A stretch of 64,000 nt of DNA, taken from a virus. Lineage: Duplodnaviria; Heunggongvirae; Uroviricota; Caudoviricetes. The translations under genes were made by a program, and so were the position numbers. The notes under the pieces are model-generated. The model did not search any database and was not told where the DNA came from. It worked only from the letters and a program-made list of their open reading frames with translations. The stretch is from the IMG/VR virus record IMGVR_UViG_2909314774_000001. The stretch is one strand, 5' to 3'. Below, in pieces: positions 1-64,000 of the stretch (position 1 is the stretch's first letter; every line of letters begins with the position of its first letter).

Positions 1-50
1 AAAACCCCGTAGTTCTCATTCACAAGCGTGAGAACCACGACTCCTATGCG

Positions 51-485
51 GTGGCGATCACCAATGGGAGTCACGATTATTACGATGGTCTGCTAATGGC
101 CTCAGTGTCGCCTGATGAGGCAGACAACTCTTTTGCCGTCTTCGCTATGGTTGGTTACTACATGGCTGCCGAAATTGAGAAGTTGCGGGCGCAGAGAGAC
201 GCATTAGCGGCGGAGAATGCAGCCCTGAAAGAATCTGAGCGAGCATTCGATGAGATGTGTGCCGACGAACACGGAGATAATTGGGTTAGCGAATTAACGG
301 AGACTCCAGCCACCGATGCTTTTCTGGCTGAAGTACGTGCGCAAGGCGTGGATATGGCTCGTAACGCGATGATTGATTTTGTTGATGGTGAAGTTGGGCC
401 AAACAAGAACGTTCCGGGGCTGATTAGAGGCGCAGAGATATGCGTAAGTATTGCTGAACAGCTTCGTAAAGGAGTCGAAGAGTGA
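51..485 (+). CDS. hypothetical protein; reading frame is open to the window start, so probably 5'-partial
   Basis: 144-aa ORF in track; no in-frame stop between position 3 and 51; stop overlaps next start (ATGA-type coupling at 482-485). Confidence 0.45.
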   Translation: MAITNGSHDYYDGLLMASVSPDEADNSFAVFAMVGYYMAAEIEKLRAQRDALAAENAALKESERAFDEMCADEHGDNWVSELTETPATDAFLAEVRAQGVDMARNAMIDFVDGEVGPNKNVPGLIRGAEICVSIAEQLRKGVEE

Positions 486-703
486 ATAAAGCAGAGTTAT
501 TTCAGAAAATATCGGCTCTCGCGACTGAATGCCACGCTATAGCATCTGAGTTTGATGTTGGCGATGAACGAACCGAGATGTTCGAAATATACAGTGTGCT
601 GCGCAATCTCTGTCGGCGTGGCTACGCCACTCAAGTAGGGCGAATGACTAACCCACTACTCTCATCCTGTGATGAGGATGACTCGGATGAGGATGACGAA
701 TGA
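482..703 (+). CDS. hypothetical small protein with acidic C-terminal tail (DEDDSDEDDE)
   Basis: 73-aa ORF translationally coupled to flanking ORFs. Confidence 0.45.
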   Translation: MNKAELFQKISALATECHAIASEFDVGDERTEMFEIYSVLRNLCRRGYATQVGRMTNPLLSSCDEDDSDEDDE

Positions 704-1365
704 TGCATAAATCAGTAGCCGGTGAGTTTCAGAAGGAAGTCGATAATACCACTGATCTATTGGACGATATTTTAAGCATTCTCGCGCTGCTTGAGGCTGG
801 CGATTGGTCAGAACATTGCACTAAAACAGAGCTAGGCGGTCGGCTTGAAAGAGAGATTACACGACTTATTGGTGATGCGCAGGAAGCTACAGTCACTAGT
901 TATGAGTTAATCGCTGAAGCCTGGCGTTTGATGGATGGACAAGATCCTAAAACCAGCGATTGGCATAGCAAGGCTTCGAAGTATTTAAATTCCGATAGGG
1001 TAGAAAAAGTTGATGATGTGAAACCGAAGCCAGTAGACCACGGTTTCCGCGATAACTGCGAATGCTCTAGTTGCCAGACCACGGCCCGTATTTGTTCCGA
1101 ATTGACAGATAAGTCCAGCCTAATCTACGAAGTTAATGTAGGCGGTAATACATGGGTCGAATGCACAAGAGCTGCATACGTAAGAGCAAAAGACAAGGGT
1201 GAATTAACCAGAGTTGTTACCAATCACCCAAATAATGAGCTTAAAGAGCACCAGATTCGAGAACTGGTGAACGAGTTGAGAGATATTGCGGTTCAGTACC
1301 ACGGAACGCAGCAATTGCGGGAGAAGATTGCCAGAGCAGTGAACAACTCAGTCCGTAAAAAATAA
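700..1365 (+). CDS. hypothetical protein (221 aa), Cys-containing
   Basis: ORF overlapping upstream stop; inverted repeat AGGCCCCAT/ATGGGGCCT right after the stop (1382-1405). Confidence 0.5.
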   Translation: MMHKSVAGEFQKEVDNTTDLLDDILSILALLEAGDWSEHCTKTELGGRLEREITRLIGDAQEATVTSYELIAEAWRLMDGQDPKTSDWHSKASKYLNSDRVEKVDDVKPKPVDHGFRDNCECSSCQTTARICSELTDKSSLIYEVNVGGNTWVECTRAAYVRAKDKGELTRVVTNHPNNELKEHQIRELVNELRDIAVQYHGTQQLREKIARAVNNSVRKK

Positions 1366-1804
1366 GCAATAGTACGATAAAGAGGCCCCATGCTCTTGAT
1401 GGGGCCTGTAGCAACTAGCGTTATGGACGCTGGTTTACGTACTCAATGATCGCTTTGATAATCGCGAACATCGGCGGCACGATTTTGAACAGTAAGTTAA
1501 CCATAACAGGCCTCACTTAGTTTTATCGCGCCTAGCTGCAAATACCTTTGGGCTTGCCTTTGCAGTTGCAATATCTGTAGTCGCCAGATACTTACGGCAC
1601 GATTTCGAGTTAAGGTAAGGTTTTAGAGTCACCAAAAACCTGGACTTAAATCTTCTTTGAGAACAACGATGTTTAGTAAATGGTCATTATTACCTGGTAT
1701 GACCACTCAACGTTTCTTGATGAATCCAGTACATTCGGTTAATCTTAATTCAGTCGCCAGATACTTATGGCTCAGGAACAGAGCCGCAAACTCTGTTTCC
1801 TTTT

Positions 1805-1836
1805 AAAAAGCCCAGCCTAGTCAACTGGGCTTTTTA
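1805..1836. terminator. intrinsic terminator-like hairpin (AGCCCAG / CTGGGCT followed by TTTTT, A-run upstream)
   Basis: GC stem with flanking A and T runs, potentially bidirectional. Confidence 0.55.
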
Positions 1837-2130
1837 ATGTCTATTTTTAACCCAATGAACCTTCAATACCGCAACATCAGTGTCTTGCGAATTAAGATAG
1901 TGTGAATAGATTTTTCATGCAAGTGCATAAGCCTGTGGATAACTCAGGAAGGAAAAAGTAGCTTCCGCGCAATTTAGGCCAGACAAGGCTTTCGCAAAAG
2001 TCAATGGGAAGTAAAAATTTGTTAAAAATAACGTTTGTTGGAATTGTATATATTTATGCCTTTCAATAGTTAGCATCTTATTAACATCTTTTTTAAGAGA
2101 TAGAGTTCAAAAATATATAGCTTCAACATA

Positions 2131-2150
2131 TACTGTATGTATATACAGTA
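2131..2150. promoter_or_regulatory. LexA (SOS) box TACTGTATGTATATACAGTA
   Basis: perfect CTGT-N8-ACAG palindrome 17 bp upstream of the umuD-like start. Confidence 0.8.
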
Positions 2151-2166
2151 TTAAGAGGCGAGTATT

Positions 2167-2556
2167 ATGGGCTTCCCTTCTCCTGCGGCGGATTATGCTG
2201 AGAGCCGTATTTCTCTTGATCAGCAGATAATTAGACATCCTTCAGCGACCTACTTCATGAGGGCAGCTGATAGTCATCATCGTGAGGGAATATTACAGGG
2301 TGCATTGCTGGTGGTCGATTCCTCACTTACCCCGGTTGATGGTTCTCTGCTTGTATGCGCTCTGGATGGGGAATATCGCGTAAAAAGATACCGGAAGTAT
2401 CCACGTCAGCATCTGGAGGATTTAAGAACCGGTAAGAAGGAAGCATTGCCAAAGGATGACGATGGATGCACGGGCAGCAATGCCGTGTTTGGTGTGATCA
2501 CTCACATTATCAACGACGCAAGAAGTGGCGAGTTTGATGATTGTCCCGTGATGTAG
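2167..2556 (+). CDS. UmuD-like S24 peptidase (UmuD'-length; begins at the GFPSPAADY segment that follows the UmuD self-cleavage site)
   Basis: translation aligns by eye to E. coli UmuD (GFPSPAADY..RI.L.Q..I.HPSATYF; conserved DS and VK(K/R) catalytic positions; VFGV(V/I)(I/T)H(V/I) near C-terminus); no umuC partner downstream. Confidence 0.75.
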   Translation: MGFPSPAADYAESRISLDQQIIRHPSATYFMRAADSHHREGILQGALLVVDSSLTPVDGSLLVCALDGEYRVKRYRKYPRQHLEDLRTGKKEALPKDDDGCTGSNAVFGVITHIINDARSGEFDDCPVM

Positions 2557-2567
2557 GAGAACTGATT

Positions 2568-2593
2568 AGGCGGTGCAATGCACCGCCTTTTTA
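2568..2593 (+). terminator. intrinsic terminator (GGCGGTGCA / TGCACCGCC + TTTTT)
   Basis: GC-rich palindrome followed by T-run immediately after umuD-like stop. Confidence 0.65.
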
Positions 2594-3694
2594 TCACACT
2601 GCGCGGAATGCGATTTCGCCAGGTATTACTTCACCTTGCCAATACATTTGGGCAGCAACGCGATCTGCGAGGTCACGATAAATAGCCGTAAATTCGCTAT
2701 CTGGACGACTAATAACGGTTGGTGTTCCGTTATCCAGATCTTCACGAAGAGAGATATGAAGTGGCATTTGGCCTAACAACTGCGTGTTGTATTTCTCGGC
2801 CAGTTTCTGTGCGCCACCGGTGCCAAAAATTGGCTCGTGATGACCGCAGTTACTGCAAATATGCACACTCATGTTTTCGACGATACCCAGTACCGGCACT
2901 TCGACTTTTTCGAACATCACAATGCCTTTCTTCGCATCGATCAGCGCGATGTCTTGCGGCGTAGTTACCACAACCGCACCAGTTACAGGAATGTTCTGCG
3001 CCAGCGTCAACTGAATATCACCAGTGCCCGGCGGCATATCGAGAACGAGATAGTCCAGATCAGGCCATAGAGTTTCCTGCAACATCTGCATCAGCGCCTT
3101 GCTGGCCATCGGTCCACGCCACACCATTGCATTGTCGTCGGTGACCAGATAACCAATAGAGTTGGTTGCCAGGCCATGAGACATGATAGGTGCCATGTGA
3201 GTACCGTCAGGTGAGGTTGGACGTTGGTTTTCCGCGCCCAGCATGGTTGGAATTGATGGACCATAGATATCGGCATCCAAAATACCAACTTTCGCACCTT
3301 CAGCAGCCAACGCCAGTGCCAGGTTCACCGCCGTGGAGGATTTACCCACGCCGCCCTTGCCTGAGCTGACGGCGATAATGTTCTTAACGCCATTAATGCC
3401 TGGTTGGTTTTTGACGCGCTTAAGCGTGGCAATGTTGTACGACAGCTTCCAGTCAATAGCCTTTGCGCCAGTGATACGGAGCAGATCACCACTACATTGC
3501 TCTTTCAGGTCTTCAAAAGGCTTATTCCACACGAAAGGCATGATTAGTTCGACATGCAGTGTGTCATCCATCAACGCAACATGGTGTAACGCTTTAAGCG
3601 TAGTCAGGTTGTGTTTCAGGGTTGGGTGCTGAAAATTAGCCAGCGTACCGGCTACCATTGCTCTCAGGGCATCCGGCGATTTGGACTCGCTCAT
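2594..3694 (-). CDS. apbC: iron-sulfur cluster carrier ATPase ApbC/Mrp
   Basis: 366-aa translation near-identical to E. coli Mrp (SSGKGGVGKSS P-loop, CxxC motif); divergent from metG as in E. coli. Confidence 0.95.
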   Translation of the reverse strand: MSESKSPDALRAMVAGTLANFQHPTLKHNLTTLKALHHVALMDDTLHVELIMPFVWNKPFEDLKEQCSGDLLRITGAKAIDWKLSYNIATLKRVKNQPGINGVKNIIAVSSGKGGVGKSSTAVNLALALAAEGAKVGILDADIYGPSIPTMLGAENQRPTSPDGTHMAPIMSHGLATNSIGYLVTDDNAMVWRGPMASKALMQMLQETLWPDLDYLVLDMPPGTGDIQLTLAQNIPVTGAVVVTTPQDIALIDAKKGIVMFEKVEVPVLGIVENMSVHICSNCGHHEPIFGTGGAQKLAEKYNTQLLGQMPLHISLREDLDNGTPTVISRPDSEFTAIYRDLADRVAAQMYWQGEVIPGEIAFRAV

Positions 3695-3851
3695 CCCGTC
3701 TCCTTTATTTTAATTTGCGCAATTGTCGCCTTGTAGTGTACTCCAGCTACGACATTTAATCATTTATGAGAAATGCTGTTATCACATGGCAGACATAAGG
3801 CCATTTTGTTACTATCAAGCCCCTTTTCACTACAAAGAAGTAATGCCTACT

Positions 3852-5885
3852 ATGACCCAAGTCGCGAAGAAAATTCTGGTGACGTGCGCGCTGCCGTACG
3901 CTAACGGCTCAATCCACCTCGGCCATATGCTGGAGCACATCCAGGCTGATGTCTGGGTTCGTTACCAGCGAATGCGCGGCCACGAGGTTAATTTCATCTG
4001 TGCCGACGATGCCCACGGTACGCCGATCATGCTGAAAGCACAGCAGCTTGGTATCACACCGGAGCAGATGATTGGCGAAATGAGTCAGGAACACCAGACT
4101 GATTTCGCAGGCTTTAACATCAGCTATGACAACTATCACTCGACGCACAGCGAAGAGAACCGTCAGTTGTCTGAGCTTATCTATACTCGCCTGAAAGAGA
4201 ACGGTTTTATTAAAAACCGCACTATCTCTCAGTTGTACGACCCGGAAAAAGGCATGTTCCTGCCGGATCGTTTTGTAAAAGGCACCTGCCCGAAATGTAA
4301 AGCGCCAGATCAATACGGCGATAACTGTGAAGTCTGCGGCGCGACCTACAGCCCGACTGAACTGATTGAGCCGAAATCGGTAGTTTCTGGCGCTACGCCG
4401 GTAATGCGTGATTCTGAACACTTCTTCTTTGATCTGCCCTCTTTCAGCGAAATGTTGCAGGCATGGACCCGCAGCGGCGCGTTGCAGGAGCAGGTGGCGA
4501 ACAAAATGCAGGAATGGTTTGAATCCGGCCTGCAACAGTGGGATATCTCCCGCGATGCGCCTTACTTCGGTTTTGAAATTCCGAACGCGCCGGGCAAATA
4601 TTTCTACGTCTGGCTGGACGCGCCGATTGGCTACATGGGTTCCTTCAAGAATCTGTGCGACAAACGCGGCGATACCACCAGCTTCGATGAATACTGGAAG
4701 AAAGACTCCACCGCCGAGCTGTACCACTTCATCGGTAAAGATATTGTTTACTTCCACAGCCTGTTCTGGCCTGCCATGCTGGAAGGCAGCAACTTCCGCA
4801 AGCCGACCAACTTGTTTGTTCACGGCTATGTGACGGTGAACGGCGCGAAGATGTCCAAGTCTCGCGGCACCTTTATTAAAGCCAGCACCTGGCTGAATCA
4901 TTTTGACGCCGACAGCCTGCGTTACTACTACACTGCGAAACTCTCTTCGCGCATTGATGATATCGATCTCAACCTGGAGGATTTCGTTCAGCGCGTGAAT
5001 GCCGATATCGTGAACAAAGTGGTTAACCTGGCCTCCCGTAATGCAGGCTTTATCAACAAGCGTTTTGACGGCGTGCTGGCAAGCGAACTGGCTGACCCGC
5101 AACTGTACAAAACCTTTACTGATGCCGCTGAAGTGATTGGCGAAGCATGGGAAAGCCGCGAATTTGGTAAAGCTATCCGTGAAATCATGGCATTGGCTGA
5201 CCTGGCTAACCGCTATGTCGATGAACAGGCTCCGTGGGTGGTGGCGAAGCAGGAAGGACGCGATGCCGATCTGCAGGCGATTTGCTCTATGGGCATTAAC
5301 CTGTTCCGCGTGCTGATGACGTACCTGAAGCCGGTACTGCCGAAACTGACTGAACGTGCAGAAGCATTCCTGAATACAGAACTGACCTGGGATGGTATCC
5401 AGCAACCGCTGCTGGGCCATAAAGTGAATCCGTTCAAGGCACTGTATAACCGTATCGATATGAAGCAGGTTGAAGCACTGGTGGAAGCATCTAAAGAAGA
5501 AGTGAAAGCAGCTGCCACGCCAGTAACTGGCCCGCTGGCAGATGATCCGATTCAGGAAACCATCACCTTTGATGACTTCGCCAAAGTTGACCTGCGCGTG
5601 GCGCTGATTGAAAACGCAGAGTTTGTAGAAGGTTCTGACAAACTGCTTCGCCTGACGCTGGATCTCGGTGGTGAAAAGCGTAATGTCTTCTCAGGCATCC
5701 GTTCCGCTTATCCAGATCCACAGGCACTGATTGGTCGTCACACCATTATGGTGGCTAACCTGGCACCACGTAAAATGCGCTTCGGTATCTCTGAAGGCAT
5801 GGTGATGGCTGCTGGCCCTGGCGGGAAAGATATCTTCCTGTTAAGCCCGGATGTCGGTGCTAAACCTGGCCACCAGGTTAAGTAA
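3852..5885 (+). CDS. metG: methionyl-tRNA synthetase
   Basis: translation from [26 protein letters not shown] matches E. coli MetG almost residue for residue (HIGH and KMSKS motifs); the ORF-track start at 3723 is an upstream in-frame extension. Confidence 0.97.
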
Positions 5886-5905
5886 TTAAGCAACCATTCT
5901 TCACA

Positions 5906-5934
5906 ATGCCCAGCAATACGCTGGGCATTTTCAT
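5906..5934 (+). terminator. metG intrinsic terminator (AATGCCCAGC / GCTGGGCATT + T-run)
   Basis: GC stem-loop plus T-run 20 bp after the metG stop. Confidence 0.7.
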
Positions 5935-6046
5935 ATAGACACAACCCCTTCTGACTTTAACAAACCCTAAAACAATTTGTTTTCTACCTTTTGTTGATTG
6001 AGATAATAAGCCACATAAGAAAACAAATTGTTTCGGAGTGGTTGAA

Positions 6047-6346
6047 ATGTTGAACATTACCCAAGCCTACCAGGTGGCATTGATCAGTTCATCTCATACA
6101 TCAGAGGAAGATGCTCGCCGATTCATGATCGCAAGCAATGAGCTGGATTGGGTTTCACAAATTGACGGCGGTTGTATTGTCCACGCCGGGTTACAGGATG
6201 ATGTCTGGAAAGAGGACTTGCGTCGATATGGTATATCCGAAGGCGCAATTGCTAACATTCAGAAAGTACTTGATGTAGGCTTTGACTGTGTACATTTTGA
6301 TTGTGGTGCGCCGATCGTTGAAGGGCTTGAGTGCTGGTGTTGGTAG
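6047..6346 (+). CDS. hypothetical protein, first gene of the foreign element (Cys-rich C-terminus ..HFDCGAPIVEGLECWCW)
   Basis: ORF preceded by two copies of the class-A palindrome (5969-5984, 6019-6034); ATG at 6047 preferred over the track start at 6038. Confidence 0.5.
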   Translation: MLNITQAYQVALISSSHTSEEDARRFMIASNELDWVSQIDGGCIVHAGLQDDVWKEDLRRYGISEGAIANIQKVLDVGFDCVHFDCGAPIVEGLECWCW

Positions 6347-6477
6347 AGTGTATAAGCGGATCAATGAGTTACGGAAACAGTTAATAATGAGGAGCTTGTA
6401 ATAAGCTGTATACCCTAGAAAAGCTAGACTAGGGAATAAAATGACGTGAAACTGGGCGGGACAGTAAATAATTCCGA

Positions 6478-7707
6478 ATGATAATTGAACAAATAACCCC
6501 TTGCTCGGAGCTTGGAATGACTGATACCGCTTTTTCAAAATCGTTACAAAAAGAAGTCGATCCTGAGCAGTACTTGGCGCTAAAGAATTTAGATGACAGC
6601 TCGGTTCATGCTATTGCCCGTGACGATATCATCTGCCCCATTTGCAAAGTTGGAGGTGGTTCGTTCGTTAGAGCCACTAGGAATGGTGGCTATCACAAGA
6701 AGGCGCATTTCAGATTTACCGGTGAAGATGGTCAAGGCCATCATCCATCATGTGATTTCTATGGAGATAGATTAACATCTGAGGTGAAGCAGCACCTTGT
6801 CTCATTCACAAAAGATCGAACAAAGTATTCGCAGGTAATACGAAAGCTGGTCTGTGCCGGCATACAGGAAGGGATATTTACTCAAGAAAAAATGTGGCAG
6901 ATGAGGGAATGGTTCTTCAATAAGCGAAAGGATTCCACATTTGAAATATGGTTAGAAAGCGAGCATTTAGACTGGCTTTATTATATTAGTGGGTTACGTG
7001 ATGCATATCTAGCATGGACAACTCCTGATATTCTACCTTTCGCGCCCATTCAGGTTACTGTCCCTGGTTTTTCTTGGAGGCGTGCGATTGACAAAGAGGT
7101 GCTAAGAGTTCACATCAAGACTCTCCAGCAATTGCGTGAAATTTCAGTCTCACATAGTGACATTGCTGTAATCTTAGAACACATAAACAATAATCGTGAC
7201 CGCACAATTCTCGATCCATCGCATTTGGAGGACGAGATAAGTAAGACCTATAAGCTTACTAGTTTTGTGATGGGCAATTACATTGAGTTTCAGACAAAAA
7301 CGGTTAGCGACAGAGCATACGGGGAAGCTAAGTTTCTGGCATTTGCAGCACTTTTGTTGTTCGTGTCAGATTGGGACCTCAACATTGCTATTGGTAAGTT
7401 TTCTAAGATTGCCAGAGTGAAGGAGGTTGATGACATGCTGGCTGGTAATTTCATTGGTCTTAATCCTTACTTCCGATACGACCTGGCTAATGCAGTGAAG
7501 AGATTGCAGGATAACTGGCCGATTGAATACCAAGAGTTGGAGCATTGGAATGTTGAGAAATCCATGCGTGACGCATATGAAAAGTGGCGTGCGACAGAGC
7601 CTGAATTCGCTCCACCCCTATTGCCAGACTTGTATATTGCCAAACATGAGAAAGAAGTCGCACAAGACGAGCAAGTCAGGCAGTGGATTAAGAACGGGGA
7701 TGTTTGA
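6478..7707 (+). CDS. hypothetical protein with N-terminal Cys/His cluster (CPIC ... HH..C), function unknown
   Basis: 409-aa ORF; no recognisable catalytic motif. Confidence 0.55.
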   Translation: MIIEQITPCSELGMTDTAFSKSLQKEVDPEQYLALKNLDDSSVHAIARDDIICPICKVGGGSFVRATRNGGYHKKAHFRFTGEDGQGHHPSCDFYGDRLTSEVKQHLVSFTKDRTKYSQVIRKLVCAGIQEGIFTQEKMWQMREWFFNKRKDSTFEIWLESEHLDWLYYISGLRDAYLAWTTPDILPFAPIQVTVPGFSWRRAIDKEVLRVHIKTLQQLREISVSHSDIAVILEHINNNRDRTILDPSHLEDEISKTYKLTSFVMGNYIEFQTKTVSDRAYGEAKFLAFAALLLFVSDWDLNIAIGKFSKIARVKEVDDMLAGNFIGLNPYFRYDLANAVKRLQDNWPIEYQELEHWNVEKSMRDAYEKWRATEPEFAPPLLPDLYIAKHEKEVAQDEQVRQWIKNGDV

Positions 7708-8148
7708 GTGTAATTAGCTTAATCAATCAGTTGATAATGGCGGTCACAATTTGATTCTTTTCTATAAGAACCCGTTGATCGCCACTACTCCCATCCCATA
7801 CCAGCAATCACATCATTAAATATCAATAGGTTAACGTTGTTTATACCAATAAGAAAACAACTAAATAACAGATCAACGAAACATCAACGCTTTCTCCCGA
7901 TTTGGTCTAAAAAATTGACGTTATCACACATCACTTCTTATACCCGTAATTCTACGCAGCAGATAGCGCCACAGCGTCCAAATTTCACCACAAACGACTC
8001 AACACACTACCAACAAAAACACACGCTCAAAATCGCTCCCGTTGCGTTACACAACCATATAAACAACTTATTTTCAGGCATAACAAAACAACTAAATAAC
8101 ACATATGACATTCCCCAAAACAACCAACCTCTTTATGGCAGGCTACCG

Positions 8149-8215
8149 AAAAGACCCACCTCTTCTCCCCAGGCTACCGGACAACCAACCTAACTTTCAC
8201 AGGCAATCCGAAAAC
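8149..8215 (+). repeat. three imperfect direct repeats CAGGCTACCG-N-CCAACCT inside a G-depleted tract
   Basis: repeat units starting near 8149, 8171, 8201; the same family recurs at 12135-12210. Confidence 0.5.
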
Positions 8216-8701
8216 ATTCATACGCGCGATACCCACGACACGCCATTCCCCAAACAGCGAAGAAACACCAGAATCACTGAAACCCCAACGAAGCCTGTTA
8301 CCGCAAGGTTTCTCTCAATCCCAAAAGACACGAAACATAACAATCACGGGAAACGCCATTACCCAATACACGAATAACTACAAAAGCCCTTCACGCACTC
8401 CAGACAAACAACTCAAACACAATAACGAAAGCAATCGCCCACCTGCCATTACTCCATACACGGAGAAGAACAATCACCAAAACGACGAGAACACCCCATA
8501 GAAGAACCACCGCAAAACGAACGAAACCATTTACACCGACAGAGAGAACAACACACCCAATTCACCAACAGAAATAGTCGCCGCATAGAACGTTCTGGAA
8601 GGAGTGAGCATTAACGCCTATAGAGAGGTTGAGACAGATAAAACACGAAGAAAACACAACATGTATAGCGAACAAGCCAGGTATGTATAAGTGGGGAGGG
8701 A

Positions 8702-8726
8702 AGGAGGTGTGTCGCCTCCTTTTTCG
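8702..8726 (+). terminator. intrinsic terminator (AGGAGG tgtgtcg CCTCCT + TTTTT)
   Basis: stem-loop with T-run at the 3' edge of the G-depleted tract. Confidence 0.6.
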
Positions 8727-8810
8727 TATTTATTCAACTCCTGATTTTATCCCCCGTAACACCCCTACGGTCAGCCTTCGGTCCATACAGGGAAAAGGCT
8801 GCATCCCGCT

Positions 8811-8930
8811 ACAGAAACGGCTGGGTTGCCTTCGGGGAACGGCTGGAGGTTTTCAGGGAAACGGTCGAGTTGCCTGTGTGGATTTCGGGAAACGGCTCGA
8901 TGCCGGTTCAGGAACGGTGGCGTACCGGTA
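8811..8930 (+). repeat. five direct repeats with core G(G/A)AACGG(C/T) at roughly 21-32 bp spacing (iteron-like)
   Basis: cagaaacggctgggttgcc / ggggaacggctggagg / cagggaaacggtcgagttgcc / cgggaaacggctcgatgcc / caggaacggtggcg. Confidence 0.6.
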
Positions 8931-9300
8931 TAGCGAGAGGGAGAGTTGCGGCTACCCACCTGTAATGTGCGGGAAGAAGAGAGGCGCTCACGTGCAGGCG
9001 GACTAACTTACCGTTGGACTCCCTCTGAATGCCCAACTACAGCGTAATTGTGCCAGAGAGTCAGCGGGTCACAATCGATTTCAGTAGGTTTTCGGGGAGA
9101 AGAAAATTCTGCCCACCAGCCCTGCGGCGCGCGTAGGGCAGAATATCGTAAATACTGGTTCCGTGTCGTTCCCGGATACTCACTACCCAGCCTGGCTTTC
9201 CCGACATAAAATCCTTTTCCGCCTTTGTCTTATTGCGATAATAACACCAACAAGTAAACAACATGTTTAGACGTTATATAAACGAAGTGAGGATGAAGAG

Positions 9301-9519
9301 ATGATTAAGATGCCTGTGACGGTTGAGGTGTGGGGCGTGGATTCCCTGGCTGAGTGTCTGGATGCAGTGGGGCCGGAGTTGTACCGCAAGTTGTGGTCGT
9401 TCGTCCCGGCAGAAGGGGAATCGCCCAAAGGGAAGGATATCTGGCACCTGCTGAGTGAAGATGAAAAGCGGGAGCTGGTGTACGCGGTACACAGCGAGTT
9501 CCCGGGCGACGAAGATTAA
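9301..9519 (+). CDS. small acidic early protein (72 aa)
   Basis: class-A palindrome at 9254-9270, RBS GAGGA, hairpin 9526-9547 downstream. Confidence 0.5.
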   Translation: MIKMPVTVEVWGVDSLAECLDAVGPELYRKLWSFVPAEGESPKGKDIWHLLSEDEKRELVYAVHSEFPGDED

Positions 9520-9525
9520 GAGTGA

Positions 9526-9547
9526 GGCCACCAGCACGGTGGCTTTT
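9526..9547 (+). terminator. hairpin GGCCACC agcac GGTGGC + TTTT (member of a repeated GGCCACCA..TGGTGGCC hairpin family)
   Basis: stem-loop followed by T-run; related copies at 11621-11640 and 12094-12116. Confidence 0.55.
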
Positions 9548-9657
9548 GTCGCTATTAACCTCCGGGCAGCGCAGCACCGTAACGATATACTTTGTGGCCG
9601 TTTTCTTACTGGTATTGTTTACGCAATTCAGAAAACAACATGTTTAAGGATTGCGTT

Positions 9658-9987
9658 ATGTTTGCAAATATCGACATCAACCAAATCAAGAAAATGACTC
9701 AAAAAGAGTTTGACCAGTTTTATGAGTTAGAAGGTTGGTCTTCCACGCTGATCAATTCGCGCTGGGTGCTTGAGCTGATGACTCGTGATGACGCACCTGC
9801 TTTGATGATTTGCGACATGGGTGAAGATGCTGACTTTATGGATATGAGCGAATTTTGTGTGGACACATACAACCGCAGCCAGAAGTACTACTTCACATGC
9901 GATAGCGAAAATGACGTGATTTCTAAGGTCTATCTTCACCTCGTCCAGCATTGGGACGTTCAGGAGTTTCTTGAAGTATTCGAGTAA
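9658..9987 (+). CDS. small highly acidic early protein (about 109 aa)
   Basis: class-A palindrome 9629-9647 upstream; many more Asp/Glu than Lys/Arg; hairpin AAGCCAGCATTGCTGGCTT downstream. Confidence 0.5.
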   Translation: MFANIDINQIKKMTQKEFDQFYELEGWSSTLINSRWVLELMTRDDAPALMICDMGEDADFMDMSEFCVDTYNRSQKYYFTCDSENDVISKVYLHLVQHWDVQEFLEVFE

Positions 9988-10141
9988 CCCCAACCAAAGC
10001 CAGCATTGCTGGCTTAACTTAATCTGTAGCCGCAGGGAAGAACCTGCATATCGCTCATGCGCCTGATCAATATGCTTTGTAGCCGCTTTCTTACTGGTAT
10101 TATTTACGCCATTGAGAAAACAAGTTGTTTACGGAGTTGTG

Positions 10142-10453
10142 ATGAAAAAATCATTGGTTCTTGGTCTGGACAAAGACCAGAAGAGAAAAGAGAAGCCTGC
10201 GCTGGTTGCTCAATTAACTTTGCTGGACATCGTTGCCAATGGAACCTCTATTCGTCTGTTCCGTGAAACAGCGGTGTCTTTCGATAAAAACACCTTTACT
10301 CGTTATGTAATGAATGTTCGTCGCCAGCGTGGAAAAGGCTGGGTAGCATTTCAAAGAATGTGGCCGGAACATCAGCTCGAACTGGCTTTGATGGAAGTTA
10401 ACCGCGTGGCCCAGCAAGAAATTCAGAGAGCATCAGTGATGGCAATAGCCTGA
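10142..10453 (+). CDS. small basic early protein (about 103 aa)
   Basis: class-A palindrome 10113-10130, RBS GGAG, terminator 10489-10516. Confidence 0.5.
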   Translation: MKKSLVLGLDKDQKRKEKPALVAQLTLLDIVANGTSIRLFRETAVSFDKNTFTRYVMNVRRQRGKGWVAFQRMWPEHQLELALMEVNRVAQQEIQRASVMAIA

Positions 10454-10488
10454 TAATGTGCAAGTGGTAATTAGTCGACAGTACGACA

Positions 10489-10516
10489 GCCCCGCCATCC
10501 TTACGGGGCTTTTTTG
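10489..10516 (+). terminator. intrinsic terminator (GCCCCG ... CGGGGC + TTTTTT)
   Basis: GC stem with strong T-run. Confidence 0.7.
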
Positions 10517-10579
10517 TATTGTAAGTACATACTTACGATCATAGAATATAAAAATAACCAATACACTACGGAGAGTGAA

Positions 10580-10975
10580 ATGACCGTTAAACGCGAAAAA
10601 CTGACAGTTGATGTTTACTATGCCTCTGAAACCGCCGAAGGTAAGAATGTGGCAAAAATCACCGTTGTTACGTACAACACCGAAACTGGTGCCGAAGTCC
10701 AGGCCAGTACGATCGTGCGTAAAGGTGATGCCTCCGGCGGCGAGTACGCGACTCAATACCAGTCTATTTTCGATGCAACTGACCCGCTGCTGCTGAAAAT
10801 CGAGAACTACTTCCGCCAGGTTGATGAAGAGGTGTTTGAAACCATGATGAATATGGTTAACACCGTATTCGCCTCCAACCTGAATACCAACACTACCTGG
10901 ATTGGTCAGTACGGCCTGCGCATTACCTCCGGCATTCCTGCTGACACCTTAATCCCTGAAAGCGTATTCGCTTAA
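10580..10975 (+). CDS. hypothetical early protein (about 131 aa)
   Basis: RBS GGAGAG before ATG at 10580; class-B palindrome GTAAGTACATACTTAC at 10521-10536 upstream; terminator 10996-11020. Confidence 0.5.
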   Translation: MTVKREKLTVDVYYASETAEGKNVAKITVVTYNTETGAEVQASTIVRKGDASGGEYATQYQSIFDATDPLLLKIENYFRQVDEEVFETMMNMVNTVFASNLNTNTTWIGQYGLRITSGIPADTLIPESVFA

Positions 10976-10995
10976 TCCTCTTTAAATGGCGCGTA

Positions 10996-11020
10996 AACCG
11001 CGCCATTTTCTTATGCCCGA
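10996..11020 (+). terminator. intrinsic terminator (ATGGCGCG taaac CGCGCCAT + TTTC)
   Basis: perfect 8-bp GC stem. Confidence 0.65.
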
Positions 11021-11092
11021 TAACAATTTGTTTTCTGCCTTATCTGATTTGTGAAAATGATTTCACTGAAGCAACTTAATAAGGAAACCATC

Positions 11093-11467
11093 ATGGGACT
11101 TGATATCTATATCGAGACACAGCCTAAAAACGATCTGAATAACGAGGCATCCAGAAAGCGGGTTGCTTACTTCCGTAAGTTCAATGCGCTCGTTGGGTGG
11201 ATGGAGCGCAACGTAGGTGAAGTCGAAAATTGTGAACTTTTAGAATTAACGATGAATGACATTTGTTTTCTGAAGGCTCATTTGATGCACATAAACGAAA
11301 GTAATTGCGAAGAGTACTTGCCTACCCGGGAAGGTTTTTTCTTCGGCAGTCAGGAGTACGATGAAGGTTACTGGCATGATGTGGGGGAGTTGAAAGAGCT
11401 TGTGGAAGATCTGATTAAGAACCACGACTTTCACAATAACAGACTGACCTTCTGCGCCTGGTGGTAA
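11093..11467 (+). CDS. small acidic early protein (about 124 aa)
   Basis: class-A-like palindrome 11023-11037; RBS AAGGAAA; ORF-track start 11051 also possible. Confidence 0.45.
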   Translation: MGLDIYIETQPKNDLNNEASRKRVAYFRKFNALVGWMERNVGEVENCELLELTMNDICFLKAHLMHINESNCEEYLPTREGFFFGSQEYDEGYWHDVGELKELVEDLIKNHDFHNNRLTFCAWW

Positions 11468-11796
11468 ATATGGGCGATTTCAAGAAACGCCTGAAGGAAA
11501 GAGTCGAGATGGTCAGAAAGCAAAACGCCTCTTCTGTCATCAGATACGCAAGGCAGTTTAGTCGCAACAACAAATCAGTTGAGGAAAAGATCCTTAGCGT
11601 AATCGGGCGATAATTATTAAGGCCACCAGCATTGGTGGTCTTAAATGACTTTTAATAACCGAAGGTTAGTTTGAAACCTGGCTATCAACTTCCAGAACCT
11701 TTCTTGTGTATTCAGCCTGTATTAACTTCTTTTATGCCTTATCTACACTGCGATAATTACATCAACAAGAAAACAACATGTTTACGCAGTGAGGAT

Positions 11797-12084
11797 ATGC
11801 TCATGACTGATTTCACCATTACCCCTAAAGCACAAAATGTATTTCTTGAATCATGGCTGGACTTGCCGGAAACAGAACAGCAAGAAATGGATCATGTGGA
11901 ATATGACGAGCAGGTAAGCACGCGATTCTTCCACTTTGAGGGCTGCGTTTACGACATTGCCGACTTCATGCGAGATGACCGCTTCCCTGAATGGCACGCA
12001 AGCTATCCACTAAACGCCTTCGCCATGCTGATGATCCGTGTGGATGATTCAGGGGATACCATCGACATCGGTCTGCTCCACTAA
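11797..12084 (+). CDS. small acidic early protein (about 95 aa)
   Basis: class-A palindrome 11767-11783; RBS GTGAGGA; conserved hairpin AGGCCACCAatgcTGGTGGCCT at 12094-12116 downstream. Confidence 0.45.
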   Translation: MLMTDFTITPKAQNVFLESWLDLPETEQQEMDHVEYDEQVSTRFFHFEGCVYDIADFMRDDRFPEWHASYPLNAFAMLMIRVDDSGDTIDIGLLH

Positions 12085-12134
12085 AGAGTAAGGCCACCAA
12101 TGCTGGTGGCCTTAAATGACCATCCTGTTTCCCG

Positions 12135-12210
12135 CAGGCTAAAACACCAACCTCTTACCTCCAGGCAACCGACAAACCCACCTGTTCCCGTCCGGCTACC
12201 GCAACTTTCC
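12135..12210 (+). repeat. second cluster of CAGGCTA/CCGGCTACCG-type direct repeats in a C-rich, G-poor segment
   Basis: gcaggctaaaacaccaacct / ccaggcaaccgacaaacccacct / ccggctaccgcaactttcc. Confidence 0.45.
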
Positions 12211-12287
12211 ACTTTGACGCCTTATTCGTACAACGATAATTAACACCAACAAGAAAACAATTTGTTATTTACGATAAGGAATTAATC

Positions 12288-12770
12288 ATGAATTTTATCG
12301 CTACTGTAAACGCACCCGCACATGGCAATATCGCTGTAACGTTCTCTGACATTGAAAAACGAGTACTTGGTGCATGGCGCGACAATGAGACGGTAGAACT
12401 GTCAGCACAAGAAAAATGCATTATTGCACGCGACATCATTGGCAATCGTCGTTACTCGCGGGTATTTGAGAAAGCGTATGTGGTAAATTCTGGATTCGGA
12501 ACGTTCGTCTTTCCGGTGCGCTCCGGGCGATTCTGCCAGTCCAAGCTGATTGAGTTCGCTACGCAGATTTCTGTCTGGATTAAAACTCAATCGTCGTTCA
12601 AATTTTCCGACGATGAAGCAGTATCGCAGGGGATGCGGATCGCCAACAATGCGATTAAATGCAAAAACATTACGTATACCGCTGGCGTTGACACATGGAA
12701 ACTGTTTTGCGCTAACTTTATGCTGAATGTATACGCAAGCAACCGCATCCACATCCTTGATGGCGTGTAA
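12288..12770 (+). CDS. hypothetical protein (160 aa) flanked by both direct-repeat families
   Basis: class-A palindrome 12254-12268; RBS AAGGAA; followed by hairpin AGGGCC agaaac GGCCCT. Confidence 0.55.
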   Translation: MNFIATVNAPAHGNIAVTFSDIEKRVLGAWRDNETVELSAQEKCIIARDIIGNRRYSRVFEKAYVVNSGFGTFVFPVRSGRFCQSKLIEFATQISVWIKTQSSFKFSDDEAVSQGMRIANNAIKCKNITYTAGVDTWKLFCANFMLNVYASNRIHILDGV

Positions 12771-12780
12771 CTGAGAAGAG

Positions 12781-12905
12781 GGCCAGAAACGGCCCTTTCT
12801 CTATAGCCACCAGCTGCCGCAGGGAAATTTTCAGAAACGGCGAGGAACGCATTCATGAGCCGACGGGAAACGGCCAGGATTTTTTCGGGAAACGGCTGCA
12901 TTCGC
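12781..12905 (+). repeat. second cluster of GAAACGGC direct repeats (four copies)
   Basis: ggccagaaacggccc / cagaaacggcgagg / cgggaaacggccagg / cgggaaacggctgc. Confidence 0.55.
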
Positions 12906-13386
12906 CTTTATATAGAAAAAACATCGGGAAGCTGGTGGAATCCAACCAGCGGTTGTCGGACAGGTGAGCGGGGAAAATTATGATGACTTTCGTCGCCTGA
13001 GACATCCAGATTTCTTTCGTAGCGTAATCACATATGTGATTAAGTGGTGTGATTATGTGAAAAATCACGCGCACATAATACGCGAGCGGATACGGAACAA
13101 AACAAAATGCCGATCCGCGCCGACAATTAAACGCGGATCACATAGCAAGAATAAAAGCCAATGATTAACCATACACCATAACGCAATATAACGCGATTTA
13201 AGCGCGTTAATGCGCTAAGTAATGGGTATGTACTGGTAAGGATATAAAAGCGCGTCTATGGCGTTATTTTGGCGCTTATTTTTATGTTGTTGGAGTGAGT
13301 CAAAGACAATAAAAAAAGCGCCATCATTGGCGCGTTATGGTGGAAGTATTGGAAACGAAAAAAGCGCCCATAGTGGGCGCTCGATT

Positions 13387-13617
13387 TTATTTATGTAAAC
13401 TGATTTCAAATCCCATTTCTACAAACGCTTTTAACATTAAAAATATATCAGCGTCATTCACGTCTGCTTTTTTTCGCTCCTGGTCGCTCAATAAGTCAAT
13501 TTTGCGCGTCGTTTCATCTATAAGCTCGACTGCGCGCCCAGCGTAACCAGCGATCCCAGCGATGCGATTAACAAAATATTCATTGCGCACGTTAACGCCA
13601 GCGATAAGAATAAACAT
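13387..13617 (-). CDS. hypothetical small protein (76 aa)
   Basis: ORF bracketed by two copies of hairpin GCGCCCATAGTGGGCGC (13363-13380 and 13634-13650). Confidence 0.4.
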   Translation of the reverse strand: MFILIAGVNVRNEYFVNRIAGIAGYAGRAVELIDETTRKIDLLSDQERKKADVNDADIFLMLKAFVEMGFEISLHK

Positions 13618-13664
13618 GATTAAGCTCCTTAAAAGCGCCCATAGTGGGCGCCAGATTCCATTAA

Positions 13665-14315
13665 TTACGCTTTGAAAGCATCAGCCAGATAGTTATAGAA
13701 ATCATTTTTAATAAAGCGATATTGCTGCGTACCAGCTTTTGCGCTTCCCATTCCTTTGACTTTCTCAACAAGTCCAAGACGTTCGCAAAGATTGATAAGC
13801 TGGTTGGCTTGAGTGTATCCTGCGTCTAATTTTATTTCGTTGGCTTTTTTCGCTTCATTCATTAAATCGAAAACAGCGCCATTTGTGAACGTCTCGATCT
13901 CGTCGTTAATCATATCGATTAATGCGAATACACGAGATCCGGACATATCAGCGACGGAATAAACACACTTTCCAGCTTTAATGGATTTAACCAGATAAAC
14001 CAGTTTTTCCAGAGAATAACTATTAGTCATTGCATCACGGAAAAATACTTCTGGCGCTTGTTTGCTTGCTTTGATCGCATAGTAGAAAACAGAGCATAAT
14101 TTTTCGTCTTCTACTGCGTTTACGACGTTGTTGATGAAGTAAGCAAGTTTCGTGGTCGCAGCTTGCATGTTTGCTTTGTCTGCTTTTGTGTGCGTACCAT
14201 TTTTATAATGTTCGTTATATGTTTGAGTTGCCAGATCTGCTTTTTCGCGCAGCTCGTCGGATACAATGGCAGCAGCTTCAATGATGGATTTTTTAGAAAT
14301 GATAATGTTAGCCAT
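13665..14315 (-). CDS. hypothetical protein (216 aa) in an AT-rich segment
   Basis: long ORF with RBS-like GGAAAA upstream of the start; visibly lower GC than surrounding genes. Confidence 0.55.
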   Translation of the reverse strand: MANIIISKKSIIEAAAIVSDELREKADLATQTYNEHYKNGTHTKADKANMQAATTKLAYFINNVVNAVEDEKLCSVFYYAIKASKQAPEVFFRDAMTNSYSLEKLVYLVKSIKAGKCVYSVADMSGSRVFALIDMINDEIETFTNGAVFDLMNEAKKANEIKLDAGYTQANQLINLCERLGLVEKVKGMGSAKAGTQQYRFIKNDFYNYLADAFKA

Positions 14316-14554
14316 GATAATTTTCCTTATGTAAATTTAAAATTTATTGTCGTTAGCGTCTTCGCTTTCGACGAGTTCAATTATCGATACGTGAAAAAAG
14401 ATTGCAAGTGTTTTTTTAAAATTTTTTGCAGGGATGAAAGTCCTAGAAATAAAAGCGAGATCGTCGAAGGTGTTCCCTAAATAAATAATCGAATCCGGCT
14501 TTCGACCTTATATATATTTAGGTTATTTGATTTGTAGATATAAAGAAGTGATGT

Positions 14555-14586
14555 GAAAAATAATAACCGGACTTAGCCGGTTATTA
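14555..14586 (-). terminator. intrinsic terminator for the leftward helicase operon (AATAACCGG / CCGGTTATT, T-run on minus strand)
   Basis: stem-loop just past the 14598 stop with an A-run on the plus strand. Confidence 0.6.
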
Positions 14587-14597
14587 ACCTTATAGAT

Positions 14598-14906
14598 TTA
14601 TTGAACAGACTCTACAGCCTTACGATTGGTGTCAAATAGCGCATCAACGAACTGTGCCGATGACTTGCTAGATTCGCAATCCAACATTGCCCGTTCTTCA
14701 TTTGCCACTTTCTTACACAGTTCCACATTCTCACCTATCGCTTTTCCTGCTTTTACGGCTGCCGAAAATTGATACATGCAAACTGATACATTCTGAGACG
14801 TTGAGCACACATCATTCATCAGCGATTGAATGACAGGCTTATAGTCCATTGCATTTGCCGCAACTGAGCAAAGTAAAAATAATGGTGGTAACAATATCGA
14901 TTTCAT
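14598..14906 (-). CDS. secreted/periplasmic Cys-containing small protein (signal-peptide-like N-terminus)
   Basis: MKSILLPPLFLLCSVAANA hydrophobic leader. Confidence 0.55.
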   Translation of the reverse strand: MKSILLPPLFLLCSVAANAMDYKPVIQSLMNDVCSTSQNVSVCMYQFSAAVKAGKAIGENVELCKKVANEERAMLDCESSKSSAQFVDALFDTNRKAVESVQ

Positions 14907-14909
14907 AAC

Positions 14910-15434
14910 TCAAAAAGGCAAAATTCGTTCAACCCAATCGAACAAAACAACTATTTTTCTACCGTTCTCGACACGTAGTGTAACCTGACAAGCATCTGCG
15001 CCTGCTGACACCCCCTCAATTTCACGGCCATCCGCCATGTACACCCTTATAGATTTGTTTGCTTTGTAGGCTTGGTTGCAAATTGCAAAAAAATCGCGGC
15101 GTGATGGCCGATTATCGACATAATCAGGGTGAACTGTTAGTCGACCTTTGAAATCGTGAGCGATACTGTCAACCACACCTGATTCAATTGTACTAATGCG
15201 TTCAAGTGGGAGCCTTATACGATTTTCTTTGTCAAAAGGGGCTGGGCAAAGGTCAACTTTGTTACGAGATGGCATGAGGCCATAAACGTACATGCAAAAC
15301 GCCTGGCCATCTTCGAGAGTGACCCTTACAGGAATTTGTTCTCTGCGCCAGAACATCAGTAGTTTTTCAACGTTAGTGTAATCTCGCGGCCAGAGTTCAG
15401 CTTGGATACCGTAGGTAATATCTTTGGTTGTCAT
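14910..15434 (-). CDS. hypothetical protein (about 175 aa from the internal Met MTTKDITYG)
   Basis: ORF-track frame; start chosen to abut the upstream lipoprotein gene. Confidence 0.45.
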   Translation of the reverse strand: MTTKDITYGIQAELWPRDYTNVEKLLMFWRREQIPVRVTLEDGQAFCMYVYGLMPSRNKVDLCPAPFDKENRIRLPLERISTIESGVVDSIAHDFKGRLTVHPDYVDNRPSRRDFFAICNQAYKANKSIRVYMADGREIEGVSAGADACQVTLRVENGRKIVVLFDWVERILPF

Positions 15435-15438
15435 GTCA

Positions 15439-15861
15439 TCACAGAGTTGTTGGCAGAATGTCGATGTCACCAGAATTGCTGGTGAACACCCTGAATGCTT
15501 TTGTGTCTCCATTCTTCAGAGTCGTTTCTCGCTCTTGACGAGCGGGGTTTAGAGCACATAAACCTGCACCTTCAAGAGATGCACCCACAATTAATTCTCC
15601 GGCATTTAAATGGAAAGTCGCTTTTTCGCCTGTAGCCAGTTTTGCGACAGTTTCGCCGTTGATGAAAATGGAAGCATCACATCCAGCTCCTACAAAACCT
15701 GTGTCTCTCATTACCACCAACGTAGCTGGCGCTGCGCTTTGATACTTGAACACTTTGGCCTGCGGTGCTGGTTTGGCGTCATGGATTGATATTGGGCGTG
15801 ATTGGCACGCGGCAAGCATCAACACTGGTAACGTTAGTAGAGGGAGAAGCGAGTATTTCAT
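15439..15861 (-). CDS. putative lipoprotein (lipobox LMLAAC after a signal peptide)
   Basis: MKYSLLPLLTLPVLMLAACQS: leader plus Cys lipobox. Confidence 0.6.
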   Translation of the reverse strand: MKYSLLPLLTLPVLMLAACQSRPISIHDAKPAPQAKVFKYQSAAPATLVVMRDTGFVGAGCDASIFINGETVAKLATGEKATFHLNAGELIVGASLEGAGLCALNPARQERETTLKNGDTKAFRVFTSNSGDIDILPTTL

Positions 15862-15929
15862 GATAGTTTTAGAACAGAAAGTGAACAGTATGGGAGACTT
15901 CATCTTTGTCTCCCTAATTGATAGCGTGA

Positions 15930-16208
15930 TTATTTTAATCTGCTTAATAGCGTTTCGAGATCTTCCTTTGTCATATTAGAGTTCTCATAGATACGCATGA
16001 TTTTCTCACGAGTCTTAGCGGAAGCCCCGACAGAAGATATAACCTTGTCAAAGTCGGCCATTGTCAATTGTTCCAGAATGGTATTTATGACTTCAGCCTT
16101 AGACATTTTGATATTTTTTTCTTTTAGTTTCACTTGAAACTTTCCAAGTTTGTCATTGGCCTTATCAGACAATGCTACCTGACAGTAAGTTGTTTTCTTT
16201 TCACTCAT
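15930..16208 (-). CDS. hypothetical small protein (92 aa)
   Basis: ORF tightly packed between the helicase and lipoprotein genes. Confidence 0.5.
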   Translation of the reverse strand: MSEKKTTYCQVALSDKANDKLGKFQVKLKEKNIKMSKAEVINTILEQLTMADFDKVISSVGASAKTREKIMRIYENSNMTKEDLETLLSRLK

Positions 16209-16210
16209 AA

Positions 16211-17770
16211 CTAATCTCGTTTCAGAACTCCAAAATCGAATGCTCCATCAATAGGTAATACACCTTCTGCAAAGCCAGGTGTGGTGTCGATGATGTGTTT
16301 TCGCTCATAAGAGTGAGACAACAGGTATTTGTTGCTAATGTCAATGAAATCAGTGATAAAACACACGTTTGCCTGATTTTTTTTGGCTCGTAAGCCACGA
16401 CCGACACGCTGTCTCATTTCAACTTCTGCTTTCCCACCACCAGCAAGAATGACCGCGCCCACGCTTGGCACATCAACACCGACATCCAGAATAGTCGAGC
16501 CTATTAAAACATCTATTTCGCCAGACGCTAAACTGTTCAGCTTTGCTTGCCTTGTCGCCTGGTTCGATTCCCCATAAATGAAGTCAACTCTAAGGCCGGA
16601 CTCCTTCATCATCTCCATCAGGATTTGCCCGTGGCGTTTAAGACGAACCAGAGTCATACAATTGAGAGAATGTTGCTTATAGAGCAATGCTTCGCGCACA
16701 ATGGCCTCGTTACGTCCCAAATTATACACGATCCCCAACTGATAAGCCTTTTGGTAGGCAGTGCTCATACCTACTCTAAAATTGAGGTGTTTGTTGGCAA
16801 GTTCTGCCTTGATTCTGACCTCGTCCGGTTTGTAGGCAACTTTATGATAAAGGAAGTACGGCTTTGCCAGAATGCCTCGATCAATCAGGTACTTTTCTGT
16901 GACTTTAATTTCAATTCGCCCGGCCACCGCCATCAGGCGCATGTTGGCTTCCGTCGAATCCTTCATGAACGGCGTGGCCGTAAGCGCCAGACGATAGTCT
17001 GCGTTCACACATAATCTGGCAATGTCATAGAAATTAGAGCCTGAAGACTCATGCGCTTCTTCCAGAATAAGCAGAGACACACTTGAAAGGAAGCGTTTCA
17101 CCAACTCCCGACGTTTGAGGTGGTAGCTCTTTTTATCTGGTGTTGCATCGCGTGGTGGTTCTTCGAGGAAACTTGCAAGAGTTTGAACTGTAGCGACGTT
17201 GATATGTCGTGATACCTGGAACTCACCCGAGCCAATGACTCCAACCTTTTGGTCTTTTAACCACGGTTCGCCATTTTCGGCGCGGTAGTCGATGGATCTC
17301 TGGAAGTTTTCGGCCATTTGAAACATCAGAACAGAGCGGGTTGTTAAAAATAATGTCATTCGACCGATACGTGCAGCTGCTTTGCAGGCAACGTTAGATT
17401 TCCCGCCACCAGTAGCGATCTGCGCAATCATCATTCCCTCTCGAACCAGTGTTTCCACAGTCTGATCCTGATACGCATAATCAGGATTGTATGGGAATGG
17501 GTTAACCGCCGGATTTGGTTTACCAAGCGCCGGGGCTTTGTCTTTGCGGATATGAACACATTTGATGCCCGCCTTGTTCAAGTTCGCCGCTACAGGCTTG
17601 GCAAAGCCAGCAGGGAACGAGTTTTTACTCCAGTTGAACATCGTGCTTGTGCCCTTCCAGTCGCCAGTCTCGACTTCGTAGCTCAACATTTGCTGCACCA
17701 GTTGCTTTACCTTGTCATCTGCGCCAGAAATAAGCGCATTTACTGCGTTAGATACAATCCGAACAGTCAT
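16211..17770 (-). CDS. superfamily-2 DNA/RNA helicase (DEAH-like)
   Basis: motif I ATGGGKS, motif II LEEAHE, motif III LTATP, motif VI VGRGLR. Confidence 0.75.
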   Translation of the reverse strand: MTVRIVSNAVNALISGADDKVKQLVQQMLSYEVETGDWKGTSTMFNWSKNSFPAGFAKPVAANLNKAGIKCVHIRKDKAPALGKPNPAVNPFPYNPDYAYQDQTVETLVREGMMIAQIATGGGKSNVACKAAARIGRMTLFLTTRSVLMFQMAENFQRSIDYRAENGEPWLKDQKVGVIGSGEFQVSRHINVATVQTLASFLEEPPRDATPDKKSYHLKRRELVKRFLSSVSLLILEEAHESSGSNFYDIARLCVNADYRLALTATPFMKDSTEANMRLMAVAGRIEIKVTEKYLIDRGILAKPYFLYHKVAYKPDEVRIKAELANKHLNFRVGMSTAYQKAYQLGIVYNLGRNEAIVREALLYKQHSLNCMTLVRLKRHGQILMEMMKESGLRVDFIYGESNQATRQAKLNSLASGEIDVLIGSTILDVGVDVPSVGAVILAGGGKAEVEMRQRVGRGLRAKKNQANVCFITDFIDISNKYLLSHSYERKHIIDTTPGFAEGVLPIDGAFDFGVLKRD

Positions 17771-17852
17771 AAACCTCTTTCCTTAGTGCCTTTTGTATGT
17801 TATTTGGCTATTATAATAAGTAAGTGATTACTTAGTGGATTGTAGCAATAAA

Positions 17853-18533
17853 ATGGATGTAAAAATCACGATTTTGCAGGTTGATGTTGCCAACCTTCGC
17901 CCGAATACCTGGAACACCAATTCGGTTGGTGCGCAGAATTTTGAAAAACTGAAAGGTTCTATCGAAAAATTGGGCTTTTTTAAGCCAATTTTGGCTCGTG
18001 AACTTGAAGATGGATTTTTTGAAATCCTCGGCGGCGAACATCGCTGGCGTGCTGCTATTGAGCAAGGAATTTCAACGGTTCCGGTGCTTTCTGTGGGCAA
18101 AATTAGCGATGTCGTAGCTAAACAGATGTCACTGGTGGACAACGAGCGATACGGTGAAGACGACCAAATCGCATTGCAACGCTTCATTGAAGAAATTCAG
18201 TCAGAACTTGACTATCAACTGTCTGAAATCGCCCCGTATGACGACGAAATCTCGATGGTTTTAGCAAAAGAGGCGGCAATCGACCTTGAAGCACTGGAGG
18301 CGTTGTCTCGTGGTAGTGATGAGCCTGTCGATACCGACAAACGAGAGAAAACCGAACGTGTGGGGGCGGAACATCAGACCATGCGCTTCAAAGTAACTTT
18401 CGATGCGTCAGATCGTGTTGCAGAAACCATAAAAAACATCATCAAAGAGCAGGCTATTAACACCGGTAATGAAATGGAGAACGCTGGTGAGGCTCTGGTG
18501 TGGCTGGTCGACTACTACAAGGAGCGTATGTAA
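17853..18533 (+). CDS. ParB/Srx-fold (ParB N-terminal-like) protein 1
   Basis: GGEHRWRAA motif resembling the ParB GERRWRA box; start at MDVKITIL preferred over the track start. Confidence 0.6.
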   Translation: MDVKITILQVDVANLRPNTWNTNSVGAQNFEKLKGSIEKLGFFKPILARELEDGFFEILGGEHRWRAAIEQGISTVPVLSVGKISDVVAKQMSLVDNERYGEDDQIALQRFIEEIQSELDYQLSEIAPYDDEISMVLAKEAAIDLEALEALSRGSDEPVDTDKREKTERVGAEHQTMRFKVTFDASDRVAETIKNIIKEQAINTGNEMENAGEALVWLVDYYKERM

Positions 18534-19201
18534 TGACCAAAAAGTTTGAAATCGTATATCGCGACCCGGCAGATCTTATTCCCTATGAGATGAATGCCAA
18601 AAAGCATGATGAACAGCAGATCCGAGATCTGGCCGCAGCCATTAAAAAGCGCGGATTTGACCAGCCAATTACGGTCGATAAGAACGACGTAATTATTACT
18701 GGCCACGGCCGCCGTGAGGCTGCAATTTTTGCTGGACTTGAGCGCGTGCCGGTTATTGTTCGCGATGATCTGAGTGATGACGAGGTACGTGCAAAGCGCC
18801 TTGAAGATAACCGACTTGCCAGCATTGATTACGATGCAATTAAGCTACAGAAAGAGCTTGAGTCGCTTGTTCTGGACGATATCGAGGTTTTCGGCTTCGA
18901 AGAGCGTGAGTTGAACGTTCTCGTTGGCAGTATGACAGAAGAAATGGACACCGACTCGCTAGTTATCGATCTTGGCGAAGAAACTAAACGACAGAAGGAT
19001 GAACACACCGAGATCAGTCGTGAAGTTGCAGCGGAAGAAGTACGTGTTGTCGACGTATTGGGCTTTAAAACGCTCCCTGCTGGCTCTGCCATTGTTGTTG
19101 GTGATTTGCTTGCCCATATGGAAGAAATGACGGGAGAAAGCGGGGTAGACGCATTTGTGGCATATGCGGAGAAGATCTCTTCCGGGGAGATGGCTGCATG
19201 A
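18533..19201 (+). CDS. ParB/Srx-fold (ParB N-terminal-like) protein 2
   Basis: ITGHGRREAA motif; start overlaps the previous stop (TAATG). Confidence 0.6.
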   Translation: MTKKFEIVYRDPADLIPYEMNAKKHDEQQIRDLAAAIKKRGFDQPITVDKNDVIITGHGRREAAIFAGLERVPVIVRDDLSDDEVRAKRLEDNRLASIDYDAIKLQKELESLVLDDIEVFGFEERELNVLVGSMTEEMDTDSLVIDLGEETKRQKDEHTEISREVAAEEVRVVDVLGFKTLPAGSAIVVGDLLAHMEEMTGESGVDAFVAYAEKISSGEMAA

Positions 19202-19863
19202 GCAAATACATCATCAACGTATCGTTTCAGACACGCGTAAATAAAACCACGCGCACGTTGGAAATCGCTGAGTCGTTCGGGCTTGGCCTGGACGAAAAAG
19301 AGTGGACGCTTTACGACAATCTGGAGCTGGAAGTGAAGCAGGGCGATGTGGTGTACATCACCGGCCAATCCGGTTCCGGCAAATCCGTTGTGCTGCGCGA
19401 GTTGCAACGACAGATGAAGGATGAAGGGCTGTCTGTAGCCTCCATCGATGATTTTACCTTCGATAATGAGGTTAACGTCATCGATCAGTTGGGCAAAACG
19501 ACCAGTGATGCGCTTGGGTTGTTATCTATGGCTGGTCTGAACGATGCATATCTGTTTGTTCGCAAGCCTTCTGAAATGTCAGACGGCCAGAAATATCGTC
19601 TCAAGATTGCCAAACTGATTGAGTCAGGCGCTAAAGTATGGGCTGCTGACGAGTTCGGCGCTGTTCTCGACCGTGTAACCGCTCAGGTTGTGGCGTCTAA
19701 CCTCCAGCGTGCCGCTCGAAAGGTTGGTGCGACGGTAATGGTGGCGACGACTCACGAAGACCTGAAGAACGCGCTGCGCCCTGATATGCAGATCACCAAG
19801 CACTACAAAGAACGCGTGAAGGTGGAATATCACAATGGTAGTCATGATGAGGTCCATTCATGA
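19198..19863 (+). CDS. soluble ABC-type ATPase
   Basis: Walker A GQSGSGKS, signature-like MSDGQ, Walker B VWAADEF, H-loop TTHE; translationally coupled to neighbours. Confidence 0.65.
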   Translation: MSKYIINVSFQTRVNKTTRTLEIAESFGLGLDEKEWTLYDNLELEVKQGDVVYITGQSGSGKSVVLRELQRQMKDEGLSVASIDDFTFDNEVNVIDQLGKTTSDALGLLSMAGLNDAYLFVRKPSEMSDGQKYRLKIAKLIESGAKVWAADEFGAVLDRVTAQVVASNLQRAARKVGATVMVATTHEDLKNALRPDMQITKHYKERVKVEYHNGSHDEVHS

Positions 19864-20750
19864 CGGACATCATCATTAAACGCTACCGCCCTGAAGAGTT
19901 TCCGCGTCATCTGGACTTTCTGGAGCGAATGACTGTTACAAAGGGAACTGTAGAGGACTGGCACGCTCTTAAGTCGCTTCACTACAAAACAGACGGCAAA
20001 CCTTTCGCGCCAACTTACTATCGCTGCGAACTTGATGACCGTCTGGTGGGCGTCGTGGTTATGGCTTACCCGAAACTACTGTTGGCACCTCGCCACCGCA
20101 TGTTTCCTAAGTTGAAACCAACCACTAATACCACCGTGGCTAACCAGTACTGGGGTCGGTACGTGAATAACAACTTTGCGGTGATCAGTCGCTCAGTTGT
20201 GGATACTCAGTATCGTGGCGTAGGCGTCTCTTATCGAATGATTAACCTGGTTAGCAGGATGCATGACCGGCCAATCATTGAGATCCAGTCCTCGATGAGC
20301 AAATACAATCCCTTCGCCATGAAAGCAGGGTTTAAGTTCATCCGCCCTGAGCGACCGAAGAGCTATGAAAGTGCACTGCGTGTATTCCAGCGCCATTTCC
20401 GTTCCGACCCGGGTGATAACGAGGCGATCGTCAAAGAGTTGTTCGCAATGAGCGAGTCTCGTCGTCGCCGTGCACTGCGTGATCTGGTAGCGGACTACCA
20501 CAAGAACAGTTCCCTGGCAAAAGCTGGGCGGAATCGTGGCACGACGATTCAGGACATTGCCGACAGTCTGGTGGACGAGGCCAGCATTGTGAAGCTGCTC
20601 AAGGACATTCACACCCTGAGCTTTACGTCTCCGTTGTATGGTGTGTACCGAAACCCTGACTTTGGTCGTCGGCTGCCTGACACGCTGCCACTGCTGGCAT
20701 TCGACAAACAACCTTTGGATAAACCGTTAGAAATTGCTTTACCGGCATAA
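19860..20750 (+). CDS. GNAT-like acyltransferase-fold protein with C-terminal extension
   Basis: motif-A-like VDTQYRGVGVSYRM and NPFAMKAGFKFI. Confidence 0.45.
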   Translation: MTDIIIKRYRPEEFPRHLDFLERMTVTKGTVEDWHALKSLHYKTDGKPFAPTYYRCELDDRLVGVVVMAYPKLLLAPRHRMFPKLKPTTNTTVANQYWGRYVNNNFAVISRSVVDTQYRGVGVSYRMINLVSRMHDRPIIEIQSSMSKYNPFAMKAGFKFIRPERPKSYESALRVFQRHFRSDPGDNEAIVKELFAMSESRRRRALRDLVADYHKNSSLAKAGRNRGTTIQDIADSLVDEASIVKLLKDIHTLSFTSPLYGVYRNPDFGRRLPDTLPLLAFDKQPLDKPLEIALPA

Positions 20751-20759
20751 GGATTTGCC

Positions 20760-21026
20760 ATGACGTTAACCGATAAACAAAAGGACATCATCAAAACGCT
20801 CAATCTCGGTTATGAGCGAGGTCATCTACTTGACCTGGACGAATTGCTTGAAGTTTTGCCGTACAAGACAACCAAGCAAAGTATCCAGTTCTCAATTCGC
20901 GCTCTGATAAAAAAGGGGCTGGTGGAGAAAGGGCATACGCGCCAACGCAGTGACAATCGCTATCACCGCCGAACTCTTGGGTTAACCACTTTAGGTCGAG
21001 CCAAAGCGAAGTTACTGGTGATGTAA
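20760..21026 (+). CDS. small basic protein, possible winged-helix DNA-binding
   Basis: 88-aa ORF, Lys/Arg-rich C-terminus. Confidence 0.4.
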   Translation: MTLTDKQKDIIKTLNLGYERGHLLDLDELLEVLPYKTTKQSIQFSIRALIKKGLVEKGHTRQRSDNRYHRRTLGLTTLGRAKAKLLVM

Positions 21027-21048
21027 TCGGTCTGGGAGCTTATTTAAA

Positions 21049-21106
21049 GACCTGCTTCTGTATATATAAATAATAAGTAACTTATTAAATATATACAGAA
21101 GCAGGC
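21049..21106. repeat. large near-perfect palindrome (CCTGCTTCTGTATATAT ... ATATATACAGAAGCAGG) with AATAAGTAACTTATT core
   Basis: 17-bp arms are exact reverse complements; a diverged second copy lies at 55941-56000. Confidence 0.8.
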
Positions 21107-21222
21107 TTAATAAGACATGCCCAGACCTAATTAAACACCCCAGAAAACAAGTTGGTTAGCAGATTCAGTAAACAAGTTGTTTTAGAGCGCATGGACGCGC
21201 TCTGTGTGTTTTAGAGGGATCT

Positions 21223-21855
21223 ATGACGGTCGAAAAAGACGAGGTAAAAACTCGCCTGACACCAGCGGAGTGGGCCGAAGCTGAAGCCAAATGGACGTCA
21301 GGCGAATATACACTCTCAAAGCTGGAGGAAGAGTACGGCATTCGTCGTGAAACACTCTCCAGACATTTCAAAAAGCGAGGATTAGAGAAAGGCGCGGACT
21401 CTGTTGGGAAGATGGTTCGTGAGTCTCTTAAATCTGACGCAGAGCTTCGCGCTAAAGCCCGTGCGGAAAAGATAGAAGAACGTCGTACACGTTATGACGG
21501 CTGGGCGTATGCGTTGGGGCAGATGGTGATGGTCGAAGTCACTACGGCCAAACGTGAGGGTAAGCCTTTAGGGGCGATTGAGGATTCTCTCAAGAGCTTA
21601 CAGAGAGCCAGTAATACCCTTGCAAAATGCTTTGAAGTTTCGTCCAAAGCATTGGGCATGGATCATGCGGAAAATGACGAGGAAGAAATTCCGAACCTGG
21701 TATTTGGTGAGCTTACGCCTTCCCAGGTGGCGAAATTACGTCAGGAAGACGACGAGCCTGAAATCATCGATGACGAATTGCTTGAGACGTTGGAAGAAGA
21801 AGCTCTAAGCGAATTTGATGCGACAGATGATGGAAGTGAAGGGGAGGACGAATAA
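21223..21855 (+). CDS. terminase small subunit (putative)
   Basis: position directly upstream of the large terminase, HTH-like N-terminus, acidic C-terminus; two class-A palindromes upstream. Confidence 0.55.
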   Translation: MTVEKDEVKTRLTPAEWAEAEAKWTSGEYTLSKLEEEYGIRRETLSRHFKKRGLEKGADSVGKMVRESLKSDAELRAKARAEKIEERRTRYDGWAYALGQMVMVEVTTAKREGKPLGAIEDSLKSLQRASNTLAKCFEVSSKALGMDHAENDEEEIPNLVFGELTPSQVAKLRQEDDEPEIIDDELLETLEEEALSEFDATDDGSEGEDE

Positions 21856-23111
21856 TGGCAATCCCGTCCTCGCTCAGTCTTGTGCAACTGCATTCTGGAC
21901 AGATGAAAGTCTTCCAGTCTCCGCATCGATTTAAAGTTGTTTGTGCTGGTCGACGCTGGGGAAAATCCCGGTTGTCGATCTCCACTATTATTCGTGCGGC
22001 GGCAAAGGAAAAAAAGCAAAGAGTCTGGTATGTCGCTCCTACTTACCAGATGGCTCGCCAGATTTTGTGGGACGATCTACAGGAAGTTCTGCCTCGTAAG
22101 TGGGTTAGGAAAAAGAACGACACCACGATGACAATCGTGTTGAAGAACGGTTCGGAGATCGCCCTCAAAGGTGCTGATAAGCCTGACACTCTGCGCGGCG
22201 TAGCGTTGCATTTTGTAGTGCTTGATGAATTTCAGGATATGAAGGCTGACACCTGGTACAAGGTGTTACGACCTACTCTTTCATCGACACGCGGCGGTGC
22301 ACTGATCATTGGTACGCCAAAAGGCTTCTCGGAATTTCACAAACTGTGGACTATAGGCCAGAACGTAGAGCTGCAAAGAAAGGGACAGTGGAAGAGCTGG
22401 CAGTTTGTAACTGCCGATTCTCCGTTTGTACCTACGGCGGAAATTGAAGCTGCTAAGAACGATATGGACCCGAAATCGTTCGCTCAGGAGTACCTGGCGA
22501 GCTTTGAGAACATGTCCGGGCGCGTTTACTACCCGTTCGATCGTAACGTGCATGTAAAACCGCTTCAGTTCAACCCTCGGTTGCCTATATGGGTAGGGCA
22601 GGACTTCAACATTGACCCGATGTCTTCAGTAATTTTGCAACCTCAGCCAAATGGTGAGCTATGGGCAATTGATGAATTGGTGCTCTTTTCCTCTAACACG
22701 GCAGAGGTTTGTGATGAGCTTGAGAGACGCTTCTGGCGCTGGAAATCACAGATAACGGTATTTCCAGATCCGGCAGGTGCTTATCGCCAACATGCTCGCG
22801 GGGAGTCTGACGTCGACATATTCAAAGAGAAGGGATTCTTACGTGTCGATTATTCGAAAAAGCACCCGCCAATTGCGGATCGTGTTAATGCTGTTAACCG
22901 AATGCTGATGACCGCATCTGGAGATATCCGGCTGTATATCGATCCGAAGTGCAAGCATTTGATTGATTCACTGGAAAAAGTCATCTACAAGCCTGGAACA
23001 CGAGATATGGATAAGACAGGTGGCATTGAGCATAGTGCAGACGCATTGGGCTATCCAGTACATCGTAGGTATCCAGTCAAAAACCGTGTTATTCTTGGTG
23101 GTTCTCGATAG
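21855..23111 (+). CDS. terminase large subunit
   Basis: Walker A CAGRRWGKS, Walker B VVLDEFQD, nuclease-domain-like C-terminal half. Confidence 0.85.
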   Translation: MAIPSSLSLVQLHSGQMKVFQSPHRFKVVCAGRRWGKSRLSISTIIRAAAKEKKQRVWYVAPTYQMARQILWDDLQEVLPRKWVRKKNDTTMTIVLKNGSEIALKGADKPDTLRGVALHFVVLDEFQDMKADTWYKVLRPTLSSTRGGALIIGTPKGFSEFHKLWTIGQNVELQRKGQWKSWQFVTADSPFVPTAEIEAAKNDMDPKSFAQEYLASFENMSGRVYYPFDRNVHVKPLQFNPRLPIWVGQDFNIDPMSSVILQPQPNGELWAIDELVLFSSNTAEVCDELERRFWRWKSQITVFPDPAGAYRQHARGESDVDIFKEKGFLRVDYSKKHPPIADRVNAVNRMLMTASGDIRLYIDPKCKHLIDSLEKVIYKPGTRDMDKTGGIEHSADALGYPVHRRYPVKNRVILGGSR

Positions 23112-23137
23112 GTAAGTAATTATCTAAGGTTATTCAA

Positions 23138-24712
23138 ATGGAATTGAACGACAAACAAATTAAGGATCTGGTGGCGCGACGCCACCCGGAATACGAAAAG
23201 AAAAAAGAACATTGGGACTTCCTCGCCAGCACTTACGCTGGCGGGCGTGGTTGGTTTACAGACAATATCTTTCGTTACTTTAAAGAGGGAGATCAGGAGT
23301 TTAAGGAGCGAGTTGAACGTGCTTATCGCTTCAACCACACTCGTGAGGTGGTAAACCTCATCAACAAATATCTCTTTAAAGAAGACATTCATAGAAATAT
23401 CGAAGAGGCACCAGAGCAGATCCGCAATTTCTGGAAACGTGCGACTCGCCAGAATGCCTCTATTGACTCATTTATGGCCGCTATTGATTTGCAGTCGTCT
23501 ATTTACGGTCGCATATGGGTTGTTGTCGATAGCACGATGAGTGGTGATGTTGAGTCAGTAGCTGACGAGAAAAAGAAAGATGCTCGCGCCTACGCCTACT
23601 GGATTTCACCTCAGCAAATGCTGGATGTGGCATGGGACGACGACGGGAATATGTTGTGGGCGTTAATTGTGGAAGTCGCTCGTGATGACGCAGATCCTTT
23701 TACTTCTACAGGTCAGGAATACCAACGTTATCGTCTGTGGACACAAAACGAGTGGTATCTGTTCCGTGAGGAAGTGAAGAAGGGCGCTGGTGGAGCAGGT
23801 CGCCGTCAGGCAAAAGTTATTTTAGAGGATAGCGGTGAGCATAATCTCGGCGTAGTTCCTGTGTTTCCTGTTGATTGTATTGGAGAAAGTGAATCACCGT
23901 ATTTCAGCCCATCGTTGATCGATGATATCGCTTATCTTGATCGTGCGGTTGCAAACTATCTGTCAAACCTTGATGCCATTATTCAGGATCAGACATTTAG
24001 CCAGTTGGCTATACCGGTACAGTCGCTTTTACCTGGTGATGAAAACCACACTAAAGTGCTTGAAATGGGCACAAAGCGAGTCTTCACCTACGATTCTGAA
24101 GGTGGAAACCAGCCGTTTTATCTGTCACCAGACCCGAAACAAGCTCAGATGATCATCACTACGATTAAGACGGTGATTAACGAAATCTACCATTCAGTTG
24201 GTGTAGCTGGTGAGCGAACGAAGCAGGACAACGCACAGGGAATCGATAATTCATCTGGTGCCGCAAAAATGTATGACTTCCAGCGTGTAAATAGCTTGCT
24301 TGTCACAAAAGCAGAGCGTCTGGAAAGGGCTGAACGCCAAATCATGCTACTGGTTGCGAAATGGATGGGGGTAGATCTGGACGAAGACCACTCTTTAATT
24401 GCATATCCAGAAAGTTTCGATATTCGTGGCCTTACTGATGAATTTTCTGTTGCCGAGAAACTGTCATTACTTCAGGCACCGGACTCTGTACGTCGTCACC
24501 AGATGGAAATGCTTATTGAGAAGATTTTCCCGAACATTACTGAGGCGATGAAAAAGGAATTTGATAAAGATCTCTTGAATTTTCCTCCAAAAAATGATCT
24601 AAATACCCTTGAAAATAAGTCAGTACTTACTTATGATCGTGGTGCAGCCCAAGAAAGCGGGCAAGATCAACCCCGAGGGAATGGGGACTCATCTACTCAA
24701 GAGAACGAGTGA
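23138..24712 (+). CDS. portal protein (putative)
   Basis: 524-aa ORF directly after the large terminase. Confidence 0.65.
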   Translation: MELNDKQIKDLVARRHPEYEKKKEHWDFLASTYAGGRGWFTDNIFRYFKEGDQEFKERVERAYRFNHTREVVNLINKYLFKEDIHRNIEEAPEQIRNFWKRATRQNASIDSFMAAIDLQSSIYGRIWVVVDSTMSGDVESVADEKKKDARAYAYWISPQQMLDVAWDDDGNMLWALIVEVARDDADPFTSTGQEYQRYRLWTQNEWYLFREEVKKGAGGAGRRQAKVILEDSGEHNLGVVPVFPVDCIGESESPYFSPSLIDDIAYLDRAVANYLSNLDAIIQDQTFSQLAIPVQSLLPGDENHTKVLEMGTKRVFTYDSEGGNQPFYLSPDPKQAQMIITTIKTVINEIYHSVGVAGERTKQDNAQGIDNSSGAAKMYDFQRVNSLLVTKAERLERAERQIMLLVAKWMGVDLDEDHSLIAYPESFDIRGLTDEFSVAEKLSLLQAPDSVRRHQMEMLIEKIFPNITEAMKKEFDKDLLNFPPKNDLNTLENKSVLTYDRGAAQESGQDQPRGNGDSSTQENE

Positions 24713-24733
24713 TAAGTAACAAAAGGAATTTTT

Positions 24734-25621
24734 ATGAATCTGTGGCAAATGCTTTTGGCCCGTCGTGGTCTGATGGATGTCGCTGAAGCGCATGAGCGTG
24801 GAGGCGCTGGCGGTGTAGCTGCTGATAATGAGCAGAGTACACAAGATCCTGACAAACAGGGTGAACAAAAAGAGCAGCCGAAGGGCGATGACGAATACGC
24901 TGGCATGACTCAGGAAGAGTTACTGGCCGAACTTCGTAAAACCAAGAAAGCTGGTGCTGAACTGCTGAAGGAGAACATGAAGCGCAAAGAGAAAGAGCGC
25001 ACATTGGCCGATCAGCTTGCTCAGTACGGTGATATCGATCCGGCTCGTGCTCGCCAGCTTTTAGAAGCTGAACAGGCCGCAGAAAACGCACGTCGTGAGG
25101 CGGAGCAAGCTGAACTGGAGCGTCGTGGTGAGTTCGATGCTGTTAAAAAACAGATGATCGAAGCACACCAGGCAGAGCTGGCACAGCGTGACGAACGTTA
25201 TGCAGCACTGGAAAGTGAAAACGCATCACTGAAATCTCAATTAGTCGAGATGACCGTGGGCGCTTCCTTCAGTAACTCTCTCTTCCTACGTGACAAAGTT
25301 CTGATGACCCCGGCAAAAGCCCGCGTGATCTACGGTTCTCATTTTGAAGTGGGTGAAGACGGTAGCGTAGTGGGTTATGACAAACCGGCAGGTCACAAAG
25401 AACGAGCTGTTCTGGTTGACGGTGAAGGTAAGCCGTTGCCGTTTGAATCCGCGATTGAACGCATTGTGCGGGCAGATCCGGAAGCTGACGCATTGATGCG
25501 TAGCGAAGCCAAGCAGGGTGTAGGCTCACATTCCAAATCGACCTACACAATATCCCAACCGAAGAACAAGTCGACTATGGATAAGTTGGCCTCCGGTCTG
25601 GGGAAAATTGGACTTAAGTAA
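24734..25621 (+). CDS. scaffolding protein (putative)
   Basis: charged, coiled-coil-like, between portal and capsid genes. Confidence 0.5.
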   Translation: MNLWQMLLARRGLMDVAEAHERGGAGGVAADNEQSTQDPDKQGEQKEQPKGDDEYAGMTQEELLAELRKTKKAGAELLKENMKRKEKERTLADQLAQYGDIDPARARQLLEAEQAAENARREAEQAELERRGEFDAVKKQMIEAHQAELAQRDERYAALESENASLKSQLVEMTVGASFSNSLFLRDKVLMTPAKARVIYGSHFEVGEDGSVVGYDKPAGHKERAVLVDGEGKPLPFESAIERIVRADPEADALMRSEAKQGVGSHSKSTYTISQPKNKSTMDKLASGLGKIGLK

Positions 25622-25646
25622 CATCTAAATCAAAGGGAATTGATAG

Positions 25647-26522
25647 ATGCCATTACTGCGTGAAGAAGCTGAAAAGCTGTCTAACAACGAACTTGAACAG
25701 GGTGTGATCGAAACTATCATCGATCGCGATGACCTGTTTGCCATCCTGCCTTTTATGAAAATTAATTCAAAGGCATATCTGTACAACCGTGAAAAAACGC
25801 TGAGTGAAGCTACCTTCATCGACGTTAACGACACCATCCCTGAAGGTGCAGCAACCTTCGAAGAATGCGTTGCGAAACTGCGTATTCTGGCTGGTGACGT
25901 AGACGTTGATAAATTCCTGGCGACCACTATGGCCGACACCAACAACCAGTTGGCTATTCAGGTTCGTCAGAAAGTTAAAGGTCTGGCTCGTGCGTTCCGT
26001 CGCAACCTGATTTTGGGTGACTCCAGCTCCAACAACAAGGCGTTTGACGGCATTCCACGCCTGATGCACGCAGATCAGAAGATCGATATCGCCGGTGCAT
26101 CTATGACTTTCTCTATGTTCGACGAACTGGTCGATGCGGTGAAAGATCTTGGTGCTGACTGCATCATGATGCGTTCAGAGCACCTGCGTGCTTACCGTGC
26201 GCTGCTGCGTACAGTAAACGTAGGTCCGTCTGAAATCATGATGGAGAACTTCGGTCGTCCGATGCTGTGTCATAACGGCGTTCCGTTCATCATCAACGAC
26301 TTCATCCCGACCGATTCTGGCAAAGCAAGCATCTACTGCCTGCATCTGTCAGAAGAGAACGGCGTTACTGGTCTGTATGGCGGCGACAACGCAGGTATCG
26401 TTGTTGAAAACATTGGTACTGTACAGAACAAAGACGCAGTACGTACCCGTGTGAAGTGGTACTGCTCTCTGGCGAATAAGCACGATAAGGCTATCGCTGC
26501 ACTGACCAATGTAAAAATTTAA
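25647..26522 (+). CDS. major capsid protein (putative)
   Basis: gene order; terminator 26555-26584 downstream. Confidence 0.6.
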   Translation: MPLLREEAEKLSNNELEQGVIETIIDRDDLFAILPFMKINSKAYLYNREKTLSEATFIDVNDTIPEGAATFEECVAKLRILAGDVDVDKFLATTMADTNNQLAIQVRQKVKGLARAFRRNLILGDSSSNNKAFDGIPRLMHADQKIDIAGASMTFSMFDELVDAVKDLGADCIMMRSEHLRAYRALLRTVNVGPSEIMMENFGRPMLCHNGVPFIINDFIPTDSGKASIYCLHLSEENGVTGLYGGDNAGIVVENIGTVQNKDAVRTRVKWYCSLANKHDKAIAALTNVKI

Positions 26523-26554
26523 TCAGTGAAGTAGATAAGTAATTATCTATGTTA

Positions 26555-26584
26555 AAGGGTGGGCTATACGCCCACCCTTTTTGT
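26555..26584 (+). terminator. intrinsic terminator (AAGGGTGGGC tata CGCCCACCCTT + TTTT)
   Basis: strong GC stem with T-run after the capsid gene. Confidence 0.75.
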
Positions 26585-26595
26585 AGGAGCGAGAA

Positions 26596-27516
26596 ATGCC
26601 AGAACAAAAGATGAAGATTACGGAAGAGGCATTTTCGGATTTTACGGGGCATATGTGCCGTGCCGGATTTACCAATTCTATCTCCGATGAACCTTTAACC
26701 GAGCGACAACAAAGTCAGCTATCTGCTTGTTTGCAGGCGGTTCCCTTCTCCCAATCCGTAAACATAACCCCGGCTTCACCGTCAGTTTTGGTTGGGAAAA
26801 CTGTTCAACTTAGTGCAGGTATTACTATGGGTAAGAGTGCCAGTTCATTCACCTGGAAGTCAGCCAATGATCAAATTGCAACCGTCAACGGCACTGGATT
26901 AGTAACTGGCGTAGCACCAGGCAAAGTGAAAATTACCGCAACTGATCAGGAAACCCAGCTTTCCGCGTCAGTGGAAGTCACCGTAAATCCGGTAGCCGTT
27001 CAATCCGTAACGGTAACGCCAGACTCAACCTCTGTTGAGAAAGGGAAATCAGTCAGTCTGAAAGCGAATGTTCAGCCGTCAAATGCGACGAATAAGGCTG
27101 TTACCTGGTCTTCCAAAAATGAAGATAAAGCAACGGTAGACCAGAGCGGGAACGTTACTGGTGTAGAAGTTGGCACTGCGACGATTGAGATCGTTTCCAA
27201 AGATGGCAGCAAAAAGGGAACTGCAACGGTGGAAGTAACTGCGCCTGTTGTGGCTGTTACCGGCGTCGAAATCGACCCAAATAGCACAACCGTTGAGGCA
27301 AACAAAACTGTTCAGCTGACCGCAAATGTCGAGCCGGCAGGAGCAACAAATAAAACCGTTACTTGGGAATCCAAAAATACCGAGTTTGCAACGGTGGATA
27401 GCGAAACCGGTGTTGTAACTGGCGTTGCGGCTGGTACTGCCACAATCGAGGTTACTACCCAAGATGGTAGCCACAAAGCGACAGCGACCGTAGAAGTCAC
27501 TGCTGCACAGGAATAA
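26596..27516 (+). CDS. Ig-like (Big_2-type) repeat protein, probable head decoration
   Basis: three tandem repeats of the VTVTP..VEKGKSV..ATNKAVTW..D..G.VTGV..GTATIEV type. Confidence 0.7.
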   Translation: MPEQKMKITEEAFSDFTGHMCRAGFTNSISDEPLTERQQSQLSACLQAVPFSQSVNITPASPSVLVGKTVQLSAGITMGKSASSFTWKSANDQIATVNGTGLVTGVAPGKVKITATDQETQLSASVEVTVNPVAVQSVTVTPDSTSVEKGKSVSLKANVQPSNATNKAVTWSSKNEDKATVDQSGNVTGVEVGTATIEIVSKDGSKKGTATVEVTAPVVAVTGVEIDPNSTTVEANKTVQLTANVEPAGATNKTVTWESKNTEFATVDSETGVVTGVAAGTATIEVTTQDGSHKATATVEVTAAQE

Positions 27517-27560
27517 TCAATATTGGGCGGCGAAAGCCGCCCATGTAGAGAGAATGCGTT

Positions 27561-27995
27561 ATGAAACCAGCAAAAATTGTTTTATTAGAACCGCAATTTT
27601 CCGGTTATTCGGGAATGTTGTGCGGCGTTCAGTTCGAGAACGGGGTGTCCGTAGCGGAGTTGCCTTTTATCGATCAGCAAAGGATTTGTGCCTCAATGCG
27701 AGCATCAACAGTCGAGGGCAAAAATGTTTCTCCGTCTGCCGCATACAGTGATCGTGGCGAGTTGACCGCAGACCTGATTACCGAGCCAGCAGCACCTGAC
27801 ATTGTGCCAATGAAACGTGGGACACCAGATGAACCGGCCAAACAGATCCAGACTTTCACACGAGAAGAGTTGGAGTCAATTGCAGACAATGAAGGCATTG
27901 CCGGTCTACGTGTGATTGGTAATCAGGTTGGTGTCAAAGCGAAAGGAATTGTCGAGATGATTGAAGGCATCCTGAAAGCACAAGGCGGTGAGTAA
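27561..27995 (+). CDS. hypothetical head-associated protein
   Basis: ORF in the head-tail joining region. Confidence 0.4.
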   Translation: MKPAKIVLLEPQFSGYSGMLCGVQFENGVSVAELPFIDQQRICASMRASTVEGKNVSPSAAYSDRGELTADLITEPAAPDIVPMKRGTPDEPAKQIQTFTREELESIADNEGIAGLRVIGNQVGVKAKGIVEMIEGILKAQGGE

Positions 27996-28828
27996 TGGCG
28001 CAGATCGACTCGTATCGTAGCGGTGAAGCTGTTTCCCTTTCATTTGCCTTCAACGTGCTGGATATCGAATCTGCTACCTACACAGTAAAGGACAGCACCG
28101 GGGCTATTCTCGTTGATGGCGAGCCGCTAGAAATTACCAGCGGTCAAATGTCGATTCCGGTTGTCGTGTCGGCTGAATATAACCAGCTCTCTGAGAAAGA
28201 ACGCGATCTGCGGTACGTCATTGTGAAGGCTGTTGCATCGGGTCTGACGCATGAAGAGCGGCAAATGTATGTTCTGCTGAATAGTTTTGAACTGTCGATA
28301 CCAGAACAGTCGTTTGCAACTGTCGCTGATGCTCAAATGCAGGCGATCGATATGCTGAATGGGGACACTTTGCTGTCGGATGGTGAAGGCTTAATGCGCA
28401 AGCGTCTCATTGAGGCTACCAGACGAATTAAAACTTTACCGTTCTCAATCCGCAAAATTCTACGTATCGACTTTGACCGATACGATCGCCCTCAAAATAT
28501 GCTGAATGTGTATGACATTCCGTGGGGAGCAGATGGAGCGTACCGGCATGATTTAGTCGATTGGGAAAAGATGACGCAGGAGAAGTTTGAAGAGTTCCCT
28601 GACTACTTCAAAGAAGCGTTGATGCTTGCCGTTGTCAACGAAGCGTGTGAGATCGCAAATGGCAATGATGTTGCCGCAGCACGAGAGGATGGCATTTTGT
28701 CAGAGTCAATCGGTGAAACAACCAACATGTACCGTACCGGTAAAGCTGCAAACGTGCATGTGGCTCGCAGTACCTGGCGCTTGCTGGTCAGTTACATCAA
28801 CAACCGTATGATTGTTCGCCGTGCGTAA
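27995..28828 (+). CDS. hypothetical head/connector protein
   Basis: translationally coupled ORF. Confidence 0.4.
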   Translation: MAQIDSYRSGEAVSLSFAFNVLDIESATYTVKDSTGAILVDGEPLEITSGQMSIPVVVSAEYNQLSEKERDLRYVIVKAVASGLTHEERQMYVLLNSFELSIPEQSFATVADAQMQAIDMLNGDTLLSDGEGLMRKRLIEATRRIKTLPFSIRKILRIDFDRYDRPQNMLNVYDIPWGADGAYRHDLVDWEKMTQEKFEEFPDYFKEALMLAVVNEACEIANGNDVAAAREDGILSESIGETTNMYRTGKAANVHVARSTWRLLVSYINNRMIVRRA

Positions 28829-29252
28829 CGCCAGTCGCATTATTTACTTTTGGTCGAAAGGGTTTTTGGCCAGTAATGAGAGCGACCGACAACAACAGAG
28901 AGAGAGCATGAATATTTCGTGGCAAACAGAAATTGCGATCTACCGCTTTGGCGCAAAGAACGTTTACGGCGAGGCGCAATTACAATTCGTCAGGAAGACG
29001 AATGTCGGCGTGGTTAAGTTCGAACAGAGTAATGAGAAATCGTCAGTTCGTGCTGATAGCTCTGGTAGTCGTGGTAAGGCGAGTCTGGAGCTGTTTGATG
29101 CTGTGTTAGTTGTCCCTTTAGAAGCGGCTGTACAACTTGATGATGTGCTGATCCTTGAAGGTCAAAAATTAAAGGTGTCCAGTGTTCATCGCCGCTGGGG
29201 GCTACGAGGAAGACCTGGGCATCTTGAAGTAGGGGCGAATATATGGGTCTGA
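28812..29252 (+). CDS. hypothetical head-tail joining protein
   Basis: ORF with overlapping start. Confidence 0.4.
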   Translation: MFAVRNASRIIYFWSKGFLASNESDRQQQRESMNISWQTEIAIYRFGAKNVYGEAQLQFVRKTNVGVVKFEQSNEKSSVRADSSGSRGKASLELFDAVLVVPLEAAVQLDDVLILEGQKLKVSSVHRRWGLRGRPGHLEVGANIWV

Positions 29253-29716
29253 AATACGATGCGCATCAGTTCAAACGTGCGGGGAATCGACTCAACAACA
29301 GCCAGAAAGCATTTAAGCGATATCTTATCCGGGACATGGAAAAGCTGGCGCGTTTGGTTGAGCGTCTCAGCCGTGCAATGGCCCCGCTGGAAACCGGATC
29401 TCTGGAGACAGCCATCTTTGCCAGGGTGATTAAAGAAGGTTATTCAGGGCTGCGTATTGAGCTTTCTGTGTCTGGAGCAAAACCACGTCAGGGGCATCCG
29501 GGCGTAGAAGTCGGTGACTATGCTAAGTACATGGAGCTGGGTAAATACCGACTCGGTTATCTTTCTCGAATGAAGAACGTGACAAACCCACCAATTGCCG
29601 GTGTTAAACCCCGTGTTGGGCCACACTTTCTGGAAAGAGCGGTGGAAATTAGCGAGAAGCAGTTCTCAGAAGCGATTCTTGAGGCTGCCAGAAAAGCCGG
29701 ATTTACGAGAGGTTAA
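29243..29716 (+). CDS. hypothetical head-tail joining protein
   Basis: ORF with overlapping start. Confidence 0.4.
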   Translation: MGLKYDAHQFKRAGNRLNNSQKAFKRYLIRDMEKLARLVERLSRAMAPLETGSLETAIFARVIKEGYSGLRIELSVSGAKPRQGHPGVEVGDYAKYMELGKYRLGYLSRMKNVTNPPIAGVKPRVGPHFLERAVEISEKQFSEAILEAARKAGFTRG

Positions 29717-29718
29717 TG

Positions 29719-30101
29719 TGTTTATTGAAGCGTTTGCAAGTTTGATGCAGAAGGCAAAGATTGGCACGGTCGGGACTGACATTTTCTGTCACTACTTGCC
29801 TGCCAATGTGAAATCTGGCGTCCTGCTTATTAACCCAAATACCGGCATCAGCATCGATCATGAGCTACAGGGCTTTTATCACGAATCATTCACAATCATT
29901 GTGCGTGGTTCGTCAATTACTACGACGGTTGAGAAAGCCCATAAAATCATTGAGATGTTTCCAGTAGAGGAAACGGAATCTGGTGGTGTTTATTTTCGAC
30001 TTGTACGACCGATGGCGATGCCAATCATTTATCCCAAAAATGATGGGGCATTAATAGAAGCAGGCATTCCTGTTGAATTTGCTGGCTATTTATTGAATTA
30101 A
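29719..30101 (+). CDS. hypothetical tail completion protein
   Basis: ORF, start inferred to follow the previous stop. Confidence 0.35.
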
Positions 30102-30175
30102 CTCAATTAGTAAGTATATACTTACTATTAGCGCAATGAATGCGTAGAATTAACGGAAAAAGGAGTTTTCCATCA

Positions 30176-30922
30176 ATGTCTAATACCCATGTAAAAAACA
30201 TCAAACTTGGTGCCTGTAAGGTGTCGTTTGGTGGTGTGGATTTGGGTTACACCAAAGGTGGTGTTCAGGTTGAAGTAGCCACTGAAACGCTGAAAGTCAC
30301 CGTCGATCAGTTGGGGCAGACCGTAATTTCCGAATTAGTTCAGGGGCGCAACATTACCATCACCGCGCCTCTGGCTGAGTCTGTACTCCAAAACATGGTT
30401 GACCTGATGCCTGGTTCTACTCTGAGCGAAGATGACAACTCTGTCACGATCACATCTGCACAGGGCGTTAACCTGATTGATGTGGCGAAGGAGCTGGTTC
30501 TGACTCCGCAGGACACCACCGACTATGTGTTGACCATCCCGAAAGCGGCAACCGCGGGCAACTTCACTATGACCTACCAGTCTGATGATGTTCGTGTGTT
30601 CTCTGTTCAGTTCAGCGCATACCCGGATGATGAAGGCGTTCTGGGCAAAATGAGCGGTCCTAAACCGGTAAAAACTGTGTCGATCTCACCGGAATCTCCA
30701 ACCGTAAAAGCTGGAGAAACTGTGCAACTGACAGCCGAAATCACTCCAGCTGATGCCGCAGACAAAACCGGTGTTTGGGAATCCGAAGACCAGGAAAAGG
30801 CCACGGTAGATCAAACGGGTCTGGTACGTGGTGTGGCGCAGGGTTCTACAAATATCTCCTTCACCAGCAATAGCGGTGGTAAGAAGGCAACTAAGTCAGT
30901 AACGATTAACCCCGCAGATTAA
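30176..30922 (+). CDS. major tail protein with C-terminal Ig-like (Big_2) domain
   Basis: RBS AAAAAGGAG; C-terminal SISPESPTVKAGETVQLTAEITPADAADKTGVWES..GVAQGST; same position and architecture as lambda gpV. Confidence 0.7.
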   Translation: MSNTHVKNIKLGACKVSFGGVDLGYTKGGVQVEVATETLKVTVDQLGQTVISELVQGRNITITAPLAESVLQNMVDLMPGSTLSEDDNSVTITSAQGVNLIDVAKELVLTPQDTTDYVLTIPKAATAGNFTMTYQSDDVRVFSVQFSAYPDDEGVLGKMSGPKPVKTVSISPESPTVKAGETVQLTAEITPADAADKTGVWESEDQEKATVDQTGLVRGVAQGSTNISFTSNSGGKKATKSVTINPAD

Positions 30923-30977
30923 TCAGTAATTAAGCAGAGGCTCAGGATGGGCCTCTCTTTTAAAAGGATTTTAACCA

Positions 30978-31295
30978 ATGACCAAATTACTCGATCTCGA
31001 TTCCATTCTGCCTCCGAAGAAAAGCATCAAATTTGGCGGTCAGGAATATCCCATCGTTGAAATGACGGTAGGTCTGTTCGTTTCCATCAAGCAGATGGAA
31101 GGCAAAGATCTCATGAACATGTCTCCTGTTGAGCAAGTGACAGCTTATGCAGATCTGGTTCGTAAGGTTATCCCTTCAGTACCTGACGAAGTTCTTGAAA
31201 AACTGACTGTTCCGCAACTCCAGCAGATCTTCACCTTCGCTATGGAAGTGATTGATGAAGAAAACGAAAAAGCGGCTGGCGAAGGGGCAAAGTAA
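30978..31295 (+). CDS. tail assembly chaperone (gpG-like)
   Basis: small acidic ORF directly upstream of the tape measure gene. Confidence 0.6.
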   Translation: MTKLLDLDSILPPKKSIKFGGQEYPIVEMTVGLFVSIKQMEGKDLMNMSPVEQVTAYADLVRKVIPSVPDEVLEKLTVPQLQQIFTFAMEVIDEENEKAAGEGAK

Positions 31296-31645
31296 TTTCC
31301 CGCGATGAATCCGGGACAAGGACCGTCTCAATAGATCTCGGATTCTATTTCAGTCGTGTAGTTGCTCACTACGCCGTGTCGCCATTAGAGCTACTGAACG
31401 TTCCTCTCACGATGTTCTGGATGCTCAGTCGCAATATAGACCGTCTGCGTGCGGAAGAGGATGTCCGCAACTTACAAGTCGCTCGTGCGTCCCAGGCGGA
31501 TGGCGAGGCTGTGAAGGCGTTCATGGAGGGTTTGCAACTCAGGATTGGAAGACCAGTCGTAACAGATAAAGTCTACGATCCAAGCCAGGATAAGGCAGAC
31601 CCTGACGCCAAAGAGCAACTGATGCAAATATTTGGCAGAGGATGA
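31259..31645 (+). CDS. tail assembly chaperone -1 frameshift extension (gpGT-like T segment)
   Basis: the -1 frame is open from about 31259 through 31645, overlapping the end of the G-like gene and ending at the tape measure start; A-rich slippery stretch near 31266-31272. Confidence 0.45.
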   Translation, partial: RKRKSGWRRGKVISRDESGTRTVSIDLGFYFSRVVAHYAVSPLELLNVPLTMFWMLSRNIDRLRAEEDVRNLQVARASQADGEAVKAFMEGLQLRIGRPVVTDKVYDPSQDKADPDAKEQLMQIFGRG

Positions 31646-31652
31646 CAAGGGA

Positions 31653-34600
31653 ATGTCACAAAACGTAGAGTTTATCCTGTCGCTGGAAGACAAACAGTTT
31701 ACAGCGTCAATCGATCGTGCGGGGAAACTGCTTACTCGATTTGGTGAGCAGGTAACAAAGCCTGCTCAAAAAATCCAAACCTTTGAACGCTCTTTGGGTT
31801 CGGTCGCCCGTATCATTGGCGTTCTGGAAAGCAAGCTCGATTCTACGGCAGATAAACTACAGGATGTAGCTGCCGGTTTTGAGCTTGCTTCAGATGCTAC
31901 GCGTAAAATGCGTGGCAACATCACCAGCCTCAATTCTGGTCTTAAAGCCCTGATTGAGCGCGTCGATACGACAACTTCTTCAGTAGATAAACTCACCGCG
32001 TCATTACGTAAAGTGCAATCAGAGCTAAATGATTTCTCTGATTGGGCGACCTATGCAAGCAAAAGCGCAAGCCGCTTTGGTACGGAGGTCAAAGAAGCCT
32101 CTGCGTCCGTGAGTGGCATGAATACGCGCCTTAATACCACGACGAAGCGACTCAGTAATTGGGGTGTCACAACGAGTCAGGCTGCCGAGGGACTGAAAAA
32201 GGTTCGTGAGCAGATGGACGAAGTTATCGGACGTCAGCAACTGATTAGCAAGCCGGTACGCGTTCGTACATCTGGAAGTGGCGATGGTGGTAGCGGGCGG
32301 CGTAGCGGCGCTTCTGGCCATAGCGGTAAAAGTAACGAAGGAGGTATGTTCTCTGGCCTTCGTGGCAACATTTTCCTGCTTGGCGAGATCGGAGATGCAG
32401 CCAGAACGGTTACTGACATCATGTTTGGATGGCAGAAGCCTATTGTTGAAGCTGCGGCCGAAATGGAACGTATGCGGGTGATGCTTCGTGGGTTGAATAA
32501 GGAGAAGTCTAACCCTGGCCAGGCTGCCGCCGATGACATGAAGTACATCGTAGACATGGCTCAAAATGCGCCGTTCGCGATGCAGGCGTTAACAGATTCC
32601 TTCGTGAAGTTTCGTTCTGCTGGCTTAGATCCAACCGATGGCTCTCTGAAGGCGCTGGTGGACTCCGTTGCTCGTTTTGGTGGTGATAGTGAGCTGTTGA
32701 AACGTGCGGCTGTGGCCGTTCAGCAGATGTCCGGTAAGGGCGTCGTGTCAATGGAAGAGCTACGTCAGCAATTAGGTGAAGCCGTTCCTAACGCGATGCA
32801 GGCAATGGCAGACGCCGCAGGCATCACTATGGGGGAACTGACTAAAGCCGTTGCCAGCGGTACGGTTGAGGCAAAACAGGCGTTGTCTCTGATGTTTGTT
32901 GGTCTGCGTGCGGAGAATGAGAACGCAGCGAAAGACATGATGCAAACCTACACAGGTGCGCTGGCGCAACTTCAGACGTCATTCACGTTATTTGCTGATC
33001 GGGTTGGTCAGGCCGGATATCTGGATTCTCTATCGAAGGGGATGAAAGAACTGGCTTCAATCATGAATAGCGCCGAAGGGATTTCGTTTGCCAATTCTTT
33101 AGGTTCGGGGTTAACAACGGCAATCGATGGGTTGCGTCAGCTTGCTCAATGGTTAGCAAAGAACCAAGAGCTGGTAATTAATCTCGGTAAGGTCGTGGCC
33201 GCGATGGTTGCGTTCAAACTGATGCGAGCAGGGATCATGGGGGTAGTTGGCGCTGGGAGCCAGATGGTTAGCACCTTTGCCACGATGGCGACCGCCATAC
33301 AGACTCCATTTAACCTCGGCGCTACAGCAGTAACTCGATTCAATCGTGCGGCACGTATGGGGCTGGCTCCGATCCCCTCTCTTATTTTCGCCATCCGTGG
33401 GGCGATTACGGGGCTTAAAGGCGCTTTTGCTGGATTAACGGCGTTCATTGCAGCAAACCCTATAGGGGCAGCATTTACAGTTGCCACTGTAGCTGTTGCT
33501 GGCCTAATCACGTACATGACCATGCTCCGCAGCGAAACTTCAAAGGTCGTTGACGAGATTAGGAAAATACCAGAAGCGATGACAGCGGCCAAACGTGCAC
33601 AAATGGCCGACCGCGCAGAAAAGCTCGAAAAGCAGATTCTTGCTGATCAACGAGCATTAAAAACTGGTGAGGGTGTTAATTACGTATCTAACTCTGCCGG
33701 TGTTATTACTCACAAAGAGTCGAAGGCTGACATCGAAGCACGCCTGAAAAAAAATCAGGAGGAGTATCAAAAGATAACCGGCACGATAGCTCTTGGTGAC
33801 GGCGCTGTAGCAAAGCGTTTGGCTAAAGAGGCTGCCGAATCTCAGATTGAGAAAATTCGAGCGGAAAACCAGATTTTCGCGGCAACATTCGTGAAAGCCC
33901 GGCAAGAGGCTCTGGATAAGATCCAGAAAATCAATGATGACGGTTCACTTTCAGATGACGAAAAGAACAAGCTATTGGCACCGTTACGTGAAACGGTAAA
34001 CAAAAGCTATCTGGAGCCTGCGCAAAAACTGGTTGATTCACTTTCTTCTCGTAAGAATGCGACCGAGAAGCAAATTGCGACTCTTAATGATCAGCTTGAA
34101 AAAGCCAAAAAGGATGGAAATACCGAGCAGATCCAGAAACTGCAAGGCAGTATTCGTGGTTATCAGGAGCATTTGGAAGCCGTTGCTCAGGAGCTGACTC
34201 AGGCAGAGTTCGAGAGAGATAACGCGGCCAAAACTGGTAAGGGCGTAATGTCAAACCAGGGGACTGTTCTTGGGTTAGGTACAACTGATAAAGCTGCTCA
34301 GAAGGCGCTGGCGCAATATATGCGAAACCAGATGGATTCTGCGACTTATCAACGTACTTTGCCTGACGGCACTCCGATGATGGACTTCGAAGGTAAGCCG
34401 ATTATTGGGCCTAAACAACTCAAGACGCAGCTTAATTTGCAGAAAGCATCCAGCGCCAGCTCTCTGGAGAAAATGAGCGATGAAGAGCGTGCCGCAGCCA
34501 TTGCTGCACTGACTAAAGCTCGTGAACAGGATGCCGCAGCCGCCGAGAAAGCAGCCCAACGATCAGCTAACGCCTCGCAGCGTGCGGCCAAGAAGGAACA

Positions 34601-36224
34601 GGCAGCGCAACAGAAACTGGCAGCCGGATACCAGAAGGCTCTGGACAAAGCCGATCAGCTTATGGGGCAAATGGGTGAAAGCTCTAAGGCTACGGTATCG
34701 TTTGATCAGTCTCTTCGCGATACAACGAAATCGCTGACAGATTTGGCTAATGCGGTTCCTAACGAGTTCATCACTCAAGAGATGATCGACAAGGCGAAAA
34801 AACGTCTTGAAGACCTCAAAAATGCGACACCTGAATATCGCGAGATGTTTAATCGCCGCAATGTTGAGCAGATGATCTCCACCTGGGCACCGGAGGCGGA
34901 TTCCATTATTAGTGCTGGCTATACGCCGTCTCGCGAAGAGAAAGTTGCTGATTTCGAAGACACCTACAACCGCAATCTCAAAGCGTTGATAGAACTTCGT
35001 GATAAGGCGTCTGATCCTAAAGTTGTGGCGCTTTATACAAAGAAAATCAATCAACTGATTGCTGCTGGCAATACCGCGCTTATTAAAGAGACGGGGATTG
35101 CGACGCAGAAGTTGGCACTGGAATACGAAAACCTGGCAGAGCAGATCGAAAGCACCTGGACTGATTTGTTTAGTGGCTTAACTGATGTCCTGACTGATTT
35201 CGTTATTAACGGGAAGATGAGCTTCTCCAGCCTATCTCAGTCCATTTTGAAAGACATCACCAATATGGTCGTGAAGTCGCAGATCACGCTGCCTCTAATG
35301 AACATGTTGGGGATGGGAACCACCGCAGCTGGTAGTTCACAGAGTGGTAATTTGCTGACCGGGGTTGCTTCCGCCGTTGCCAATCAAGGGGTACGAATGG
35401 GCAACACTGTTAACGGCGACAAGTCGGTAGGAGAAGCCACGAAGGAGACGTCCAGTTCGGTAACTGGATTGGGGCAAACGACACAGCAGACCACCAGCGC
35501 AATTGGCACAGCAACAAATGCGATTGGTAGCTGGGTATCAGGGCTATTTGATAGCACCGAAGCCAAAGATGCTGAGACAAAAGCAGTGAAGGATTCCATC
35601 TTCTCGATGCAGAACCTCAGCTCTGTTACCGGTGCTCTGTCTGCCGCGTTTGCAATGCTTGGAGCTAATGCTTCCGGCTCTGGTAATAAGTGGTTGAATT
35701 TCGGCGCGACAGTTGCATCTGGGTTGGTTTCAGTATGGGCTGGTGGTGGATTCGATGGATTGATGTCCGGTTCTTCTGGCTCAACTTCCGGGTTCAACAA
35801 TCTGACCAGTTCTGCTGCCGATGGCACGAATGGTATTCCTGCAATTCCGAAGTTTGCAAATGGTGGCATATTCGGAAAAGACGGCGTGATCCCGCTCCGG
35901 GCATACCAGAAAGGCGGTATCGCCAACTCACCTCAATTGGCGTTGTTTGGGGAAGGCGATATGAATGAGGCGTATGTTCCATTGCCTGATGGTCGAACAA
36001 TCCCTGTAACGCTCAGTACCGATGGTATGAGTGGAGGAGGAAATGTTCTTTCTCCGGTATCAATTGAGATCAACGTCCATAGTGACGGTAGCACAACTGA
36101 ATCCGGCGATACAGAAAGCATATGGAACAATGCCGCTCAACGGATGAAAGCAATCGCGCTTGAGACTATCGCTCAAGAGAAACGCCCTGGCGGATCACTC
36201 AACCCAAACACTCAACGTAACTAA
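31653..36224 (+). CDS. tail tape measure protein
   Basis: about 1520 aa, helical and low-complexity, after G/GT; RBS before ATG 31653. Confidence 0.85.
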   Translation: MSQNVEFILSLEDKQFTASIDRAGKLLTRFGEQVTKPAQKIQTFERSLGSVARIIGVLESKLDSTADKLQDVAAGFELASDATRKMRGNITSLNSGLKALIERVDTTTSSVDKLTASLRKVQSELNDFSDWATYASKSASRFGTEVKEASASVSGMNTRLNTTTKRLSNWGVTTSQAAEGLKKVREQMDEVIGRQQLISKPVRVRTSGSGDGGSGRRSGASGHSGKSNEGGMFSGLRGNIFLLGEIGDAARTVTDIMFGWQKPIVEAAAEMERMRVMLRGLNKEKSNPGQAAADDMKYIVDMAQNAPFAMQALTDSFVKFRSAGLDPTDGSLKALVDSVARFGGDSELLKRAAVAVQQMSGKGVVSMEELRQQLGEAVPNAMQAMADAAGITMGELTKAVASGTVEAKQALSLMFVGLRAENENAAKDMMQTYTGALAQLQTSFTLFADRVGQAGYLDSLSKGMKELASIMNSAEGISFANSLGSGLTTAIDGLRQLAQWLAKNQELVINLGKVVAAMVAFKLMRAGIMGVVGAGSQMVSTFATMATAIQTPFNLGATAVTRFNRAARMGLAPIPSLIFAIRGAITGLKGAFAGLTAFIAANPIGAAFTVATVAVAGLITYMTMLRSETSKVVDEIRKIPEAMTAAKRAQMADRAEKLEKQILADQRALKTGEGVNYVSNSAGVITHKESKADIEARLKKNQEEYQKITGTIALGDGAVAKRLAKEAAESQIEKIRAENQIFAATFVKARQEALDKIQKINDDGSLSDDEKNKLLAPLRETVNKSYLEPAQKLVDSLSSRKNATEKQIATLNDQLEKAKKDGNTEQIQKLQGSIRGYQEHLEAVAQELTQAEFERDNAAKTGKGVMSNQGTVLGLGTTDKAAQKALAQYMRNQMDSATYQRTLPDGTPMMDFEGKPIIGPKQLKTQLNLQKASSASSLEKMSDEERAAAIAALTKAREQDAAAAEKAAQRSANASQRAAKKEQAAQQKLAAGYQKALDKADQLMGQMGESSKATVSFDQSLRDTTKSLTDLANAVPNEFITQEMIDKAKKRLEDLKNATPEYREMFNRRNVEQMISTWAPEADSIISAGYTPSREEKVADFEDTYNRNLKALIELRDKASDPKVVALYTKKINQLIAAGNTALIKETGIATQKLALEYENLAEQIESTWTDLFSGLTDVLTDFVINGKMSFSSLSQSILKDITNMVVKSQITLPLMNMLGMGTTAAGSSQSGNLLTGVASAVANQGVRMGNTVNGDKSVGEATKETSSSVTGLGQTTQQTTSAIGTATNAIGSWVSGLFDSTEAKDAETKAVKDSIFSMQNLSSVTGALSAAFAMLGANASGSGNKWLNFGATVASGLVSVWAGGGFDGLMSGSSGSTSGFNNLTSSAADGTNGIPAIPKFANGGIFGKDGVIPLRAYQKGGIANSPQLALFGEGDMNEAYVPLPDGRTIPVTLSTDGMSGGGNVLSPVSIEINVHSDGSTTESGDTESIWNNAAQRMKAIALETIAQEKRPGGSLNPNTQRN

Positions 36225-36266
36225 CTATCGACTGCCCCGACCGGGGCAGTCTCACAAGGATGTGAG

Positions 36267-36602
36267 ATGGAAAGACAAACGTTTAATTGGTATCCAGATT
36301 ACGAATCTGAAAAAAGCGTAAAACCGAATGTAACGATACTTAATTTTGGTGATGACTACGAGCAGCGACAGGCTCAAGGTCTTAATCGTATTAAAGAAGA
36401 ATGGTCGTTAACCTTTACCAGATCATACAACGAAATTAATGCAATCGATGACTTCCTGACTGAGCGAGCAGGCGTTGAGTCGTTCTATTGGGTTAATCCA
36501 AGAGGAAAACGGATTGTAGTTGTATGTGACAGTCATACGGTCAAGCGATATCAGGGGTACTGTGTCTTAACTGCTACATTCAGACAAGTATTTGAGGCTT
36601 AA
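36267..36602 (+). CDS. minor tail protein (gpM-like)
   Basis: 111-aa ORF following the tape measure gene. Confidence 0.6.
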   Translation: MERQTFNWYPDYESEKSVKPNVTILNFGDDYEQRQAQGLNRIKEEWSLTFTRSYNEINAIDDFLTERAGVESFYWVNPRGKRIVVVCDSHTVKRYQGYCVLTATFRQVFEA

Positions 36603-36651
36603 GTATCTGGATAAGTAAGTACTAATTTACTATCATTGTGGCGCTGACAGG

Positions 36652-37383
36652 ATGTTAGCGCCTACTTATTTCAAGGATGAAACAATGGGAATTAAAGCTG
36701 ATATTCAGAGCTTATCTCCCTCTGCACTCATTGAGTTGTTCGTACTGGATATGTCGAACACAACTTCAGGGGGGAAGCTATTCTTCCACGCCGGAACAAA
36801 CGAACTGATGCAACCGGTCGTCTGGCAAGGAGTGACATACGAGCCGTGGCCAATCAAAGCATCAGGCTTTGACAAAACTGGCCAGGGAACGTTGCCACGT
36901 CCAAAAATTCAGGTATCGAACTTTGCCGGAACTGTCTCTGCGGAAGTTCAGGCAAACGACGATCTTGTTGGCTGCCGCATTATTCGCAAGATGACACTGG
37001 CTCGCTTCCTCGATGCCGTTAATTTTAAAGACGGCAACCCAACAGCAGATCCAAACCAACATTTCCCGGATGAAATGTGGTTTATCGAACAGAAAACTCT
37101 CGAAACTCATCAGGTTGTCGAGTTTGAATTGTCCAGTGTGTTCGATTTGATGGGGGTGCAACTGCCGTATCGTCAGATCATTAAAAACACCTGCCCGTGG
37201 AAATACCGAGGGCCAGAATGCGGCTATACCGGTCCATATTTCGACAAAAATAACCAGCAGACGTCTATGTCTGGTGCGGATTACTGCACAAAACGTTATG
37301 ACGCCTGTAATGCGCGTCGGAATTATTTTGCCGACGGTGTGATCCATTTTGGCGGATTTATTGGAGCTACGCGGTATGGGTAA
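36652..37383 (+). CDS. minor tail protein (gpL-like)
   Basis: 243-aa Cys-containing ORF in the M-L-K-I-J order. Confidence 0.65.
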   Translation: MLAPTYFKDETMGIKADIQSLSPSALIELFVLDMSNTTSGGKLFFHAGTNELMQPVVWQGVTYEPWPIKASGFDKTGQGTLPRPKIQVSNFAGTVSAEVQANDDLVGCRIIRKMTLARFLDAVNFKDGNPTADPNQHFPDEMWFIEQKTLETHQVVEFELSSVFDLMGVQLPYRQIIKNTCPWKYRGPECGYTGPYFDKNNQQTSMSGADYCTKRYDACNARRNYFADGVIHFGGFIGATRYG

Positions 37384-38173
37384 TAAAGCAATCCCTGAGC
37401 TTGGCTCTGACGTTATGCAGCAAATCTATCTCTGCGCCATAAATCGCTACCCTAATGAAGCGTGTGGCTTTCTGGTTAGAACTAATGGCGACAAATATCG
37501 CTTTATGGAAGCGCGGAATGTTTCGGAGAACCCGCAGAACACTTTTGTAATGCACGTTGACGACATTATGGCGGCAGAGGATGCGGGTGATGTTATCGCA
37601 ATCTGGCATTCACATACTGATGAATCAGCAGAAGCATCTGATGCCGATCGTGCAGGCTGCGAAGCGACGGAAGTTCCGTGGATGATTCTGGCTATTCGCA
37701 AGAATGTTGAGGGAGATGCCCCTTTCCATTTTAGCGAGATGAATGTGATCACACCTGATGGTTTCGAAATGCCATACCTGGGCAGACCGTATGTATTTGG
37801 CGTATTCGATTGCTGGATGTTGTGTCGGGACTATTTGAAGCGTGAGTTTAACGTCGAACTAAACCCGAACGCACACCTGCATATTCCATCGTGGTACACC
37901 GGCGATAACGACATTCTCGATCAGAACTACCGTAACGAGGGATTGGTGCGTCTTGCGCCCGGAACAGAGCCTCAACGTGGGGACATCTTCTTTATCCAAT
38001 ACGGGAAAATGCCTGACCACTGCGCGGTTTATATCGGCGATGGAATGATTCTTCATCACCAGATCGACCGCCTTAGTTGTCGTGCTTATTACGGCGGAAT
38101 GTATCAGAAACATACGACGCATCACTTGCGTCACAGAGACTTGCTCAAGGGAGATGAGACGTGTCTGAGTTAG
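37349..38173 (+). CDS. tail assembly protein (gpK-like; JAB/MPN + NlpC/P60-like)
   Basis: JAMM-type motif IAIWHSHTDESAEASDADR and Cys/His region downstream. Confidence 0.7.
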   Translation: MADLLELRGMGNKAIPELGSDVMQQIYLCAINRYPNEACGFLVRTNGDKYRFMEARNVSENPQNTFVMHVDDIMAAEDAGDVIAIWHSHTDESAEASDADRAGCEATEVPWMILAIRKNVEGDAPFHFSEMNVITPDGFEMPYLGRPYVFGVFDCWMLCRDYLKREFNVELNPNAHLHIPSWYTGDNDILDQNYRNEGLVRLAPGTEPQRGDIFFIQYGKMPDHCAVYIGDGMILHHQIDRLSCRAYYGGMYQKHTTHHLRHRDLLKGDETCLS

Positions 38174-38754
38174 TTCATGTGCAGCTTGGCGGCCCTATGG
38201 CCAAACATTTTGGCCGCCACTGGCATCTAAAGGTGCGCAATACAAAACAGGCTCTGGATTTAATTGAGGCCAACAAGCCTGGGTTTAAAGCATGGATGAA
38301 GCGCAATATCAAAACCTATGACCGTTACCACATCCAGATCACCAATAAACAGGGCCACAAGTGGTCTGTTGACGAAAGTGAATATCAGATGATGGGGCAG
38401 TCTGACAACATTGCCAAAATCCGCATTACACCTGTTCCGCGAGGAAGCGGTGGATCTGCTTTTGGGTGGTTTCAGACGGTAGTAGGGGCCGCTTTGTTGG
38501 TTGTATCGGCGGTAGTGATGCCTGCTTTAGCACCTATCGGTTTGTCACTGATGATGGGCGGCATATCACAAATCATATCGCCGCAAGCCACTAACGAAAG
38601 TGTGAGACAGGCAGATAACTCGAACTCTTATTATTTCGACGGCCCTCAAAATACAGAAAACCAGGGCAACCCAGTACAACTTATCTATGGCGAGGAAATT
38701 CTGGTTGGCTCACAGGTTGTGAGTTCTTCAATCACGATTGACCAGCTAATGTAA
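38161..38754 (+). CDS. tail assembly protein (gpI-like)
   Basis: 197-aa ORF with hydrophobic central segment. Confidence 0.6.
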   Translation: MSELVHVQLGGPMAKHFGRHWHLKVRNTKQALDLIEANKPGFKAWMKRNIKTYDRYHIQITNKQGHKWSVDESEYQMMGQSDNIAKIRITPVPRGSGGSAFGWFQTVVGAALLVVSAVVMPALAPIGLSLMMGGISQIISPQATNESVRQADNSNSYYFDGPQNTENQGNPVQLIYGEEILVGSQVVSSSITIDQLM

Positions 38755-38766
38755 ACAAGGATTTTT

Positions 38767-41700
38767 TTGAACATGGAACAGTTCAAGAAGAAAAAGTTAC
38801 CGCTGTTTATTGCAGGTGCGGGTGGTAAAAAAAGCAGCAAAAGCTCTAGCCGTACACCGGTTGAAGCCGACGATACCGTAAATTCTCGTGCAATGGCCGC
38901 TATCCTCGATCTTCTTGGGGAAGGTGTAATTGGCGGCTTGGTAAATGGCGCAAGATCTATTTTTGTCGACGATCTGCCGATTGTAAATGAAGACGGTTCC
39001 TCCAACTTCAGCGGAATCACATGGGATTTTCGCGACGGTTCGCAAGACCAGACTCCAATGTCTGGCTTTGATTTCGTTGAAACGCCTAAATCCGTCAATA
39101 TCCAGTTAAAAAAAACACATTATGTAACGGTTTCAATCGATAACGATGAAGCTGATCGGGTTCGTGTCATCATGAAGTTTCCTTCTTTGCGAAGCATAGA
39201 TAAAAAAACTGGTGACACGAACGGTACAACCGTTGAGTACAAGTTCCAGATAGCAAATGGCGACTCAACATTTGTAGATGTGGTCGCAGAAGGTGAAAAA
39301 AGCGTTGGCATTAAGCTAACAGCAAAGAAGACAGGTGTTTATTACCGTAGCTATGAGCTGAAGCTGCCTAAGCCTGGACGCGCGTACAAGGTTCGTGTAG
39401 TCCGTATTACCGATGATAACAGCAGCCAGTATCTCTATAACGATACATGGGTGGACTCAATAGGTGAGATTGTAGATACACCGATGAACTACCCAAACTC
39501 TGTGCTGGTGGGTCTGAAGGTTAATTCTGAGCAGTTTGGTAGCACCATGCCATCTCGTTCGTATTTGGTACGTGGATTAAAAATTCGCGTGCCGTCAAAC
39601 TACAACGAGGCCAGCAACACTTATGATGGTGTATGGGATGGCACTTTTAAGCTGTTGTCTTCTTCAAACCCCGCGTGGATTCTCTTTGATTTGCTTACCA
39701 ATGCTCGATATGGCCTTGGTCAGTATGTGTCGGAATCTATGATTGACCTCGGCCAGCTATACCAGATCGGTCGATATTGTGACGAAGAGGTTGATGATGG
39801 CTTTGGTGGTAAAGAGAAACGCTTTGCAATCAATACGCAGATCACCAGTCGACAGGACGCATACCGATTAATTCAGGATATTGCCGGTGCATTCCGCGGT
39901 ATGGTGTTTTGGGCTGGTGGCATGGTTAACATCATGCAGGATAGCCCATCAGATCCGGTAATGATGTTTACCAACTCTAACGTCAAAGATGGATTGTTTA
40001 CCTATAAAGGTTCTGCGCGTAAAGATCGCCCATCCGTTGCGCTCGTAACCTACAACAACAAGGAGGACGGTTATAAGCAAAACATCGAGTACGTTGAAGA
40101 TCAGGACGCAATGCGCCGTTATGGTGAGCGTAAGACAGAAGTCGTAGCATTTGGCTGTACAAGCCGAGGGCAGGCTCACCGAGTTGGTTTGTGGCTTTTA
40201 TATACCGCCAGAATGGAGTCGGATGTAATTACATTTACTGCCGGCTTAGACGCGTCATTTCTGATGCCTGGTGAAACCGTTCTGATTCAGAACAAATATC
40301 GCGCAGGCAAACGTAACTCAGGTCGAATTGTGGCGTTTACCAAAAACAGCGTCACACTCGATGCGCCGGTGTCGTTAGCCAAAGGCGGCTGCTTTATTCG
40401 AATACTGAATCAGGAAGGCAAAATCGTTGAACGCGATGTTCTTGAAACTGGCGAAAATATAACAAAAGTTACGTTTTCAAAATCCCTGTCTTCGGCTGAA
40501 ACGCCTGTTTTGAACGGCGTCTGGACTATTACAGAACCAGACCTCGAACCTATGCGCGTTCGCATCGTTAACATCGCGCAGGGGGAAACGCCGGGTAGCT
40601 TTGACATCACCGCTGTTGAGAACAATCCGTCTAAATATGAGGCAATCGACAATGGTGCAACGCTGATCCCGCAGAATACGACGGTATTGGACCCAACTTA
40701 CTCCAAGCCATCTAATCTGCAAATCACTGAAGGGACTTATCTCTCAAGCCCGGGCAACCTGTCAGTAAAACTGACTGCAACATGGGAAGGGAAATCTCCA
40801 GAGTATTGGATCAGTTGGCGACGTTCTGATGAAAACAATGTATCGAACTGGCAATCGGCGCGTGTAACCGAAGAGCAATACGAAATCGTTAATGTCGCGG
40901 AGAATGGACGCTACGACTTCCAACTGTATGCGGTTTCATTCAACGGTAAAAAAACAGAAATTATCAGTACCGTTTATCAGGTGCTGGGCACAATGACACC
41001 GCCGGATGCACCAACGTCATTAACGGCCGTTGGAGACTATCGTAATGTGATACTGAATTGGGTTAATCCAGATTCGGTGGACCTTGATCACATTAATGTT
41101 TACGCATCCCAGACCAACAATCTGGATACGGCGAAACTGATCGCAGAGTCTGCAAGCACCACCTTTACACATGCTGGTCTTGGGGATAGCGAAACGTGGT
41201 ATTACTGGGTTCGAGCATCGAACAAGCGAGGTATGTTAAGTCCTCCGAACTCAAACTTGGGTACAGAGGCGACAACTCGCGATGTACTGTCGTTCCTGAC
41301 TGGCAAAATTACATCTTCCGAGCTTGGTCAGGCTCTGCTTGAGGACATCAACAGCAAAGCCTCTCAAGAAGCAGTTGACGAGTTAAATGAGCATATCAAC
41401 CAGAGCGTCGAATCTTTGGAGGGGGCGGTAAACGACGTTAAGGAAGATATAGCTGAATTAGATAAGCAGTTCAGCGATAACCTCGCGGATTTTGAAATAA
41501 AATTCAACGAGCGTAGCGATGCTTTGGAGAACGCACAAACCGAGCTTAAAGGTGAGGTTTCGGCAACGATTGACAAGGTCAATGAAGCGTTTGAAAAAAT
41601 TGATGCTACTGATGCTGCAATTGTTGAAATCGAAAACACCGTATCTGAACACGATAAAGCTCTCGCTAATACAGTCGAGGCAATAAAGGCTGCAAGAGAT

Positions 41701-42048
41701 GAAGCGGCGGCTCTTATTGCTAAGGAAAGCGAGGCTCGTGTTGAAGGCGATGCTGCAAACGCTAAACAACTGGAAGTGTTGCAGTCAACGGTAGAGGAAA
41801 GCTCCGCTGCCGTTGAAGAAATGAAAAAGACGGTTGCAGAGGTCGATCGTGCCAGTGCAGAACTGACTACGAACATTGAGGCGTTAGCCAAAACAAATAT
41901 TGACCTGGCTCTTCGTCAAGATGAAGACCAGCACAAGCAGATGGTCAATAACGCGAAGATCGCAACAACACAGAAAACCTTTGCTGATGATATGTCTGCA
42001 ATGGCCACGAAGGTTGAGGAAATTCGGGTAATGACTCCAACTTACTGA
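38767..42048 (+). pseudogene. central tail fibre / host specificity protein (gpJ-like), N-terminal part truncated by IS1
   Basis: reading frame runs into the IS1 left end at 42027 and stops 7 codons inside the IS; coiled-coil region begins before the junction. Confidence 0.8.
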
Positions 42049-42545
42049 TAGTGTTTTATGTTCAGATAATGCCCGATGACTTTGTCATGCAGCTCCACCG
42101 ATTTTGAGAACGACAGTGACTTCCGTCCCAGCCTTGCCAGATGTTGTCTCAGATTCAGGTTATGTCGCTCAATGCGCTGAGTGTAACGCTTGCTGATTAC
42201 GTGCAGCTTTCCCTTCAGGCGGGATTCATACAGCGGCCAGCCATCCGTCATCCATACCACGACCTCAAAGGCCGACAGCAGGCTCAGAAGACGCTCCAGT
42301 GTGGCCAGAGTGCGTTCACCGAAGACGTGCGCCACAACCGTCCTCCGTATCCTGTCATACGCGTAAAACAGCCAGCGCTGACGTGATTTAGCACCGACGT
42401 AGCCCCACTGTTCGTCCATTTCAGCGCAGACAATCACATCACTGCCCGGCTGTATGCGCGAGGTTACCGACTGCGGCCTGAGTTTTTTAAGTGACGTAAA
42501 ATCGTGTTGAGGCCAACGCCCATAATGCGGGCGGTTGCCCGGCAT
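42042..42545 (-). CDS. insB: IS1 InsB (expressed as InsAB' by -1 frameshift)
   Basis: translation matches the IS1 InsB frame; overlaps insA in the -1 frame. Confidence 0.9.
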
Positions 42546-42739
42546 CCAACACCATTCATGGCCATATCAATGATTTTCTGGTGTGTACCGGGTTGAGAAG
42601 CGGTGTAAGTGAACTGCAGTTGCCATGTTTTACGGCAGTGAGAGCAGAGATAGCGCTGATGTCCGGCAGTACTTTTACCGTTACGCACCACGCCTTCAGT
42701 AGCTGAGCAGGAGGGACAACTGATGGAGATGGAAGCCAC
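42464..42739 (-). CDS. insA: IS1 InsA
   Basis: [40 protein letters not shown] matches IS1 InsA. Confidence 0.95.
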
Positions 42740-42794
42740 GGGAGCACCTCAAAAACACCATCATACACTAAATCAGTAAGTTGGCACCATTACC

Positions 42795-44276
42795 GAAATT
42801 CGCGTAGAAATTGGCGAAGACATTAAGGCCAGTATTCTGGAAGAGTCCACCGCTCGTGCCGATGGCGATGAAGCGTTGGCAAAGCGTGTCACTCAGCTGC
42901 AATCTAAGTTTGAAGGAGATATCAGCGCGGCGATTAGTACAGAGCAGGAGGCTCGTACATCTGCCGATGAAGCTCTGACGACACAGATCACTCAGCTTGA
43001 GTCGAAAGTAAGCAACGATATCGTCGCAGCTATTAAGGAAGAGCAAGAAGCCCGAGCAACGGAAGATTCGGCTCTGGCAAGCCAGATCACCCAACTTCAG
43101 GCAAAGGTTGATGATGATATTTCTGCTGCAATACGTAGTGAGCAGGAGGCTCGAGCAAGCGGGGACTCTGCGTTAGCCAAACAAATAAACCAGCTTCAGT
43201 CAAAGGTTGACGGTGATATATCCGCTGCCATCACTCAGGAGCAGGAGGCCAGGGCAAGTGCTGACCAGGCGCTCTCACGAGAAATTAACAGCCTGCGAGC
43301 ACAAACCGGAACTGATATTGCCGCAGCGGTTGCTGTAGAGACAAAAGCAAGGACTGATGCCGATAGTGCATTGTCTACCCAGATTACGTCTCTTACAGCA
43401 AAAGCTAATGATCTCGAGGCGTCTCTTGCCAGAGAAACAACGGCTCGTGCAGATGGTGATACCGCTTTAACAAAAGAGGTTTCAAGTTTAAAAGCACAGA
43501 CAGCGAAAGATATTAGTGCGGCCGTTGCAGTTGAAACGCAGGCTCGAACTGATGCTGACTCGGCGTTGTCGTCTCAGATCACCAAGCTGACCTCTCAATA
43601 CAAAGAGGATATTAAAGCGGCTGTAGCAACCGAAACGAAAACGCGTACAGAGCAAGATGCTGCATTGGCGACTCAAATCACAAACTTAGAGTCTCAAACG
43701 GCAGCCAACATTTCCGCGGCGGTAACAACTGAAACGACAGCGAGAACGCAGGCAGATAATGCTTTGAGTGGGCGAATCGATACTCTGAAAGCAGAGGTGG
43801 ATGGAAATACCGCGACAATTCAACAGCAGGCAACAGCTATTGCTGATACCAACAAAAAAGTGTCAACCGCGTGGACGTTGAAAATGGAAACTTCAACGAG
43901 CGGAGGGCAGAAGTATGTTGCTGGTATTGCGCTTGGTATCGACACCACTGGCCTTTCTCAGTTTTTGGTGCAGGCTGACAGGTTTGGTTTGGTCAACTCT
44001 GTTAACGGGAAGATCACAACGCCATTTGTTATCGAAAACAGTATCGCCTATATGAATGGAGCGTATATCAAGGATGGCACAATCACCAATGCAAAAGTAG
44101 GCGATCTGCAATCTACCAATTTTGTTAGCGGTAGATCTGGATGGCGGTTCGGCAAAAATGGAACGCTTGAGATCAACGGTAATAGCGGCGGCAATGGGCG
44201 ATTGGTTATAAATGGTCAGCGGATTGACGTTTATGACGATAACAACGTCTTACGAGTAAGAATTGGCCGTCTGTGA
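42795..44276 (+). pseudogene. gpJ-like host specificity protein, C-terminal part downstream of IS1
   Basis: frame is continuous with 38767 once IS1 and one TSD copy are removed (..KVEEIR|VEIGEDIKAS..); about eleven tandem 30-36 aa repeats of the SAAI..EQEARA..D.AL..QI..L type. Confidence 0.8.
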
Positions 44277-44369
44277 TGGTGGAAAAAAAATTTTATATCG
44301 GTAAAAATAGGTAAGTATTTACTTAATGGCGGGCAAGGATAGCCCGCCAAATCAAGGAGCATATTCAAC

Positions 44370-47300
44370 ATGTGGTACAGGGAAGGTACTATCACATTTA
44401 CACAGGGTAGCAATACTCTGGTTGGGGCAGGGACAGCCTGGAACGTAACAGCTAATGGTGTGTTGCCGGGGATGATCGTCATTGGCCCCGACAATAAGCT
44501 GTATGAGATCAAGCGCGTAACCAGTGATACGAACATTGTTCTCTCAGAACCTTATACCGGCGAAACTCAGTCTGAAGTTCCGTGCCGAATCATTACGACC
44601 TATGAAGGCGACTTAACACAGTTTAGCGCGCGCTTTACAGCACTAATGTCGCGTATGTCGGCTGATTCCAAGTCCATGCGCAGTTGGTTGACTGCTCTGG
44701 ATGAGGTGACAATCGAGCGTGAAGACGGTACAGAAGTGACCGTTAAGCCGCTAATGCAGATCGTCAACGAGCACAACGAAAACGTTGAGTGGTATAAAAA
44801 TAACACTGACGCGATTGATGCTGCTGGCGACAAAGCTCGTGAGGCGGCGGCCAGTGCTGCCGCAGCAGCAGAAAGCGCCAATATCGCTGGAGAAAAAGCC
44901 TCTCAAGCGTCTCAAAGTGCATCCGCTGCGGCATCCTCACAAAGTGCCGCAAGTGCGAGTGCAACTGCTGCGAAAAAATCTGAAACGAATGCTGCAGCGT
45001 CACAAAAATCTGCAGCCACTTCTGCATCCACCGCGACCACGAAAGCGTCAGAAGCTGCCACCTCAGCCAGAGATGCGTCGGCTTCAAAAGAGGCGGCAAA
45101 ATCATCAGAAACGAGCGCAGCCTCCTCGGCAACAGCGGCAGGCAATTCCGCGAAGGCGGCAAAAACGTCCGAGACGAACGCCAGGTCTTCTGAAACGGCA
45201 GCGGGACAGAGTGCCTCAGCTGCGGCAGGCTCAAAAACAGCGGCTGCGTCGTCTGCCAGTGCCGCGTCAACAAGTGCCGGGCAGGCCTCATCCAGTGCCA
45301 CCGCCGCCGGAAAATCGGCAGAAAGTGCCGCATCGTCTGCTTCAACAGCCACAACGAAGGCTGGCGAAGCCACTGAACAGGCCAGCGCAGCAGCGAGGTC
45401 TGCTTCCGCAGCGAAGACATCCGAAACGAACGCGAAAGCGTCGGAAACCCGTGCAGAATCCTCAAAAACGGCAGCCGCATCGTCCGCCAGTTCGGCAGCG
45501 TCATCGGCATCATCTGCGTCTGCTTCAAAAGATGAGGCGACCAGACAGGCGTCAGCAGCGAAGGGCAGCGCCACGACGGCATCCACGAAAGCAACAGAGG
45601 CGGCAGGCAGTGCGACGGCAGCATCTCAGAGCAAAACTGCTGCTGAATCCGCTGCGACCCGTGCGGAAGCTGCTGCTGATCGTGCTGAAGAGATTGCCGG
45701 TGCAGTTGCGATGGAAGACGCAAGCCTTACAACTAAAGGTGTTGTGAAACTTAGCAGTGCTGTCGATAGCACCAGCGAATCACTGGCTGCAACTCCAAAG
45801 GCAGTTAAAGCTGCGAATGACAATGCGAATAGCCGATTGGCGAAGAATCAGAATGGCGCTGATATCCCAGACAAGGGCCGCTTCCTGAGTAACATTAATG
45901 TTTACAGCAAAGGTGAAGTGGATAAGAAAAAGGGGATGCGAAAATACACTTTCTCTGCTCCTGCAAATGCAGTAAGCGGTAAGTGGTATCCTGTAGTCTT
46001 TCGCCGAACTGGTGGTGGCACAGATGAATTAGCCTCACGAGTGGTTATCACCACTTATTCCTCAGCTGGCGGATACGCCATGAATAATTGTGAATTTAAT
46101 GGGTTTGTTATGCCTGGCGGTTGGTCTGATCGCGGTTCATATGCGGCTGGTTTTTTCTCAATATATTCTACTGCTGAGCGAGCTATACACTCGATTATCG
46201 CAAGCGTGAAAGATGATGATTTGTGTAGTGTATTTTACGTTGAGACAAGAGCATTCCCTATCCAGATTTTTGCTGAGGAAGGATTAAATGTGATTGTTCC
46301 AACGGCTGATTATGCAGTTGGTCAAACCACTTATAAGTGGGGGGCAACTGATCCTTTATCAGAAAGTACGAATGCACAGATAATTTTGGACTTTAAAAAT
46401 GGACGAGGTTATTACTGTTCACATCCATTTATTTCAAGTCTTTCAGGAAATGCTGCTACAGCCACGAAATTGCAGACGGCAAGATCTATCGGTGGAGTTG
46501 TTTTCGACGGTTCTGCAAATATTAACCTTCCAGGTGTAAACACTACGGGTAATCAGAACACCACTGGTAATGCTGCAACTGCTACAAAACTTCAGACTGC
46601 AAGAAAAATATCCGGTGTTCCATTTGATGGTTCTACTGATATCACTTTAACCGCCGCGCATGTTGCCGCTTTCGCAAGAAGAGCAACAGGGTCATATGCT
46701 GATGCTGATGGCGGCGTGCCGTGGAATGCTGAATCTGGTGCTTATAATGTAACTAGAACGGGCGACAGTTATATTCTTGCCAACTTTTATACTGGTGTAG
46801 GTAGTTGCCGTACGCTTCAAATTAAGGCTAACTATAAAAATGGTGGGTTGTTTTATCGTTCATCTCGCGATGGCTATGGTTTTGAAAGTGGTTGGGAGCA
46901 GGTTTACACGACTGGATTTAGACCTCAGCCGGCTGATATAAACGCACCAACCGCTGCCGACGGATGGTTAAATAGTGGTAACGGAACAGCATTTACGACT
47001 GCTCAGTTTATAACGTGGCTAAATAATCAGGGTGCATTTTCAAACAAATATTGGATTGCACGGTGCTCATGGTATTACGCCAACAATAATTATATAGACG
47101 ACACTGGTTGCGGTAGGATCGATCTATCTGGTTCCGTGATTGAGGTGTTTAGTAATAAGACAACAAGCAATTACACTATTCGTGTTACAACGACAACAAC
47201 ATCGGGTCATGGTGGCGTTAATAATGCGGAATTTATTTATGTGTACAATGGCAGTGATTACTCGCCAGGCTGGCGTCGTTCTTATAATACTAGAAACAAA

Positions 47301-49655
47301 CCAACAGCTTCTGATGTAGGAGCATTATCGCTTTCTGGAGGAGCGTTAACTGGCGGATTAACTGCTGCTGGCGAGATTATTTCAAAATCGGCGAATGGTC
47401 TGCGCATTGCCTACGGAAACTACGGATTCTTTATCCGAAACGATGGTTCAAGCACATACTTCATGTTGACCGATTCGGGTAACAGCCTGGGAACCTATAA
47501 TAGTTTAAGGCCGCTTATCATTAACAATGCCAATGGTGCTGTTAGGATCGGTAATGGACTCAATGTTACTGGCGGCATCAATGGTAGTTTGAACGGTAAT
47601 GCTTCAACAGCTACGAAGTTGCAAACAGCGAGAAACATCAATGGTGTTAAGTTTGATGGTTCAGGCGATATCAATATTAATACATTGGTATCTCGTGGCC
47701 GAGTTACGGCGTTAAGCGGCTCTACTCAAGGCACTGCTGGCATTCAAATGTATGAGGCGTACAACAATAGCTACCCGACCACGTATGGCAACGTATTGCA
47801 CATGAAAGGTGCGAGTGCTGCTGGTGAGGGCGAGTTGCTTATTGGCTGGAGCGGAACGGATGGTGCTCATGCACCGGTTTATGTTCGTTCACGCCGTGAT
47901 ACTTCGACAGCGAATTGGTCTGGTTGGGCGCAGGTCTATACCACTGCTCATAAACCCACAGCGAAAGATGTTGGGGCTGCACAGACGTTTAGCGCGTCAT
48001 ACAGTACTGGGGCTGGCAACTGGACTACCGCTGAATTTATCGCATGGCTGAAGGAGCGTGGTGCTTTCGCCGTACCGTATTGGATGATGAAAGGCTCTTG
48101 GTCATATGCCGACAATAAAATTATCACTGATACAGGTGTCGGCAATATTTGTCTTGCTGGTGCGGTTATCGAGGTTTTAGGTCACGAAGGCGCAATGACC
48201 ATCCGAGTTACTACGCCTACAACGACAACCGGAGGTGGTATTGCCAGTGCTCAGTTCACCTATATTAATCACGGTAGCGCGTATGCCCCTGCCTGGCGCA
48301 GAGATTACAACACGACTCTCAAACCAACTGCGGCTGATGTTGGTGCGTTGCCGAGCGGTGGCGGCACACTTTCCGGCGCACTCACATTATCTATGGTTGC
48401 GCCGAGTGTTCAATTACGAGGGCAAGGTACTGATACCAGGCAGTACATCATGGCTTACAGAACCGATGGTGCTACATCATGGTATGTAGGTAAGGCTAAC
48501 AACGGCTCTGATAGCGCGATGCTCTGGAACTATACGGGGGCAAACGGAGTCGAGTTGGCTGCCGATGGCAATGTGCGCATTAATGCGAAGGGTAAGCAGT
48601 TTACGTTCGCAAACAACGGCAATTTGGGGCTTGTCGCTTCGTTGGATCAAAGTTCTGTTCCACAGGGCATTTACCATCAAGTTGCTATGAACTCTGGAAC
48701 CAGAGGTGCTAAATCCTATCTTCGTAAGTTCAGGGGTGGGAACGCAGATACCGTCTGGCATGAAACCGTTCAAGACGGAAATTACCGACTTGCTACTGGT
48801 GACACTGATTCTCAGGGTGAAATGTACCTTTCGACTTCGGGTTGGGTTCGTTTCCGTGGTGAAGTTGTTTCAGAATCGGCCAATGGTTTGCGAGCCGCAT
48901 TCGGTAACTTCGGTTTCTTTATCCGAAATGATGGAACGAACACTTATTTCCTTTTGACAGCTTCAGGTGACAAGTACGGTTCTTGGAATGGTTTGCGGCC
49001 TCTGACTATCAACAATGTCAGTGGCGCAGTGTCAATGAGCAACGGACTAACTGTTGCTGGTGGACTTAATGTAACGAGCGGAAACCTGAAAATCTCGACG
49101 TCCAGCACATCGTGGATCGACATGAGAGCAGGCGTAGCCCTTTCGAACTCTTCAGCTGTTTCGACGTCATCCGCTTCGGCGATAGTCCGTCAAGAACACG
49201 CCGATCGCCATTTCATTCTTGGCGGTTTGGGTAACTCGCAGTTCGGGATTTACATGATTAACAAATCTCGAACTGCGAACGGCACTGACGCTGCCGCTTA
49301 TCTCCAGAACGACGGCACTTGGGTTTGCGCAGGCAACGGTAGTTTTAATGACGTTTACATCCGTTCCGACCGCCGTAGTAAGCGCAATATTCGCAAAATT
49401 GAGCGGGCGCTCGACAAGCTGGAGCAGATCGAAGGTGTTCTCTACGAGATTCAGGTCTGTGGCCGTTATGAGCAGTCTGGTGGCCTCATCGCTCAGGATG
49501 TCCAGAATGTTCAGCCTGAACTGGTAACGGTCGACCATAACGATCAGTCAGGAGAGCCTCGTCTGCGTCTTAACTACAACGGCGTTATCGGCATGTTGGT
49601 TGAGGCTGTCAAAGAGCTGCGCGAGGAAGTGCGCGAACTGAAGGCAAAAATGTAA
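44370..49655 (+). CDS. long tail fibre protein with C-terminal intramolecular chaperone-like domain
   Basis: 1761 aa; Ala/Ser-rich N-terminal repeat region; three ATATKLQTAR motifs; internal duplicated domains; C-terminal SDRRSK...coiled-coil resembling self-cleaving chaperone domains. Confidence 0.8.
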   Translation: MWYREGTITFTQGSNTLVGAGTAWNVTANGVLPGMIVIGPDNKLYEIKRVTSDTNIVLSEPYTGETQSEVPCRIITTYEGDLTQFSARFTALMSRMSADSKSMRSWLTALDEVTIEREDGTEVTVKPLMQIVNEHNENVEWYKNNTDAIDAAGDKAREAAASAAAAAESANIAGEKASQASQSASAAASSQSAASASATAAKKSETNAAASQKSAATSASTATTKASEAATSARDASASKEAAKSSETSAASSATAAGNSAKAAKTSETNARSSETAAGQSASAAAGSKTAAASSASAASTSAGQASSSATAAGKSAESAASSASTATTKAGEATEQASAAARSASAAKTSETNAKASETRAESSKTAAASSASSAASSASSASASKDEATRQASAAKGSATTASTKATEAAGSATAASQSKTAAESAATRAEAAADRAEEIAGAVAMEDASLTTKGVVKLSSAVDSTSESLAATPKAVKAANDNANSRLAKNQNGADIPDKGRFLSNINVYSKGEVDKKKGMRKYTFSAPANAVSGKWYPVVFRRTGGGTDELASRVVITTYSSAGGYAMNNCEFNGFVMPGGWSDRGSYAAGFFSIYSTAERAIHSIIASVKDDDLCSVFYVETRAFPIQIFAEEGLNVIVPTADYAVGQTTYKWGATDPLSESTNAQIILDFKNGRGYYCSHPFISSLSGNAATATKLQTARSIGGVVFDGSANINLPGVNTTGNQNTTGNAATATKLQTARKISGVPFDGSTDITLTAAHVAAFARRATGSYADADGGVPWNAESGAYNVTRTGDSYILANFYTGVGSCRTLQIKANYKNGGLFYRSSRDGYGFESGWEQVYTTGFRPQPADINAPTAADGWLNSGNGTAFTTAQFITWLNNQGAFSNKYWIARCSWYYANNNYIDDTGCGRIDLSGSVIEVFSNKTTSNYTIRVTTTTTSGHGGVNNAEFIYVYNGSDYSPGWRRSYNTRNKPTASDVGALSLSGGALTGGLTAAGEIISKSANGLRIAYGNYGFFIRNDGSSTYFMLTDSGNSLGTYNSLRPLIINNANGAVRIGNGLNVTGGINGSLNGNASTATKLQTARNINGVKFDGSGDININTLVSRGRVTALSGSTQGTAGIQMYEAYNNSYPTTYGNVLHMKGASAAGEGELLIGWSGTDGAHAPVYVRSRRDTSTANWSGWAQVYTTAHKPTAKDVGAAQTFSASYSTGAGNWTTAEFIAWLKERGAFAVPYWMMKGSWSYADNKIITDTGVGNICLAGAVIEVLGHEGAMTIRVTTPTTTTGGGIASAQFTYINHGSAYAPAWRRDYNTTLKPTAADVGALPSGGGTLSGALTLSMVAPSVQLRGQGTDTRQYIMAYRTDGATSWYVGKANNGSDSAMLWNYTGANGVELAADGNVRINAKGKQFTFANNGNLGLVASLDQSSVPQGIYHQVAMNSGTRGAKSYLRKFRGGNADTVWHETVQDGNYRLATGDTDSQGEMYLSTSGWVRFRGEVVSESANGLRAAFGNFGFFIRNDGTNTYFLLTASGDKYGSWNGLRPLTINNVSGAVSMSNGLTVAGGLNVTSGNLKISTSSTSWIDMRAGVALSNSSAVSTSSASAIVRQEHADRHFILGGLGNSQFGIYMINKSRTANGTDAAAYLQNDGTWVCAGNGSFNDVYIRSDRRSKRNIRKIERALDKLEQIEGVLYEIQVCGRYEQSGGLIAQDVQNVQPELVTVDHNDQSGEPRLRLNYNGVIGMLVEAVKELREEVRELKAKM

Positions 49656-49721
49656 TCAAGGTGAATGGTGAGGGGCCACCCTCACCAATTCAGGATATTC
49701 ACATCAAAAAGGAGATTAGAT

Positions 49722-50504
49722 GTGCCAATTGTCGGTGTTCCCGGTTGGATTGGGTCTTCGGCTGTCAGTGTGACAGGCCAGAGATGGATGAGTGCGGCTC
49801 GAACGGCGGTGCAACTGCCAGCGGCTGGTTCAATGTCTCAAATGGCCGGGCGATCTAAAGAAGTTCAGTACAGCATCGGTGCGAATCATAACTACAACAA
49901 AGACACACTGATCAACTATTTAAAATCCCAGGGGGCGACGCCAGTCGTTGTTACCATTACAGGGGATCTGGTGTCGTCCAGTAGCGGCGTGCCATGTTTA
50001 GATTTCCCGAGTTCACTTACCAACTCTTATATCAGCCTTGTAATCAACGCAGGTGTGACTGTCTATGGACGCGGTGGCAATGGTGGTAGTAACGCTGCCG
50101 GTGCTGCTGGTGGTAACGCAATTAATAATGGCATCGGTACACGCTTGCGTATTACGAATAATGGTGCAATCGCTGGAGGTGGCGGCGGCGGTGGCGGCGG
50201 TAACAGGGGTAAACTAATATTTGGTGGTGGCGGTGGTCGCCCATTCGGTGCTGGTGGGTCTTCCTCTCATATGAGTTCCGGTGCAACTGCTGGTACTATT
50301 TCCGCTCCTGGTAAAGGATCTGTTGGTGAGGGGTCTCTTAGTGCATATACAGGCGGTTCGGGTGGTAATGTCGGTGCTGCTGGAGGAAGATGTAATACTC
50401 AAGGTAACGGTACAGAATATAACGGCGGAGCAGCTGGTAAAGCCGTAACTGGCAACGCGCCTACATGGACTAAAGCTGGGGCAATTTACGGCGCTCATGT
50501 GTAA
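49722..50504 (+). CDS. glycine-rich tail-fibre-associated protein (possible adhesin or assembly factor)
   Basis: poly-Gly tracts (GGGGGGGGGN, GGGGGRPFGAGG); GTG start at 49722 after RBS AAAAAGGAG. Confidence 0.5.
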   Translation: MPIVGVPGWIGSSAVSVTGQRWMSAARTAVQLPAAGSMSQMAGRSKEVQYSIGANHNYNKDTLINYLKSQGATPVVVTITGDLVSSSSGVPCLDFPSSLTNSYISLVINAGVTVYGRGGNGGSNAAGAAGGNAINNGIGTRLRITNNGAIAGGGGGGGGGNRGKLIFGGGGGRPFGAGGSSSHMSSGATAGTISAPGKGSVGEGSLSAYTGGSGGNVGAAGGRCNTQGNGTEYNGGAAGKAVTGNAPTWTKAGAIYGAHV

Positions 50505-50566
50505 GTACTTACCTACCAAGTGTGGGCGTTTTATGATATAAAACCGCCATCCCGATTTGACGATTC

Positions 50567-50902
50567 ATGGAGGAAATAATGTCGAACGAGATGGCAGGCG
50601 TAACGCCAGAGCAGGTAGAGCGCATTGCCGCTATCGTTGCGCGTGAAGTTGTCGGCAAATTAGGTAAGGAGTTGCGTGAGGAAATTGGCCAGGAGGTCAA
50701 CGACCAGCTCAAAACCTACTTTGGCGATATGACGCCTTCGCAACACAGCATTCAGCACTCCAACCTGGACAAACTACTTAATCGGCTAGACGCCATCTCC
50801 AGCGGGTTCTTTGGCGGCATTATCTCAAAGATAACGTCGTTCCTGATTACCGCGCTGCTGCTGGGTCTGGCCGCTTATGGCGTGAAGAATGGACTGCAAT
50901 AA
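50567..50902 (+). CDS. small membrane protein, possible holin/antiholin
   Basis: single C-terminal hydrophobic helix; first gene of the lysis region. Confidence 0.4.
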   Translation: MEEIMSNEMAGVTPEQVERIAAIVAREVVGKLGKELREEIGQEVNDQLKTYFGDMTPSQHSIQHSNLDKLLNRLDAISSGFFGGIISKITSFLITALLLGLAAYGVKNGLQ

Positions 50903-51608
50903 CAGGAGATCAAGGATGAAAACTCCGAGAGGCATTCGTAATAACAACCCTGGCAACCTCGACAAAGGTTCGCCGTGGCAGGGGCTAATCGACAACCCTG
51001 CCGAACCGCGCTTTTGCACGTTTAAAGACCCTGTTTGGGGGATTCGTGCGCTGGCGGTGACTCTAATTACCTACCACGATAAACGTCGCGCAAAAGACGG
51101 CACAAGTATCGATACCATTCGTGAAGTTATTGAACGTTGGGCACCGCCGAATGAAAACAACACTGACGCCTACATTAATGAGGTGTCTAAAGCCGTTGGT
51201 GTAACCGCAGACATGATCATCGATCTGCATGATTACGACATTCTTCGACCTTTGGTTGAGGCAATCATTCGCCATGAGAATGGGCGAGGTCCGCTAAAAA
51301 CGCTGAACACCTGGTATGCGGCAGAAGTTATTGAGGAAGGTCTGCGTCGAGCTGGCGTCGTTAAGCCGGTGAAAACCGTGAAGGCTGTTCCTGTAACTAA
51401 AGAAACTGCAGGCGCAACTGTTACAGCAGGTATTGGTCTGGCGCAGCTGGCCGATGTTATGCCGCAGGTTTCCGCTGCTATGGATAAAGCACAAGGTCAT
51501 ATCTCTAGCGGGGATACAGTACGCATCATCTTCGGTATTGCCACTATTGTTGTGGCAGGATTCATTGCCTGGTCGCAGGTAAGAAAACACCAGAAAGGGA
51601 TGGTCTAA
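50889..51608 (+). CDS. putative lysis protein / cell-wall hydrolase with C-terminal membrane anchor
   Basis: conserved-looking N-terminal RNNNPGNL segment, C-terminal hydrophobic helix, position before spanin-like genes; hydrolase assignment is tentative. Confidence 0.35.
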   Translation: MDCNNRRSRMKTPRGIRNNNPGNLDKGSPWQGLIDNPAEPRFCTFKDPVWGIRALAVTLITYHDKRRAKDGTSIDTIREVIERWAPPNENNTDAYINEVSKAVGVTADMIIDLHDYDILRPLVEAIIRHENGRGPLKTLNTWYAAEVIEEGLRRAGVVKPVKTVKAVPVTKETAGATVTAGIGLAQLADVMPQVSAAMDKAQGHISSGDTVRIIFGIATIVVAGFIAWSQVRKHQKGMV

Positions 51609-51609
51609 T

Positions 51610-51861
51610 ATGCTAGGCAGCCTGATGACAAAGCTAAAAGTTGCTTTGATTACGCTGGCTGCCGTTCTTTTCGTTCTTGTCGGCGCTTACACGATGGGCG
51701 GGAATGCGGCGCGACGAGCAATGGAAGAGAAGGCAAAACAGGAAGACAGAAAACGACTTCAAAACACAGTGAAAGTGGTGAATGAGACGAGCAGTAAAAT
51801 ACGTCAGAAAGATGCTTCTGCCGTTCATCGTGAGTTGTATGATAAGTGGGTGCGTCATTAA
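51610..51861 (+). CDS. i-spanin-like (Rz-like) protein
   Basis: N-terminal TM helix then charged helical region. Confidence 0.5.
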   Translation: MLGSLMTKLKVALITLAAVLFVLVGAYTMGGNAARRAMEEKAKQEDRKRLQNTVKVVNETSSKIRQKDASAVHRELYDKWVRH

Positions 51862-51997
51862 ACCACAAACAGCCAGCGTGTTGTTCTGCGATGGGGCTGA
51901 GCCTATCTATATCAGCAATAATGATGTAATGACTGAAGAAACCGAACGCCAAATCCTTTTTCACAATACGATGGGAGAGAGGGTTTGTGGTTGGTGA
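51782..51997 (+). CDS. o-spanin-like (Rz1-like) lipoprotein overlapping the i-spanin gene
   Basis: lipobox ISGC after a short leader; ORF starts within the Rz-like gene in another frame. Confidence 0.5.
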   Translation: MRRAVKYVRKMLLPFIVSCMISGCVIKPQTASVLFCDGAEPIYISNNDVMTEETERQILFHNTMGERVCGW

Positions 51998-52029
51998 TGT
52001 CGAAGTTCCCCTCAAATGAGGGGAACACA

Positions 52030-52551
52030 TTATTCTTCGAACAATTTTTCGATAGATTTTGTAGGATAGAACAAAGAACGCTCGTTGTTACCAACCAGCT
52101 GGATAAAGCCTAAACTTTTATAAAACGCCTTGGCTTTGTCATTTAACGCCTCAACGAAAAGTCCATGAATGCCTACAGCAAGAGATGCATTGTACACAAC
52201 GCGCATTGCATGTGTTACAAGCATTGAGCCAAATCCTTGACCTTGAAGGGACTTGTCCAAAGCCAGCCTACCCAAAGTAACACTTGGAACATTCCGATAA
52301 GGAACCTTCTTTTGTTTGCTTCTTGAAGGTAAGGACTCCTTTTCAAAACAACTACCTGACAAAGTGTAATATCCTAACACTTTTGGCCTTTCTTCTTGAG
52401 TGCAAAGCACATAAGCACGAAGAATTTTTCCCTCATGCTGCCTTTTTAAGTGGTTGGCTAAAAAGGCGTTTAGTGACTCTTCGCCGCAATCAAAACCGTT
52501 TAGATCATAATCTTTCTCTCCAGAGAAAATCTCTATCGTTGTATTGCTCAC
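52030..52551 (-). CDS. GNAT-family acetyltransferase toxin (TacT/AtaT/KacT-like)
   Basis: GNAT motif LQGQGFGSMLV; immediately downstream of a DUF1778-type antitoxin-like gene. Confidence 0.75.
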   Translation of the reverse strand: MSNTTIEIFSGEKDYDLNGFDCGEESLNAFLANHLKRQHEGKILRAYVLCTQEERPKVLGYYTLSGSCFEKESLPSRSKQKKVPYRNVPSVTLGRLALDKSLQGQGFGSMLVTHAMRVVYNASLAVGIHGLFVEALNDKAKAFYKSLGFIQLVGNNERSLFYPTKSIEKLFEE

Positions 52552-52558
52552 GAGTAAA

Positions 52559-52828
52559 CTACTCCATGCTTTTCAGACGATCAGCAGCTCGTTTCAGCTT
52601 GTCGTTCGGTGCCGGAGGATTGCTTATAGCGTCCATAACCAGATTCCAGGATTCTTCATTCAGAACTAGTCTACGGTGTTGCTCTATAACTTTCACGGCA
52701 CGTTCAGATGCACTGCTAACCATAAACTGAGTAATGCTCTGGTTAGACATTGCGGCAGCTTCCTCGATGATGCTTTTATCGTCATCGGTTAATCTCAAAT
52801 CGATGCGCTGCTTTTTTAGTGCTGACAT
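52559..52828 (-). CDS. DUF1778-type RHH antitoxin (TacA/AtaR/KacA-like)
   Basis: about 90-aa ORF (start MSALKKQRIDLRL) 8 bp upstream of the GNAT gene. Confidence 0.7.
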   Translation of the reverse strand: MSALKKQRIDLRLTDDDKSIIEEAAAMSNQSITQFMVSSASERAVKVIEQHRRLVLNEESWNLVMDAISNPPAPNDKLKRAADRLKSME

Positions 52829-53146
52829 GTATTCCTCCTGATGGCCGTGATGTAGGAAGGCCATCAATCTCCTCTGTTCAAACTGAGTTTTCGACTCAAA
52901 AATTACTTTAAAAGGCTATAGCCCATTACGTGTGCATTATCAAATTGTGTACGGCATATCACCGTACTTGTAATATAGAGGTCATTGTTACTTTTTTCAA
53001 CAGACAAATACAAGCTATGATTGCCAATTGTTAATCACAACCTACCATTTAACCTTTACACCGCAGCCGTAGGCATTTAGGCTATATCACATATAAGAAA
53101 ACAAGTTGTTTCAGACGATAATTATATACGCAAAGGGAACTCTCCA

Positions 53147-53815
53147 ATGACCAAGATCTTTGTGGTTGGCGGCACAAAGGGCGGGCCTGGCAAATCCACC
53201 GTTGCCCAGCAAATTGCCGTTTGCCTGAAAGTCAAAAAGAAGAAGAAGGTTTATATTACCGATATAGATATTCAGCGCACGACAACGAGCTGGTGTGAAG
53301 ACCGTCGACAGAACGAAGACCTTGAGCTGATTCCTTTTGCATACGTTCAGGATGACATCATTAAGCACCTAAAATCGCTTCAGGGTAGAGCTGAGTTTGT
53401 AGTGGTAGATGCCGGTGGCTTTGACTCCGAAATTCAGCGACAAGCGATGCTGATGGCTGACGTTATCATTATCCCGCTTCGTCCTAAGCGTCGTGATTTG
53501 AAATCTCTGCGTGACATTGATCCTATTATCGACAATGTTCGTAATGTAAACGATAAAGTGAAGGTCCGCGCGGTCATGAACCAGTGCCCGGCTTTGCCAT
53601 CACAAGTGTCTCGCATTCTGGCGGCTAAAGAGATTGTCGAGACGTTTGGCATCGAGTCTGCGCCAGTCAATCTATATAACCGCAACGTCTATGATGATGC
53701 GGAAGAGTCTGGTCGTTCTATCTTTGAAATGACCGGTAGCGAGCGCGACAAAAAGGCGGAAGCCGAGTTTGAAGAATTTGTAGATTATCTGTTGAGTCTG
53801 GAGGAAGAAGAATAA
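53147..53815 (+). CDS. ParA-type partition ATPase (small type Ib, ParF-like)
   Basis: deviant Walker A GGTKGGPGKST; 222 aa; class-A palindrome 53096-53112 upstream. Confidence 0.8.
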   Translation: MTKIFVVGGTKGGPGKSTVAQQIAVCLKVKKKKKVYITDIDIQRTTTSWCEDRRQNEDLELIPFAYVQDDIIKHLKSLQGRAEFVVVDAGGFDSEIQRQAMLMADVIIIPLRPKRRDLKSLRDIDPIIDNVRNVNDKVKVRAVMNQCPALPSQVSRILAAKEIVETFGIESAPVNLYNRNVYDDAEESGRSIFEMTGSERDKKAEAEFEEFVDYLLSLEEEE

Positions 53816-54174
53816 TGTCCATGAAAATGGGTGACCTAGCAAAGCGCAAAGAGCCTGATGCACCGGCTAAGAACACAACTCCTTTGCGCCAACCAGTCAG
53901 ACCACAGGGACGCCCGACTCGTGGCAAAGAGAAAATTAAAAGCCGCACAATGTCACTGGAGGACGAATACTTCGAACTGCTGGAGATGATGAAGTTCATC
54001 CCTCGCTTCGAGAAATTCACCCGCTCTGATGTGATTCGTGCTGCTATTTTCCATCTTGCGGAGAAGACACCGCAGGAAATCGAGGACATCGTGAAACTTA
54101 ACGAGGCGATCACAGCTGCCGATGTCACGATGCGTACCGATGAAATTAAACGCGAGTTGATGAAGAAAGGGTGA
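53815..54174 (+). CDS. ParG-like small DNA-binding partner (putative RHH)
   Basis: 119-aa ORF translationally coupled to parA-like gene; basic N-terminal tail. Confidence 0.5.
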   Translation: MSMKMGDLAKRKEPDAPAKNTTPLRQPVRPQGRPTRGKEKIKSRTMSLEDEYFELLEMMKFIPRFEKFTRSDVIRAAIFHLAEKTPQEIEDIVKLNEAITAADVTMRTDEIKRELMKKG

Positions 54175-54177
54175 TTA

Positions 54178-54200
54178 TATTGGGCGTTTGTTACGCCCAA
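54178..54200. terminator. hairpin ATTGGGCG tttgtta CGCCCAAT
   Basis: perfect 8-bp stem between the partition genes and the KAP gene; no clear T-run. Confidence 0.45.
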
Positions 54201-54225
54201 TATATGAGTTGAAGGATAGACACCA

Positions 54226-55932
54226 ATGGAATCGATAGAAGTATTTTTAAAAAATTTTTTGGACTCAGATCATCGGGTTGCTGTCATAAAAGGAAATTGG
54301 GGAGTAGGTAAAACGCATTATTGGAATAGCTTTTATACTAAACATTCTAAAAAATTAGATTTTAATGCATATTCATATGTTTCTTTGTTTGGAATAAATT
54401 CTATTGGAGACATTAAAAAAGCTCTTTATCATTGTGCCACACCAATTAATGAAAAGAAATATAAAGAACTGATTTTATCTGAAACGGATCGAACTATGAT
54501 TCGTTATAGAAATGGGTTTTGGGGATGGTTGAAATACAACTCCTTGTCAAAATTTTTAATACATTTTGGAAAGAACGATTTTTTTGGGTTCAAAACTGAT
54601 AATCTGCTGTCATCTCTTGAGTATAAATTTGTTAATAATTATTTGGTTTGCATTGATGATATTGAACGAAAAGGTAGTGCGCTAGAAATTAAAGAGATTA
54701 TGGGGGTAATTGATGAGTTGGCAAGAAGAAAAAATTGCAAGGTTGTTCTAATATTAAATGAAGATAACTTACATGAAGAAACTGCACAACAACAGTTTTT
54801 AGAGTATAGAGAAAAAATAATTGATGTGGAAATAAAATACGATCCCACGCCTGAGAAAAACTTAAGAAAAGTTTTTTATGAGACTGACCCTGATTTTCTT
54901 TTGTTAAAAAACCTAGTAAATGATTTAAACATCAAAAACATTAGAATATTAAATAAAATAAAATCATCTCTAGTTATATTTAGAGATGTGCTAAAGTTAG
55001 CAGAGGATAAGGTTAGAGAAAGTTTTATTAATAGATTGGTCTTATTTTCAGTGGTTTACTATTTTGGTGTTCCTAGCGTTGATTATGCTTCATTTAAGGA
55101 GTCAATCAAAAATATACATGCATTCGACTATATGTTAGATGATAAAGATGAAAAGGAAGAAGTTAACTCTGTATATTCATTTGTTAATAGCCTTGATGTT
55201 ATTTATGAACGAGCAGAAAGTGCTTTCGATGATGATATAGATTTTTACCTTAAGAACGGTTATGTTTCTTCTGAAAGCAATATTCTAAATATAATAAAAG
55301 AAAAAAATGAACAATATAGAGATAATAGGGTTTTATGTGAGGTTTATAAAATTTGGGATGTTTTTAGAAACTCTTTTAAAGATAATGAATCAGAGTTTAT
55401 TTTTCAAATTGAGCGCGTAATTAACGATAGTCTGTTGCGTATACCAATTGGACAGTTCGTAGGTTTAATAAATGTCCTAATTAAATTGGATAGAGATTGT
55501 AATAATATTATAGAGGCATATGCAGATGCTTTTGTTAATAAAGAAAATGCGTATGCTACATTTAATTCTTTGCGAGTAGAGATCTTCGGAAATGAAGAAT
55601 TAGGTTTCAGAATTGAAAAAAAATTGAAAGATAGAAATCCAGATGACTATAACTTAGATAAAATTATAAAAAAAATAGCTGGTGGAAGATTTAACCATAG
55701 TGATGTGAATATTCTTAACAGTTTTTCTAAAGATGATTACGTAAACTGGATATTATCCTGTGATCAGGATGCTTTGAATTTAGTAGAAGAGACTATGCTC
55801 AAGTTCAAGGGTATGCAACACCCGACAGACGAACAGAAGAGCATCACTGATAAAGCAATAGAAGCTTTGGAGGAAGTTGCTTCAAAATCAACACTTAATA
55901 AGCTGCGTGTTAATAAAATACTCAATCATTAA
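54226..55932 (+). CDS. KAP-family P-loop NTPase
   Basis: Walker A GNWGVGKTHYW (the G.WG.GK(S/T) form typical of KAP NTPases), Walker B LVCIDDIER; strongly AT-rich gene. Confidence 0.75.
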   Translation: MESIEVFLKNFLDSDHRVAVIKGNWGVGKTHYWNSFYTKHSKKLDFNAYSYVSLFGINSIGDIKKALYHCATPINEKKYKELILSETDRTMIRYRNGFWGWLKYNSLSKFLIHFGKNDFFGFKTDNLLSSLEYKFVNNYLVCIDDIERKGSALEIKEIMGVIDELARRKNCKVVLILNEDNLHEETAQQQFLEYREKIIDVEIKYDPTPEKNLRKVFYETDPDFLLLKNLVNDLNIKNIRILNKIKSSLVIFRDVLKLAEDKVRESFINRLVLFSVVYYFGVPSVDYASFKESIKNIHAFDYMLDDKDEKEEVNSVYSFVNSLDVIYERAESAFDDDIDFYLKNGYVSSESNILNIIKEKNEQYRDNRVLCEVYKIWDVFRNSFKDNESEFIFQIERVINDSLLRIPIGQFVGLINVLIKLDRDCNNIIEAYADAFVNKENAYATFNSLRVEIFGNEELGFRIEKKLKDRNPDDYNLDKIIKKIAGGRFNHSDVNILNSFSKDDYVNWILSCDQDALNLVEETMLKFKGMQHPTDEQKSITDKAIEALEEVASKSTLNKLRVNKILNH

Positions 55933-55940
55933 TAGATTAT

Positions 55941-56000
55941 GACCTGCTTCCGTATGTATTTAATAAGTTACTTATTATTTGTATATACAGAAGCAGGTCT
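55941..56000. repeat. second copy of the large palindrome (GACCTGCTTCcGTATgTA ... AATAAGTTACTTATT ... TATATACAGAAGCAGGTC)
   Basis: shares arms and core with 21049-21106; followed by TTTTAAAG. Confidence 0.75.
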
Positions 56001-56104
56001 TTTAAAGACACCCACCAGAACAAGTCCCTTCCGTTTCCACTTCCAAAAACTGCCACCAGTCGCTATCATCCGCTCATTGTGATAAGTAAGTAACTACCTA
56101 CCAG

Positions 56105-56854
56105 GTGAGCCACATGAGCCAAATCTTTTTCGATACCATCGACAACGACCAGTACGACTTCATGACAGAGTGGAATACCGCTGTTATGGACAAGTGGGTT
56201 GCTGAAAACATTGGTTTGTCGCGCTGCAAAGACGAGGCTGAACTGTTTGAGACGAAGTGGTTTGATTACCGCGATATGCATCCTCTCATGGCCACCTGTC
56301 TGTTTACGGAGGCATACAAACGTCAGTACTCAAATATCATGCTGACGCACGGTCGTGAACACTTTGAAACAGCTCCGTTCACCACCGGGTTAAAACGCTT
56401 GCCTTATCAGGAGTTGTCGACTGCTAATAAAACGTCGCTATGGAAAGCACGCCAGTTTGCGGATCGCTATTGCTGCTCATACGACTACTTTATCTCCACT
56501 GTTCTTTCCGCAGCTGCACGACGTCTGTGGGACAAGCTGCCTCGCCCACAGCATTTGTGGCAGCCAGAACTGATTGAGATATTTGAAGAGAAATTAGCCA
56601 GACGCGCAACAACCCGTCTGGATGACTCTCTGGTTAGCTTTAAGCATATGGGAGACATGCAGTTCAACCCGATTCAGGAAAGCTATTTTGAGTGGATTCT
56701 GGAGCGTTTGCGCACCATCCCTCGCAGCAAGCGCATACGCGCAATTTTCTCCGCTATCTGGCTAATGGAAATCGTTCCAGAGCGCCTTATTTCCGACCAC
56801 TTTCCAGAAGAACTGGAAGAAGCACGGCGGTTTATTGATCCCCTATCTAATTAA
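56105..56854 (+). CDS. hypothetical protein (possible replication accessory or loader)
   Basis: 249-aa ORF directly upstream of the helicase gene. Confidence 0.45.
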   Translation: MSHMSQIFFDTIDNDQYDFMTEWNTAVMDKWVAENIGLSRCKDEAELFETKWFDYRDMHPLMATCLFTEAYKRQYSNIMLTHGREHFETAPFTTGLKRLPYQELSTANKTSLWKARQFADRYCCSYDYFISTVLSAAARRLWDKLPRPQHLWQPELIEIFEEKLARRATTRLDDSLVSFKHMGDMQFNPIQESYFEWILERLRTIPRSKRIRAIFSAIWLMEIVPERLISDHFPEELEEARRFIDPLSN

Positions 56855-56897
56855 CTAATACTAGAAAACAATTTGTTTAAAAAACAAAGGAAAGCAC

Positions 56898-58238
56898 ATG
56901 ACCGAACTTTGCCATACAGGACGCGGGCTGTCCGAAGAGTTTGATGAAGATTTCCAGAACAGACTGACGGCATATTTTTGTCGTGATCACGAGTTTCTTA
57001 CTCGTGCGGGAGATCTGGTTGTGCCTAGCCAGTTTGCCAATGCGGCCAATGCCATATTGGTTAATATGGTTTCGGGCTATTACCGTATGTACAAGAGCGC
57101 GCCCTCTTCATCTGCAATTCTGGATATGCTTAAGCGTGCGAAACGCGATAAGACTATCCGTGAGGAACTATTCGCCGATGTTGTTGCTGCGTTTAAGCGC
57201 ATTCTTGCAGAAAAATTGTCCGATACCTCGTACATGGTTGACCAGGTATCAACCTTCGCAAAAAGTGTAGCGTTTGATGATGCTCTGATTAAGGCTGCTG
57301 AACTGAAAGAGAAAGGCGACTTTCAGGGGGCGATGGCAATCATGGCCAAGGTTCAGCAGATTGGATCGAACGAAGCGACCGGAATCTATGACTACTACAC
57401 CTCCGCAAGTGAGCGATTGAAAGCGCGTGAATATGAGGCTTCAGAGGAGTATGTACCAAACAGTATTACAACTGGACTCCCTCTTCTCGATAGGTTGCTG
57501 TACCAAAAAGGCTGGGCAAAGCGCGAAATGGTGCTCTTCATGGGGTTCGCTAAATCCGGTAAATCGACCGCAATGGGTGAGTTTTCCATAAACGCAACGC
57601 TTGCTGGCTACAATGTTCTGTATCTCTCGCTGGAGGTTCACACCACCATTTTATCCGACCGTTTTGATGCAAGATTGTCGGAGACAGAAATGTCCAAGCT
57701 GGTGGAACGGCGCGATGAGGTTCATCGTAAGTTGGCAGAGTTGGGAGCCACGAAGGGGATTGGTAGTTTGTGGGTGGTTGAGCGTCCGTCAGGAAGTATG
57801 TCACCGGCAGATCTGGACCGTATGCTTAACAGCATGAAAGCCAACGGCATGGTACCTGACATGGTTGTTGTCGACTACGCAGATTTGATGCGTGCCAGTT
57901 ATGACCTTCGTGATGATCGCGCCAACATTCGTAGTATCTACACCGATTTACGTGCTCTTTATGACAAGCATAACGTTGCTGGGATCACGGCATCGCAGAC
58001 AAACCGTGAAGGTGGAGCGTCAGAAGTTGCCACAATGATGCACGCTGCCGACAACATCGAAAAAGTACGTATTGCTGACCTGGTAATAACGATCAACAAA
58101 ACCGAAGAAGAAGAAGCGAAAGGAGAGGCTCGTCTCTACTTTGCTGGTTCACGTAACCAGCAGGGAGGGATCAGCATTCGCGTTAAACAAAACCTCGAAC
58201 AAATGCGCTTCATTGAGCGAATCTTAGACGTTACCTAA
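56898..58238 (+). CDS. DnaB-like replicative helicase
   Basis: Walker A GFAKSGKST, Walker B VVVDYADLM, SQTNREG arginine-finger region. Confidence 0.7.
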   Translation: MTELCHTGRGLSEEFDEDFQNRLTAYFCRDHEFLTRAGDLVVPSQFANAANAILVNMVSGYYRMYKSAPSSSAILDMLKRAKRDKTIREELFADVVAAFKRILAEKLSDTSYMVDQVSTFAKSVAFDDALIKAAELKEKGDFQGAMAIMAKVQQIGSNEATGIYDYYTSASERLKAREYEASEEYVPNSITTGLPLLDRLLYQKGWAKREMVLFMGFAKSGKSTAMGEFSINATLAGYNVLYLSLEVHTTILSDRFDARLSETEMSKLVERRDEVHRKLAELGATKGIGSLWVVERPSGSMSPADLDRMLNSMKANGMVPDMVVVDYADLMRASYDLRDDRANIRSIYTDLRALYDKHNVAGITASQTNREGGASEVATMMHAADNIEKVRIADLVITINKTEEEEAKGEARLYFAGSRNQQGGISIRVKQNLEQMRFIERILDVT

Positions 58239-58385
58239 AAAATAAGCGTGGAGAACACCTCCACGCTTGATTCATTGGTGAAACAACTTTTCTTTTGCCA
58301 AACCACAAAAGAAAAACACATGAGCCTTTATGTTATATCAACATTTAGGTTGGTCACAATATTGCCTGTTAAAAGTGGAATTATC

Positions 58386-59498
58386 GTGAGCGAGCTGAAA
58401 GAGCTAATTACCGAATTAGATTTTGAACAATGGTTGGATACTGAAGGTATCGTTTATCGACGTGGAGGCGTGAGTGCTCGCGGTCGTGAAGTGAATATCA
58501 AGGAATGTCCGGTATGCGGCAGCTCCAACTGGAAGGTATATTTCAATCTGACCAGTGGCGTCGGCAAATGCTTTGCTGGTGATCATCCCGAAGAGATTCA
58601 GTTCAATAAGCTGGTCTTCCTCAAGCACTACAGCGGCAAATCACGACGACAGTTCGAGGAATATGTGCAGAACGCCCTTCTTTCCCAGGGGTGGGCACCA
58701 AAGAAAGAAGAGATAGTGCTTGCAAGCACAGTCGAGTTAGAGGGACCACTTGCACTCCCTCGTCATTACGAACTTCCTATAGATGGCCGTCTTCCAGACT
58801 ATCTGGTTGAACGAAACATATCGCCTGAAATGGCAAAGTATTTTGACCTACGATACTGCGTCGAAGGCAAGCACGCCTATGTAGATCCGTATACAGATCA
58901 GGTTAAAGGACAGATATTCGATATGCGAATACTGATACCGGTTTACGATCTGGATGGGGTAATGAAGACATTTCAGGGACGAGACATTACCGGTACAGCA
59001 GAACGCCGCTACCTCTTTCCTATGCAGCTTCCAGCTTCAGGTAAGTTTCTCTACAACGGCCATAATGCAGTCGGCAAACAGACTGTAGTTGTCTGTGAGG
59101 GGGCGTTCGATGTTATGGGGGTTAAACGAGCTATTTTTGACGAAGAAACATTACGTGATTACGTGGAACCAATAGGAACGTTCGGGATGCATCTATCTGG
59201 TAACACCACTCAGGATGCAGAAGATCAGTTAGGCGCGTTCCTGACGCTCAAGGCGCGTGGGTTACGTAATGTGATCATGATGTGGGATAGTGAAAAGCAA
59301 GCTATACGTAATACGATGGCCGCAGCCAGGCGACTGACCAGTATTGGTCTTAATGTCAAAGTGGCGTGTTTGGGCGAGGAAGGACTCGACCCGGGCGATG
59401 CAACGCCAGAGCAAATCATCAAAGCCTATTATCGGGCAAAACCGTATACCAAGCAGTTGGAGTTACAAAGCAAGGTTTTGGGCATTAAGGCTCTATGA
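58386..59498 (+). CDS. DNA primase (zinc-ribbon + TOPRIM-like)
   Basis: CPVCGSS..(n)..KCFAGDH zinc-binding segment then acidic TOPRIM-like region; GTG start after SD-like AAAGTGGA; track start 58248 lies inside an upstream hairpin. Confidence 0.6.
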   Translation: MSELKELITELDFEQWLDTEGIVYRRGGVSARGREVNIKECPVCGSSNWKVYFNLTSGVGKCFAGDHPEEIQFNKLVFLKHYSGKSRRQFEEYVQNALLSQGWAPKKEEIVLASTVELEGPLALPRHYELPIDGRLPDYLVERNISPEMAKYFDLRYCVEGKHAYVDPYTDQVKGQIFDMRILIPVYDLDGVMKTFQGRDITGTAERRYLFPMQLPASGKFLYNGHNAVGKQTVVVCEGAFDVMGVKRAIFDEETLRDYVEPIGTFGMHLSGNTTQDAEDQLGAFLTLKARGLRNVIMMWDSEKQAIRNTMAAARRLTSIGLNVKVACLGEEGLDPGDATPEQIIKAYYRAKPYTKQLELQSKVLGIKAL

Positions 59499-59576
59499 TA
59501 ACAATCACCTTTAAAATAAGTAGATGATTACTTATCTTTCTGTGAGAATACTTTCATCTGTTAGCTAGGAGTTGGT

Positions 59577-64000: not shown

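Follow-up and report, generated by a model that had tools for sequence, protein, structure and literature searches.

Two open reading frames on the minus strand of a phage genome, set among repeated GC-rich hairpins in mildly AT-rich DNA, raise the question of whether they form a single accessory unit that was acquired whole. The window that was analysed is the complete stretch of 64,000 nucleotides from IMG/VR record IMGVR_UViG_2909314774_000001, and the original prediction, made from its letters alone, described the pair as an AT-rich, independently acquired cassette insulated by identical hairpins. Both reading frames are exactly as it gave them, 13665-14315 (216 aa) and 13387-13617 (76 aa), and its account of their origin is partly supported, or half right: the large gene is core, and the small gene alone is a mobile cassette. 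We favor, at somewhat better than even confidence, an arrangement in which the locus is one self-contained transcription unit, made up of a core regulator gene and swappable, hairpin-ended small-gene cassettes.

The element in the window is an SSU5-type phage-plasmid, and its nearest relative is Escherichia phage Cyrano (the pLF82 phage-plasmid). Over positions 13000-14600 its identity is 95.6% with phage Cyrano, 92-94% with CMS-2020a and PhiR41_1, and ~83% with Salmonella phage SSU5. The published Cyrano repA primer, sought in order to place the plasmid replicon, has no match in the 64-kb window. The SSU5 supergroup includes S. Typhi pHCM2, Klebsiella pKpn-type plasmids and Y. pestis pMT1 (PMC7969092). 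Phage-plasmids of this type are widespread in clinical Enterobacteriaceae and their regulation is almost unstudied; literature searches turned up no functional studies of the locus. Read in the direction of transcription, the locus comprises the following features.

14561..14586, minus strand: intrinsic terminator of the upstream 102-aa gene; 10-bp stem, TTTTT tail, dG -12.6 kcal/mol, z -4.3; conserved in relatives
14437..14515, minus strand: three conserved upstream boxes, candidate regulator-binding sites, from an alignment of 12 relatives
14504-14515, minus strand: upstream box ATATATAAGGTC, near-invariant in the alignment
14466-14485, minus strand: upstream box TTTATTTAGGGAACACCTTC, near-invariant in the alignment
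14437-14452, minus strand: upstream box TTATTTCTAGGACTTT, near-invariant in the alignment
14380..14407, minus strand: predicted sigma-70-type promoter, TTGCAA-16 nt-GATAAT, a 9/12 match preceded by an A-tract
14316..14372, minus strand: conserved 5' leader and Shine-Dalgarno sequence TAAGGA of the 216-aa gene, from the sequence and an alignment of relatives
13665..14315, minus strand: core gene (ORF) of the 216-aa protein (phrog_1513), modelled as an N-terminal helical bundle and a C-terminal winged helix-turn-helix
13631..13653, minus strand: hairpin T1, internal, the left copy of a direct repeat; stem-loop 13635-13651, dG -14.1 kcal/mol; position kept in ~85 relatives
13387..13634, minus strand: swappable cassette, ribosome-binding site TTTTAAGGAGCTTAATC and 76-aa ORF (S76a, phrog_1585), dN/dS 0.21
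13358..13382, minus strand: hairpin T2, terminal, the right copy of the direct repeat; stem-loop 13364-13380, called on both strands, dG -15.5 kcal/mol, z -3.9
13311..13333, minus strand: predicted backup terminator T3, GCGCCAATGATGGCGC and U7, ~30 nt past T2, dG -10.7 kcal/mol
13111..13140, minus strand: additional terminator-like hairpin in a conserved non-coding region, dG -18.8 kcal/mol, z -3.9

The AT-richness of the segment is real but only modest in the GC profile. Its GC content is 0.405, at the 5th percentile among equal-sized windows, against 0.468 for the window as a whole, and the 282-nt spacer upstream of the 216-aa gene is lower still at 0.312.

The 17-nt palindrome GCGCCCATAGTGGGCGC occurs exactly twice in the 64-kb window, at 13364-13380 and 13635-13651; the pair of identical hairpins had thus been seen correctly, with coordinates one base off. 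At three mismatches or fewer, 5 palindrome matches were observed where shuffles expect 0.10, a number reached in 0/100 shuffles, and at the locus itself no further copies were found at that tolerance. The two copies are part of a perfect 21-mer direct repeat (13360-13380 and 13631-13651) that extends to 35 nt at 86% identity. One copy separates the two genes and the second follows the 76-aa gene, so that the hairpins bracket the 76-aa ORF alone and not, as had been proposed, the two-gene unit. Further GC palindromes noted nearby were found again, at 13318-13333 and 13111-13140. Terminator-like sites are in fact concentrated in this part of the genome, with 10 found in 12500-15000 against 2.9 +/- 1.6 expected, and an Rfam search over 11500-16000 at E <= 1 returned no RNA family.

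What these hairpins might do in the message depends on what follows their stems. T1 starts 13 nt past the 216-aa stop codon, and its weak U4 tail, UUUUAAGG, merges into the Shine-Dalgarno sequence AAGGAG of the 76-aa gene; T2 starts 6 nt past the 76-aa stop codon and has the U6 tail UUUUUU. Both have the stem expected of intrinsic terminators, with 8-9 bp, a 3-nt loop and a position just 3' of a stop codon, but a proper U-tract is found at terminal copies and not at the internal one. The same division is seen among 154 hairpins in relatives, where the mean initial T-run is 5.7 in terminal copies (n=86) versus 2.0 in intercistronic copies (n=68). Since the internal copy lacks this U-tract, T1 would be at most a weak terminator and may act as an attenuator or a 3'-end stabiliser. 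T2, judged by its stem and tail, is a predicted strong intrinsic terminator and is probably bidirectional; T3 behind it is kept in relatives as ACGCGCCA-N4-TGGCGCGTTTTTT.

At its other end, the operon has as its 5' limit the terminator at 14561-14586 (minus strand), which is distinct from the 17-nt hairpin. The three boxes are almost unchanged in the 12 aligned relatives down to 33% protein identity, and parts of the promoter are also kept, the -35 element as CTTGC or CTTGA and the -10 region as ATCGATAAT. The locus has this single promoter, placed ahead of the 216-aa gene; no small ORF of the variable slot has one of its own. The sequence ATATATAAGG was considered as a genome-wide promoter motif and ruled out, since the window contains it just once in exact form.

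The 216-aa gene is a constant companion of these elements. A tblastn search places it in 814 PLSDB plasmids; the adjacent helicase is in 823 (~99%), and the counts of gene and helicase nearly agree host by host: Klebsiella 346/346, Escherichia 216/220, Enterobacter 91/92, Yersinia 62/62 and Salmonella 49/49. It is found as well in 12/12 phage records that have a close helicase homologue, and the locus occurs in 239 of 5426 complete E. coli genomes (4.4%), always plasmid-borne and in 0 chromosomal places. Synteny is held in homologues at 54% and at 33% identity, the shared order in distant relatives being two ParB_N genes, the helicase, small genes, the 216-aa gene and a convergent block. The original prediction had itself named conserved core homologues in related phages as the finding that would speak against it, and for the 216-aa gene they exist. 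A search of 1.84 billion proteins gives a narrow family of 23 representatives, and the gene is under purifying selection (dN/dS 0.07). Both proteins fall into PHROGs families of unknown function, phrog_1513 for the 216-aa and phrog_1585 for the 76-aa product; neither has a Pfam or NCBIfam family at E <= 1, and PADLOC gave no match at E <= 1 for the two proteins and the two neighboring ORFs scanned.

Expression data are available for a lysogen of the nearest relative, and the CYRAN_113 product is identical to the 216-aa protein of the window across residues 18-216, the stretch aligned by tblastn. The LF82 transcriptome, which covers one strain and few conditions, is given as log2(5+FPKM), a scale on which 2.32 is zero FPKM; in LB the values are 2.78 and 2.32 for CYRAN_113 and 2.32 and 2.32 for CYRAN_112 (PMC9928086, S1 Table). 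Both are low in other conditions, except that CYRAN_113 reaches ~5.6 at 6 h in macrophages, and the authors count neither among their lysogeny-expressed morons, which are at least 5-fold over background (PMC9928086). Expression from a repressed prophage, as a moron would show, is thus not seen for CYRAN_112 or CYRAN_113, and two genes at the detection floor in a lysogen are not lysogeny-expressed accessory genes. The ~8-fold rise of the 216-aa homologue at 6 h in macrophages speaks against the reading that we prefer, as the gene may answer host signals, not the lytic program.

These results bear directly on the view that both genes came together by horizontal transfer, as an accessory cassette of moron, defense or toxin type that hairpins insulate. 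Such a unit would be mildly AT-rich, carry its own promoter and terminators and encode proteins without assigned function, all of which is true here, and the small gene is truly variable. The large gene, however, is in ~99% of the plasmids that have the neighboring core helicase and stays syntenic at 33-54% identity, there is no PADLOC match, both genes are at the lysogen expression floor where listed morons are at least 5-fold above background, and the hairpins fail to bracket the pair. We regard this view as highly improbable for the unit, and as largely refuted for the 216-aa gene, which is not an independently acquired accessory since it is core, syntenic, lysogen-silent and without a match to a defense family.

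Structure prediction, one of the checks that had been suggested, gave a helical N-domain and a C-terminal winged helix-turn-helix for the 216-aa protein; the AlphaFold2 model of the 76-aa protein, with a pLDDT of 52.7, was uninformative and too poor for a fold search. The C-terminal domain of the larger protein has the topology alpha1-beta1-alpha2-alpha3-beta2-beta3 and can be superposed on solved winged-helix domains (an ArsR/MarR/PadR-like fold). Foldseek searches of the PDB and BFVD gave no full-length match for the model; the matches are to the winged-helix domain only, all with E-values > 0.009, and a profile search of PDB sequences returned nothing at E <= 10. The model makes it probable that the 216-aa protein is a family-specific DNA-binding protein, and as a core, lysogeny-silent gene product with deeply conserved cis-elements it becomes a specific candidate for a regulator in the circuitry of the SSU5 group. 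The promoter is near-consensus yet silent in the plasmid state, which implies that it is repressed or needs an activator, and by their conservation the boxes at 14437-14515 are the obvious candidate sites for this control.

A winged-helix protein could also bind an origin or a centromere, acting on the iteron-like arrays at 12784-12897 and 8790-8897, for example as an initiator of lytic replication. The fold weakly matches TubR and the winged-helix domains of Orc/Cdc6, the iteron-like repeats have a 22/33-nt spacing with position and core sequence kept in distant relatives, and helicase and ParB-like genes adjoin. Still, the protein is unrelated in sequence to the Rep, O and ParR families, its link to the iterons is one of proximity only, and the silence of its gene in the replicating plasmid state excludes a role in plasmid maintenance; we consider an origin- or centromere-binding function quite unlikely, and retain the regulator as the preferred reading.

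The case of the 76-aa gene is different, and here the idea of a cassette was well founded: the gene belongs to a set of interchangeable cassettes whose limits are marked by the repeated hairpin. Among 87 non-redundant relatives, the slot after T1 holds 0-2 cassettes drawn from two small-protein families of 67 aa and 76 aa, so that the 76-aa ORF is replaced by or combined with a 67-aa ORF. At least 8 cassette architectures are present in the 87 loci.

216-aa gene, hairpin, S67, hairpin: 28/87 (SSU5, Klebsiella)
216-aa gene, hairpin, S76a, hairpin: 15/87 (this window, Cyrano)
216-aa gene, hairpin, S67, S76a, hairpin: 14/87 (PhiR41_1)
216-aa gene and hairpin only: 9/87
arrays with a divergent S67v: 7/87
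S76b alone: 3/87 (also in Y. pestis, L009)
S76b after S67: 3/87
216-aa gene, hairpin, S76b, hairpin, S76a, hairpin: 2/87
tandem hairpin arrays with a 44-nt period: 2/87 (L113, L147)

S67 and S67v belong to phrog_6145, and S76a and S76b to phrog_1585; the small ORFs and the 216-aa gene are all under purifying selection, with dN/dS of 0.07-0.21. Among the 814 plasmids of the PLSDB set, S67 is found in 517 and S76 in 372, so that the moron-like pattern, presence in some close relatives and absence from others, is seen for the small ORFs and not for the 216-aa gene (814 versus 823). The 67-aa cassette protein carries a propagated mis-annotation as a CorA/MIT metal transporter, a label that is corrected here.

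The limits of the exchanged DNA are sharp. Against SSU5, the window is homologous over 12741-13381 and 13611-14600, and only 13382-13610, the body of the small ORF, is swapped; against a relative without a cassette (L071), the match stops at 13382 and picks up again at 13631, and the indel is one exact 271-nt unit from hairpin to hairpin. Homology breakpoints therefore coincide with the hairpin and ribosome-binding-site repeats. Identities are also mosaic, some relatives being ~85% identical in the 216-aa gene yet 92-95% in S76a, and the upstream 300 nt alternates between ~81% and ~98% identity inside the E. coli clade. Breakpoints and mosaicism of this kind would be expected if the short direct repeats recombine or allow slippage.

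The stem of the palindrome is invariant across the main group, even at 62% (L086-L090) and 49% (L113, L147) protein identity, and the central loop alternates at both positions between ACTAT and its reverse complement ATAGT, the inversion occurring even between the otherwise near-identical genomes L003 and L004. Rarer loops also come as reverse-complement pairs, namely ACAAT/ATTGT, and ATCAT with ATGAT inside one genome (L051). In distant relatives the hairpin is kept with paired, helix-preserving changes (L115, L196), or a T3-type hairpin alone is present (L195). Related contigs have 1-3 copies of the 17-mer, all at the 216-aa locus. Altogether 104 IMG/VR stretches contain the 17-mer, and 15 of them are without the 216-aa gene in the DNA fetched; 5 of the 15 are cut pieces of SSU5-like contigs, four with part of the 76-aa gene and one (L124) with the T2/T3 flank, and the other 10 have single copies in mostly unrelated, often GC-rich sequence, a few of them terminator-like. 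The palindrome as a mobile element was rejected, these 10 stray copies being about the chance number by our own rough estimate; REP/BIME-type palindromes were ruled out by the 0 chromosomal places and the plasmid-only occurrence in 239/5426 complete E. coli genomes.

It also speaks against our preferred reading that a plain terminator need not be so conserved, and either a sequence-specific role or homogenization by recombination could explain the stem. One could suppose that GCGCCC-N5-GGGCGC is mainly a sequence-specific site, an operator for the winged helix or a hairpin for cassette capture by recombination, with termination secondary. The stem stays invariant in the main group although the protein diverges to 62% and 49%, copy number ranges from 1 to 3 and tandem arrays of 44-nt period occur, loop inversions recur, cassette junctions fall at the palindrome, and the 17-mer is essentially limited to this locus in viral contigs. 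The palindrome is, however, always oriented and placed as a terminator would be, and the length of its T-tract follows context; distant relatives alter it by paired changes (L115, L196) or keep only the T3-type hairpin (L195); the flanks are without an integrase or a hairpin-specific transposase; and the 21-35-nt direct repeat suffices for RecA-independent slippage. We hold such a site to be unlikely, and read the invariance of the stem as selection on structure together with recombinational homogenization rather than as the mark of a protein-binding site. In a bolder version, a dedicated cassette-exchange mechanism would use the 17-nt palindrome as its recognition or hairpin site, an integrase-less mini-integron shuffling anti-defense or host-takeover genes under Aca-like control. 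It seems to us very doubtful; if true, phage-plasmids of the SSU5 type, among them Y. pestis pMT1 and S. Typhi pHCM2, would capture small effector genes behind a core winged-helix regulator.

For the self-contained transcription unit that we prefer, the following sequence of events may be proposed. The sigma-70 promoter and its conserved boxes would drive the core gene for the DNA-binding protein and, behind it, a slot with 0-2 cassettes, each consisting of a ribosome-binding site, a small ORF and the identical GC hairpin. After the last gene the hairpin, with a U5-7 tail, would stop transcription, and a backup terminator lies behind it; the intercistronic hairpin, its U-tract shortened by the next ribosome-binding site, would be leaky, and this leak would give more message for the 216-aa gene than for the small genes. 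Hairpin, T-tract and ribosome-binding site together make up the 21-35-nt direct repeat, and recombination or replication slippage between its copies could add, delete, duplicate and exchange cassettes among lineages, while the palindrome's own loop would flip. The operon is off in the plasmid-prophage state. Once stable lysogeny is left, at induction or in lytic growth, the 216-aa protein would serve as a regulator or DNA-binding factor, with the small proteins as optional modulators or early accessory proteins.

Several known systems resemble parts of this arrangement. The REP hairpins of malE-malF and the hairpins of the puf operon are intercistronic hairpins or attenuators that set differential expression within an operon. 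Like them, the locus has a stable GC hairpin between cistrons with a poor U-tract, and more upstream than downstream message would be expected; unlike them, it would use the identical sequence a second time, as the strong terminator at the end of the unit, and also as a joint for recombination. Phage morons, which Juhala et al. are said to have described in 2000, resemble the locus as autonomous units that carry a promoter and a terminator of their own and have GC below that of the surroundings, but the main gene here is core and lysogen-silent and the variable small ORFs are promoterless. In anti-CRISPR operons with an Aca regulator, a conserved helix-turn-helix regulator accompanies small, fast-turnover genes. 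A predicted helix-turn-helix regulator shares an operon with such genes here too, and the low expression would fit autorepression; in contrast to Aca, the regulator is upstream, has 216 aa with a large extra domain and no match to an Aca family, and its gene persists where the small genes are absent.

Integron cassettes offer the likeness of promoterless ORFs, each ended by a palindrome, in a variable array behind a fixed promoter. The 17-nt perfect palindrome differs, however, from the 57-141-nt imperfect attC with its conserved core sites, the array has at most 2-3 units, and the annotation of the flanks in Cyrano, SSU5 and NZ_CP082122 lists no integron integrase. The integron idea was set aside: a paper on integrons in phages mentions SSU5 just in passing, and the palindrome lacks the features of an attC site.

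The closest described phenomenon is the modular shuffling mediated by PeSL (promoter-early stem-loop) cassettes of T4-type phages, in which terminator stem-loop repeats flank small genes (Arbiol et al. 2010, PMC2839356; PMC4122927). In both cases short conserved repeats that would include an effective terminator stem-loop lie beside small genes of unassigned function, and where close relatives differ by the insertion, deletion or replacement of small ORFs, the endpoints fall in the repeats. The repeat here (13615-13651: hairpin, T-tract and Shine-Dalgarno sequence) carries a ribosome-binding site where PeSL carries a strong sigma-70 early promoter; it is present in 1-3 copies at a single locus and not in dozens dispersed over hyperplastic regions; and it belongs to a siphovirus phage-plasmid. 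It is important to emphasize that the gain, loss and swap of hairpin-ended genes is ordinary phage modular evolution and does not overturn current understanding; the SSU5-type locus would provide a small, clean case of terminator-mediated cassette turnover outside the T4-type phages.

The 17-nt GC palindrome that follows the 216-aa core gene and its small downstream ORF (GCGCCC-N5-GGGCGC) does not keep a fixed loop orientation among relatives. At position 3614 the loop is inverted between two otherwise near-identical genomes (L003 and L004), and a third genome, L051, carries two copies, at 3665 and 3912, whose rare loops ATCAT and ATGAT are the reverse complements of one another. These inverted and paired loops suggest that hairpin-mediated inversion occurs, together with copy-to-copy conversion. 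In a divergent branch (49% identity), represented by L147 and L113, 2-3 units stand in tandem behind the 216-aa gene, and no small ORF accompanies these hairpin arrays. Each unit consists of the hairpin plus TTTTTTGTTTCCGCTATAAAGCCACCA.

L147 and L113, 1498-1602 and 8081-8141, reverse strand: tandem 44-nt units behind the 216-aa gene

The protein of the 67-aa cassette family that occupies the small-ORF slot in phage SSU5 was annotated there as "MIT family metal ion transporter CorA", a label that has since spread to PHROGs but is implausible, because the protein is soluble and has just 67 residues.

L002 (Salmonella phage SSU5), 5123-5326: SSU5_119, 67-aa coiled-coil cassette protein (phrog_6145)

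Repeated sequences also lie on both sides of the operon formed by the 216-aa gene and the 76-aa ORF. Two iteron-like arrays, about 4 kb apart, share the repeat unit (A/G)GCCGTTTCCC(G/T)AAAA at a spacing of 22/33 nt, and a "TATAAGG" box (ATATATAAGGTC and variants) is repeated 5' of the operon and adjoining the 4-copy array.

Window 8790-8897, minus strand: iteron-like direct-repeat array, 5 copies
Window 12784-12897, minus strand: iteron-like direct-repeat array, 4 copies
Window 14504-14515, 14586-14597 and 12895-12915, minus strand: TATAAGG boxes

The 4-copy array lies some 470 nt past the operon terminators, and its position and core sequence are kept in relatives whose 216-aa protein is only 33-62% identical; possible roles for it are those of an origin, a centromere or an array of operators. 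Checked across the window, the TATAAGG box is no genome-wide motif, and in a distant relative (L195, 4640-4800) three copies lie upstream of the 216-aa homologue.

Two genes lie upstream of the operon.

Window 14910-15512, minus strand: FljA-like gene (Pfam Flag1_repress, E 2.5e-84)
Window 14598-14906, minus strand: 102-aa ORF (phrog_9536)

The FljA-like product has an additional weak Hfq-like match, and the lysogen expresses its homologue in phage Cyrano, CYRAN_114, at a moderate level. Between this gene and the operon, the 102-aa ORF encodes a product with a hydrophobic, signal-peptide-like N-terminus; at its position Cyrano has no annotated CDS and Klebsiella relatives have a 99-aa gene. 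The site is another variable slot.

Hairpins with a shared core occur in two viral contigs in which the 216-aa, 67-aa (S67) and 76-aa (S76) genes are absent from the DNA fetched.

L097 2140-2230 and L173 520-610: hairpin pair sharing a CCCATAGTGGG core

The two hairpins, CTGCCCATAGTGGGCAG and GCGCCCATAGTGGGCGC, have this core in common and stand on either side of a TATAAT-like hexamer, directly 5' of an RBS and ATG. The arrangement resembles that of PeSL.

What the first reader, a model, noticed from the sequence alone, without database searches (positions are those of the whole stretch)
14598..17770. Leftward operon led by an SF2 helicase and followed by a lipoprotein and a secreted protein
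Five tightly packed minus-strand genes are transcribed from the divergent promoter region and end at terminator 14555-14586: a DEAH-like helicase (ATGGGKS, LEEAHE, LTATP, VGRGLR), a 92-aa protein, a lipoprotein (lipobox LAAC), a roughly 175-aa protein and a signal-peptide protein. A helicase co-transcribed with envelope-targeted small proteins is unusual; the lipoprotein and periplasmic protein are typical of superinfection-exclusion factors such as the receptor-blocking lipoproteins Llp and Cor, while the helicase could be replicative or part of a nucleic-acid-sensing function.
Basis: partly seen in the sequence, partly recalled or inferred. Interest (0 to 1): 0.5.

Follow-up and report, generated by a model that had tools for sequence, protein, structure and literature searches.

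The report
Phage-plasmid helicase operon with FljA-like repressor
This is the conserved leftward helicase operon of a common SSU5/pHCM2/pMT1-type phage-plasmid; its overlooked 174-aa gene is a relative of the Salmonella flagellin translational repressor FljA, and the lipoprotein and secreted-protein genes around it are swappable cargo of untested function.

Summary
Five tightly packed minus-strand genes (17770..14598) end at a real intrinsic terminator (14586..14561).

The window is an SSU5-like phage-plasmid, 98.8% identical to Escherichia phage CMS-2020a. Three of the five genes are backbone, each found in about 820-830 PLSDB plasmids:
- a UvsW/XPB-like SF2 helicase;
- a 92-aa protein of unknown function;

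That third gene is an FljA-family protein: Pfam PF03614 E 2.5e-84, and 36% identity over the full length to genuine Salmonella FljA. Its model shows two tandem Sm/Hfq-like domains. It is kept under purifying selection even in plasmids of non-motile Klebsiella and Yersinia pestis, so flagellin mRNA cannot be its only target.

The lipoprotein (420 plasmids) and the secreted 102-aa protein (258 plasmids) are accessory. They occupy two variable slots beside the FljA-like gene, and related elements carry unrelated exported proteins there. Neither resembles Llp or Cor.

The superinfection-exclusion idea is therefore possible but unsupported. The helicase is an ordinary backbone gene. The interest is moderate and lies in the FljA-like RNA-binding protein and the cargo slots.

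The parts
17771..17834 (.). 64-nt divergent control region between the helicase and the first ParB_N gene. It contains a palindromic ATTATAAT (17810-17817) and a 7-bp inverted repeat TAAGTAA-N4-TTACTTA (17817-17834).
   Evidence: The sequence was read. It is nearly invariant across SSU5, Cyrano, pMT1, two Klebsiella plasmids and a distant MAG. No canonical -35/-10 pair was found by the scan, so promoter and operator roles are inferred only.
16211..17770 (-). SF2 DNA helicase, 519 aa, UvsW/XPB-like; a backbone gene.
   Evidence: Pfam ResIII, DEAD and Helicase_C. PHROG 16 'DNA helicase', E 2e-93. PDB sequence hits to XPBII, Rad25 and T4 UvsW. About 822 enterobacterial plasmids carry it at 60% identity or more, plus 153 Acinetobacter plasmids at about 42%. 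Median dN/dS 0.018.
15930..16208 (-). 92-aa backbone protein, translationally coupled to the helicase. Possibly a ribbon-helix-helix protein; this is unproven.
   Evidence: PHROG 1466, unknown function. Found in 821 plasmids. The 2-nt gap after the helicase stop is kept in SSU5, pMT1 and Klebsiella. hhalign against CopG gives only E 0.014, in register. No Pfam or PDB hit.
15439..15903 (-). Accessory lipoprotein: 154 aa from the ATG with a Shine-Dalgarno sequence, or 140 aa from the ATG at 15861. Lipobox LMLAAC; residue +2 is Gln, which predicts outer-membrane sorting. All-beta, weakly DUF2846-like.
   Evidence: Lipobox and hydrophobic core. Cys invariant in 11 homologues. PHROG 890 'lipoprotein'. 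DUF2846 scores 18 bits, below the 34.3 cut-off. Present in only 420 plasmids. Absent, inverted or replaced in relatives.
14910..15434 (-). FljA-family protein, 174 aa: two tandem Sm/Hfq-like domains, putative RNA-binding post-transcriptional repressor; a backbone gene.
14598..14906 (-). Accessory secreted (periplasmic) protein, 102 aa. Signal peptide with ANA|M cleavage site; the mature 83 aa carry four Cys.
   Evidence: PHROG 9536, unknown function. Homologues occur only on contigs of phage-plasmid size. Present in 258 plasmids. It is a precise cassette between the FljA-like stop codon and the conserved terminator.
14551..14586 (-). Rho-independent terminator of the leftward operon: stem 14586..14561, then a T-run.
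   Evidence: z = -4.3. Conserved directly after the FljA-like gene, or after the inserted cassette, in all five aligned lineages.

Best explanation
The region is the conserved leftward gene cluster of an SSU5/pHCM2/pMT1-type phage-plasmid, and it carries two cargo insertions.

**Backbone (shown).** The order is helicase, then the 92-aa protein, then the FljA-like protein, then a conserved terminator. This cluster lies back-to-back with the ParB_N/ParB_N/ABC-ATPase genes that precede terminase and portal.

**Helicase (inferred).** It is a UvsW/XPB-like DNA helicase that serves the element's own DNA replication, recombination or packaging-linked DNA processing.

**FljA-like protein (inferred).** It is built from two Sm/Hfq-like domains. 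Like its homologue FljA, it probably works after transcription, binding an mRNA leader to block translation and destabilise the message. It is kept intact in plasmids of Klebsiella and Y. pestis, hosts that make no flagella. Its primary target is therefore more likely an mRNA of the phage-plasmid itself, or a conserved host mRNA, than fliC. Cross-repression of flagellin in motile hosts remains possible.

**Cargo (position shown, function inferred).** Two slots, one between the 92-aa gene and the FljA-like gene and one between the FljA-like gene and the terminator, collect genes for exported proteins. Here these are an outer-membrane lipoprotein and a Cys-rich periplasmic protein, whose translation is coupled to the FljA-like gene. 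They probably alter the lysogen's envelope as lysogenic-conversion functions. Exclusion of incoming phage is one option among several.
For: **Identity of the element.** The region is 98.8% identical to phage CMS-2020a and 79% to SSU5. In 5,426 complete E. coli genomes, all 248 matches lie on plasmids.

**Backbone versus cargo.** PLSDB record counts are about 822 for the helicase, 821 for p92, 830 for the FljA-like gene, 420 for the lipoprotein and 258 for sec102. A deeply diverged Klebsiella element, whose FljA-like protein is only 35% identical, has helicase, a small protein, the FljA-like gene and p216 with no cargo at all.

**Slot variability.** The slots hold at least five unrelated exported proteins across relatives, including an inverted copy of the same lipoprotein family. 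sec102 is a precise cassette.

**FljA homology and fold.** The motifs ITYGxxAE(V/I)WPRDY, PSRRD(F/Y)F and FDWVxRI are shared with genuine FljA. FljA acts by preventing fliC mRNA translation (PMC2652032, citing Bonifield and Hughes 2003 and Yamamoto and Kutsukake 2006).

**Hosts and selection.** Of the 830 plasmids, 341 are from Klebsiella and 62 from Yersinia. Median dN/dS is 0.11 overall and 0.25 within Klebsiella.

**Helicase family.** Its position is conserved in Acinetobacter phage-plasmids.

**Coupling and terminator.**
Against: - No expression data, transcription start site or RNA target is available, so the operon structure is inferred from spacing alone.
- In Klebsiella and Cyrano an inverted or divergent gene separates the FljA-like gene from the helicase. 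Co-transcription with the helicase is therefore not universal.
- No sequence resembling the E. coli fliC leader was found in the window beyond chance. This neither supports nor identifies a self-target.
- The helicase sits beside the packaging module and not among recognisable replication genes, so its exact process is unknown.
- The lipoprotein model has low confidence (pLDDT 56).
- The nesting of FljA among phage-plasmid clades rests on a midpoint-rooted neighbour-joining tree without support values.
Confidence: 0.55

Rival explanations
1. First reader's model. The lipoprotein and the periplasmic protein are superinfection-exclusion factors that block an outer-membrane receptor, as Llp and Cor do. 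The helicase would be a co-expressed replicative or sensing function.
For: Both proteins carry export signals. They are accessory and sit in hot spots that recurrently hold exported proteins. That pattern is typical of moron or lysogenic-conversion genes. The +2 residue is Gln, not Asp, which predicts outer-membrane sorting under the established Lol-avoidance rule.
Against: - No similarity to any Llp, Cor or other annotated exclusion family. PHROGs returns only 'lipoprotein' and 'unknown' families.
- At 121 mature residues, the protein is about twice the length of Llp or Cor as I recall them (not checked here).
- The family also occurs on non-phage plasmids of Cupriavidus, Xanthomonas and Vibrio.
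- No receptor or phenotype data exist. To my knowledge SSU5 adsorbs to LPS core, not to a protein receptor.
Confidence: 0.2
2. The FljA-like protein is a true flagellin repressor. The phage-plasmid would use it for lysogenic conversion: silencing host fliC to save energy, avoid TLR5 recognition or exclude flagellotropic phages. The exported proteins would be unrelated passengers.
For: Full-length homology to FljA, with the N-terminal and C-terminal signature motifs conserved. Plasmid-borne FljA homologues such as the one on pBSSB1 do repress fliC translation (PMC2652032). Many hosts are motile: Escherichia 228, Enterobacter 92 and Salmonella 60 plasmids.
Against: - The gene is kept intact under purifying selection in 341 Klebsiella and 62 Y. 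pestis plasmids, whose hosts lack functional flagella.
- No flagellin gene is linked to it, and none exists anywhere in the window.
- Identity to FljA is only 36%.
- No published report of a motility effect of SSU5, pHCM2 or pLF82 plasmids was found.
Confidence: 0.25
3. The FljA-like protein is a general Hfq-like RNA chaperone, or a Rho- or protein-binding Sm-fold factor comparable to YaeO/Rof. It would not be a sequence-specific translational repressor.
Against: The Hfq Pfam score of 19.1 is below the 27 cut-off. The architecture is a tandem repeat and not a single Sm domain. The only characterised family member, FljA, is a specific repressor (PMC2652032). The family is tiny and specialised, with 30 clusters among 1.84 billion representatives.
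Confidence: 0.1
4. The helicase, together with the divergent ParB_N/ParB_N/ABC-ATPase genes, is a defence or anti-defence (DNA modification or restriction-like) module and not a replication function.
For: PADLOC gives partial hits to PbeA (5e-23), Type IV restriction and DpdF for the helicase, and to mad3/mad8 and MTase_II for the neighbours. TIGR04095 dnd_restrict_1 gives 3.9e-16.
Against: All hits cover only the generic SF2 or P-loop cores and fall far below family cut-offs, for example 59 bits against a 600-bit cut-off. The module is strictly conserved backbone next to terminase in every relative, including Acinetobacter. Defence cargo is normally variable.
Confidence: 0.1

Closest known systems
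FljA, phase-1 flagellin repressor of Salmonella enterica (Pfam PF03614), and its plasmid and E. coli homologues such as fljA(z66) on pBSSB1
   Same: Same Pfam family over the full length, a similar size (174 vs 179 aa), 36% identity, and shared N-terminal (I[TS]YGxxAE[VI]WPRDY) and C-terminal (FDWVxRI) motifs. By inference, the same biochemical mode: binding an mRNA and repressing its translation.
   Different: It is not linked to a flagellin gene or an invertase. It is a backbone gene of a phage-plasmid family. It is conserved in non-flagellated hosts and flanked by exported-protein cargo. Its target is unknown.
Hfq / Sm-like proteins
   Different: There are two Sm-like domains in one chain. 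The sequence is below the Pfam Hfq threshold, and the protein carries an extra conserved N-terminal arm.
T4 UvsW and archaeal/eukaryotic XPB (Rad25) SF2 helicases
   Same: A ResIII/DEAD plus Helicase_C core with motifs I, II (DEAH-like EEAHE), III and VI. Significant sequence matches to the 2oca, 6p4f and 2fwr chains. It is annotated 'UvsW helicase' in phage Cyrano.
   Different: The matches cover only the core (about residues 225-485). Residues 1-95 have no assigned family. It is far below the XPB equivalog cut-off, at 49.9 vs 610 bits.
Phage receptor-blocking lipoproteins Llp (T5) and Cor (phi80, N15, T1-like)
   Same: A phage-encoded lipoprotein with a classical lipobox, probably sorted to the outer membrane, and accessory in distribution.
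   Different: No sequence or detectable fold similarity. It is larger, with weak DUF2846-like beta-sandwich features, and has no known receptor partner.
Moron or cargo hot spots of temperate phages and phage-plasmids (variable plasmid-type gene repertoires; Pfeifer et al. 2021, PMC7969092)
   Same: Fixed insertion points within a conserved backbone hold different small genes in different lineages, with precise cassette boundaries.
   Different: In the dozen lineages sampled here the cargo is mostly, though not only, exported proteins (some slots also hold 179-204-aa proteins without export signals). It is wired into the backbone operon by translational coupling and does not carry its own promoter and terminator.

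Membership tests
FljA / Flag1_repress (PF03614) | Score above the Pfam gathering threshold over the whole profile | tested here: met
   281.7 bits against a cut-off of 24, profile positions 1-170 of 170, E 2.5e-84.
FljA / Flag1_repress (PF03614) | Full-length similarity to the experimentally characterised Salmonella FljA | tested here: met
   BLASTP against P0081 (named 'phase 1 flagellin gene repressor FljA'): 36% identity over 171 aa, E 1e-37.
FljA / Flag1_repress (PF03614) | Genetic linkage to an alternative flagellin gene (fljB type), usually with an invertase | tested here: not met
   The neighbours are the lipoprotein, the secreted protein and p216. tblastn with FliC finds no flagellin in the 64-kb window, best E 0.15. 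Flagellin genes are likewise absent from the SSU5, pMT1 and Klebsiella loci.
FljA / Flag1_repress (PF03614) | Binds the fliC mRNA leader and represses its translation | not testable with these tools
   This needs an experiment. Indirectly, the gene is conserved in hosts without flagella, and no fliC-leader-like sequence occurs in the window.
Sm/Hfq-like fold | N-terminal helix plus a five-stranded bent beta-sheet that superposes on Hfq | tested here: met
Hfq family (PF17209) | Pfam gathering score | tested here: not met
   19.1 bits against a cut-off of 27.
SF2 helicase (DEAD/DEAH, ResIII + Helicase_C) | Both RecA-like domains above Pfam thresholds, and motifs I, II, III and VI present | tested here: met
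   ResIII 55 bits, DEAD 53.7 bits, Helicase_C 49.7 bits. GGGKS, EEAHE, TATP and VGRGLR are visible in the translation.
UvsW / XPB subfamilies | Equivalog-level score or full-length similarity | tested here: inconclusive
   The XPB equivalog scores 49.9 bits against 610. PDB matches to UvsW (E 4.8e-8) and XPBII (E 2.4e-12) cover only the core. PHROG 16 'DNA helicase' gives 2e-93.
Bacterial lipoprotein (signal peptidase II substrate) | Positively charged n-region, hydrophobic h-region, and a lipobox [LVI][ASTVI][GAS]C | tested here: met
   MKYSLLPLLTLPVLMLAAC, with a KD hydrophobicity peak of 2.41. The Cys is invariant in 11 homologues whose lipoboxes are LSAC, LAAC, ITAC and LTGC. LipoP and SignalP were not available.
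Llp/Cor superinfection-exclusion lipoproteins | Sequence or structural homology to Llp or Cor | tested here: not met
Llp/Cor superinfection-exclusion lipoproteins | Blocks a phage receptor, giving an exclusion phenotype | not testable with these tools
   This requires adsorption and plating-efficiency assays.
DUF2846 (PF11008) | Pfam gathering score | tested here: not met
   17.8-18.1 bits against a cut-off of 34.3, and the match is partial, profile positions 4-53 of 92.
Sec-type secreted protein (sec102) | N-terminal signal peptide with an AXA cleavage site | tested here: met
   MKSILLPPLFLLCSVAANA|M, with a KD peak of 2.42. The Klebsiella cassette at the same position also begins with a signal peptide. 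SignalP was not run.
Known anti-phage defence systems (PADLOC) | Match to a defence-protein model beyond shared generic domains | tested here: not met
   Only the helicase core matches, to PbeA, mREase_IV and DpdF. The other four proteins have no hit.
Ribbon-helix-helix regulators (for the 92-aa protein) | Detectable profile similarity to RHH proteins | tested here: inconclusive
   hhalign against CopG gives E 0.014 over 33 columns in register, against Arc E 0.27. No Pfam hit.
SSU5/pHCM2/pMT1-type phage-plasmids | Nucleotide identity and synteny with recognised members | tested here: met
   98.8% identity to CMS-2020a and 79% to SSU5. The gene order matches SSU5, pMT1 and pLF82/Cyrano. ParA, terminase and portal are present in the window.

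The most novel reading that the evidence does not exclude
The FljA-like tandem-Sm protein could be a previously unrecognised post-transcriptional master regulator of SSU5-type phage-plasmids, for example holding lytic or late mRNAs untranslated during plasmid-state lysogeny. On this reading, the Salmonella phase-variation repressor FljA was domesticated from this phage-plasmid gene. In a midpoint-rooted tree FljA nests among phage-plasmid-borne clades, and it lies closer to the main clade than three other phage-plasmid clades do. In motile hosts the phage-plasmid protein might still cross-repress flagellin, coupling carriage of the element to loss of motility and to resistance against flagellotropic phages.
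Probability: 0.2. Interest if true: 0.7.

Novelty: new variant of a known kind. Interest (0 to 1): 0.4.

Why it matters
SSU5/pHCM2/pMT1-type phage-plasmids are common in clinical Enterobacterales. About 4.6% of complete E. coli genomes carry one, and they include the Y. pestis pMT1 backbone. How they are regulated is essentially unstudied.

- **A candidate regulator.** A conserved FljA-type RNA-binding protein in their backbone offers a concrete, testable candidate for post-transcriptional control of the element, or of host surface structures.
- **An evolutionary source.** It also suggests where the classical flagellar phase-variation repressor came from.
- **Places to look for conversion genes.** The two cargo slots flanking it are defined locations to search for envelope-modifying lysogenic-conversion genes.

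If none of this proves true, the region is an ordinary, already sequenced backbone operon.

Tried and rejected
1. **fliC leader in the window.** I looked for a fliC-leader-like sequence as a possible FljA-like target. blastn-short of the MG1655 fliC upstream region gave only chance-level 10-12-mers. The one 12-mer lying in the leader (TGAGCCGACGGG, window 12856) is absent from SSU5, pMT1 and Klebsiella relatives, so it was rejected as chance.
3. **PDB sequence and profile searches.** Nothing useful for the FljA-like protein, p92, the lipoprotein or sec102.
4. **NCBIfam.** No hits for four of the five proteins.
5. **PADLOC.** Only generic helicase-core hits, so a defence-system reading was rejected.
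6. **Rfam, 12000-18600.** One sub-threshold chance hit, so no known ncRNA.
7. **Literature.** Searches linking SSU5, pHCM2 or phage-plasmids with fljA or flagellin returned nothing relevant. The primary FljA mechanism papers were not held.
8. **afdb50 fold search.** The library was unavailable.
9. **Genome-contig scan with the helicase.** It returned only 6 loci. The distribution figures therefore rest on PLSDB tblastn counts.
10. **Acinetobacter small protein.** The 92-aa protein next to the Acinetobacter helicase shows no detectable homology to p92.
11. **Promoter scan.** No convincing promoter was found for the operon.

Full report
**1. The observation**

The minus strand between 17770 and 14598 carries five consecutive ORFs, exactly as described.
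- A 519-aa SF2 helicase, 17770..16211. Its translation contains GGGKS, EEAHE, TATP and VGRGLR.
- A 92-aa protein, 16208..15930.
- A lipoprotein ORF, 15903..15439, with lipobox LMLAAC.
- A 200-aa ORF, 15512..14910. Its functional start is the ATG at 15434, giving 174 aa (MTTKDITYG...).
- A 102-aa protein, 14906..14598, with an N-terminal signal peptide (…SVAANA|MDY).

The spacers between a stop codon and the next ATG are 2, 26, 4 and 3 nt. Only the helicase start and the longer lipoprotein start have clear Shine-Dalgarno sequences, so the remaining starts look translationally coupled.

A 10-bp GC-containing hairpin followed by a T-run lies at 14586..14561. It folds at -12.6 kcal/mol, z = -4.3 against shuffles. 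The same terminator follows the equivalent gene in SSU5, pMT1, Klebsiella and Cyrano.

All genes that could be tested are under purifying selection, with NG86 median dN/dS of 0.018 for the helicase, 0.08 for p92, 0.12 for the lipoprotein and 0.11 for the FljA-like gene; sec102 had no relative among the loci sampled. The one unverified element is the promoter: the scan finds no canonical site in the 64-nt divergent region.

**2. What the element is**

The region is 98.8% identical to Escherichia phage CMS-2020a and 79% to Salmonella phage SSU5. It shares gene order with SSU5, with pLF82/Cyrano and with Y. pestis pMT1. The rest of the window holds a ParA-like gene, terminase, portal and tail genes. 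It is therefore an SSU5/pHCM2/pMT1-type phage-plasmid.

Among 5,426 complete E. coli genomes, 248 carry the region, always on a plasmid. Of these, 94 have the full five-gene form.

**3. Backbone versus cargo**

tblastn against PLSDB finds each gene in this many plasmid records:

| Gene | Plasmid records |
|---|---|
| Helicase (60% identity or more) | about 822 |
| Helicase in Acinetobacter (about 42% identity) | 153 more |
| p92 | 821 |
| 174-aa FljA-like protein | 830 |
| Lipoprotein | 420 |
| 102-aa secreted protein (sec102) | 258 |

Mapping the genes onto 14 fetched loci shows a fixed order: helicase, p92, slot 1, FljA-like gene, slot 2, terminator, then the separately transcribed p216 gene. 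The contents of slot 1 vary by lineage.
- Window, SSU5, pMT1, Kluyvera and Buttiauxella: the DUF2846-like lipoprotein.
- A Klebsiella plasmid: a 28%-identical member of the same lipoprotein family, in the opposite orientation.
- Cyrano: a cytoplasmic 199-aa protein plus a divergent 266-aa lipoprotein.
- Two other lineages: secreted proteins of 196 aa and 118 aa.
- A distant MAG and a deeply diverged Klebsiella element: nothing.

Slot 2 holds sec102 in this window. An alignment shows it is a precise cassette between the FljA-like stop codon and the conserved sequence AAATCTATAAGG…terminator. A Klebsiella plasmid has a divergent signal-peptide protein at the same spot, and another lineage has a 127-aa secreted protein.

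The exported proteins are therefore interchangeable cargo. The helicase, p92 and the FljA-like protein are backbone.

**4. The overlooked gene**

The 174-aa protein matches Pfam PF03614, "repressor of phase-1 flagellin", over the entire profile (E 2.5e-84, 281.7 bits). It aligns end to end with genuine Salmonella FljA at 36% identity, E 1e-37. Shared motifs include the N-terminal I(T/S)YGxxAE(V/I)WPRDY, plus PSRRD(F/Y)F and FDWVxRI.

An exhaustive profile search of 1.84 billion cluster representatives finds only 30 clusters. These are the main phage-plasmid clade, Salmonella FljA, and several divergent clades on 104-112-kb contigs of Klebsiella, Providencia and Xenorhabdus. In a midpoint-rooted neighbour-joining tree, FljA nests among the phage-plasmid-borne clades. 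This is suggestive only, since the tree has no support values.

FljA is established as a post-transcriptional repressor that prevents fliC mRNA translation (PMC2652032, citing Bonifield and Hughes 2003 and Yamamoto and Kutsukake 2006).

The phage-plasmid homologue differs from FljA in three ways.
- It has no linked flagellin gene, and none occurs anywhere in the window.
- It is a backbone gene.
- It is maintained in 341 Klebsiella and 62 Yersinia (pMT1) plasmids, whose hosts are non-flagellated. dN/dS is 0.25 between two diverged Klebsiella copies.

So it very probably binds RNA, but fliC cannot be its only target and is probably not its primary one. I found no fliC-leader-like sequence in the window beyond chance. 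No paper connects these plasmids with fljA or motility.

**5. The helicase and p92**

The helicase has ResIII/DEAD and Helicase_C domains. It belongs to PHROG 16 'DNA helicase'. It matches XPBII, Rad25 and T4 UvsW chains over its core. It is far below the equivalog cut-offs for XPB and for Dnd-restriction helicases, and it hits PADLOC models only through the generic core.

It is 90-93% identical across enterobacterial genera. It also keeps its back-to-back position with the ParB_N/ParB_N/ABC-ATPase genes, just upstream of terminase, in Acinetobacter phage-plasmids. It is an ordinary backbone DNA-metabolism enzyme and does not look like a sensor.

p92 has no family assignment. A weak in-register similarity to CopG (hhalign E 0.014) hints at a ribbon-helix-helix fold, but this is inconclusive.

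The 64-nt divergent region is nearly invariant across relatives. It contains a palindromic ATTATAAT and a 7-bp inverted repeat. These are candidates for a shared promoter and operator.

**6. The exported proteins**

- **Lipoprotein.** The lipobox Cys is invariant in 11 homologues. Residue +2 is Gln or Ser, which predicts outer-membrane sorting under the Lol-avoidance rule (established knowledge). The protein is all-beta and weakly DUF2846-like, at 18 bits against a cut-off of 34. Its model was poor (pLDDT 56) and only generic beta-sandwich matches appeared.
- **sec102.** It is an orphan family restricted to these phage-plasmids. The mature part carries four Cys, consistent with periplasmic disulfides.
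- **Comparison with exclusion factors.** Neither protein resembles Llp, Cor or any annotated exclusion protein.

Their accessory, slot-bound distribution fits lysogenic-conversion cargo. Superinfection exclusion is one possible function, but nothing here supports it specifically.

**7. Verdict**

The best-supported explanation is a conserved phage-plasmid backbone operon of a UvsW/XPB-like helicase, a small protein and an FljA-type tandem-Sm RNA-binding repressor, ending at a conserved terminator. Two hot spots beside the FljA-like gene collect exported-protein cargo.

The sequences are already in public databases, and SSU5 and pHCM2 annotations already carry the 'repressor of phase 1 flagellin' label. 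What appears unreported, within the papers I could search, is the following:
- the Sm/Hfq-like tandem architecture;
- the backbone status of the gene in non-motile hosts;
- its possible relation to the origin of FljA;
- the exported-protein slots.

Interest is moderate, at 0.4. The most novel reading still open is that this is a phage-plasmid post-transcriptional master regulator from which FljA was domesticated. I give that about 0.2 probability, and it would deserve about 0.7 interest if true.

Noticed in passing
window 12786-12896 (within the non-coding stretch 12771-13664): Four direct copies of GAAACGGC lie within 110 nt. The window holds 7 copies in total against 2.15 expected by chance. 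This iteron-like cluster sits in an unusually long non-coding region next to the operon.
   Followed up: partly
window 13360-13394 and 13631-13665: Two copies of a strong hairpin, AAAAGCGCCCATAGTGGGCGC, each with flanking A/T runs. The second lies directly after the stop of the 216-aa backbone gene (13665..14315, minus strand) and looks like its terminator. That gene is therefore a separate transcription unit from the five-gene operon.
   Followed up: partly
window 17771-17834: The 64-nt helicase/ParB intergenic region is almost invariant from E. coli to a distant MAG. It contains a palindromic ATTATAAT (17810-17817) and the inverted repeat TAAGTAA-N4-TTACTTA (17817-17834), which abuts the ParB start codon. 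This may be a shared divergent promoter and operator.
   Followed up: partly
window 17835-20750 (+): Two ParB_N-domain proteins, an ABC-type ATPase and a 296-aa protein (PHROG 886) form a module divergent from the helicase and immediately upstream of terminase and portal. The helicase/ParB/ABC arrangement is conserved even in Acinetobacter baumannii phage-plasmids (locus L018). Its function is unknown.
   Followed up: partly
window 54001-56000; ORF 54226-55932 (+): A sharp GC trough (31% against about 47% elsewhere) covers a 568-aa KAP-family P-loop NTPase. It is probably recently acquired cargo, possibly related to defence.
   Followed up: partly
L006 5399-5836 (Klebsiella pneumoniae plasmid NZ_CP096816.1): In Klebsiella phage-plasmids, a 28%-identical member of the same lipoprotein family occupies the same slot in the opposite orientation. 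The FljA-like gene there must have its own promoter.
   Followed up: partly
window 13665-14315 (-): The 216-aa protein (PHROG 1513, no Pfam, NCBIfam or PADLOC hit) is as conserved as the backbone genes. It always follows the FljA-like gene, even in the most diverged Klebsiella element (L015). Its function is unknown.
   Followed up: no
Proteins P0081, P0099, P0103, P0104: In a midpoint-rooted NJ tree, chromosomal Salmonella FljA nests among clades carried on contigs of phage-plasmid size. This hints that FljA was recruited from a phage-plasmid gene. NCBI names the Providencia members 'RNA chaperone Hfq'.
   Followed up: partly

Follow-up and report, generated by a model that had tools for sequence, protein, structure and literature searches.

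Several described systems share parts with the locus studied here. TmcA/NAT10 combines an ATPase domain with a GNAT domain and makes N4-acetylcytidine in RNA; TmcA uses a helicase-type ATPase and has tRNA as its target. Mom of phage Mu (PDB 8bv8), a GNAT-fold DNA adenine methylcarbamoylase, acts without an ATPase or ParB partner. In phage ParB-domain DNA methyltransferases (phrog_498 and PADLOC MTase_II, PDLC03229), the sequence coding for the ParB domain often lies at the beginning of the phage record, beside the terminase genes. In the DpdA/DpdB system a ParB/Srx-fold NTPase helps a base-changing enzyme that works by transglycosylation, and DpdB is described as a ParB-like ATPase with a role in 7-deazaguanine DNA base modification (PMC12839542). 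The closest system consists of fused proteins of ∼480 aa of the COG2401/MK0520 type, which combine an ABC ATPase and a GNAT fold in one polypeptide. According to a passage of a review published by the Aravind laboratory in 2021, which cites Iyer et al. (2013) and gives phage pT24 as the example, systems of a GNAT and an ABC ATPase are predicted to attach an acyl group to a nucleobase of DNA (PMC7824862). This prediction is computational and dates from 2013, and no experimental study of ABC-ATPase-GNAT systems was found in the literature search.

The window, i.e. the whole analyzed stretch of 64,000 nt (virus record IMGVR_UViG_2909314774_000001), is an SSU5-like phage-plasmid and is 99% identical to Escherichia phage Cyrano. 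At 17853-21026 it contains five intact open reading frames, which code for two ParB-like proteins, an ABC ATPase, a GNAT-like protein and a small basic protein (Table 1). Their overlaps and the single 9-nt gap, together with the TerS-like, TerL and portal genes downstream, bear out the five-gene operon upstream of the terminase that was proposed in a sequence-only reading of this DNA, and the motifs quoted there were all located in ParB1, ParB2 and the ABC ATPase. The gene order is the same in relatives in which the GNAT-like protein is only 41-46% identical, so the arrangement is not a product of chance. Each of the five products matches a PHROG family. None of them contains a transmembrane-like stretch, the highest Kyte-Doolittle mean over 19 residues being 1.46.

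Table 1. Features of the operon and its surroundings in the window.
Feature	Position	Strand	Remarks
UvsW-like superfamily-2 helicase	16211..17770	-	Pfam ResIII, DEAD, Helicase_C; divergent transcription
Divergent intergenic region	17771..17852	.	82 bp; sequence read
ParB1	17853-18533	+	226 aa
ParB2	18533-19201	+	222 aa; 1-nt overlap with ParB1 (TAATG)
ABC ATPase	19198-19863	+	221 aa; 4-nt overlap with ParB2 (ATGA)
GNAT-like protein	19860-20750	+	296 aa; 4-nt overlap with ABC ATPase gene
Small basic protein	20760-21026	+	88 aa, pI 10.2; 9-nt gap after GNAT gene, AAGGA ribosome-binding site
Near-perfect palindrome	21030..21127	.	∼100 nt; RNA fold -51 kcal/mol, z -12
TerS-like DNA-binding protein	21223-21855	+	phrog_867; conserved downstream neighbour
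TerL	21855-23111	+	phrog_2/10250, Pfam Terminase_6N; conserved downstream neighbour; portal gene next
ParA-like ATPase and small partner	53147-54174 (ParA-like gene 53147-53815)		∼32 kb from the cassette

The UvsW-like helicase gene has the same divergent position in the relatives' loci L084-L086 and L168-L170; it is a conserved syntenic neighbour of the cassette and only a candidate member of it. The region between the two divergent transcription units is the putative promoter region of the operon; a scan of these 82 bp for the sigma-70 consensus did not find a promoter. At the other end, the palindrome is best read as a hairpin or terminator that closes the operon and sets it apart from that of the terminase. 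Further copies are present at 55941-55999 of the window and at 13436-13486 of PhiR41_1, each directly 3′ of the last stop codon in a run of + strand genes, with about three per genome. When the genome was checked for parS-type repeats, this terminator-like palindrome at three operon ends was the only repeated one found.

The fused COG2401-type proteins are matched in one half by the ABC ATPase gene and in the other by the GNAT gene. For the ABC ATPase (Pfam ABC_tran, E 6e-13), phmmer matches to archaeal fused proteins had E-values down to 1e-65. Its Walker A motif (GQSGSGKS, residue 56), signature (SDGQ, in MSDGQ at 127), Walker B (DEF, in VWAADEF at 147) and H-loop (TTHE, 184) are conserved from phages to archaeal fusions. 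It can be classified as a soluble ATPase, the counterpart of the N-terminal half of the fused proteins. The complete ABC cassette without transporter domains that had been described from the sequence was confirmed, since all motifs are present, and neither a transporter partner nor a hydrophobic segment is encoded in the operon. The GNAT-like protein shows a GNAT fold with a helical insert of ∼90 residues and a motif-A-like YRGVGVSYR (nt 20211-20237); the CoA-type GNAT motif R-x-x-G-x-G/S is conserved throughout the ABC-GNAT family. It is a predicted acyltransferase, equivalent to the C-terminal half of the fused proteins, and the COG2401 name had already been given to its gene by IMG and phage annotators. 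Both domains and their motifs are thus the same as in the COG2401 system, but in the window they are not on one polypeptide: they are split over two overlapping, translationally coupled genes, and two ParB paralogues and a winged-helix-like small protein are added. Relatives can carry as many as three small genes between the ATPase gene and the GNAT gene. The pair is classified as a split variant of a widespread protein that is fused in most lineages.

With Mom the GNAT-like protein has the fold in common, without a relationship at the sequence level; it differs in its CoA-type motif, its helical insert and its ATPase and ParB partners. In profile searches of Pfam, NCBIfam and PDB, neither Mom nor another GNAT family scored above a curated threshold, and the structural score of Mom was no better than that of many N-terminal protein and small-molecule acetyltransferases.

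ParB1 (Pfam ParB_N, E 3e-13; phrog_723, 1e-78) carries GGEHRWRAA at residue 60, within a GG[EQH]HR loop. When aligned to structures of Spo0J, ParB and Noc, this stretch lies opposite AGERRYRAA, and GG.HR and DN..YG are conserved through the clade. By these alignments ParB1 is a protein with a ParB/Srx N-terminal domain and kin to the CTP-binding ParB/Noc proteins; the N-terminal domain and the GERR-like loop (GEHR in ParB1) are shared with ParB CTPases of the ParABS/KorB type. ParB2 (ParB_N, 1e-8; phrog_930, 1e-112) is 33% identical to ParB1 and carries ITGHGRREAA at residue 55, in which the GHGR loop is invariant. It also matched the 'DNA methyltransferase' family phrog_498 (1e-31) and MTase_II (3e-17), but these matches cover only its first ∼140-155 residues, and none of the five products had a family match to a methyltransferase domain in Pfam, PHROG or PADLOC. 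In tblastn, ParB2 identified 288 phage records, many with a methylase annotation; genes of this type are often the first gene of the record and adjoin the terminase. ParB2 can be assigned to a ParB subtype that occurs in phage fusions with DNA methyltransferases and, in other lineages, accompanies ABC-GNAT proteins; in the window the methyltransferase domain is absent and the partner is the separately encoded ABC ATPase and GNAT.

Throughout the clade, the small basic protein (phrog_900, 2e-45) is conserved directly 3′ of the GNAT gene. It gave weak matches to Sta1/Lrs14 (E 0.003-0.004), to LexA_DNA_bind (0.07) and to the C-terminal part of the CARF3 models of PADLOC (5e-5), which suggest that it is probably a DNA binder with a winged helix-turn-helix.

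The genomic neighbourhood was compared in relatives, a check that had been proposed together with the sequence-only reading, and the same gene order was kept, also in virulent phages. Fused ABC-GNAT genes were found to adjoin terminase genes in phages of Pseudomonadota, Actinomycetota and Bacillota and in proviruses of Bathyarchaeia, and the operon in the window represents, in the SSU5 lineage, a virus cassette that is both old and widespread. Its core is formed by the ABC ATPase and GNAT, and their usual partner is a ParB/Srx-fold, putatively NTP-binding protein of the methyltransferase-linked subtype. Triple ParB-ABC-GNAT fusions were observed at five archaeal or viral loci, and a ParB gene lies directly 5′ of ABC-GNAT in Gordonia phage Mariokart and Streptococcus prophage 315.4. 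Additional partners are Formyl_trans_N (Mariokart and phiE255), Amidoligase_2 (three Bacillota prophages) and an ASCH domain (315.4). In the Mu-like phage phiE255, ABC-GNAT is located after the tail-fibre genes, the same position as that of mom in Mu, with no ParB or terminase gene nearby; pT24 holds a homologue that is not near the terminase either. Rhizobium phages have an additional gene within the operon, a Tad2-like anti-Thoeris gene. The slot of the 315.4 ParB is taken in phage MM1 by a ParB-DUF4417 fusion, and the ParB domain of this fusion shares 54% identity with the 315.4 protein, which indicates that ParB partners with interchangeable enzymes; one such partner, the methyltransferase, certainly acts on DNA.

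Among the functions that had been listed for this locus, the best support is for a module of DNA modification or protection. The reading preferred here, held at somewhat less than an even chance, is that the cassette makes a ParB-targeted, ATP-driven and acyl-CoA-dependent DNA modification before packaging. The ParBs, maybe aided by the small winged-helix protein, would bind phage DNA and recruit an ATPase-GNAT complex. The ABC ATPase would form an ATP-dependent dimer and, on hydrolysis, engage or expose the target, after which the GNAT would transfer an acyl group from acyl-CoA to a DNA base. This would take place on replicated phage DNA before packaging, and the marked genome would be shielded from host restriction. 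The participation of ParB is indicated by the triple fusions and by the ParB genes in front of ABC-GNAT. The link to DNA modification comes from the methyltransferase-type subtype of ParB2, the interchangeable enzymes, the role of DpdB and the mom-like position in phiE255. The formyltransferase, amidoligase and ASCH partners are taken as a sign of extra chemistry, the location beside several types of TerL also speaks for DNA modification, and the Tad2-like gene inside the Rhizobium operons points to a setting of counter-defence. We infer DNA as the substrate, as well as the acyl group used, the base hit, the timing and the protective effect. A more detailed version is doubtful: the mark would be, for example, N4-acyl-deoxycytidine or N6-acyl-deoxyadenosine, with formyl or aminoacyl elaboration in some lineages, and ParB would be an NTP-gated clamp that delivers the ABC-powered GNAT along the genome just before packaging.

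The proposal shares with TmcA/NAT10 the coupling of NTP hydrolysis to GNAT acetylation of a nucleic-acid base, with an ABC ATPase in the window instead of the helicase type. The ASCH neighbour in 315.4 can be compared with the TmcA product, as its family includes an N4-acylcytosine amidohydrolase, E. coli YqfB, which hydrolyses N4-acylcytosines (PMC6972931). DpdA/DpdB is likened to the proposed role of the ParBs by description and differs from the proposed acyl transfer in its chemistry; the Pfam matches of the five products and of the genes next to them did not include a TGT-family enzyme. Several results count against DNA modification. The GNAT-like protein is not especially close to Mom and belongs to no GNAT family above threshold, the genome encodes an ordinary thymidylate synthase and dihydrofolate reductase, the annotation that was consulted lists no route to a non-canonical base, and in the literature searched a modified base in SSU5-like phages is not reported. 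Moreover, the cassette is part of the core syntenic gene set across the whole clade of ∼110-kb siphoviruses, temperate and virulent alike, whereas anti-restriction genes are more often variable.

This core status counts for a packaging accessory, in which the ParBs would bind near the genome end or pac/cos and, with the ATPase and GNAT, prepare, mark or hand DNA to TerS/TerL, or the GNAT would acylate a packaging or head protein, and which would be needed for packaging efficiency and not for protection. A TerL gene was present on the same strand within 2 kb of ABC-GNAT at 32 of the 43 archaeal loci with full flanks (74%) and at ∼49 of 80 IMG/VR loci, and the order ParB, ABC-GNAT, (TerS), TerL, portal recurs in Gordonia, Streptococcus, Bacillota and SSU5-clade phages. 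In many IMG/VR contigs the gene is no more than ∼1 kb away from a contig end, and the position of ParB2-type genes at the start of phage records fits as well. The terminase adjacency is explained equally well by a direct role in packaging as by modification. The neighbouring TerLs, however, are of at least three types, including Terminase_6N and T7-type TerL, which disfavours a specific physical partnership; several archaeal loci contain ABC-GNAT without a TerL nearby, and in phiE255 and pT24 it lies away from the terminase. A strong hairpin stands between the cassette and the terminase operon in the window, the occurrence of ParB-methyltransferase or ParB-DUF4417 in the same slot elsewhere indicates a slot for exchangeable enzymes, and neither a GNAT nor a transporter-type ABC ATPase is known to us to have a role in packaging. 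Of the packaging accessory considered in the sequence-only reading, the adjacency to the terminase is thus retained as very widely conserved, but the diversity of TerL families speaks against it, and such a role is judged unlikely. It is likewise improbable that the GNAT acylates something other than DNA, such as a host or phage protein (RNA polymerase, a nucleoid or a defence protein), RNA or aminoacyl-tRNA, or a small molecule, for takeover or counter-defence, with the ParBs as NTP-dependent regulators or nucleases. The conserved CoA-binding motif, the Tad2-like gene within some operons and the amidoligase and formyltransferase partners, which also suit peptide or metabolite chemistry, are consistent with this, and the phage GNAT Rac acetylates host RNA polymerase, as cited in a passage of PMC7824862. 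It would leave unexplained why a DNA-associated ParB subtype linked to methyltransferases is repeatedly fused to ABC-GNAT or encoded beside it, why the cassette adjoins packaging genes, and why there are Mom-like structural neighbours among viral proteins.

In RefSeq (PGAP) and phage records the ParBs are named 'ParB/RepB/Spo0J family partition protein', and the duplicated ParB genes of the Acinetobacter AB phage-plasmids, a related group, are listed under partition (PMC7969092). Plasmid maintenance or silencing, with ParB1 and ParB2 as partition proteins or KorB-like spreading repressors and the ATPase and GNAT as passengers, would agree with the alignment of ParB1 to CTP-dependent ParB, Spo0J and Noc. 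It is nevertheless very unlikely: no ParA gene is adjacent, the ParA-like gene with its own small partner being 32 kb away, and conservation of the cassette extends to virulent phages without a plasmid state, namely Nickievirus, Rhizobium and Stenotrophomonas phages, so that the earlier view of the locus as not a canonical partition system holds. Further, both ParBs reached only 43 bits against the cut-off of 58.45 of TIGR00180 (parB_part), some archaeal ParBs are fused to ABC-GNAT, and the only repeated palindrome found resembles a terminator. The annotation as ABC transporter subunits in many phage records is effectively refuted. There are matches to Pfam ABC_tran and to many NCBIfam models of transporter ATPases, each below its threshold and the NCBIfam ones far below their curated cut-offs, but the operon lacks a membrane permease, a substrate-binding partner or a hydrophobic segment and is flanked by helicase and terminase genes, and the 'second ABC subunit' has a GNAT fold.

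The suggestion that the combination was not a described system could not be upheld: each of its products has a PHROG family, its catalytic pair is the split form of COG2401, and acylation by GNAT-ABC systems is predicted in the passage of PMC7824862 mentioned above. The cassette is a further member of that predicted system, for which DNA-base acylation is a published prediction only. If the preferred reading is true, acyl-CoA, ATP and ParB targeting would constitute a new enzymatic way of modifying DNA bases, and a DNA-modification machine common to tailed viruses of Bacteria and Archaea; a terminase helper made of ParB, ABC and GNAT, if the packaging reading is true, would be new biology too. 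The labels 'partition protein ParB' and 'ABC transporter' lead to wrong partition and transport calls in surveys of phage-plasmids and should be corrected. SSU5-like phage-plasmids were found in 247 of 5,426 complete E. coli genomes (∼4.6%). The close relatives Cyrano and PhiR41_1 exist as phage isolates and offer a tractable model; the listed host of PhiR41_1 is E. coli K-12 MG1655.

The window belongs to a phage-plasmid of the SSU5-like type. Its cassette region (3.3 kb) shares 99.1% identity with Escherichia phage Cyrano, 98.5% with phage PhiR41_1, 85% with Salmonella phage SSU5 and ~81% with Klebsiella phage-plasmids, and the same DNA was identified in 247 of the 5,426 complete genomes of E. 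coli, plasmid-borne in every case. The five-gene operon proposed in the sequence-only reading proved to be real, with five intact ORFs at 17853-21026, and all motifs quoted there were found in their places. Consecutive genes overlap by 1, 4 and 4 nt in turn, and 9 nt separate the last two. A UvsW-like helicase gene lies divergently upstream, and the cassette is followed by a TerS-like gene, TerL and the portal gene. A sigma-70 scan of the 82-bp region upstream of the cassette identified no promoter. ParB1 and ParB2 are paralogues (33% identity across 116 residues). The AlphaFold model of ParB1 reached a pLDDT of 38.7, which is low because the homologues retrieved as input were all at least 86% identical.

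Positions of the features discussed, in the window and in related loci
Feature	Record	Position	Strand	Remark
ParB1	window	17853-18533	+	intact ORF
ParB2	window	18533-19201	+	intact ORF
ABC ATPase	window	19198-19863	+	intact ORF
GNAT-like protein	window	19860-20750	+	intact ORF
Small basic protein	window	20760-21026	+	intact ORF
Palindrome	window	21030-21127		~100 nt
Palindrome	window	55941-55999		follows KAP-family gene
Palindrome	PhiR41_1 (L259)	13436-13486		follows 'putative DNA methylase' gene
ParA-like ATPase and small partner	window	53147-54174		
KAP-family P-loop NTPase	window	54226-55932	+	
apbC/mrp	window	2594-3694	-	
metG (methionyl-tRNA synthetase)	window	3723-5885	+	
FljA-like protein	window	14910-15512	-	Flag1_repress
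Small inserted genes	Rhizobium phage RHph_N1_15 (L170)	5043-5345		between ABC and GNAT genes
Small inserted genes	relative (L085)	7961-8999		between ABC and GNAT genes
dATP/dGTP pyrophosphohydrolase	relative (L086)	573-998		PF04447
dATP/dGTP pyrophosphohydrolase	relative (L087)	189-614		PF04447
ORF28, ParB_N-DUF4417 fusion	Streptococcus phage MM1 (L256)	3989-5083		

Homologues of the GNAT-like protein with 41-55% identity sit on contigs of ~100-145 kb, and three of these contigs (L084-L086) have an identical cassette gene order: divergent helicase, ParB, ParB, ABC, 0-3 small inserted genes, GNAT, small protein, a gap, TerS-like, TerL and portal. Isolated Pseudomonas Nickievirus, Rhizobium (RHEph10-related) and Stenotrophomonas phages share this order. 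Clade-wide, ParB1 retains the loops GG[EQH]HR and DN..YG, ParB2 the loop GHGR, and the ATPase its Walker A, SDGQ, DEF and TTH motifs. In relatives, small genes separate the ABC gene from the GNAT gene, among them genes for a Tad2-like Thoeris anti-defence domain (E 1e-23), for a Phage_gp49_66 protein and for a RyR-domain protein, indicating that the operon tolerates counter-defence inserts. Among the early genes of a clade relative, a dATP/dGTP pyrophosphohydrolase of Pfam family PF04447 was observed, a family linked to phages in which 2-aminoadenine takes the place of adenine.

An initial IMG/VR scan with the GNAT alignment recovered close relatives only. A profile search with the GNAT-like protein yielded 892 representatives, many of which are ~480 aa long and were matched in their C-terminal half, and ABC_tran (Pfam) was identified in the N-terminal half of all longer or fused proteins checked (10/10). 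The ATPase and GNAT genes of the window are the split version of a fused ABC-GNAT family. The name COG2401 had already been given to the GNAT-like gene by IMG and phage annotators, and no solved structure of a relative was found beyond generic ABC domains.

Scanning genomes with the fused family gave 80 loci, nearly all from Bathyarchaeia and other archaea, often with multiple copies per genome. They lie in tailed-virus gene sets that include genes for an HK97 gp10-like protein, for a YQBQ-like baseplate protein, for a helix-turn-helix protein and for TerL; TerL lies on the same strand within 2 kb of ABC-GNAT in 32 of the 43 fully flanked loci, as a rule directly upstream. In IMG/VR, the link to TerL was observed in about 49 of 80 loci. 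Triple ParB-ABC-GNAT fusions were identified at four archaeal loci and on one other viral contig. By hhalign, no homology was detected between the small winged-helix-like protein and the small genes adjoining archaeal ABC-GNAT. The cassette is a member of a widespread family, flagged computationally; as this copy resides on a phage-plasmid of E. coli, the computational prediction can be tested directly.

Several archaeal MAGs among the Bathyarchaeia loci (L089-L167) carry at least three ABC-GNAT loci. Some Bathyarchaeia loci keep tail genes and ABC-GNAT with no adjoining TerL and have host-type genes immediately downstream; there, ABC-GNAT would be the terminal gene at one provirus end. Unusual architectures were observed among four profile-search matches (P0177, P0204, P0165 and P0155), namely an upstream fusion to a family-B DNA polymerase, a C-terminal TFIIB repeat and a LAGLIDADG-domain intein within the ABC ATPase.

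With a fused ABC-GNAT query, tblastn identified 84 phage records. Gordonia phage Mariokart encodes a ParB-like protein (gp1), ABC-GNAT (gp2), a formyltransferase (gp3) and the terminase (gp4), followed by the portal. In Streptococcus pyogenes prophage 315.4 the order is ParB, ABC ATPase, an 89-aa ORF, an ASCH-domain protein, TerS-like, TerL and portal, and in three Bacillota prophages ABC-GNAT, Amidoligase_2, a small gene, a T7-type TerL and portal. In the Mu-like Burkholderia phage phiE255, ABC-GNAT and a formyltransferase come after the tail-fibre genes, and neither a ParB nor a terminase is close by. Tenacibaculum jumbo phage pT24 carries a split copy close to a helicase.

ParB2 is closest to ParB domains from phage DNA methyltransferases. 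Its homologues were identified in 288 phage records, where many are annotated as methylase and many are the first gene, adjoining the terminase. In prophage 315.4, the ParB encoded before the ABC ATPase shares 54% identity with the ParB domain of the ParB-DUF4417 fusion of Streptococcus phage MM1, and this fusion fills the same genomic slot; the TerL proteins of 315.4 and MM1 are 23% identical, in the C-terminal half only. A ParB domain of this subtype thus has interchangeable enzymes as its partners, and the slot that they occupy stands upstream of terminases from different families. Where the partner is a methyltransferase, its target is DNA. In MM1 the fusion is ORF28 (DUF4417, E 2.5e-70), which lies together with an unknown 248-aa ORF before TerS; DUF4417 may be another ParB-delivered enzyme.

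The favoured, still tentative, reading of the cassette is DNA modification. The ParB proteins, perhaps with the small winged-helix-like protein, would recruit the ATPase-GNAT to phage DNA, engagement would be driven by the ABC dimer as it binds and hydrolyses ATP, and the GNAT would move an acyl group from acyl-CoA onto a base ahead of packaging. The domain identities and gene contexts of the cassette were shown; its substrate, the acyl group used and a protective effect are what we infer. The reading is favoured because of the ParB subtype and the ParB fusions, the independence of the cassette from any single TerL family, and the accessory formyltransferase, amidoligase and ASCH genes, an ASCH protein having been described to hydrolyse N4-acylcytosines (PMC6972931). 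It is also favoured by the example of phage Mu Mom, a GNAT-fold enzyme that modifies DNA; Mom-family proteins are among the nearest viral structural neighbours, and the ABC-GNAT gene of phiE255 is placed like mom. A passage in PMC7824862, citing Iyer et al. 2013, describes GNAT plus ABC-ATPase systems as predicted to acylate a DNA nucleobase and gives phage pT24 as an example; indeed, pT24 encodes a homologue of the family studied here. No experimental paper on the ParB–ABC–GNAT cassette was found in the literature searched, with Iyer et al. 2013 itself outside reach.

The very wide adjacency to terminase genes would fit a role in packaging, which is considered rather unlikely, and acylation of a protein, RNA or metabolite is similarly doubtful; it would fit the equal similarity of the GNAT to protein acetyltransferases. 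Partition or silencing is improbable to a much greater degree. The duplicated ParB genes of Acinetobacter AB phage-plasmids, a related group, were treated as partition genes (PMC7969092), and RefSeq also annotates the cassette ParB genes in this way; however, the cassette is present in virulent phages and ParB-ABC-GNAT fusions exist. Moreover, since the Nickievirus, Rhizobium and Stenotrophomonas phages that keep the cassette order are non-plasmids, partition is excluded as its conserved role, and the early doubt about a partition system was justified. Transport can practically be dismissed: none of the five products has a membrane-like segment, and the ABC transporter annotation was rejected because a membrane partner is absent and the 'second subunit' is the GNAT. 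Membership of a defence system was likewise rejected, as PADLOC gave only weak generic ATPase matches and matches to the N-domain of ParB-methyltransferases.

The palindrome next to the cassette starts 4 nt after the final stop codon of the operon, and its RNA fold has -51 kcal/mol and a z of -12. It belongs to a family of near-perfect palindromes with core arms CTGCTTCTGTATATAT and ~3 copies per genome, each starting 4-25 nt past the stop of the last gene in a + strand run. These palindromes are probably operon-end hairpins acting as terminators, so that the cassette is probably its own transcription unit, apart from the terminase operon; a role as a protein-binding site or cruciform is less likely. 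It is also unlikely that the ParB proteins use the palindrome as a parS, pac or cos site, as the placement of its three copies at the ends of gene runs fits a terminator-like hairpin. Such a use is further weakened because distant relatives (L170, L084-L086) carry unrelated palindromes in this place, before TerS, and no compensatory changes are seen in the Klebsiella copy. The Cyrano and SSU5 records end inside the palindrome, which is unusable as evidence of a physical terminus, and the Nican01 record begins at TerL by convention.

Among the other genes of the window, the KAP-family NTPase gene lies right after the ParA-like pair, in a segment of distinctly low GC content (0.31 vs ~0.47 elsewhere), and looks acquired, possibly for defence. 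The apbC/mrp–metG stretch, matched at 90-95% identity by most E. coli records, consists of two host genes captured as a pair, as is typical of these E. coli plasmids of ~110 kb. The window also encodes a FljA-like protein with a 'repressor of phase-1 flagellin' domain (Pfam Flag1_repress, E 2.5e-84).

Follow-up and report, generated by a model that had tools for sequence, protein, structure and literature searches.

Conserved palindromes at three module borders of SSU5-type phage-plasmids as candidate transcription terminators or insulators

In the stretch of DNA analyzed here (64,000 nt, hereafter the window), which is an SSU5-like phage-plasmid, two large palindromes 35 kb apart stand on either side of the block that carries the structural genes. 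What kind of signal do they represent? An initial sequence-only reading offered three options, namely strong bidirectional terminators, packaging or cleavage signals, and recombination sites delimiting an exchangeable module. We favor, with a probability of about one half, the reading that the palindromes act as Rho-independent terminator or insulator hairpins in the coding-strand transcript at three module borders. As signals they would be of an ordinary type, only conserved to an unusual degree, and would most likely stop read-through between blocks.

Anatomy and gene context of the two window copies

The features that frame the two palindromes, termed A and B, are as follows.
20760..21026, + strand: 88-aa gene (phrog_900, no Pfam hit), last of the ParB_N/ABC-ATPase-like operon upstream of A
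21017..21139, no strand assigned: weaker extended dyad around A, with 51-nt arms that are 71% complementary
21031-21038: flanking motif TCTGGGAG, part of the extended dyad left of A
21051..21105, + strand: palindrome A, 55 nt, with perfect 17-bp arms and a GC-rich outer base (CCTGC/GCAGG)
21120-21127: flanking motif CCCAGACC, part of the extended dyad right of A
21223-21855, + strand: terS-like DNA-binding gene (phrog_867), first gene of the structural block beyond A
21855-23111, + strand: large terminase gene, in the structural block next to the terS-like gene
54226..55932, + strand: KAP-family P-loop NTPase gene, variable cargo in a hotspot left of B
55943..55997, + strand: palindrome B, 55 nt, whose outer stem has one C·A mismatch and one G·U pair on the + strand
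55998..56006, + strand: T-tract TCTTTTAAA, directly 3′ of palindrome B, read as a putative terminator U-tract
56114-56854, + strand: phrog_2500 protein gene, leading the replication block after B
56898-58238, + strand: DnaB-like helicase gene, in the replication block after B

The palindrome first reported at 21049-21106 was found with its exact 17-bp reverse-complement arms and could be narrowed to 21051-21105. The arms of site A (CCTGCTTCTGTATATAT / ATATATACAGAAGCAGG), perfect over 17 bp, enclose a 21-nt centre of A/T letters only that holds an inner palindrome, TAATAAGT-A-ACTTATTA. Site A lies 24 nt past the stop codon of the 88-aa gene and 117 nt ahead of the start codon of the terS-like gene. 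Directly upstream are two ParB_N genes (proteins encoded at 17835-19201), two ABC-type ATPase-like genes and the 88-aa gene (fold unknown), and a second hairpin, of canonical type with a T-run, follows downstream at 21183-21214. Site B, with arms CCTGCTTCCGTATGTAT / (TG)TATATACAGAAGCAGG, lies 10 nt past the KAP-NTPase stop codon and 116 nt ahead of the first gene of the replication block. Gene calls on either side thus bear out the contexts originally given for the two copies, one before the terminase genes and the other after the KAP gene and before the replication module. The element at 55941-56000 had been described as a diverged copy of A; it is an inverted copy, with 3 mismatches to A as reverse complement versus 20 as direct and with 94% complementarity over 63 nt in the inverted alignment.

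Chance does not account for either palindrome. Allowing up to 3 mismatches, the 16-mer arm is found four times, once for each arm, where 0.42 occurrences are expected; no shuffle out of 100 gave as many as four, and a perfect inverted repeat of at least 17 bp with a spacer of at most 30 is expected about 1e-4 times per 64 kb. Both sites fold on the + strand into stable stem-loops with a G+C-rich base (A, -35.3 kcal/mol, z = -8.6; B, -28.3 kcal/mol, z = -6.9), four of the outer five stem pairs (CCTGC/GCAGG) being G-C. A simple terminator scan called neither A nor B, and consensus promoter and terminator scans around both sites and across 44-64 kb returned counts no higher than shuffles. A search of Rfam 15 gave only sub-threshold miRNA-precursor matches, which reflect generic long hairpins, and no match above the gathering score.

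Fixed positions, packaging and exchange among SSU5-type relatives

Searching relatives for the element at module borders placed it at the same borders in both complete close relatives that were examined, SSU5 and PhiR41_1. Each of these genomes carries exactly three such palindromes rather than the two originally described, in fixed syntenic positions: A precedes the terminase genes, B precedes the DnaB/primase replication block, and C follows a DNA methylase gene. Judging by PhiR41_1, C should fall ~11 kb before the window start and hence outside the window. The blocks upstream of the three sites are the ParB-like/ATPase operon (A), the parA operon plus cargo (B; in many relatives the parA operon lies directly upstream) and a nucleotide-metabolism/methylase block (C). 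Across the window, SSU5 and PhiR41_1, wherever the upstream gene is co-directional, the palindrome begins 10–27 nt past that gene's stop codon; B of PhiR41_1 is the exception, its upstream gene being on the opposite strand. The leader from palindrome end to next start codon measures 108–118 nt at every copy. Because 10–27 nt after a stop codon leaves no room for a promoter, we read the hairpins as 3′ elements of the upstream block and not as leaders. SSU5 and PhiR41_1 also have the flanking motifs TCTGG (left) and CCAGA (right) at all three sites; in the window, the left TCTGG of B is missing and a cargo gene stands in its place.

This placement holds across a wide set of loci. Every one of the 119 placeable loci retrieved by pattern falls on A, B or C and has collinear flanks, and single arms were never found alone in SSU5 or PhiR41_1. 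Among loci retrieved through neighboring proteins alone, A is conserved in place in 66 of 84 (terminase proteins) and B is present in all 78 that were scored (downstream protein). Complete E. coli genomes contain the element at 392 places in 255 of 5426 genomes, with 1–3 per genome, all on plasmids and none on a chromosome, and related sequence occurs in Yersinia (62 plasmid records) as well as on Salmonella, Klebsiella, Enterobacter and Citrobacter plasmids. A search of genome contigs with the terS-like protein returned only 4 close relatives, and nearly all matches in a scan of viral contigs with a K. oxytoca-type 14-mer degenerate arm were chance ones. SSU5-type relatives include Yersinia pestis plasmids.

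The position of A, 117 nt upstream of the terS-like gene, invites the view that A is a pac or cos signal recognized or cut by terminase, and the GenBank records of SSU5 and Cyrano do start inside A, at the start of its right arm. We consider this very unlikely. Instead of one recognition locus per genome, as for a pac or cos signal, there are three equal copies, and B and C, 30–46 kb from the terminase genes, are conserved equally to A. Contigs of unrelated assemblies end inside B (L343, L356) and one ends ~50 nt from A (L145); breaks at repeated inverted repeats are assembler behavior, and because other assemblies' contigs break inside B, the start of the SSU5 record inside A is probably an assembly artefact as well. 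Furthermore, in the virome contigs checked (~100–112 kb), the ends are tens of kb away from the terminase/site-A locus, other phage records of the group start elsewhere, and our literature search found nothing on SSU5 termini. Apart from the two record starts inside A, little therefore speaks for the packaging or cleavage signal that had been suggested.

A second view treats the palindromes as crossover sites at which a site-specific recombinase would invert, excise or swap the 35-kb structural block, as might be supposed from the inverted orientation of the two window copies, from the tyrosine integrase that the element encodes (the integrase gene is found in relatives) and from two marks of exchange around the sites. 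The identity breakpoints of mosaic relatives fall within ~0–400 nt of A or B, and B bounds a cargo hotspot: the homology of relatives ends at window positions 55936-55942, the left edge of B, which has at least 18 different flanks on its left versus one conserved flank on its right, B being the fixed right edge of a hypervariable cargo-gene region. The recombinase view is nonetheless most improbable and already largely refuted by junction searches: none of the 247 E. coli plasmid records that matched has the A × B inversion junction, and none of the 463 plasmid records that matched has the deletion junction. No recombinant isomers were found among relatives, the 119 placeable loci have collinear flanks, and the mosaic breakpoints lie near the palindromes, not at them. 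Tyrosine-recombinase core sites have overlap regions of 6–8 bp; instead of two short repeats around a 2–8 bp crossover, the palindromes have an AT-rich spacer of at least 21 nt (21–29 nt, and up to 125 nt in Pectobacterium).

The orientation change itself points to a smaller event. In the close relatives PhiR41_1 and L340, B has the orientation of A, and window B is the exact reverse complement of their B save for 2–4 mismatches. Comparison of these sites shows the inversion to be local and recent, a flip of the 55-bp element and not of the whole block. A central G/C difference between SSU5 and Klebsiella at site A was considered as a second flip and proved on comparison to be a plain substitution. 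Within lineages, the three copies appear to be homogenized among themselves by gene conversion, and because their neutral centre is homogenized too, gene conversion would explain the concerted evolution without a trans-acting factor. It would keep the three copies alike and could also flip a copy, as in window B, and the copies, as conserved islands, would tend to mark places where mosaic relatives switch ancestry. Of the idea that the palindromes delimit an exchangeable module, the site-specific form thus fails on junctions and flanks, and a weaker form stands, resting on gene conversion, breakpoints near A and B, and B as a hotspot edge.

Strand signals, arm pairing and the function of the hairpins

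The T content of the 9 nt 3′ of the stem was compared between strands. At B it averages 5.8 on the + strand versus 4.0 on the - strand (26 variants) and at C 5.6 versus 3.2, whereas at A it is 3.1 on the + strand (CTTAATAAG in the window) and 3.8 on the - strand, with no convincing U-tract on either. An intrinsic terminator would carry a U-rich tract of ~7–9 nt directly 3′ of its stem on the transcribed strand; B and C agree with this and A does not. The B tract is kept in nearly all lineages while its sequence drifts (TCTTTTTCT, TCTTTGATA, TTTTTTAAA, TCTGTTTTA and others).

Pairing was assessed in 144 loci retrieved only through neighboring proteins, whose arms fall into 20 haplotypes. The pair count covers 19 of these, without one degenerate haplotype that aligned badly, and 96.6% of their stem cells are paired. 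Over all 20 haplotypes, the non-Watson-Crick cells on the + strand comprise 24 G·U, 5 A·C and 7 others, an excess of G·U to which C-to-T mutation bias on the non-template strand may have contributed. At arm position 9 the pairs seen are C-G, U·G and U-A, and arm position 5 runs from C-G through U·G to U-A (L419); uncompensated arm mutations also occur (CCTGCATC, CCTGCGTC, GAAAGCAGG). Formal covariation over the 19 haplotypes did not rise above shuffle controls because the arms vary too little. Whole-hairpin energy favors the + strand at B only, not at A or C, so that the argument for one strand depends on G·U outnumbering A·C, a pattern that mutation bias could produce as well.

Taken together, these features suggest how the signal might work. 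RNA polymerase leaving an upstream block would transcribe both arms of the palindrome, which would then form a ~24-bp hairpin on a GC-rich base; where this hairpin adjoins a U-tract, as at B and C, the transcript would be released. The next block would then be expressed only from its own regulated promoter, putatively placed in the ~115-nt leader. Site A, with its poor U-tract, is probably a weak or pause-type copy, for which the canonical hairpin and T-run at 21183-21214 may serve as backup. Consistent with such a scheme, the hairpins stand in sense orientation at the 3′ ends of transcription units, and the free spacing of the arms fits pairing between nucleic acids, which tolerates such variation as a rigid protein dimer would not. 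A functional replacement also seems to have occurred in K. oxytoca pCAV1099-111, where ordinary short terminators accompany degenerate palindromes. Counting against it, typical terminators have much shorter and less AT-rich stems, and the arm sequence is conserved beyond what pairing alone needs. Sites that do resemble ordinary terminators, short GC-rich hairpins with T-tails, also exist in this genome (e.g., 11617-11643 and 12089-12115). Of the three options first proposed, a terminator is the best supported, although its bidirectional form is not: the T-tracts of B and C lie on the + strand, the mismatches are mostly G·U on that strand, and A lacks a good U-tract.

The arms themselves raise a different possibility. 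Their outer 8–9 nt (CCTGCTTCY) hardly vary between the three sites or between lineages of E. coli, Salmonella, Yersinia and Klebsiella, in contrast to the drifting flanks and centre, and in Pectobacterium a single lineage-specific, different arm (CCGYGCTCYCATARTAT) is common to all three sites. We hypothesized that the palindromes could be duplex DNA sites for a dedicated phage-plasmid protein, serving as dispersed operators or centromere-like sites in control or segregation; candidate binders are the two ParB_N proteins, the 88-aa protein beside A or a repressor. N15 and RK2 provide known examples of dispersed palindromic ParB-type sites. The ParB_N, ABC-type ATPase-like and 88-aa genes directly upstream of A, the parA operon directly upstream of B in many relatives, and the TCTGG/CCAGA motifs at all site types agree with this view, yet we judge it fairly unlikely. 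Gene conversion suffices for the concerted evolution, as the homogenized neutral centre indicates, and the arms lie 21–29 nt apart here and 64–125 nt apart in Pectobacterium (>100 nt at A and B). The arms (14–25 nt) are longer than usual half-sites and are never single in SSU5 or PhiR41_1, and a G·U mismatch bias on one strand is meaningless for duplex binding. In addition, the palindromes are degenerate in K. oxytoca pCAV1099-111, with a strong T-run at A and ordinary short GC hairpins with T-tails beside the remnants of B and C, and K. oxytoca plasmids of this kind keep the ParB-like, ATPase, 88-aa and replication genes. For a ParB/parS- or KorB-type system, the ParB_N genes and the sequence-conserved arms are in place, whereas the variable spacing and the K. 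oxytoca degeneration speak against it.

A bolder version, which we rate as unlikely, is that all three palindromes could be sites of one dedicated factor, either an RNA-hairpin termination/antitermination switch or a ParB-type DNA clamp, that would switch the three blocks together. Were it true, such a factor would open and close the replication, early/accessory and virion blocks at the change between plasmid and lytic states, and the invariant outer arm and its Pectobacterium replacement would reflect co-evolution with the factor and not gene conversion alone.

The hairpins might also act in the RNA without being mainly terminators, as RNA processing or stability elements (RNase III substrates cutting polycistronic transcripts), or might be leader attenuators overridden by a phage factor. 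RNase III needs a duplex of roughly 20 bp, a length that the near-perfect ~24-bp duplexes exceed; A keeps its hairpin without a U-tract, the arms are conserved beyond the needs of pairing, and the copies sit at the entry of three long one-directional blocks, as coordinated control would have it. Decidedly unlikely as we judge this to be, it leaves the conserved T-tracts at B and C unnecessary, and for the attenuator version no candidate antiterminator was identified.

Finally, an AT-only centre between GC-capped inverted repeats recalls an easily melted origin, B adjoins the DnaB-like helicase and primase genes, and in-situ flipping suggests that hairpins or cruciforms do form in the DNA. A role as lytic replication origins or cruciform entry sites is nevertheless highly improbable: GC skew stays positive and does not switch at any copy, the palindromes have neither initiator nor iterons associated with them, the Rep gene and its region lie elsewhere, and the K. 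oxytoca plasmids with degenerate palindromes keep their replication genes. An origin would also leave the T-tract and the fixed stop-codon spacing unexplained.

Significance and comparison with known systems

SSU5-type phage-plasmids are common in Enterobacterales and carry defence and resistance cargo. The searchable literature yielded nothing on their transcription architecture and nothing relevant on the arm sequence or on palindromes, inverted repeats or termini of SSU5, pHCM2 or pMT1. Three fixed hairpin signals would give a simple map of the transcription units in these elements, would explain why the cargo hotspot ends exactly at B, and would offer three small targets for studying how the elements keep lytic genes silent in the plasmid state. 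They also carry a warning for annotators, as assemblies break at these palindromes and the arbitrary start of the SSU5 reference probably has its origin there. If they are plain terminators, the result is useful annotation and not new biology.

Two further classes of repeat were considered and rejected. A protelomerase target (telRL-type, ~56 bp) disagrees with three copies per genome and with the circular records of PhiR41_1, pCAV1099-111 and Drgb1, and a MITE or REP/ERIC-like mobile repeat disagrees with an element that is confined to these plasmids, keeps to the same three positions and occurs on no E. coli chromosome.

Among known systems, intrinsic terminators share with the palindromes a GC-rich-base hairpin right after a stop codon and, after B and C, a coding-strand T-tract, and ordinary short terminators replace the palindromes in one distant lineage. 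Unlike them, the stem here is ~24 bp and mostly A/T where 5–14 GC-rich pairs are usual, sequence as well as structure is common to three sites and many genomes, site A has no U-tract, and more than 100 nt separate the arms in some lineages. The RNase III processing hairpins between genes of the early and late transcripts of phage T7 are likewise long, intergenic hairpins with an internal loop in long co-directional phage units; they share shape and not sequence, however, are more numerous and have no conserved T-tracts, and cleavage at the palindromes is putative.

ParB-type sites (N15 SopB centromere repeats, RK2 KorB operators) are also few, identical, scattered palindromes near promoters in elements with ParB-family genes, but they are compact (13–16 bp, no spacer), whereas the arms here measure 14–25 nt around a spacer of 21–125 nt and show a mismatch strand bias. 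The CIRs of phiC31 and the stoperators of Cluster A mycobacteriophages are genome-specific, short intergenic repeats that block transcription between temperate-phage modules; those are 12–17 bp repressor sites in tens of copies, in contrast to three 55-bp copies with hairpin potential.

Integron attC sites are imperfect palindromes of ~55–140 bp with conserved outer arms and a variable-length centre, and they lie right behind a cargo-gene stop codon; B indeed bounds a hotspot. An attC identity was rejected, as the core sites (RYYYAAC/GTTRRRY) and cassette arrays are absent here, the neighbors of A and C are invariant, and the searches for recombination products gave none. Lastly, the hairpin-loop inversions familiar from short inverted repeats between chloroplast genes are in-situ reversals between close relatives; they are a mutational behavior and not a function, and such a reversal would account for the inversion of window B.

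Large palindromes at three block borders

At 98–99% identity to Escherichia phages CMS-2020a, Cyrano and PhiR41_1, and ~80% to Salmonella phage SSU5, the window is an SSU5-type phage-plasmid. Direct reading of both sites bore out the large palindromes, with their sequences, that a sequence-only reading had described before the terminase genes (A) and before the replication module (B):

21051-21105, palindrome A, perfect 17-bp arms CCTGCTTCTGTATATAT / ATATATACAGAAGCAGG
55943-55997, palindrome B, clearly the same element as A

The 21-base centre of A is A/T-only and contains an inner palindrome, TAATAAGT-A-ACTTATTA. B had been taken for a diverged copy of A; in ungapped comparison, however, the two differ by 3 mismatches as reverse complements versus 20 in direct orientation, and a repeat finder lists the two as inverted repeats of 63 nt with 94% complementarity, so that B is A turned round. 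The arm 16-mer, allowing ≤3 mismatches, occurs four times in the window (the four arms only) versus 0.42 expected, a number reached by 0 of 100 shuffles, and a perfect inverted repeat of A's size is expected ~1e-4 times per window; a chance origin of the palindromes is excluded. Folding energies are -28 to -35 kcal/mol for either strand of A and B, far better than for shuffles (z -6.7 to -8.6).

Both copies first described are present, but relatives carry three. The complete circular genome of PhiR41_1 contains the arm motif as three pairs only:

13435-13487, palindrome C, after the DNA methylase gene
45582-45636, palindrome A
75115-75169, palindrome B

The same three copies are found in SSU5 (78304-78360, 103263-18 and 33458-33513), and by collinearity with PhiR41_1, C should lie ~11 kb before the window start. 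A pattern scan of viral contigs recovered at least 120 stretches with the element; the 119 placeable by their flanks were assigned to A, B or C, with flanks collinear in 119/119. When loci were retrieved by neighbouring proteins, an approach that does not presuppose the palindrome, it was present in 66 of 84 loci obtained through terminase proteins alone (those lacking it were truncated or had a large-terminase identity of at most ~90%) and in all 78 scored loci obtained with the phrog_2500 protein. The same element thus recurs at equivalent module borders of related phages, a check suggested with the sequence-only reading. Among 5426 complete E. coli genomes, the palindrome region was found in 255, on plasmids in every case and never on a chromosome, and related sequence occurs on Yersinia, Salmonella, Enterobacter, Citrobacter, Klebsiella and Kluyvera plasmids. 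The searchable literature yielded no description of the element.

Genes for two ParB_N-domain proteins, two ABC-type ATPase-like proteins and an 88-aa protein lie upstream of A, and those for a terS-like DNA-binding protein, large terminase and portal protein lie downstream; B is preceded by a KAP-family NTPase gene and followed by genes for the phrog_2500 protein, a DnaB-like helicase and primase. The operon directly upstream of A (17835-21026; paralogous ParB_N-domain proteins of 232 and 233 aa, ATPase-like proteins of 221 and 296 aa, and the 88-aa product, which has no Pfam match) is conserved in all lineages examined and is distinct from the small ParA gene (53147-53815).

Record starts, recombination and cargo

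The SSU5 record ends in ...CTTATTA and starts with AATATATACGG..., where the right arm of A begins, and the Cyrano record starts within one base of this point, also inside A, a possible hint of a physical packaging end. The same element is nevertheless also present at B and C, contigs of unrelated assemblies end inside B (loci L343 and L356) or ~50 nt from A (L145), and the terminase/site-A locus lies far from the ends in the ~100-112 kb virome contigs checked. A simpler reading is that the assembly broke at a repeated inverted repeat, giving the SSU5 start, and that the Cyrano start was presumably copied when its record was oriented like SSU5; the palindromes appear to break assemblies and probably fixed an arbitrary reference-genome start.

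The palindromes sit at module borders, and B also bounds a cargo hotspot. Left of B, at least 18 unrelated flanks were seen, the KAP NTPase gene of the window among them, so that this side is hypervariable; the right side is constant. In many relatives B directly follows the parA operon. The hotspot is the gap between this operon and B (54226-55932 in the window; equivalents in loci L004-L123 and L340-L419), with cargo such as the KAP NTPase (window), a DUF2971 gene (SSU5) and a HEPN-domain gene (K. oxytoca). The KAP gene interior contains a cluster of AT-rich matches in a promoter-like scan. The proposal of recombination sites delimiting an exchangeable module therefore holds for position, but not for crossover by a recombinase, which was rejected: none of 247 matching E. 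coli plasmid records contains a synthetic inversion junction built from the reversed terS side, the palindrome and the replication side, none of 463 matching plasmid records contains a synthetic deletion junction, and mosaic breakpoints lie near the palindromes, not at them. Mosaic relatives are 98-100% identical up to some 200-400 nt right of A and ~88% identical beyond, and at B their ancestry changes within 0-400 nt.

The B of the window is the reverse complement of the common B type (2 mismatches) with an unchanged right flank; the 55-bp element may have been turned in place or converted from an oppositely aligned copy. On the coding strand, the flip converts the usual U·G pair to a C·A mismatch. 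The flip is local to this B, and few of the 59 unique upstream sequences at this site have a flipped form; an inverted pair on either side of the structural block is therefore not a deep genome feature.

Flanks, neighbouring repeats and arm pairing

Conserved features are the 14 outermost nt of the arms (CCTGCTTCYGTATA) and the overall length, 52-57 nt; A/T-richness of the centre is constant, whereas its sequence varies and is palindromic in some copies but not all. Copies with a co-directional upstream gene start 10-27 nt past its stop codon in every case, 108-118 nt separate the end of each copy from the next start codon, and all three site types are flanked, at somewhat variable distance, by TCTGG(G)AG (left) and C(C)CAGAC (right). 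Immediately 3' of B and C, the coding strand carries a T-rich tract (including TCTTTTAAA, TCTTTTTCT and TTTTTTAAA at B, mean 5.8 T in 9 nt; CTGTTTTGT and CTTTTTAAG at C, mean 5.6), whose T-richness is kept despite between-lineage drift of its sequence. The 3' side of A is only CTTAATAAG or TTCTGAATA (mean 3.1 T in 9 nt).

Other repeats and small elements in the window
21183-21214: canonical hairpin TAGAGCGC-ATGGAC-GCGCTCTG then TGTGTTTTAG, directly before the terS-like gene ribosome-binding site
56041-56069: weak sigma-70-like promoter in the leader after B (TTCCAA, 17 nt, TATCAT; 8/12 matches, below scan threshold)
5956-6037, 9232-9278, 9610-9650, 10095-10135, 11016-11058, 11747-11793, 12241-12277, 21143-21184 (two copies), 53075-53121, 56852-56888: palindromic motif (A)GAAAACAA-N-TTGTTT
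17811-17834, 24610-24633, 26527-26550, 44302-44325, 56077-56100, 59511-59534, 62869-62892: small palindrome ATAAGTAAGT-NN-TTACTTAT
8118-8213 (three copies), 12141-12205 (two copies): tandem 30-31-nt repeats AACCAACCTCTT-N8-CAGGCTACCG-AAAA, in leaders of small genes
11617-11643, 12089-12115: near-identical short GC-rich hairpins TAAGGCCACCA-NNNN-TGGTGGCCTTA then AATGAC, 470 nt apart
44965-45499, 46446-47673: internal repeats of the tail-fibre region

The hairpin at 21183-21214 resembles a terminator or attenuator in the late-operon leader; SSU5 and locus L193 keep it with both stem sides changed (AGCGC/GCGCT to GGCGC/GCGCC), and SSU5 also keeps both hexamers of the promoter-like site (TTCCAA ... 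TATGAT). The TTGTTT motif recurs in many intergenic leaders, twice between A and terS and also upstream of parA and the DnaB-like gene, and is probably a global-regulator binding site or part of a phage-specific promoter. Copies of the second family are mostly found immediately ahead of start codons, at operon starts or in intergenic gaps, including one in the leader after B; its half-site ATAAGT is also the inner core of the large palindromes. The iteron-like tandem arrays may serve as sites for partition, replication control or a regulator. The GC-rich hairpins belong to a 39-nt segment that is duplicated, and resemble ordinary terminators that would serve small early genes. The tail-fibre repeats comprise degenerate, 21-nt-phased ones rich in Ala/Ser/Glu codons and a 79-nt segment in three copies.

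Arm variation was assessed in 144 protein-anchored loci (20 arm haplotypes). Pairing on the + strand was seen in 96.6% of stem cells, counted on 19 haplotypes with one degenerate, badly aligned haplotype left out; non-Watson-Crick cells in all 20 comprised 24 G·U, 5 A·C and 7 others. Arm position 9 occurs as C-G, U·G and U-A, and position 5 forms the series C-G to U·G to U-A. Selection for pairing in a + strand transcript would give this pattern, with the caution that part of the G·U excess may stem from C-to-T bias on the non-template strand. A formal covariation score for the 19 haplotypes was not above shuffles because variation is low, and Klebsiella-type A sites include uncompensated changes in a single arm.

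Distant lineages and function

The palindromes of K. oxytoca pCAV1099-111 have degenerated: A retains a bulged hairpin with a strong T-run, and B and C are reduced to arm remnants beside ordinary short GC hairpins with T-tails. Pectobacterium plasmid Drgb1 (L337-L339) carries a different arm, CCGYGCTCYCATARTAT / ATAYTATGGGAGCRCGG, common to all three sites, with the arms separated by 64-125 nt. Its site B arms (region 47301-47435 of the record) enclose ~105 nt with a strong Shine-Dalgarno and a 6-codon mini-ORF (ATG ATC CTT AAT TTG TTT TAG), and at a fourth place, after a porphyrin-biosynthesis-like gene, a lone orphan arm (65262-65276) precedes an ordinary terminator-like hairpin. One lineage-specific arm at all three Drgb1 sites indicates that the copies evolve in concert. 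Because the unconstrained centre is also homogenised within lineages (AAATAATAAGTAACTT at A and B in the E. coli type, AAATACTAAGTKACTT at both in the SSU5 type), gene conversion between copies is sufficient and a trans-acting factor, though possible, is not required. The free arm spacing argues for nucleic-acid pairing and against a rigid protein dimer.

Outer arm sequence conserved beyond the needs of pairing, together with the absence of a U-tract at A, fits poorly with a terminator, and a sequence-specific reader of the palindromes (protein or RNA-binding factor) is thus possible. Overall, A, B and C fit coding-strand terminator or insulator hairpins at three block borders: they closely follow stop codons, their stem is GC-capped, T-tracts are conserved at B and C, wobble pairs are biased to one strand, and loop length may vary, while in a distant lineage ordinary terminators take their place. 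Of the strong bidirectional terminators originally proposed, termination is favoured by position, stem and tracts at B and C, but bidirectionality gives way to a coding-strand bias.
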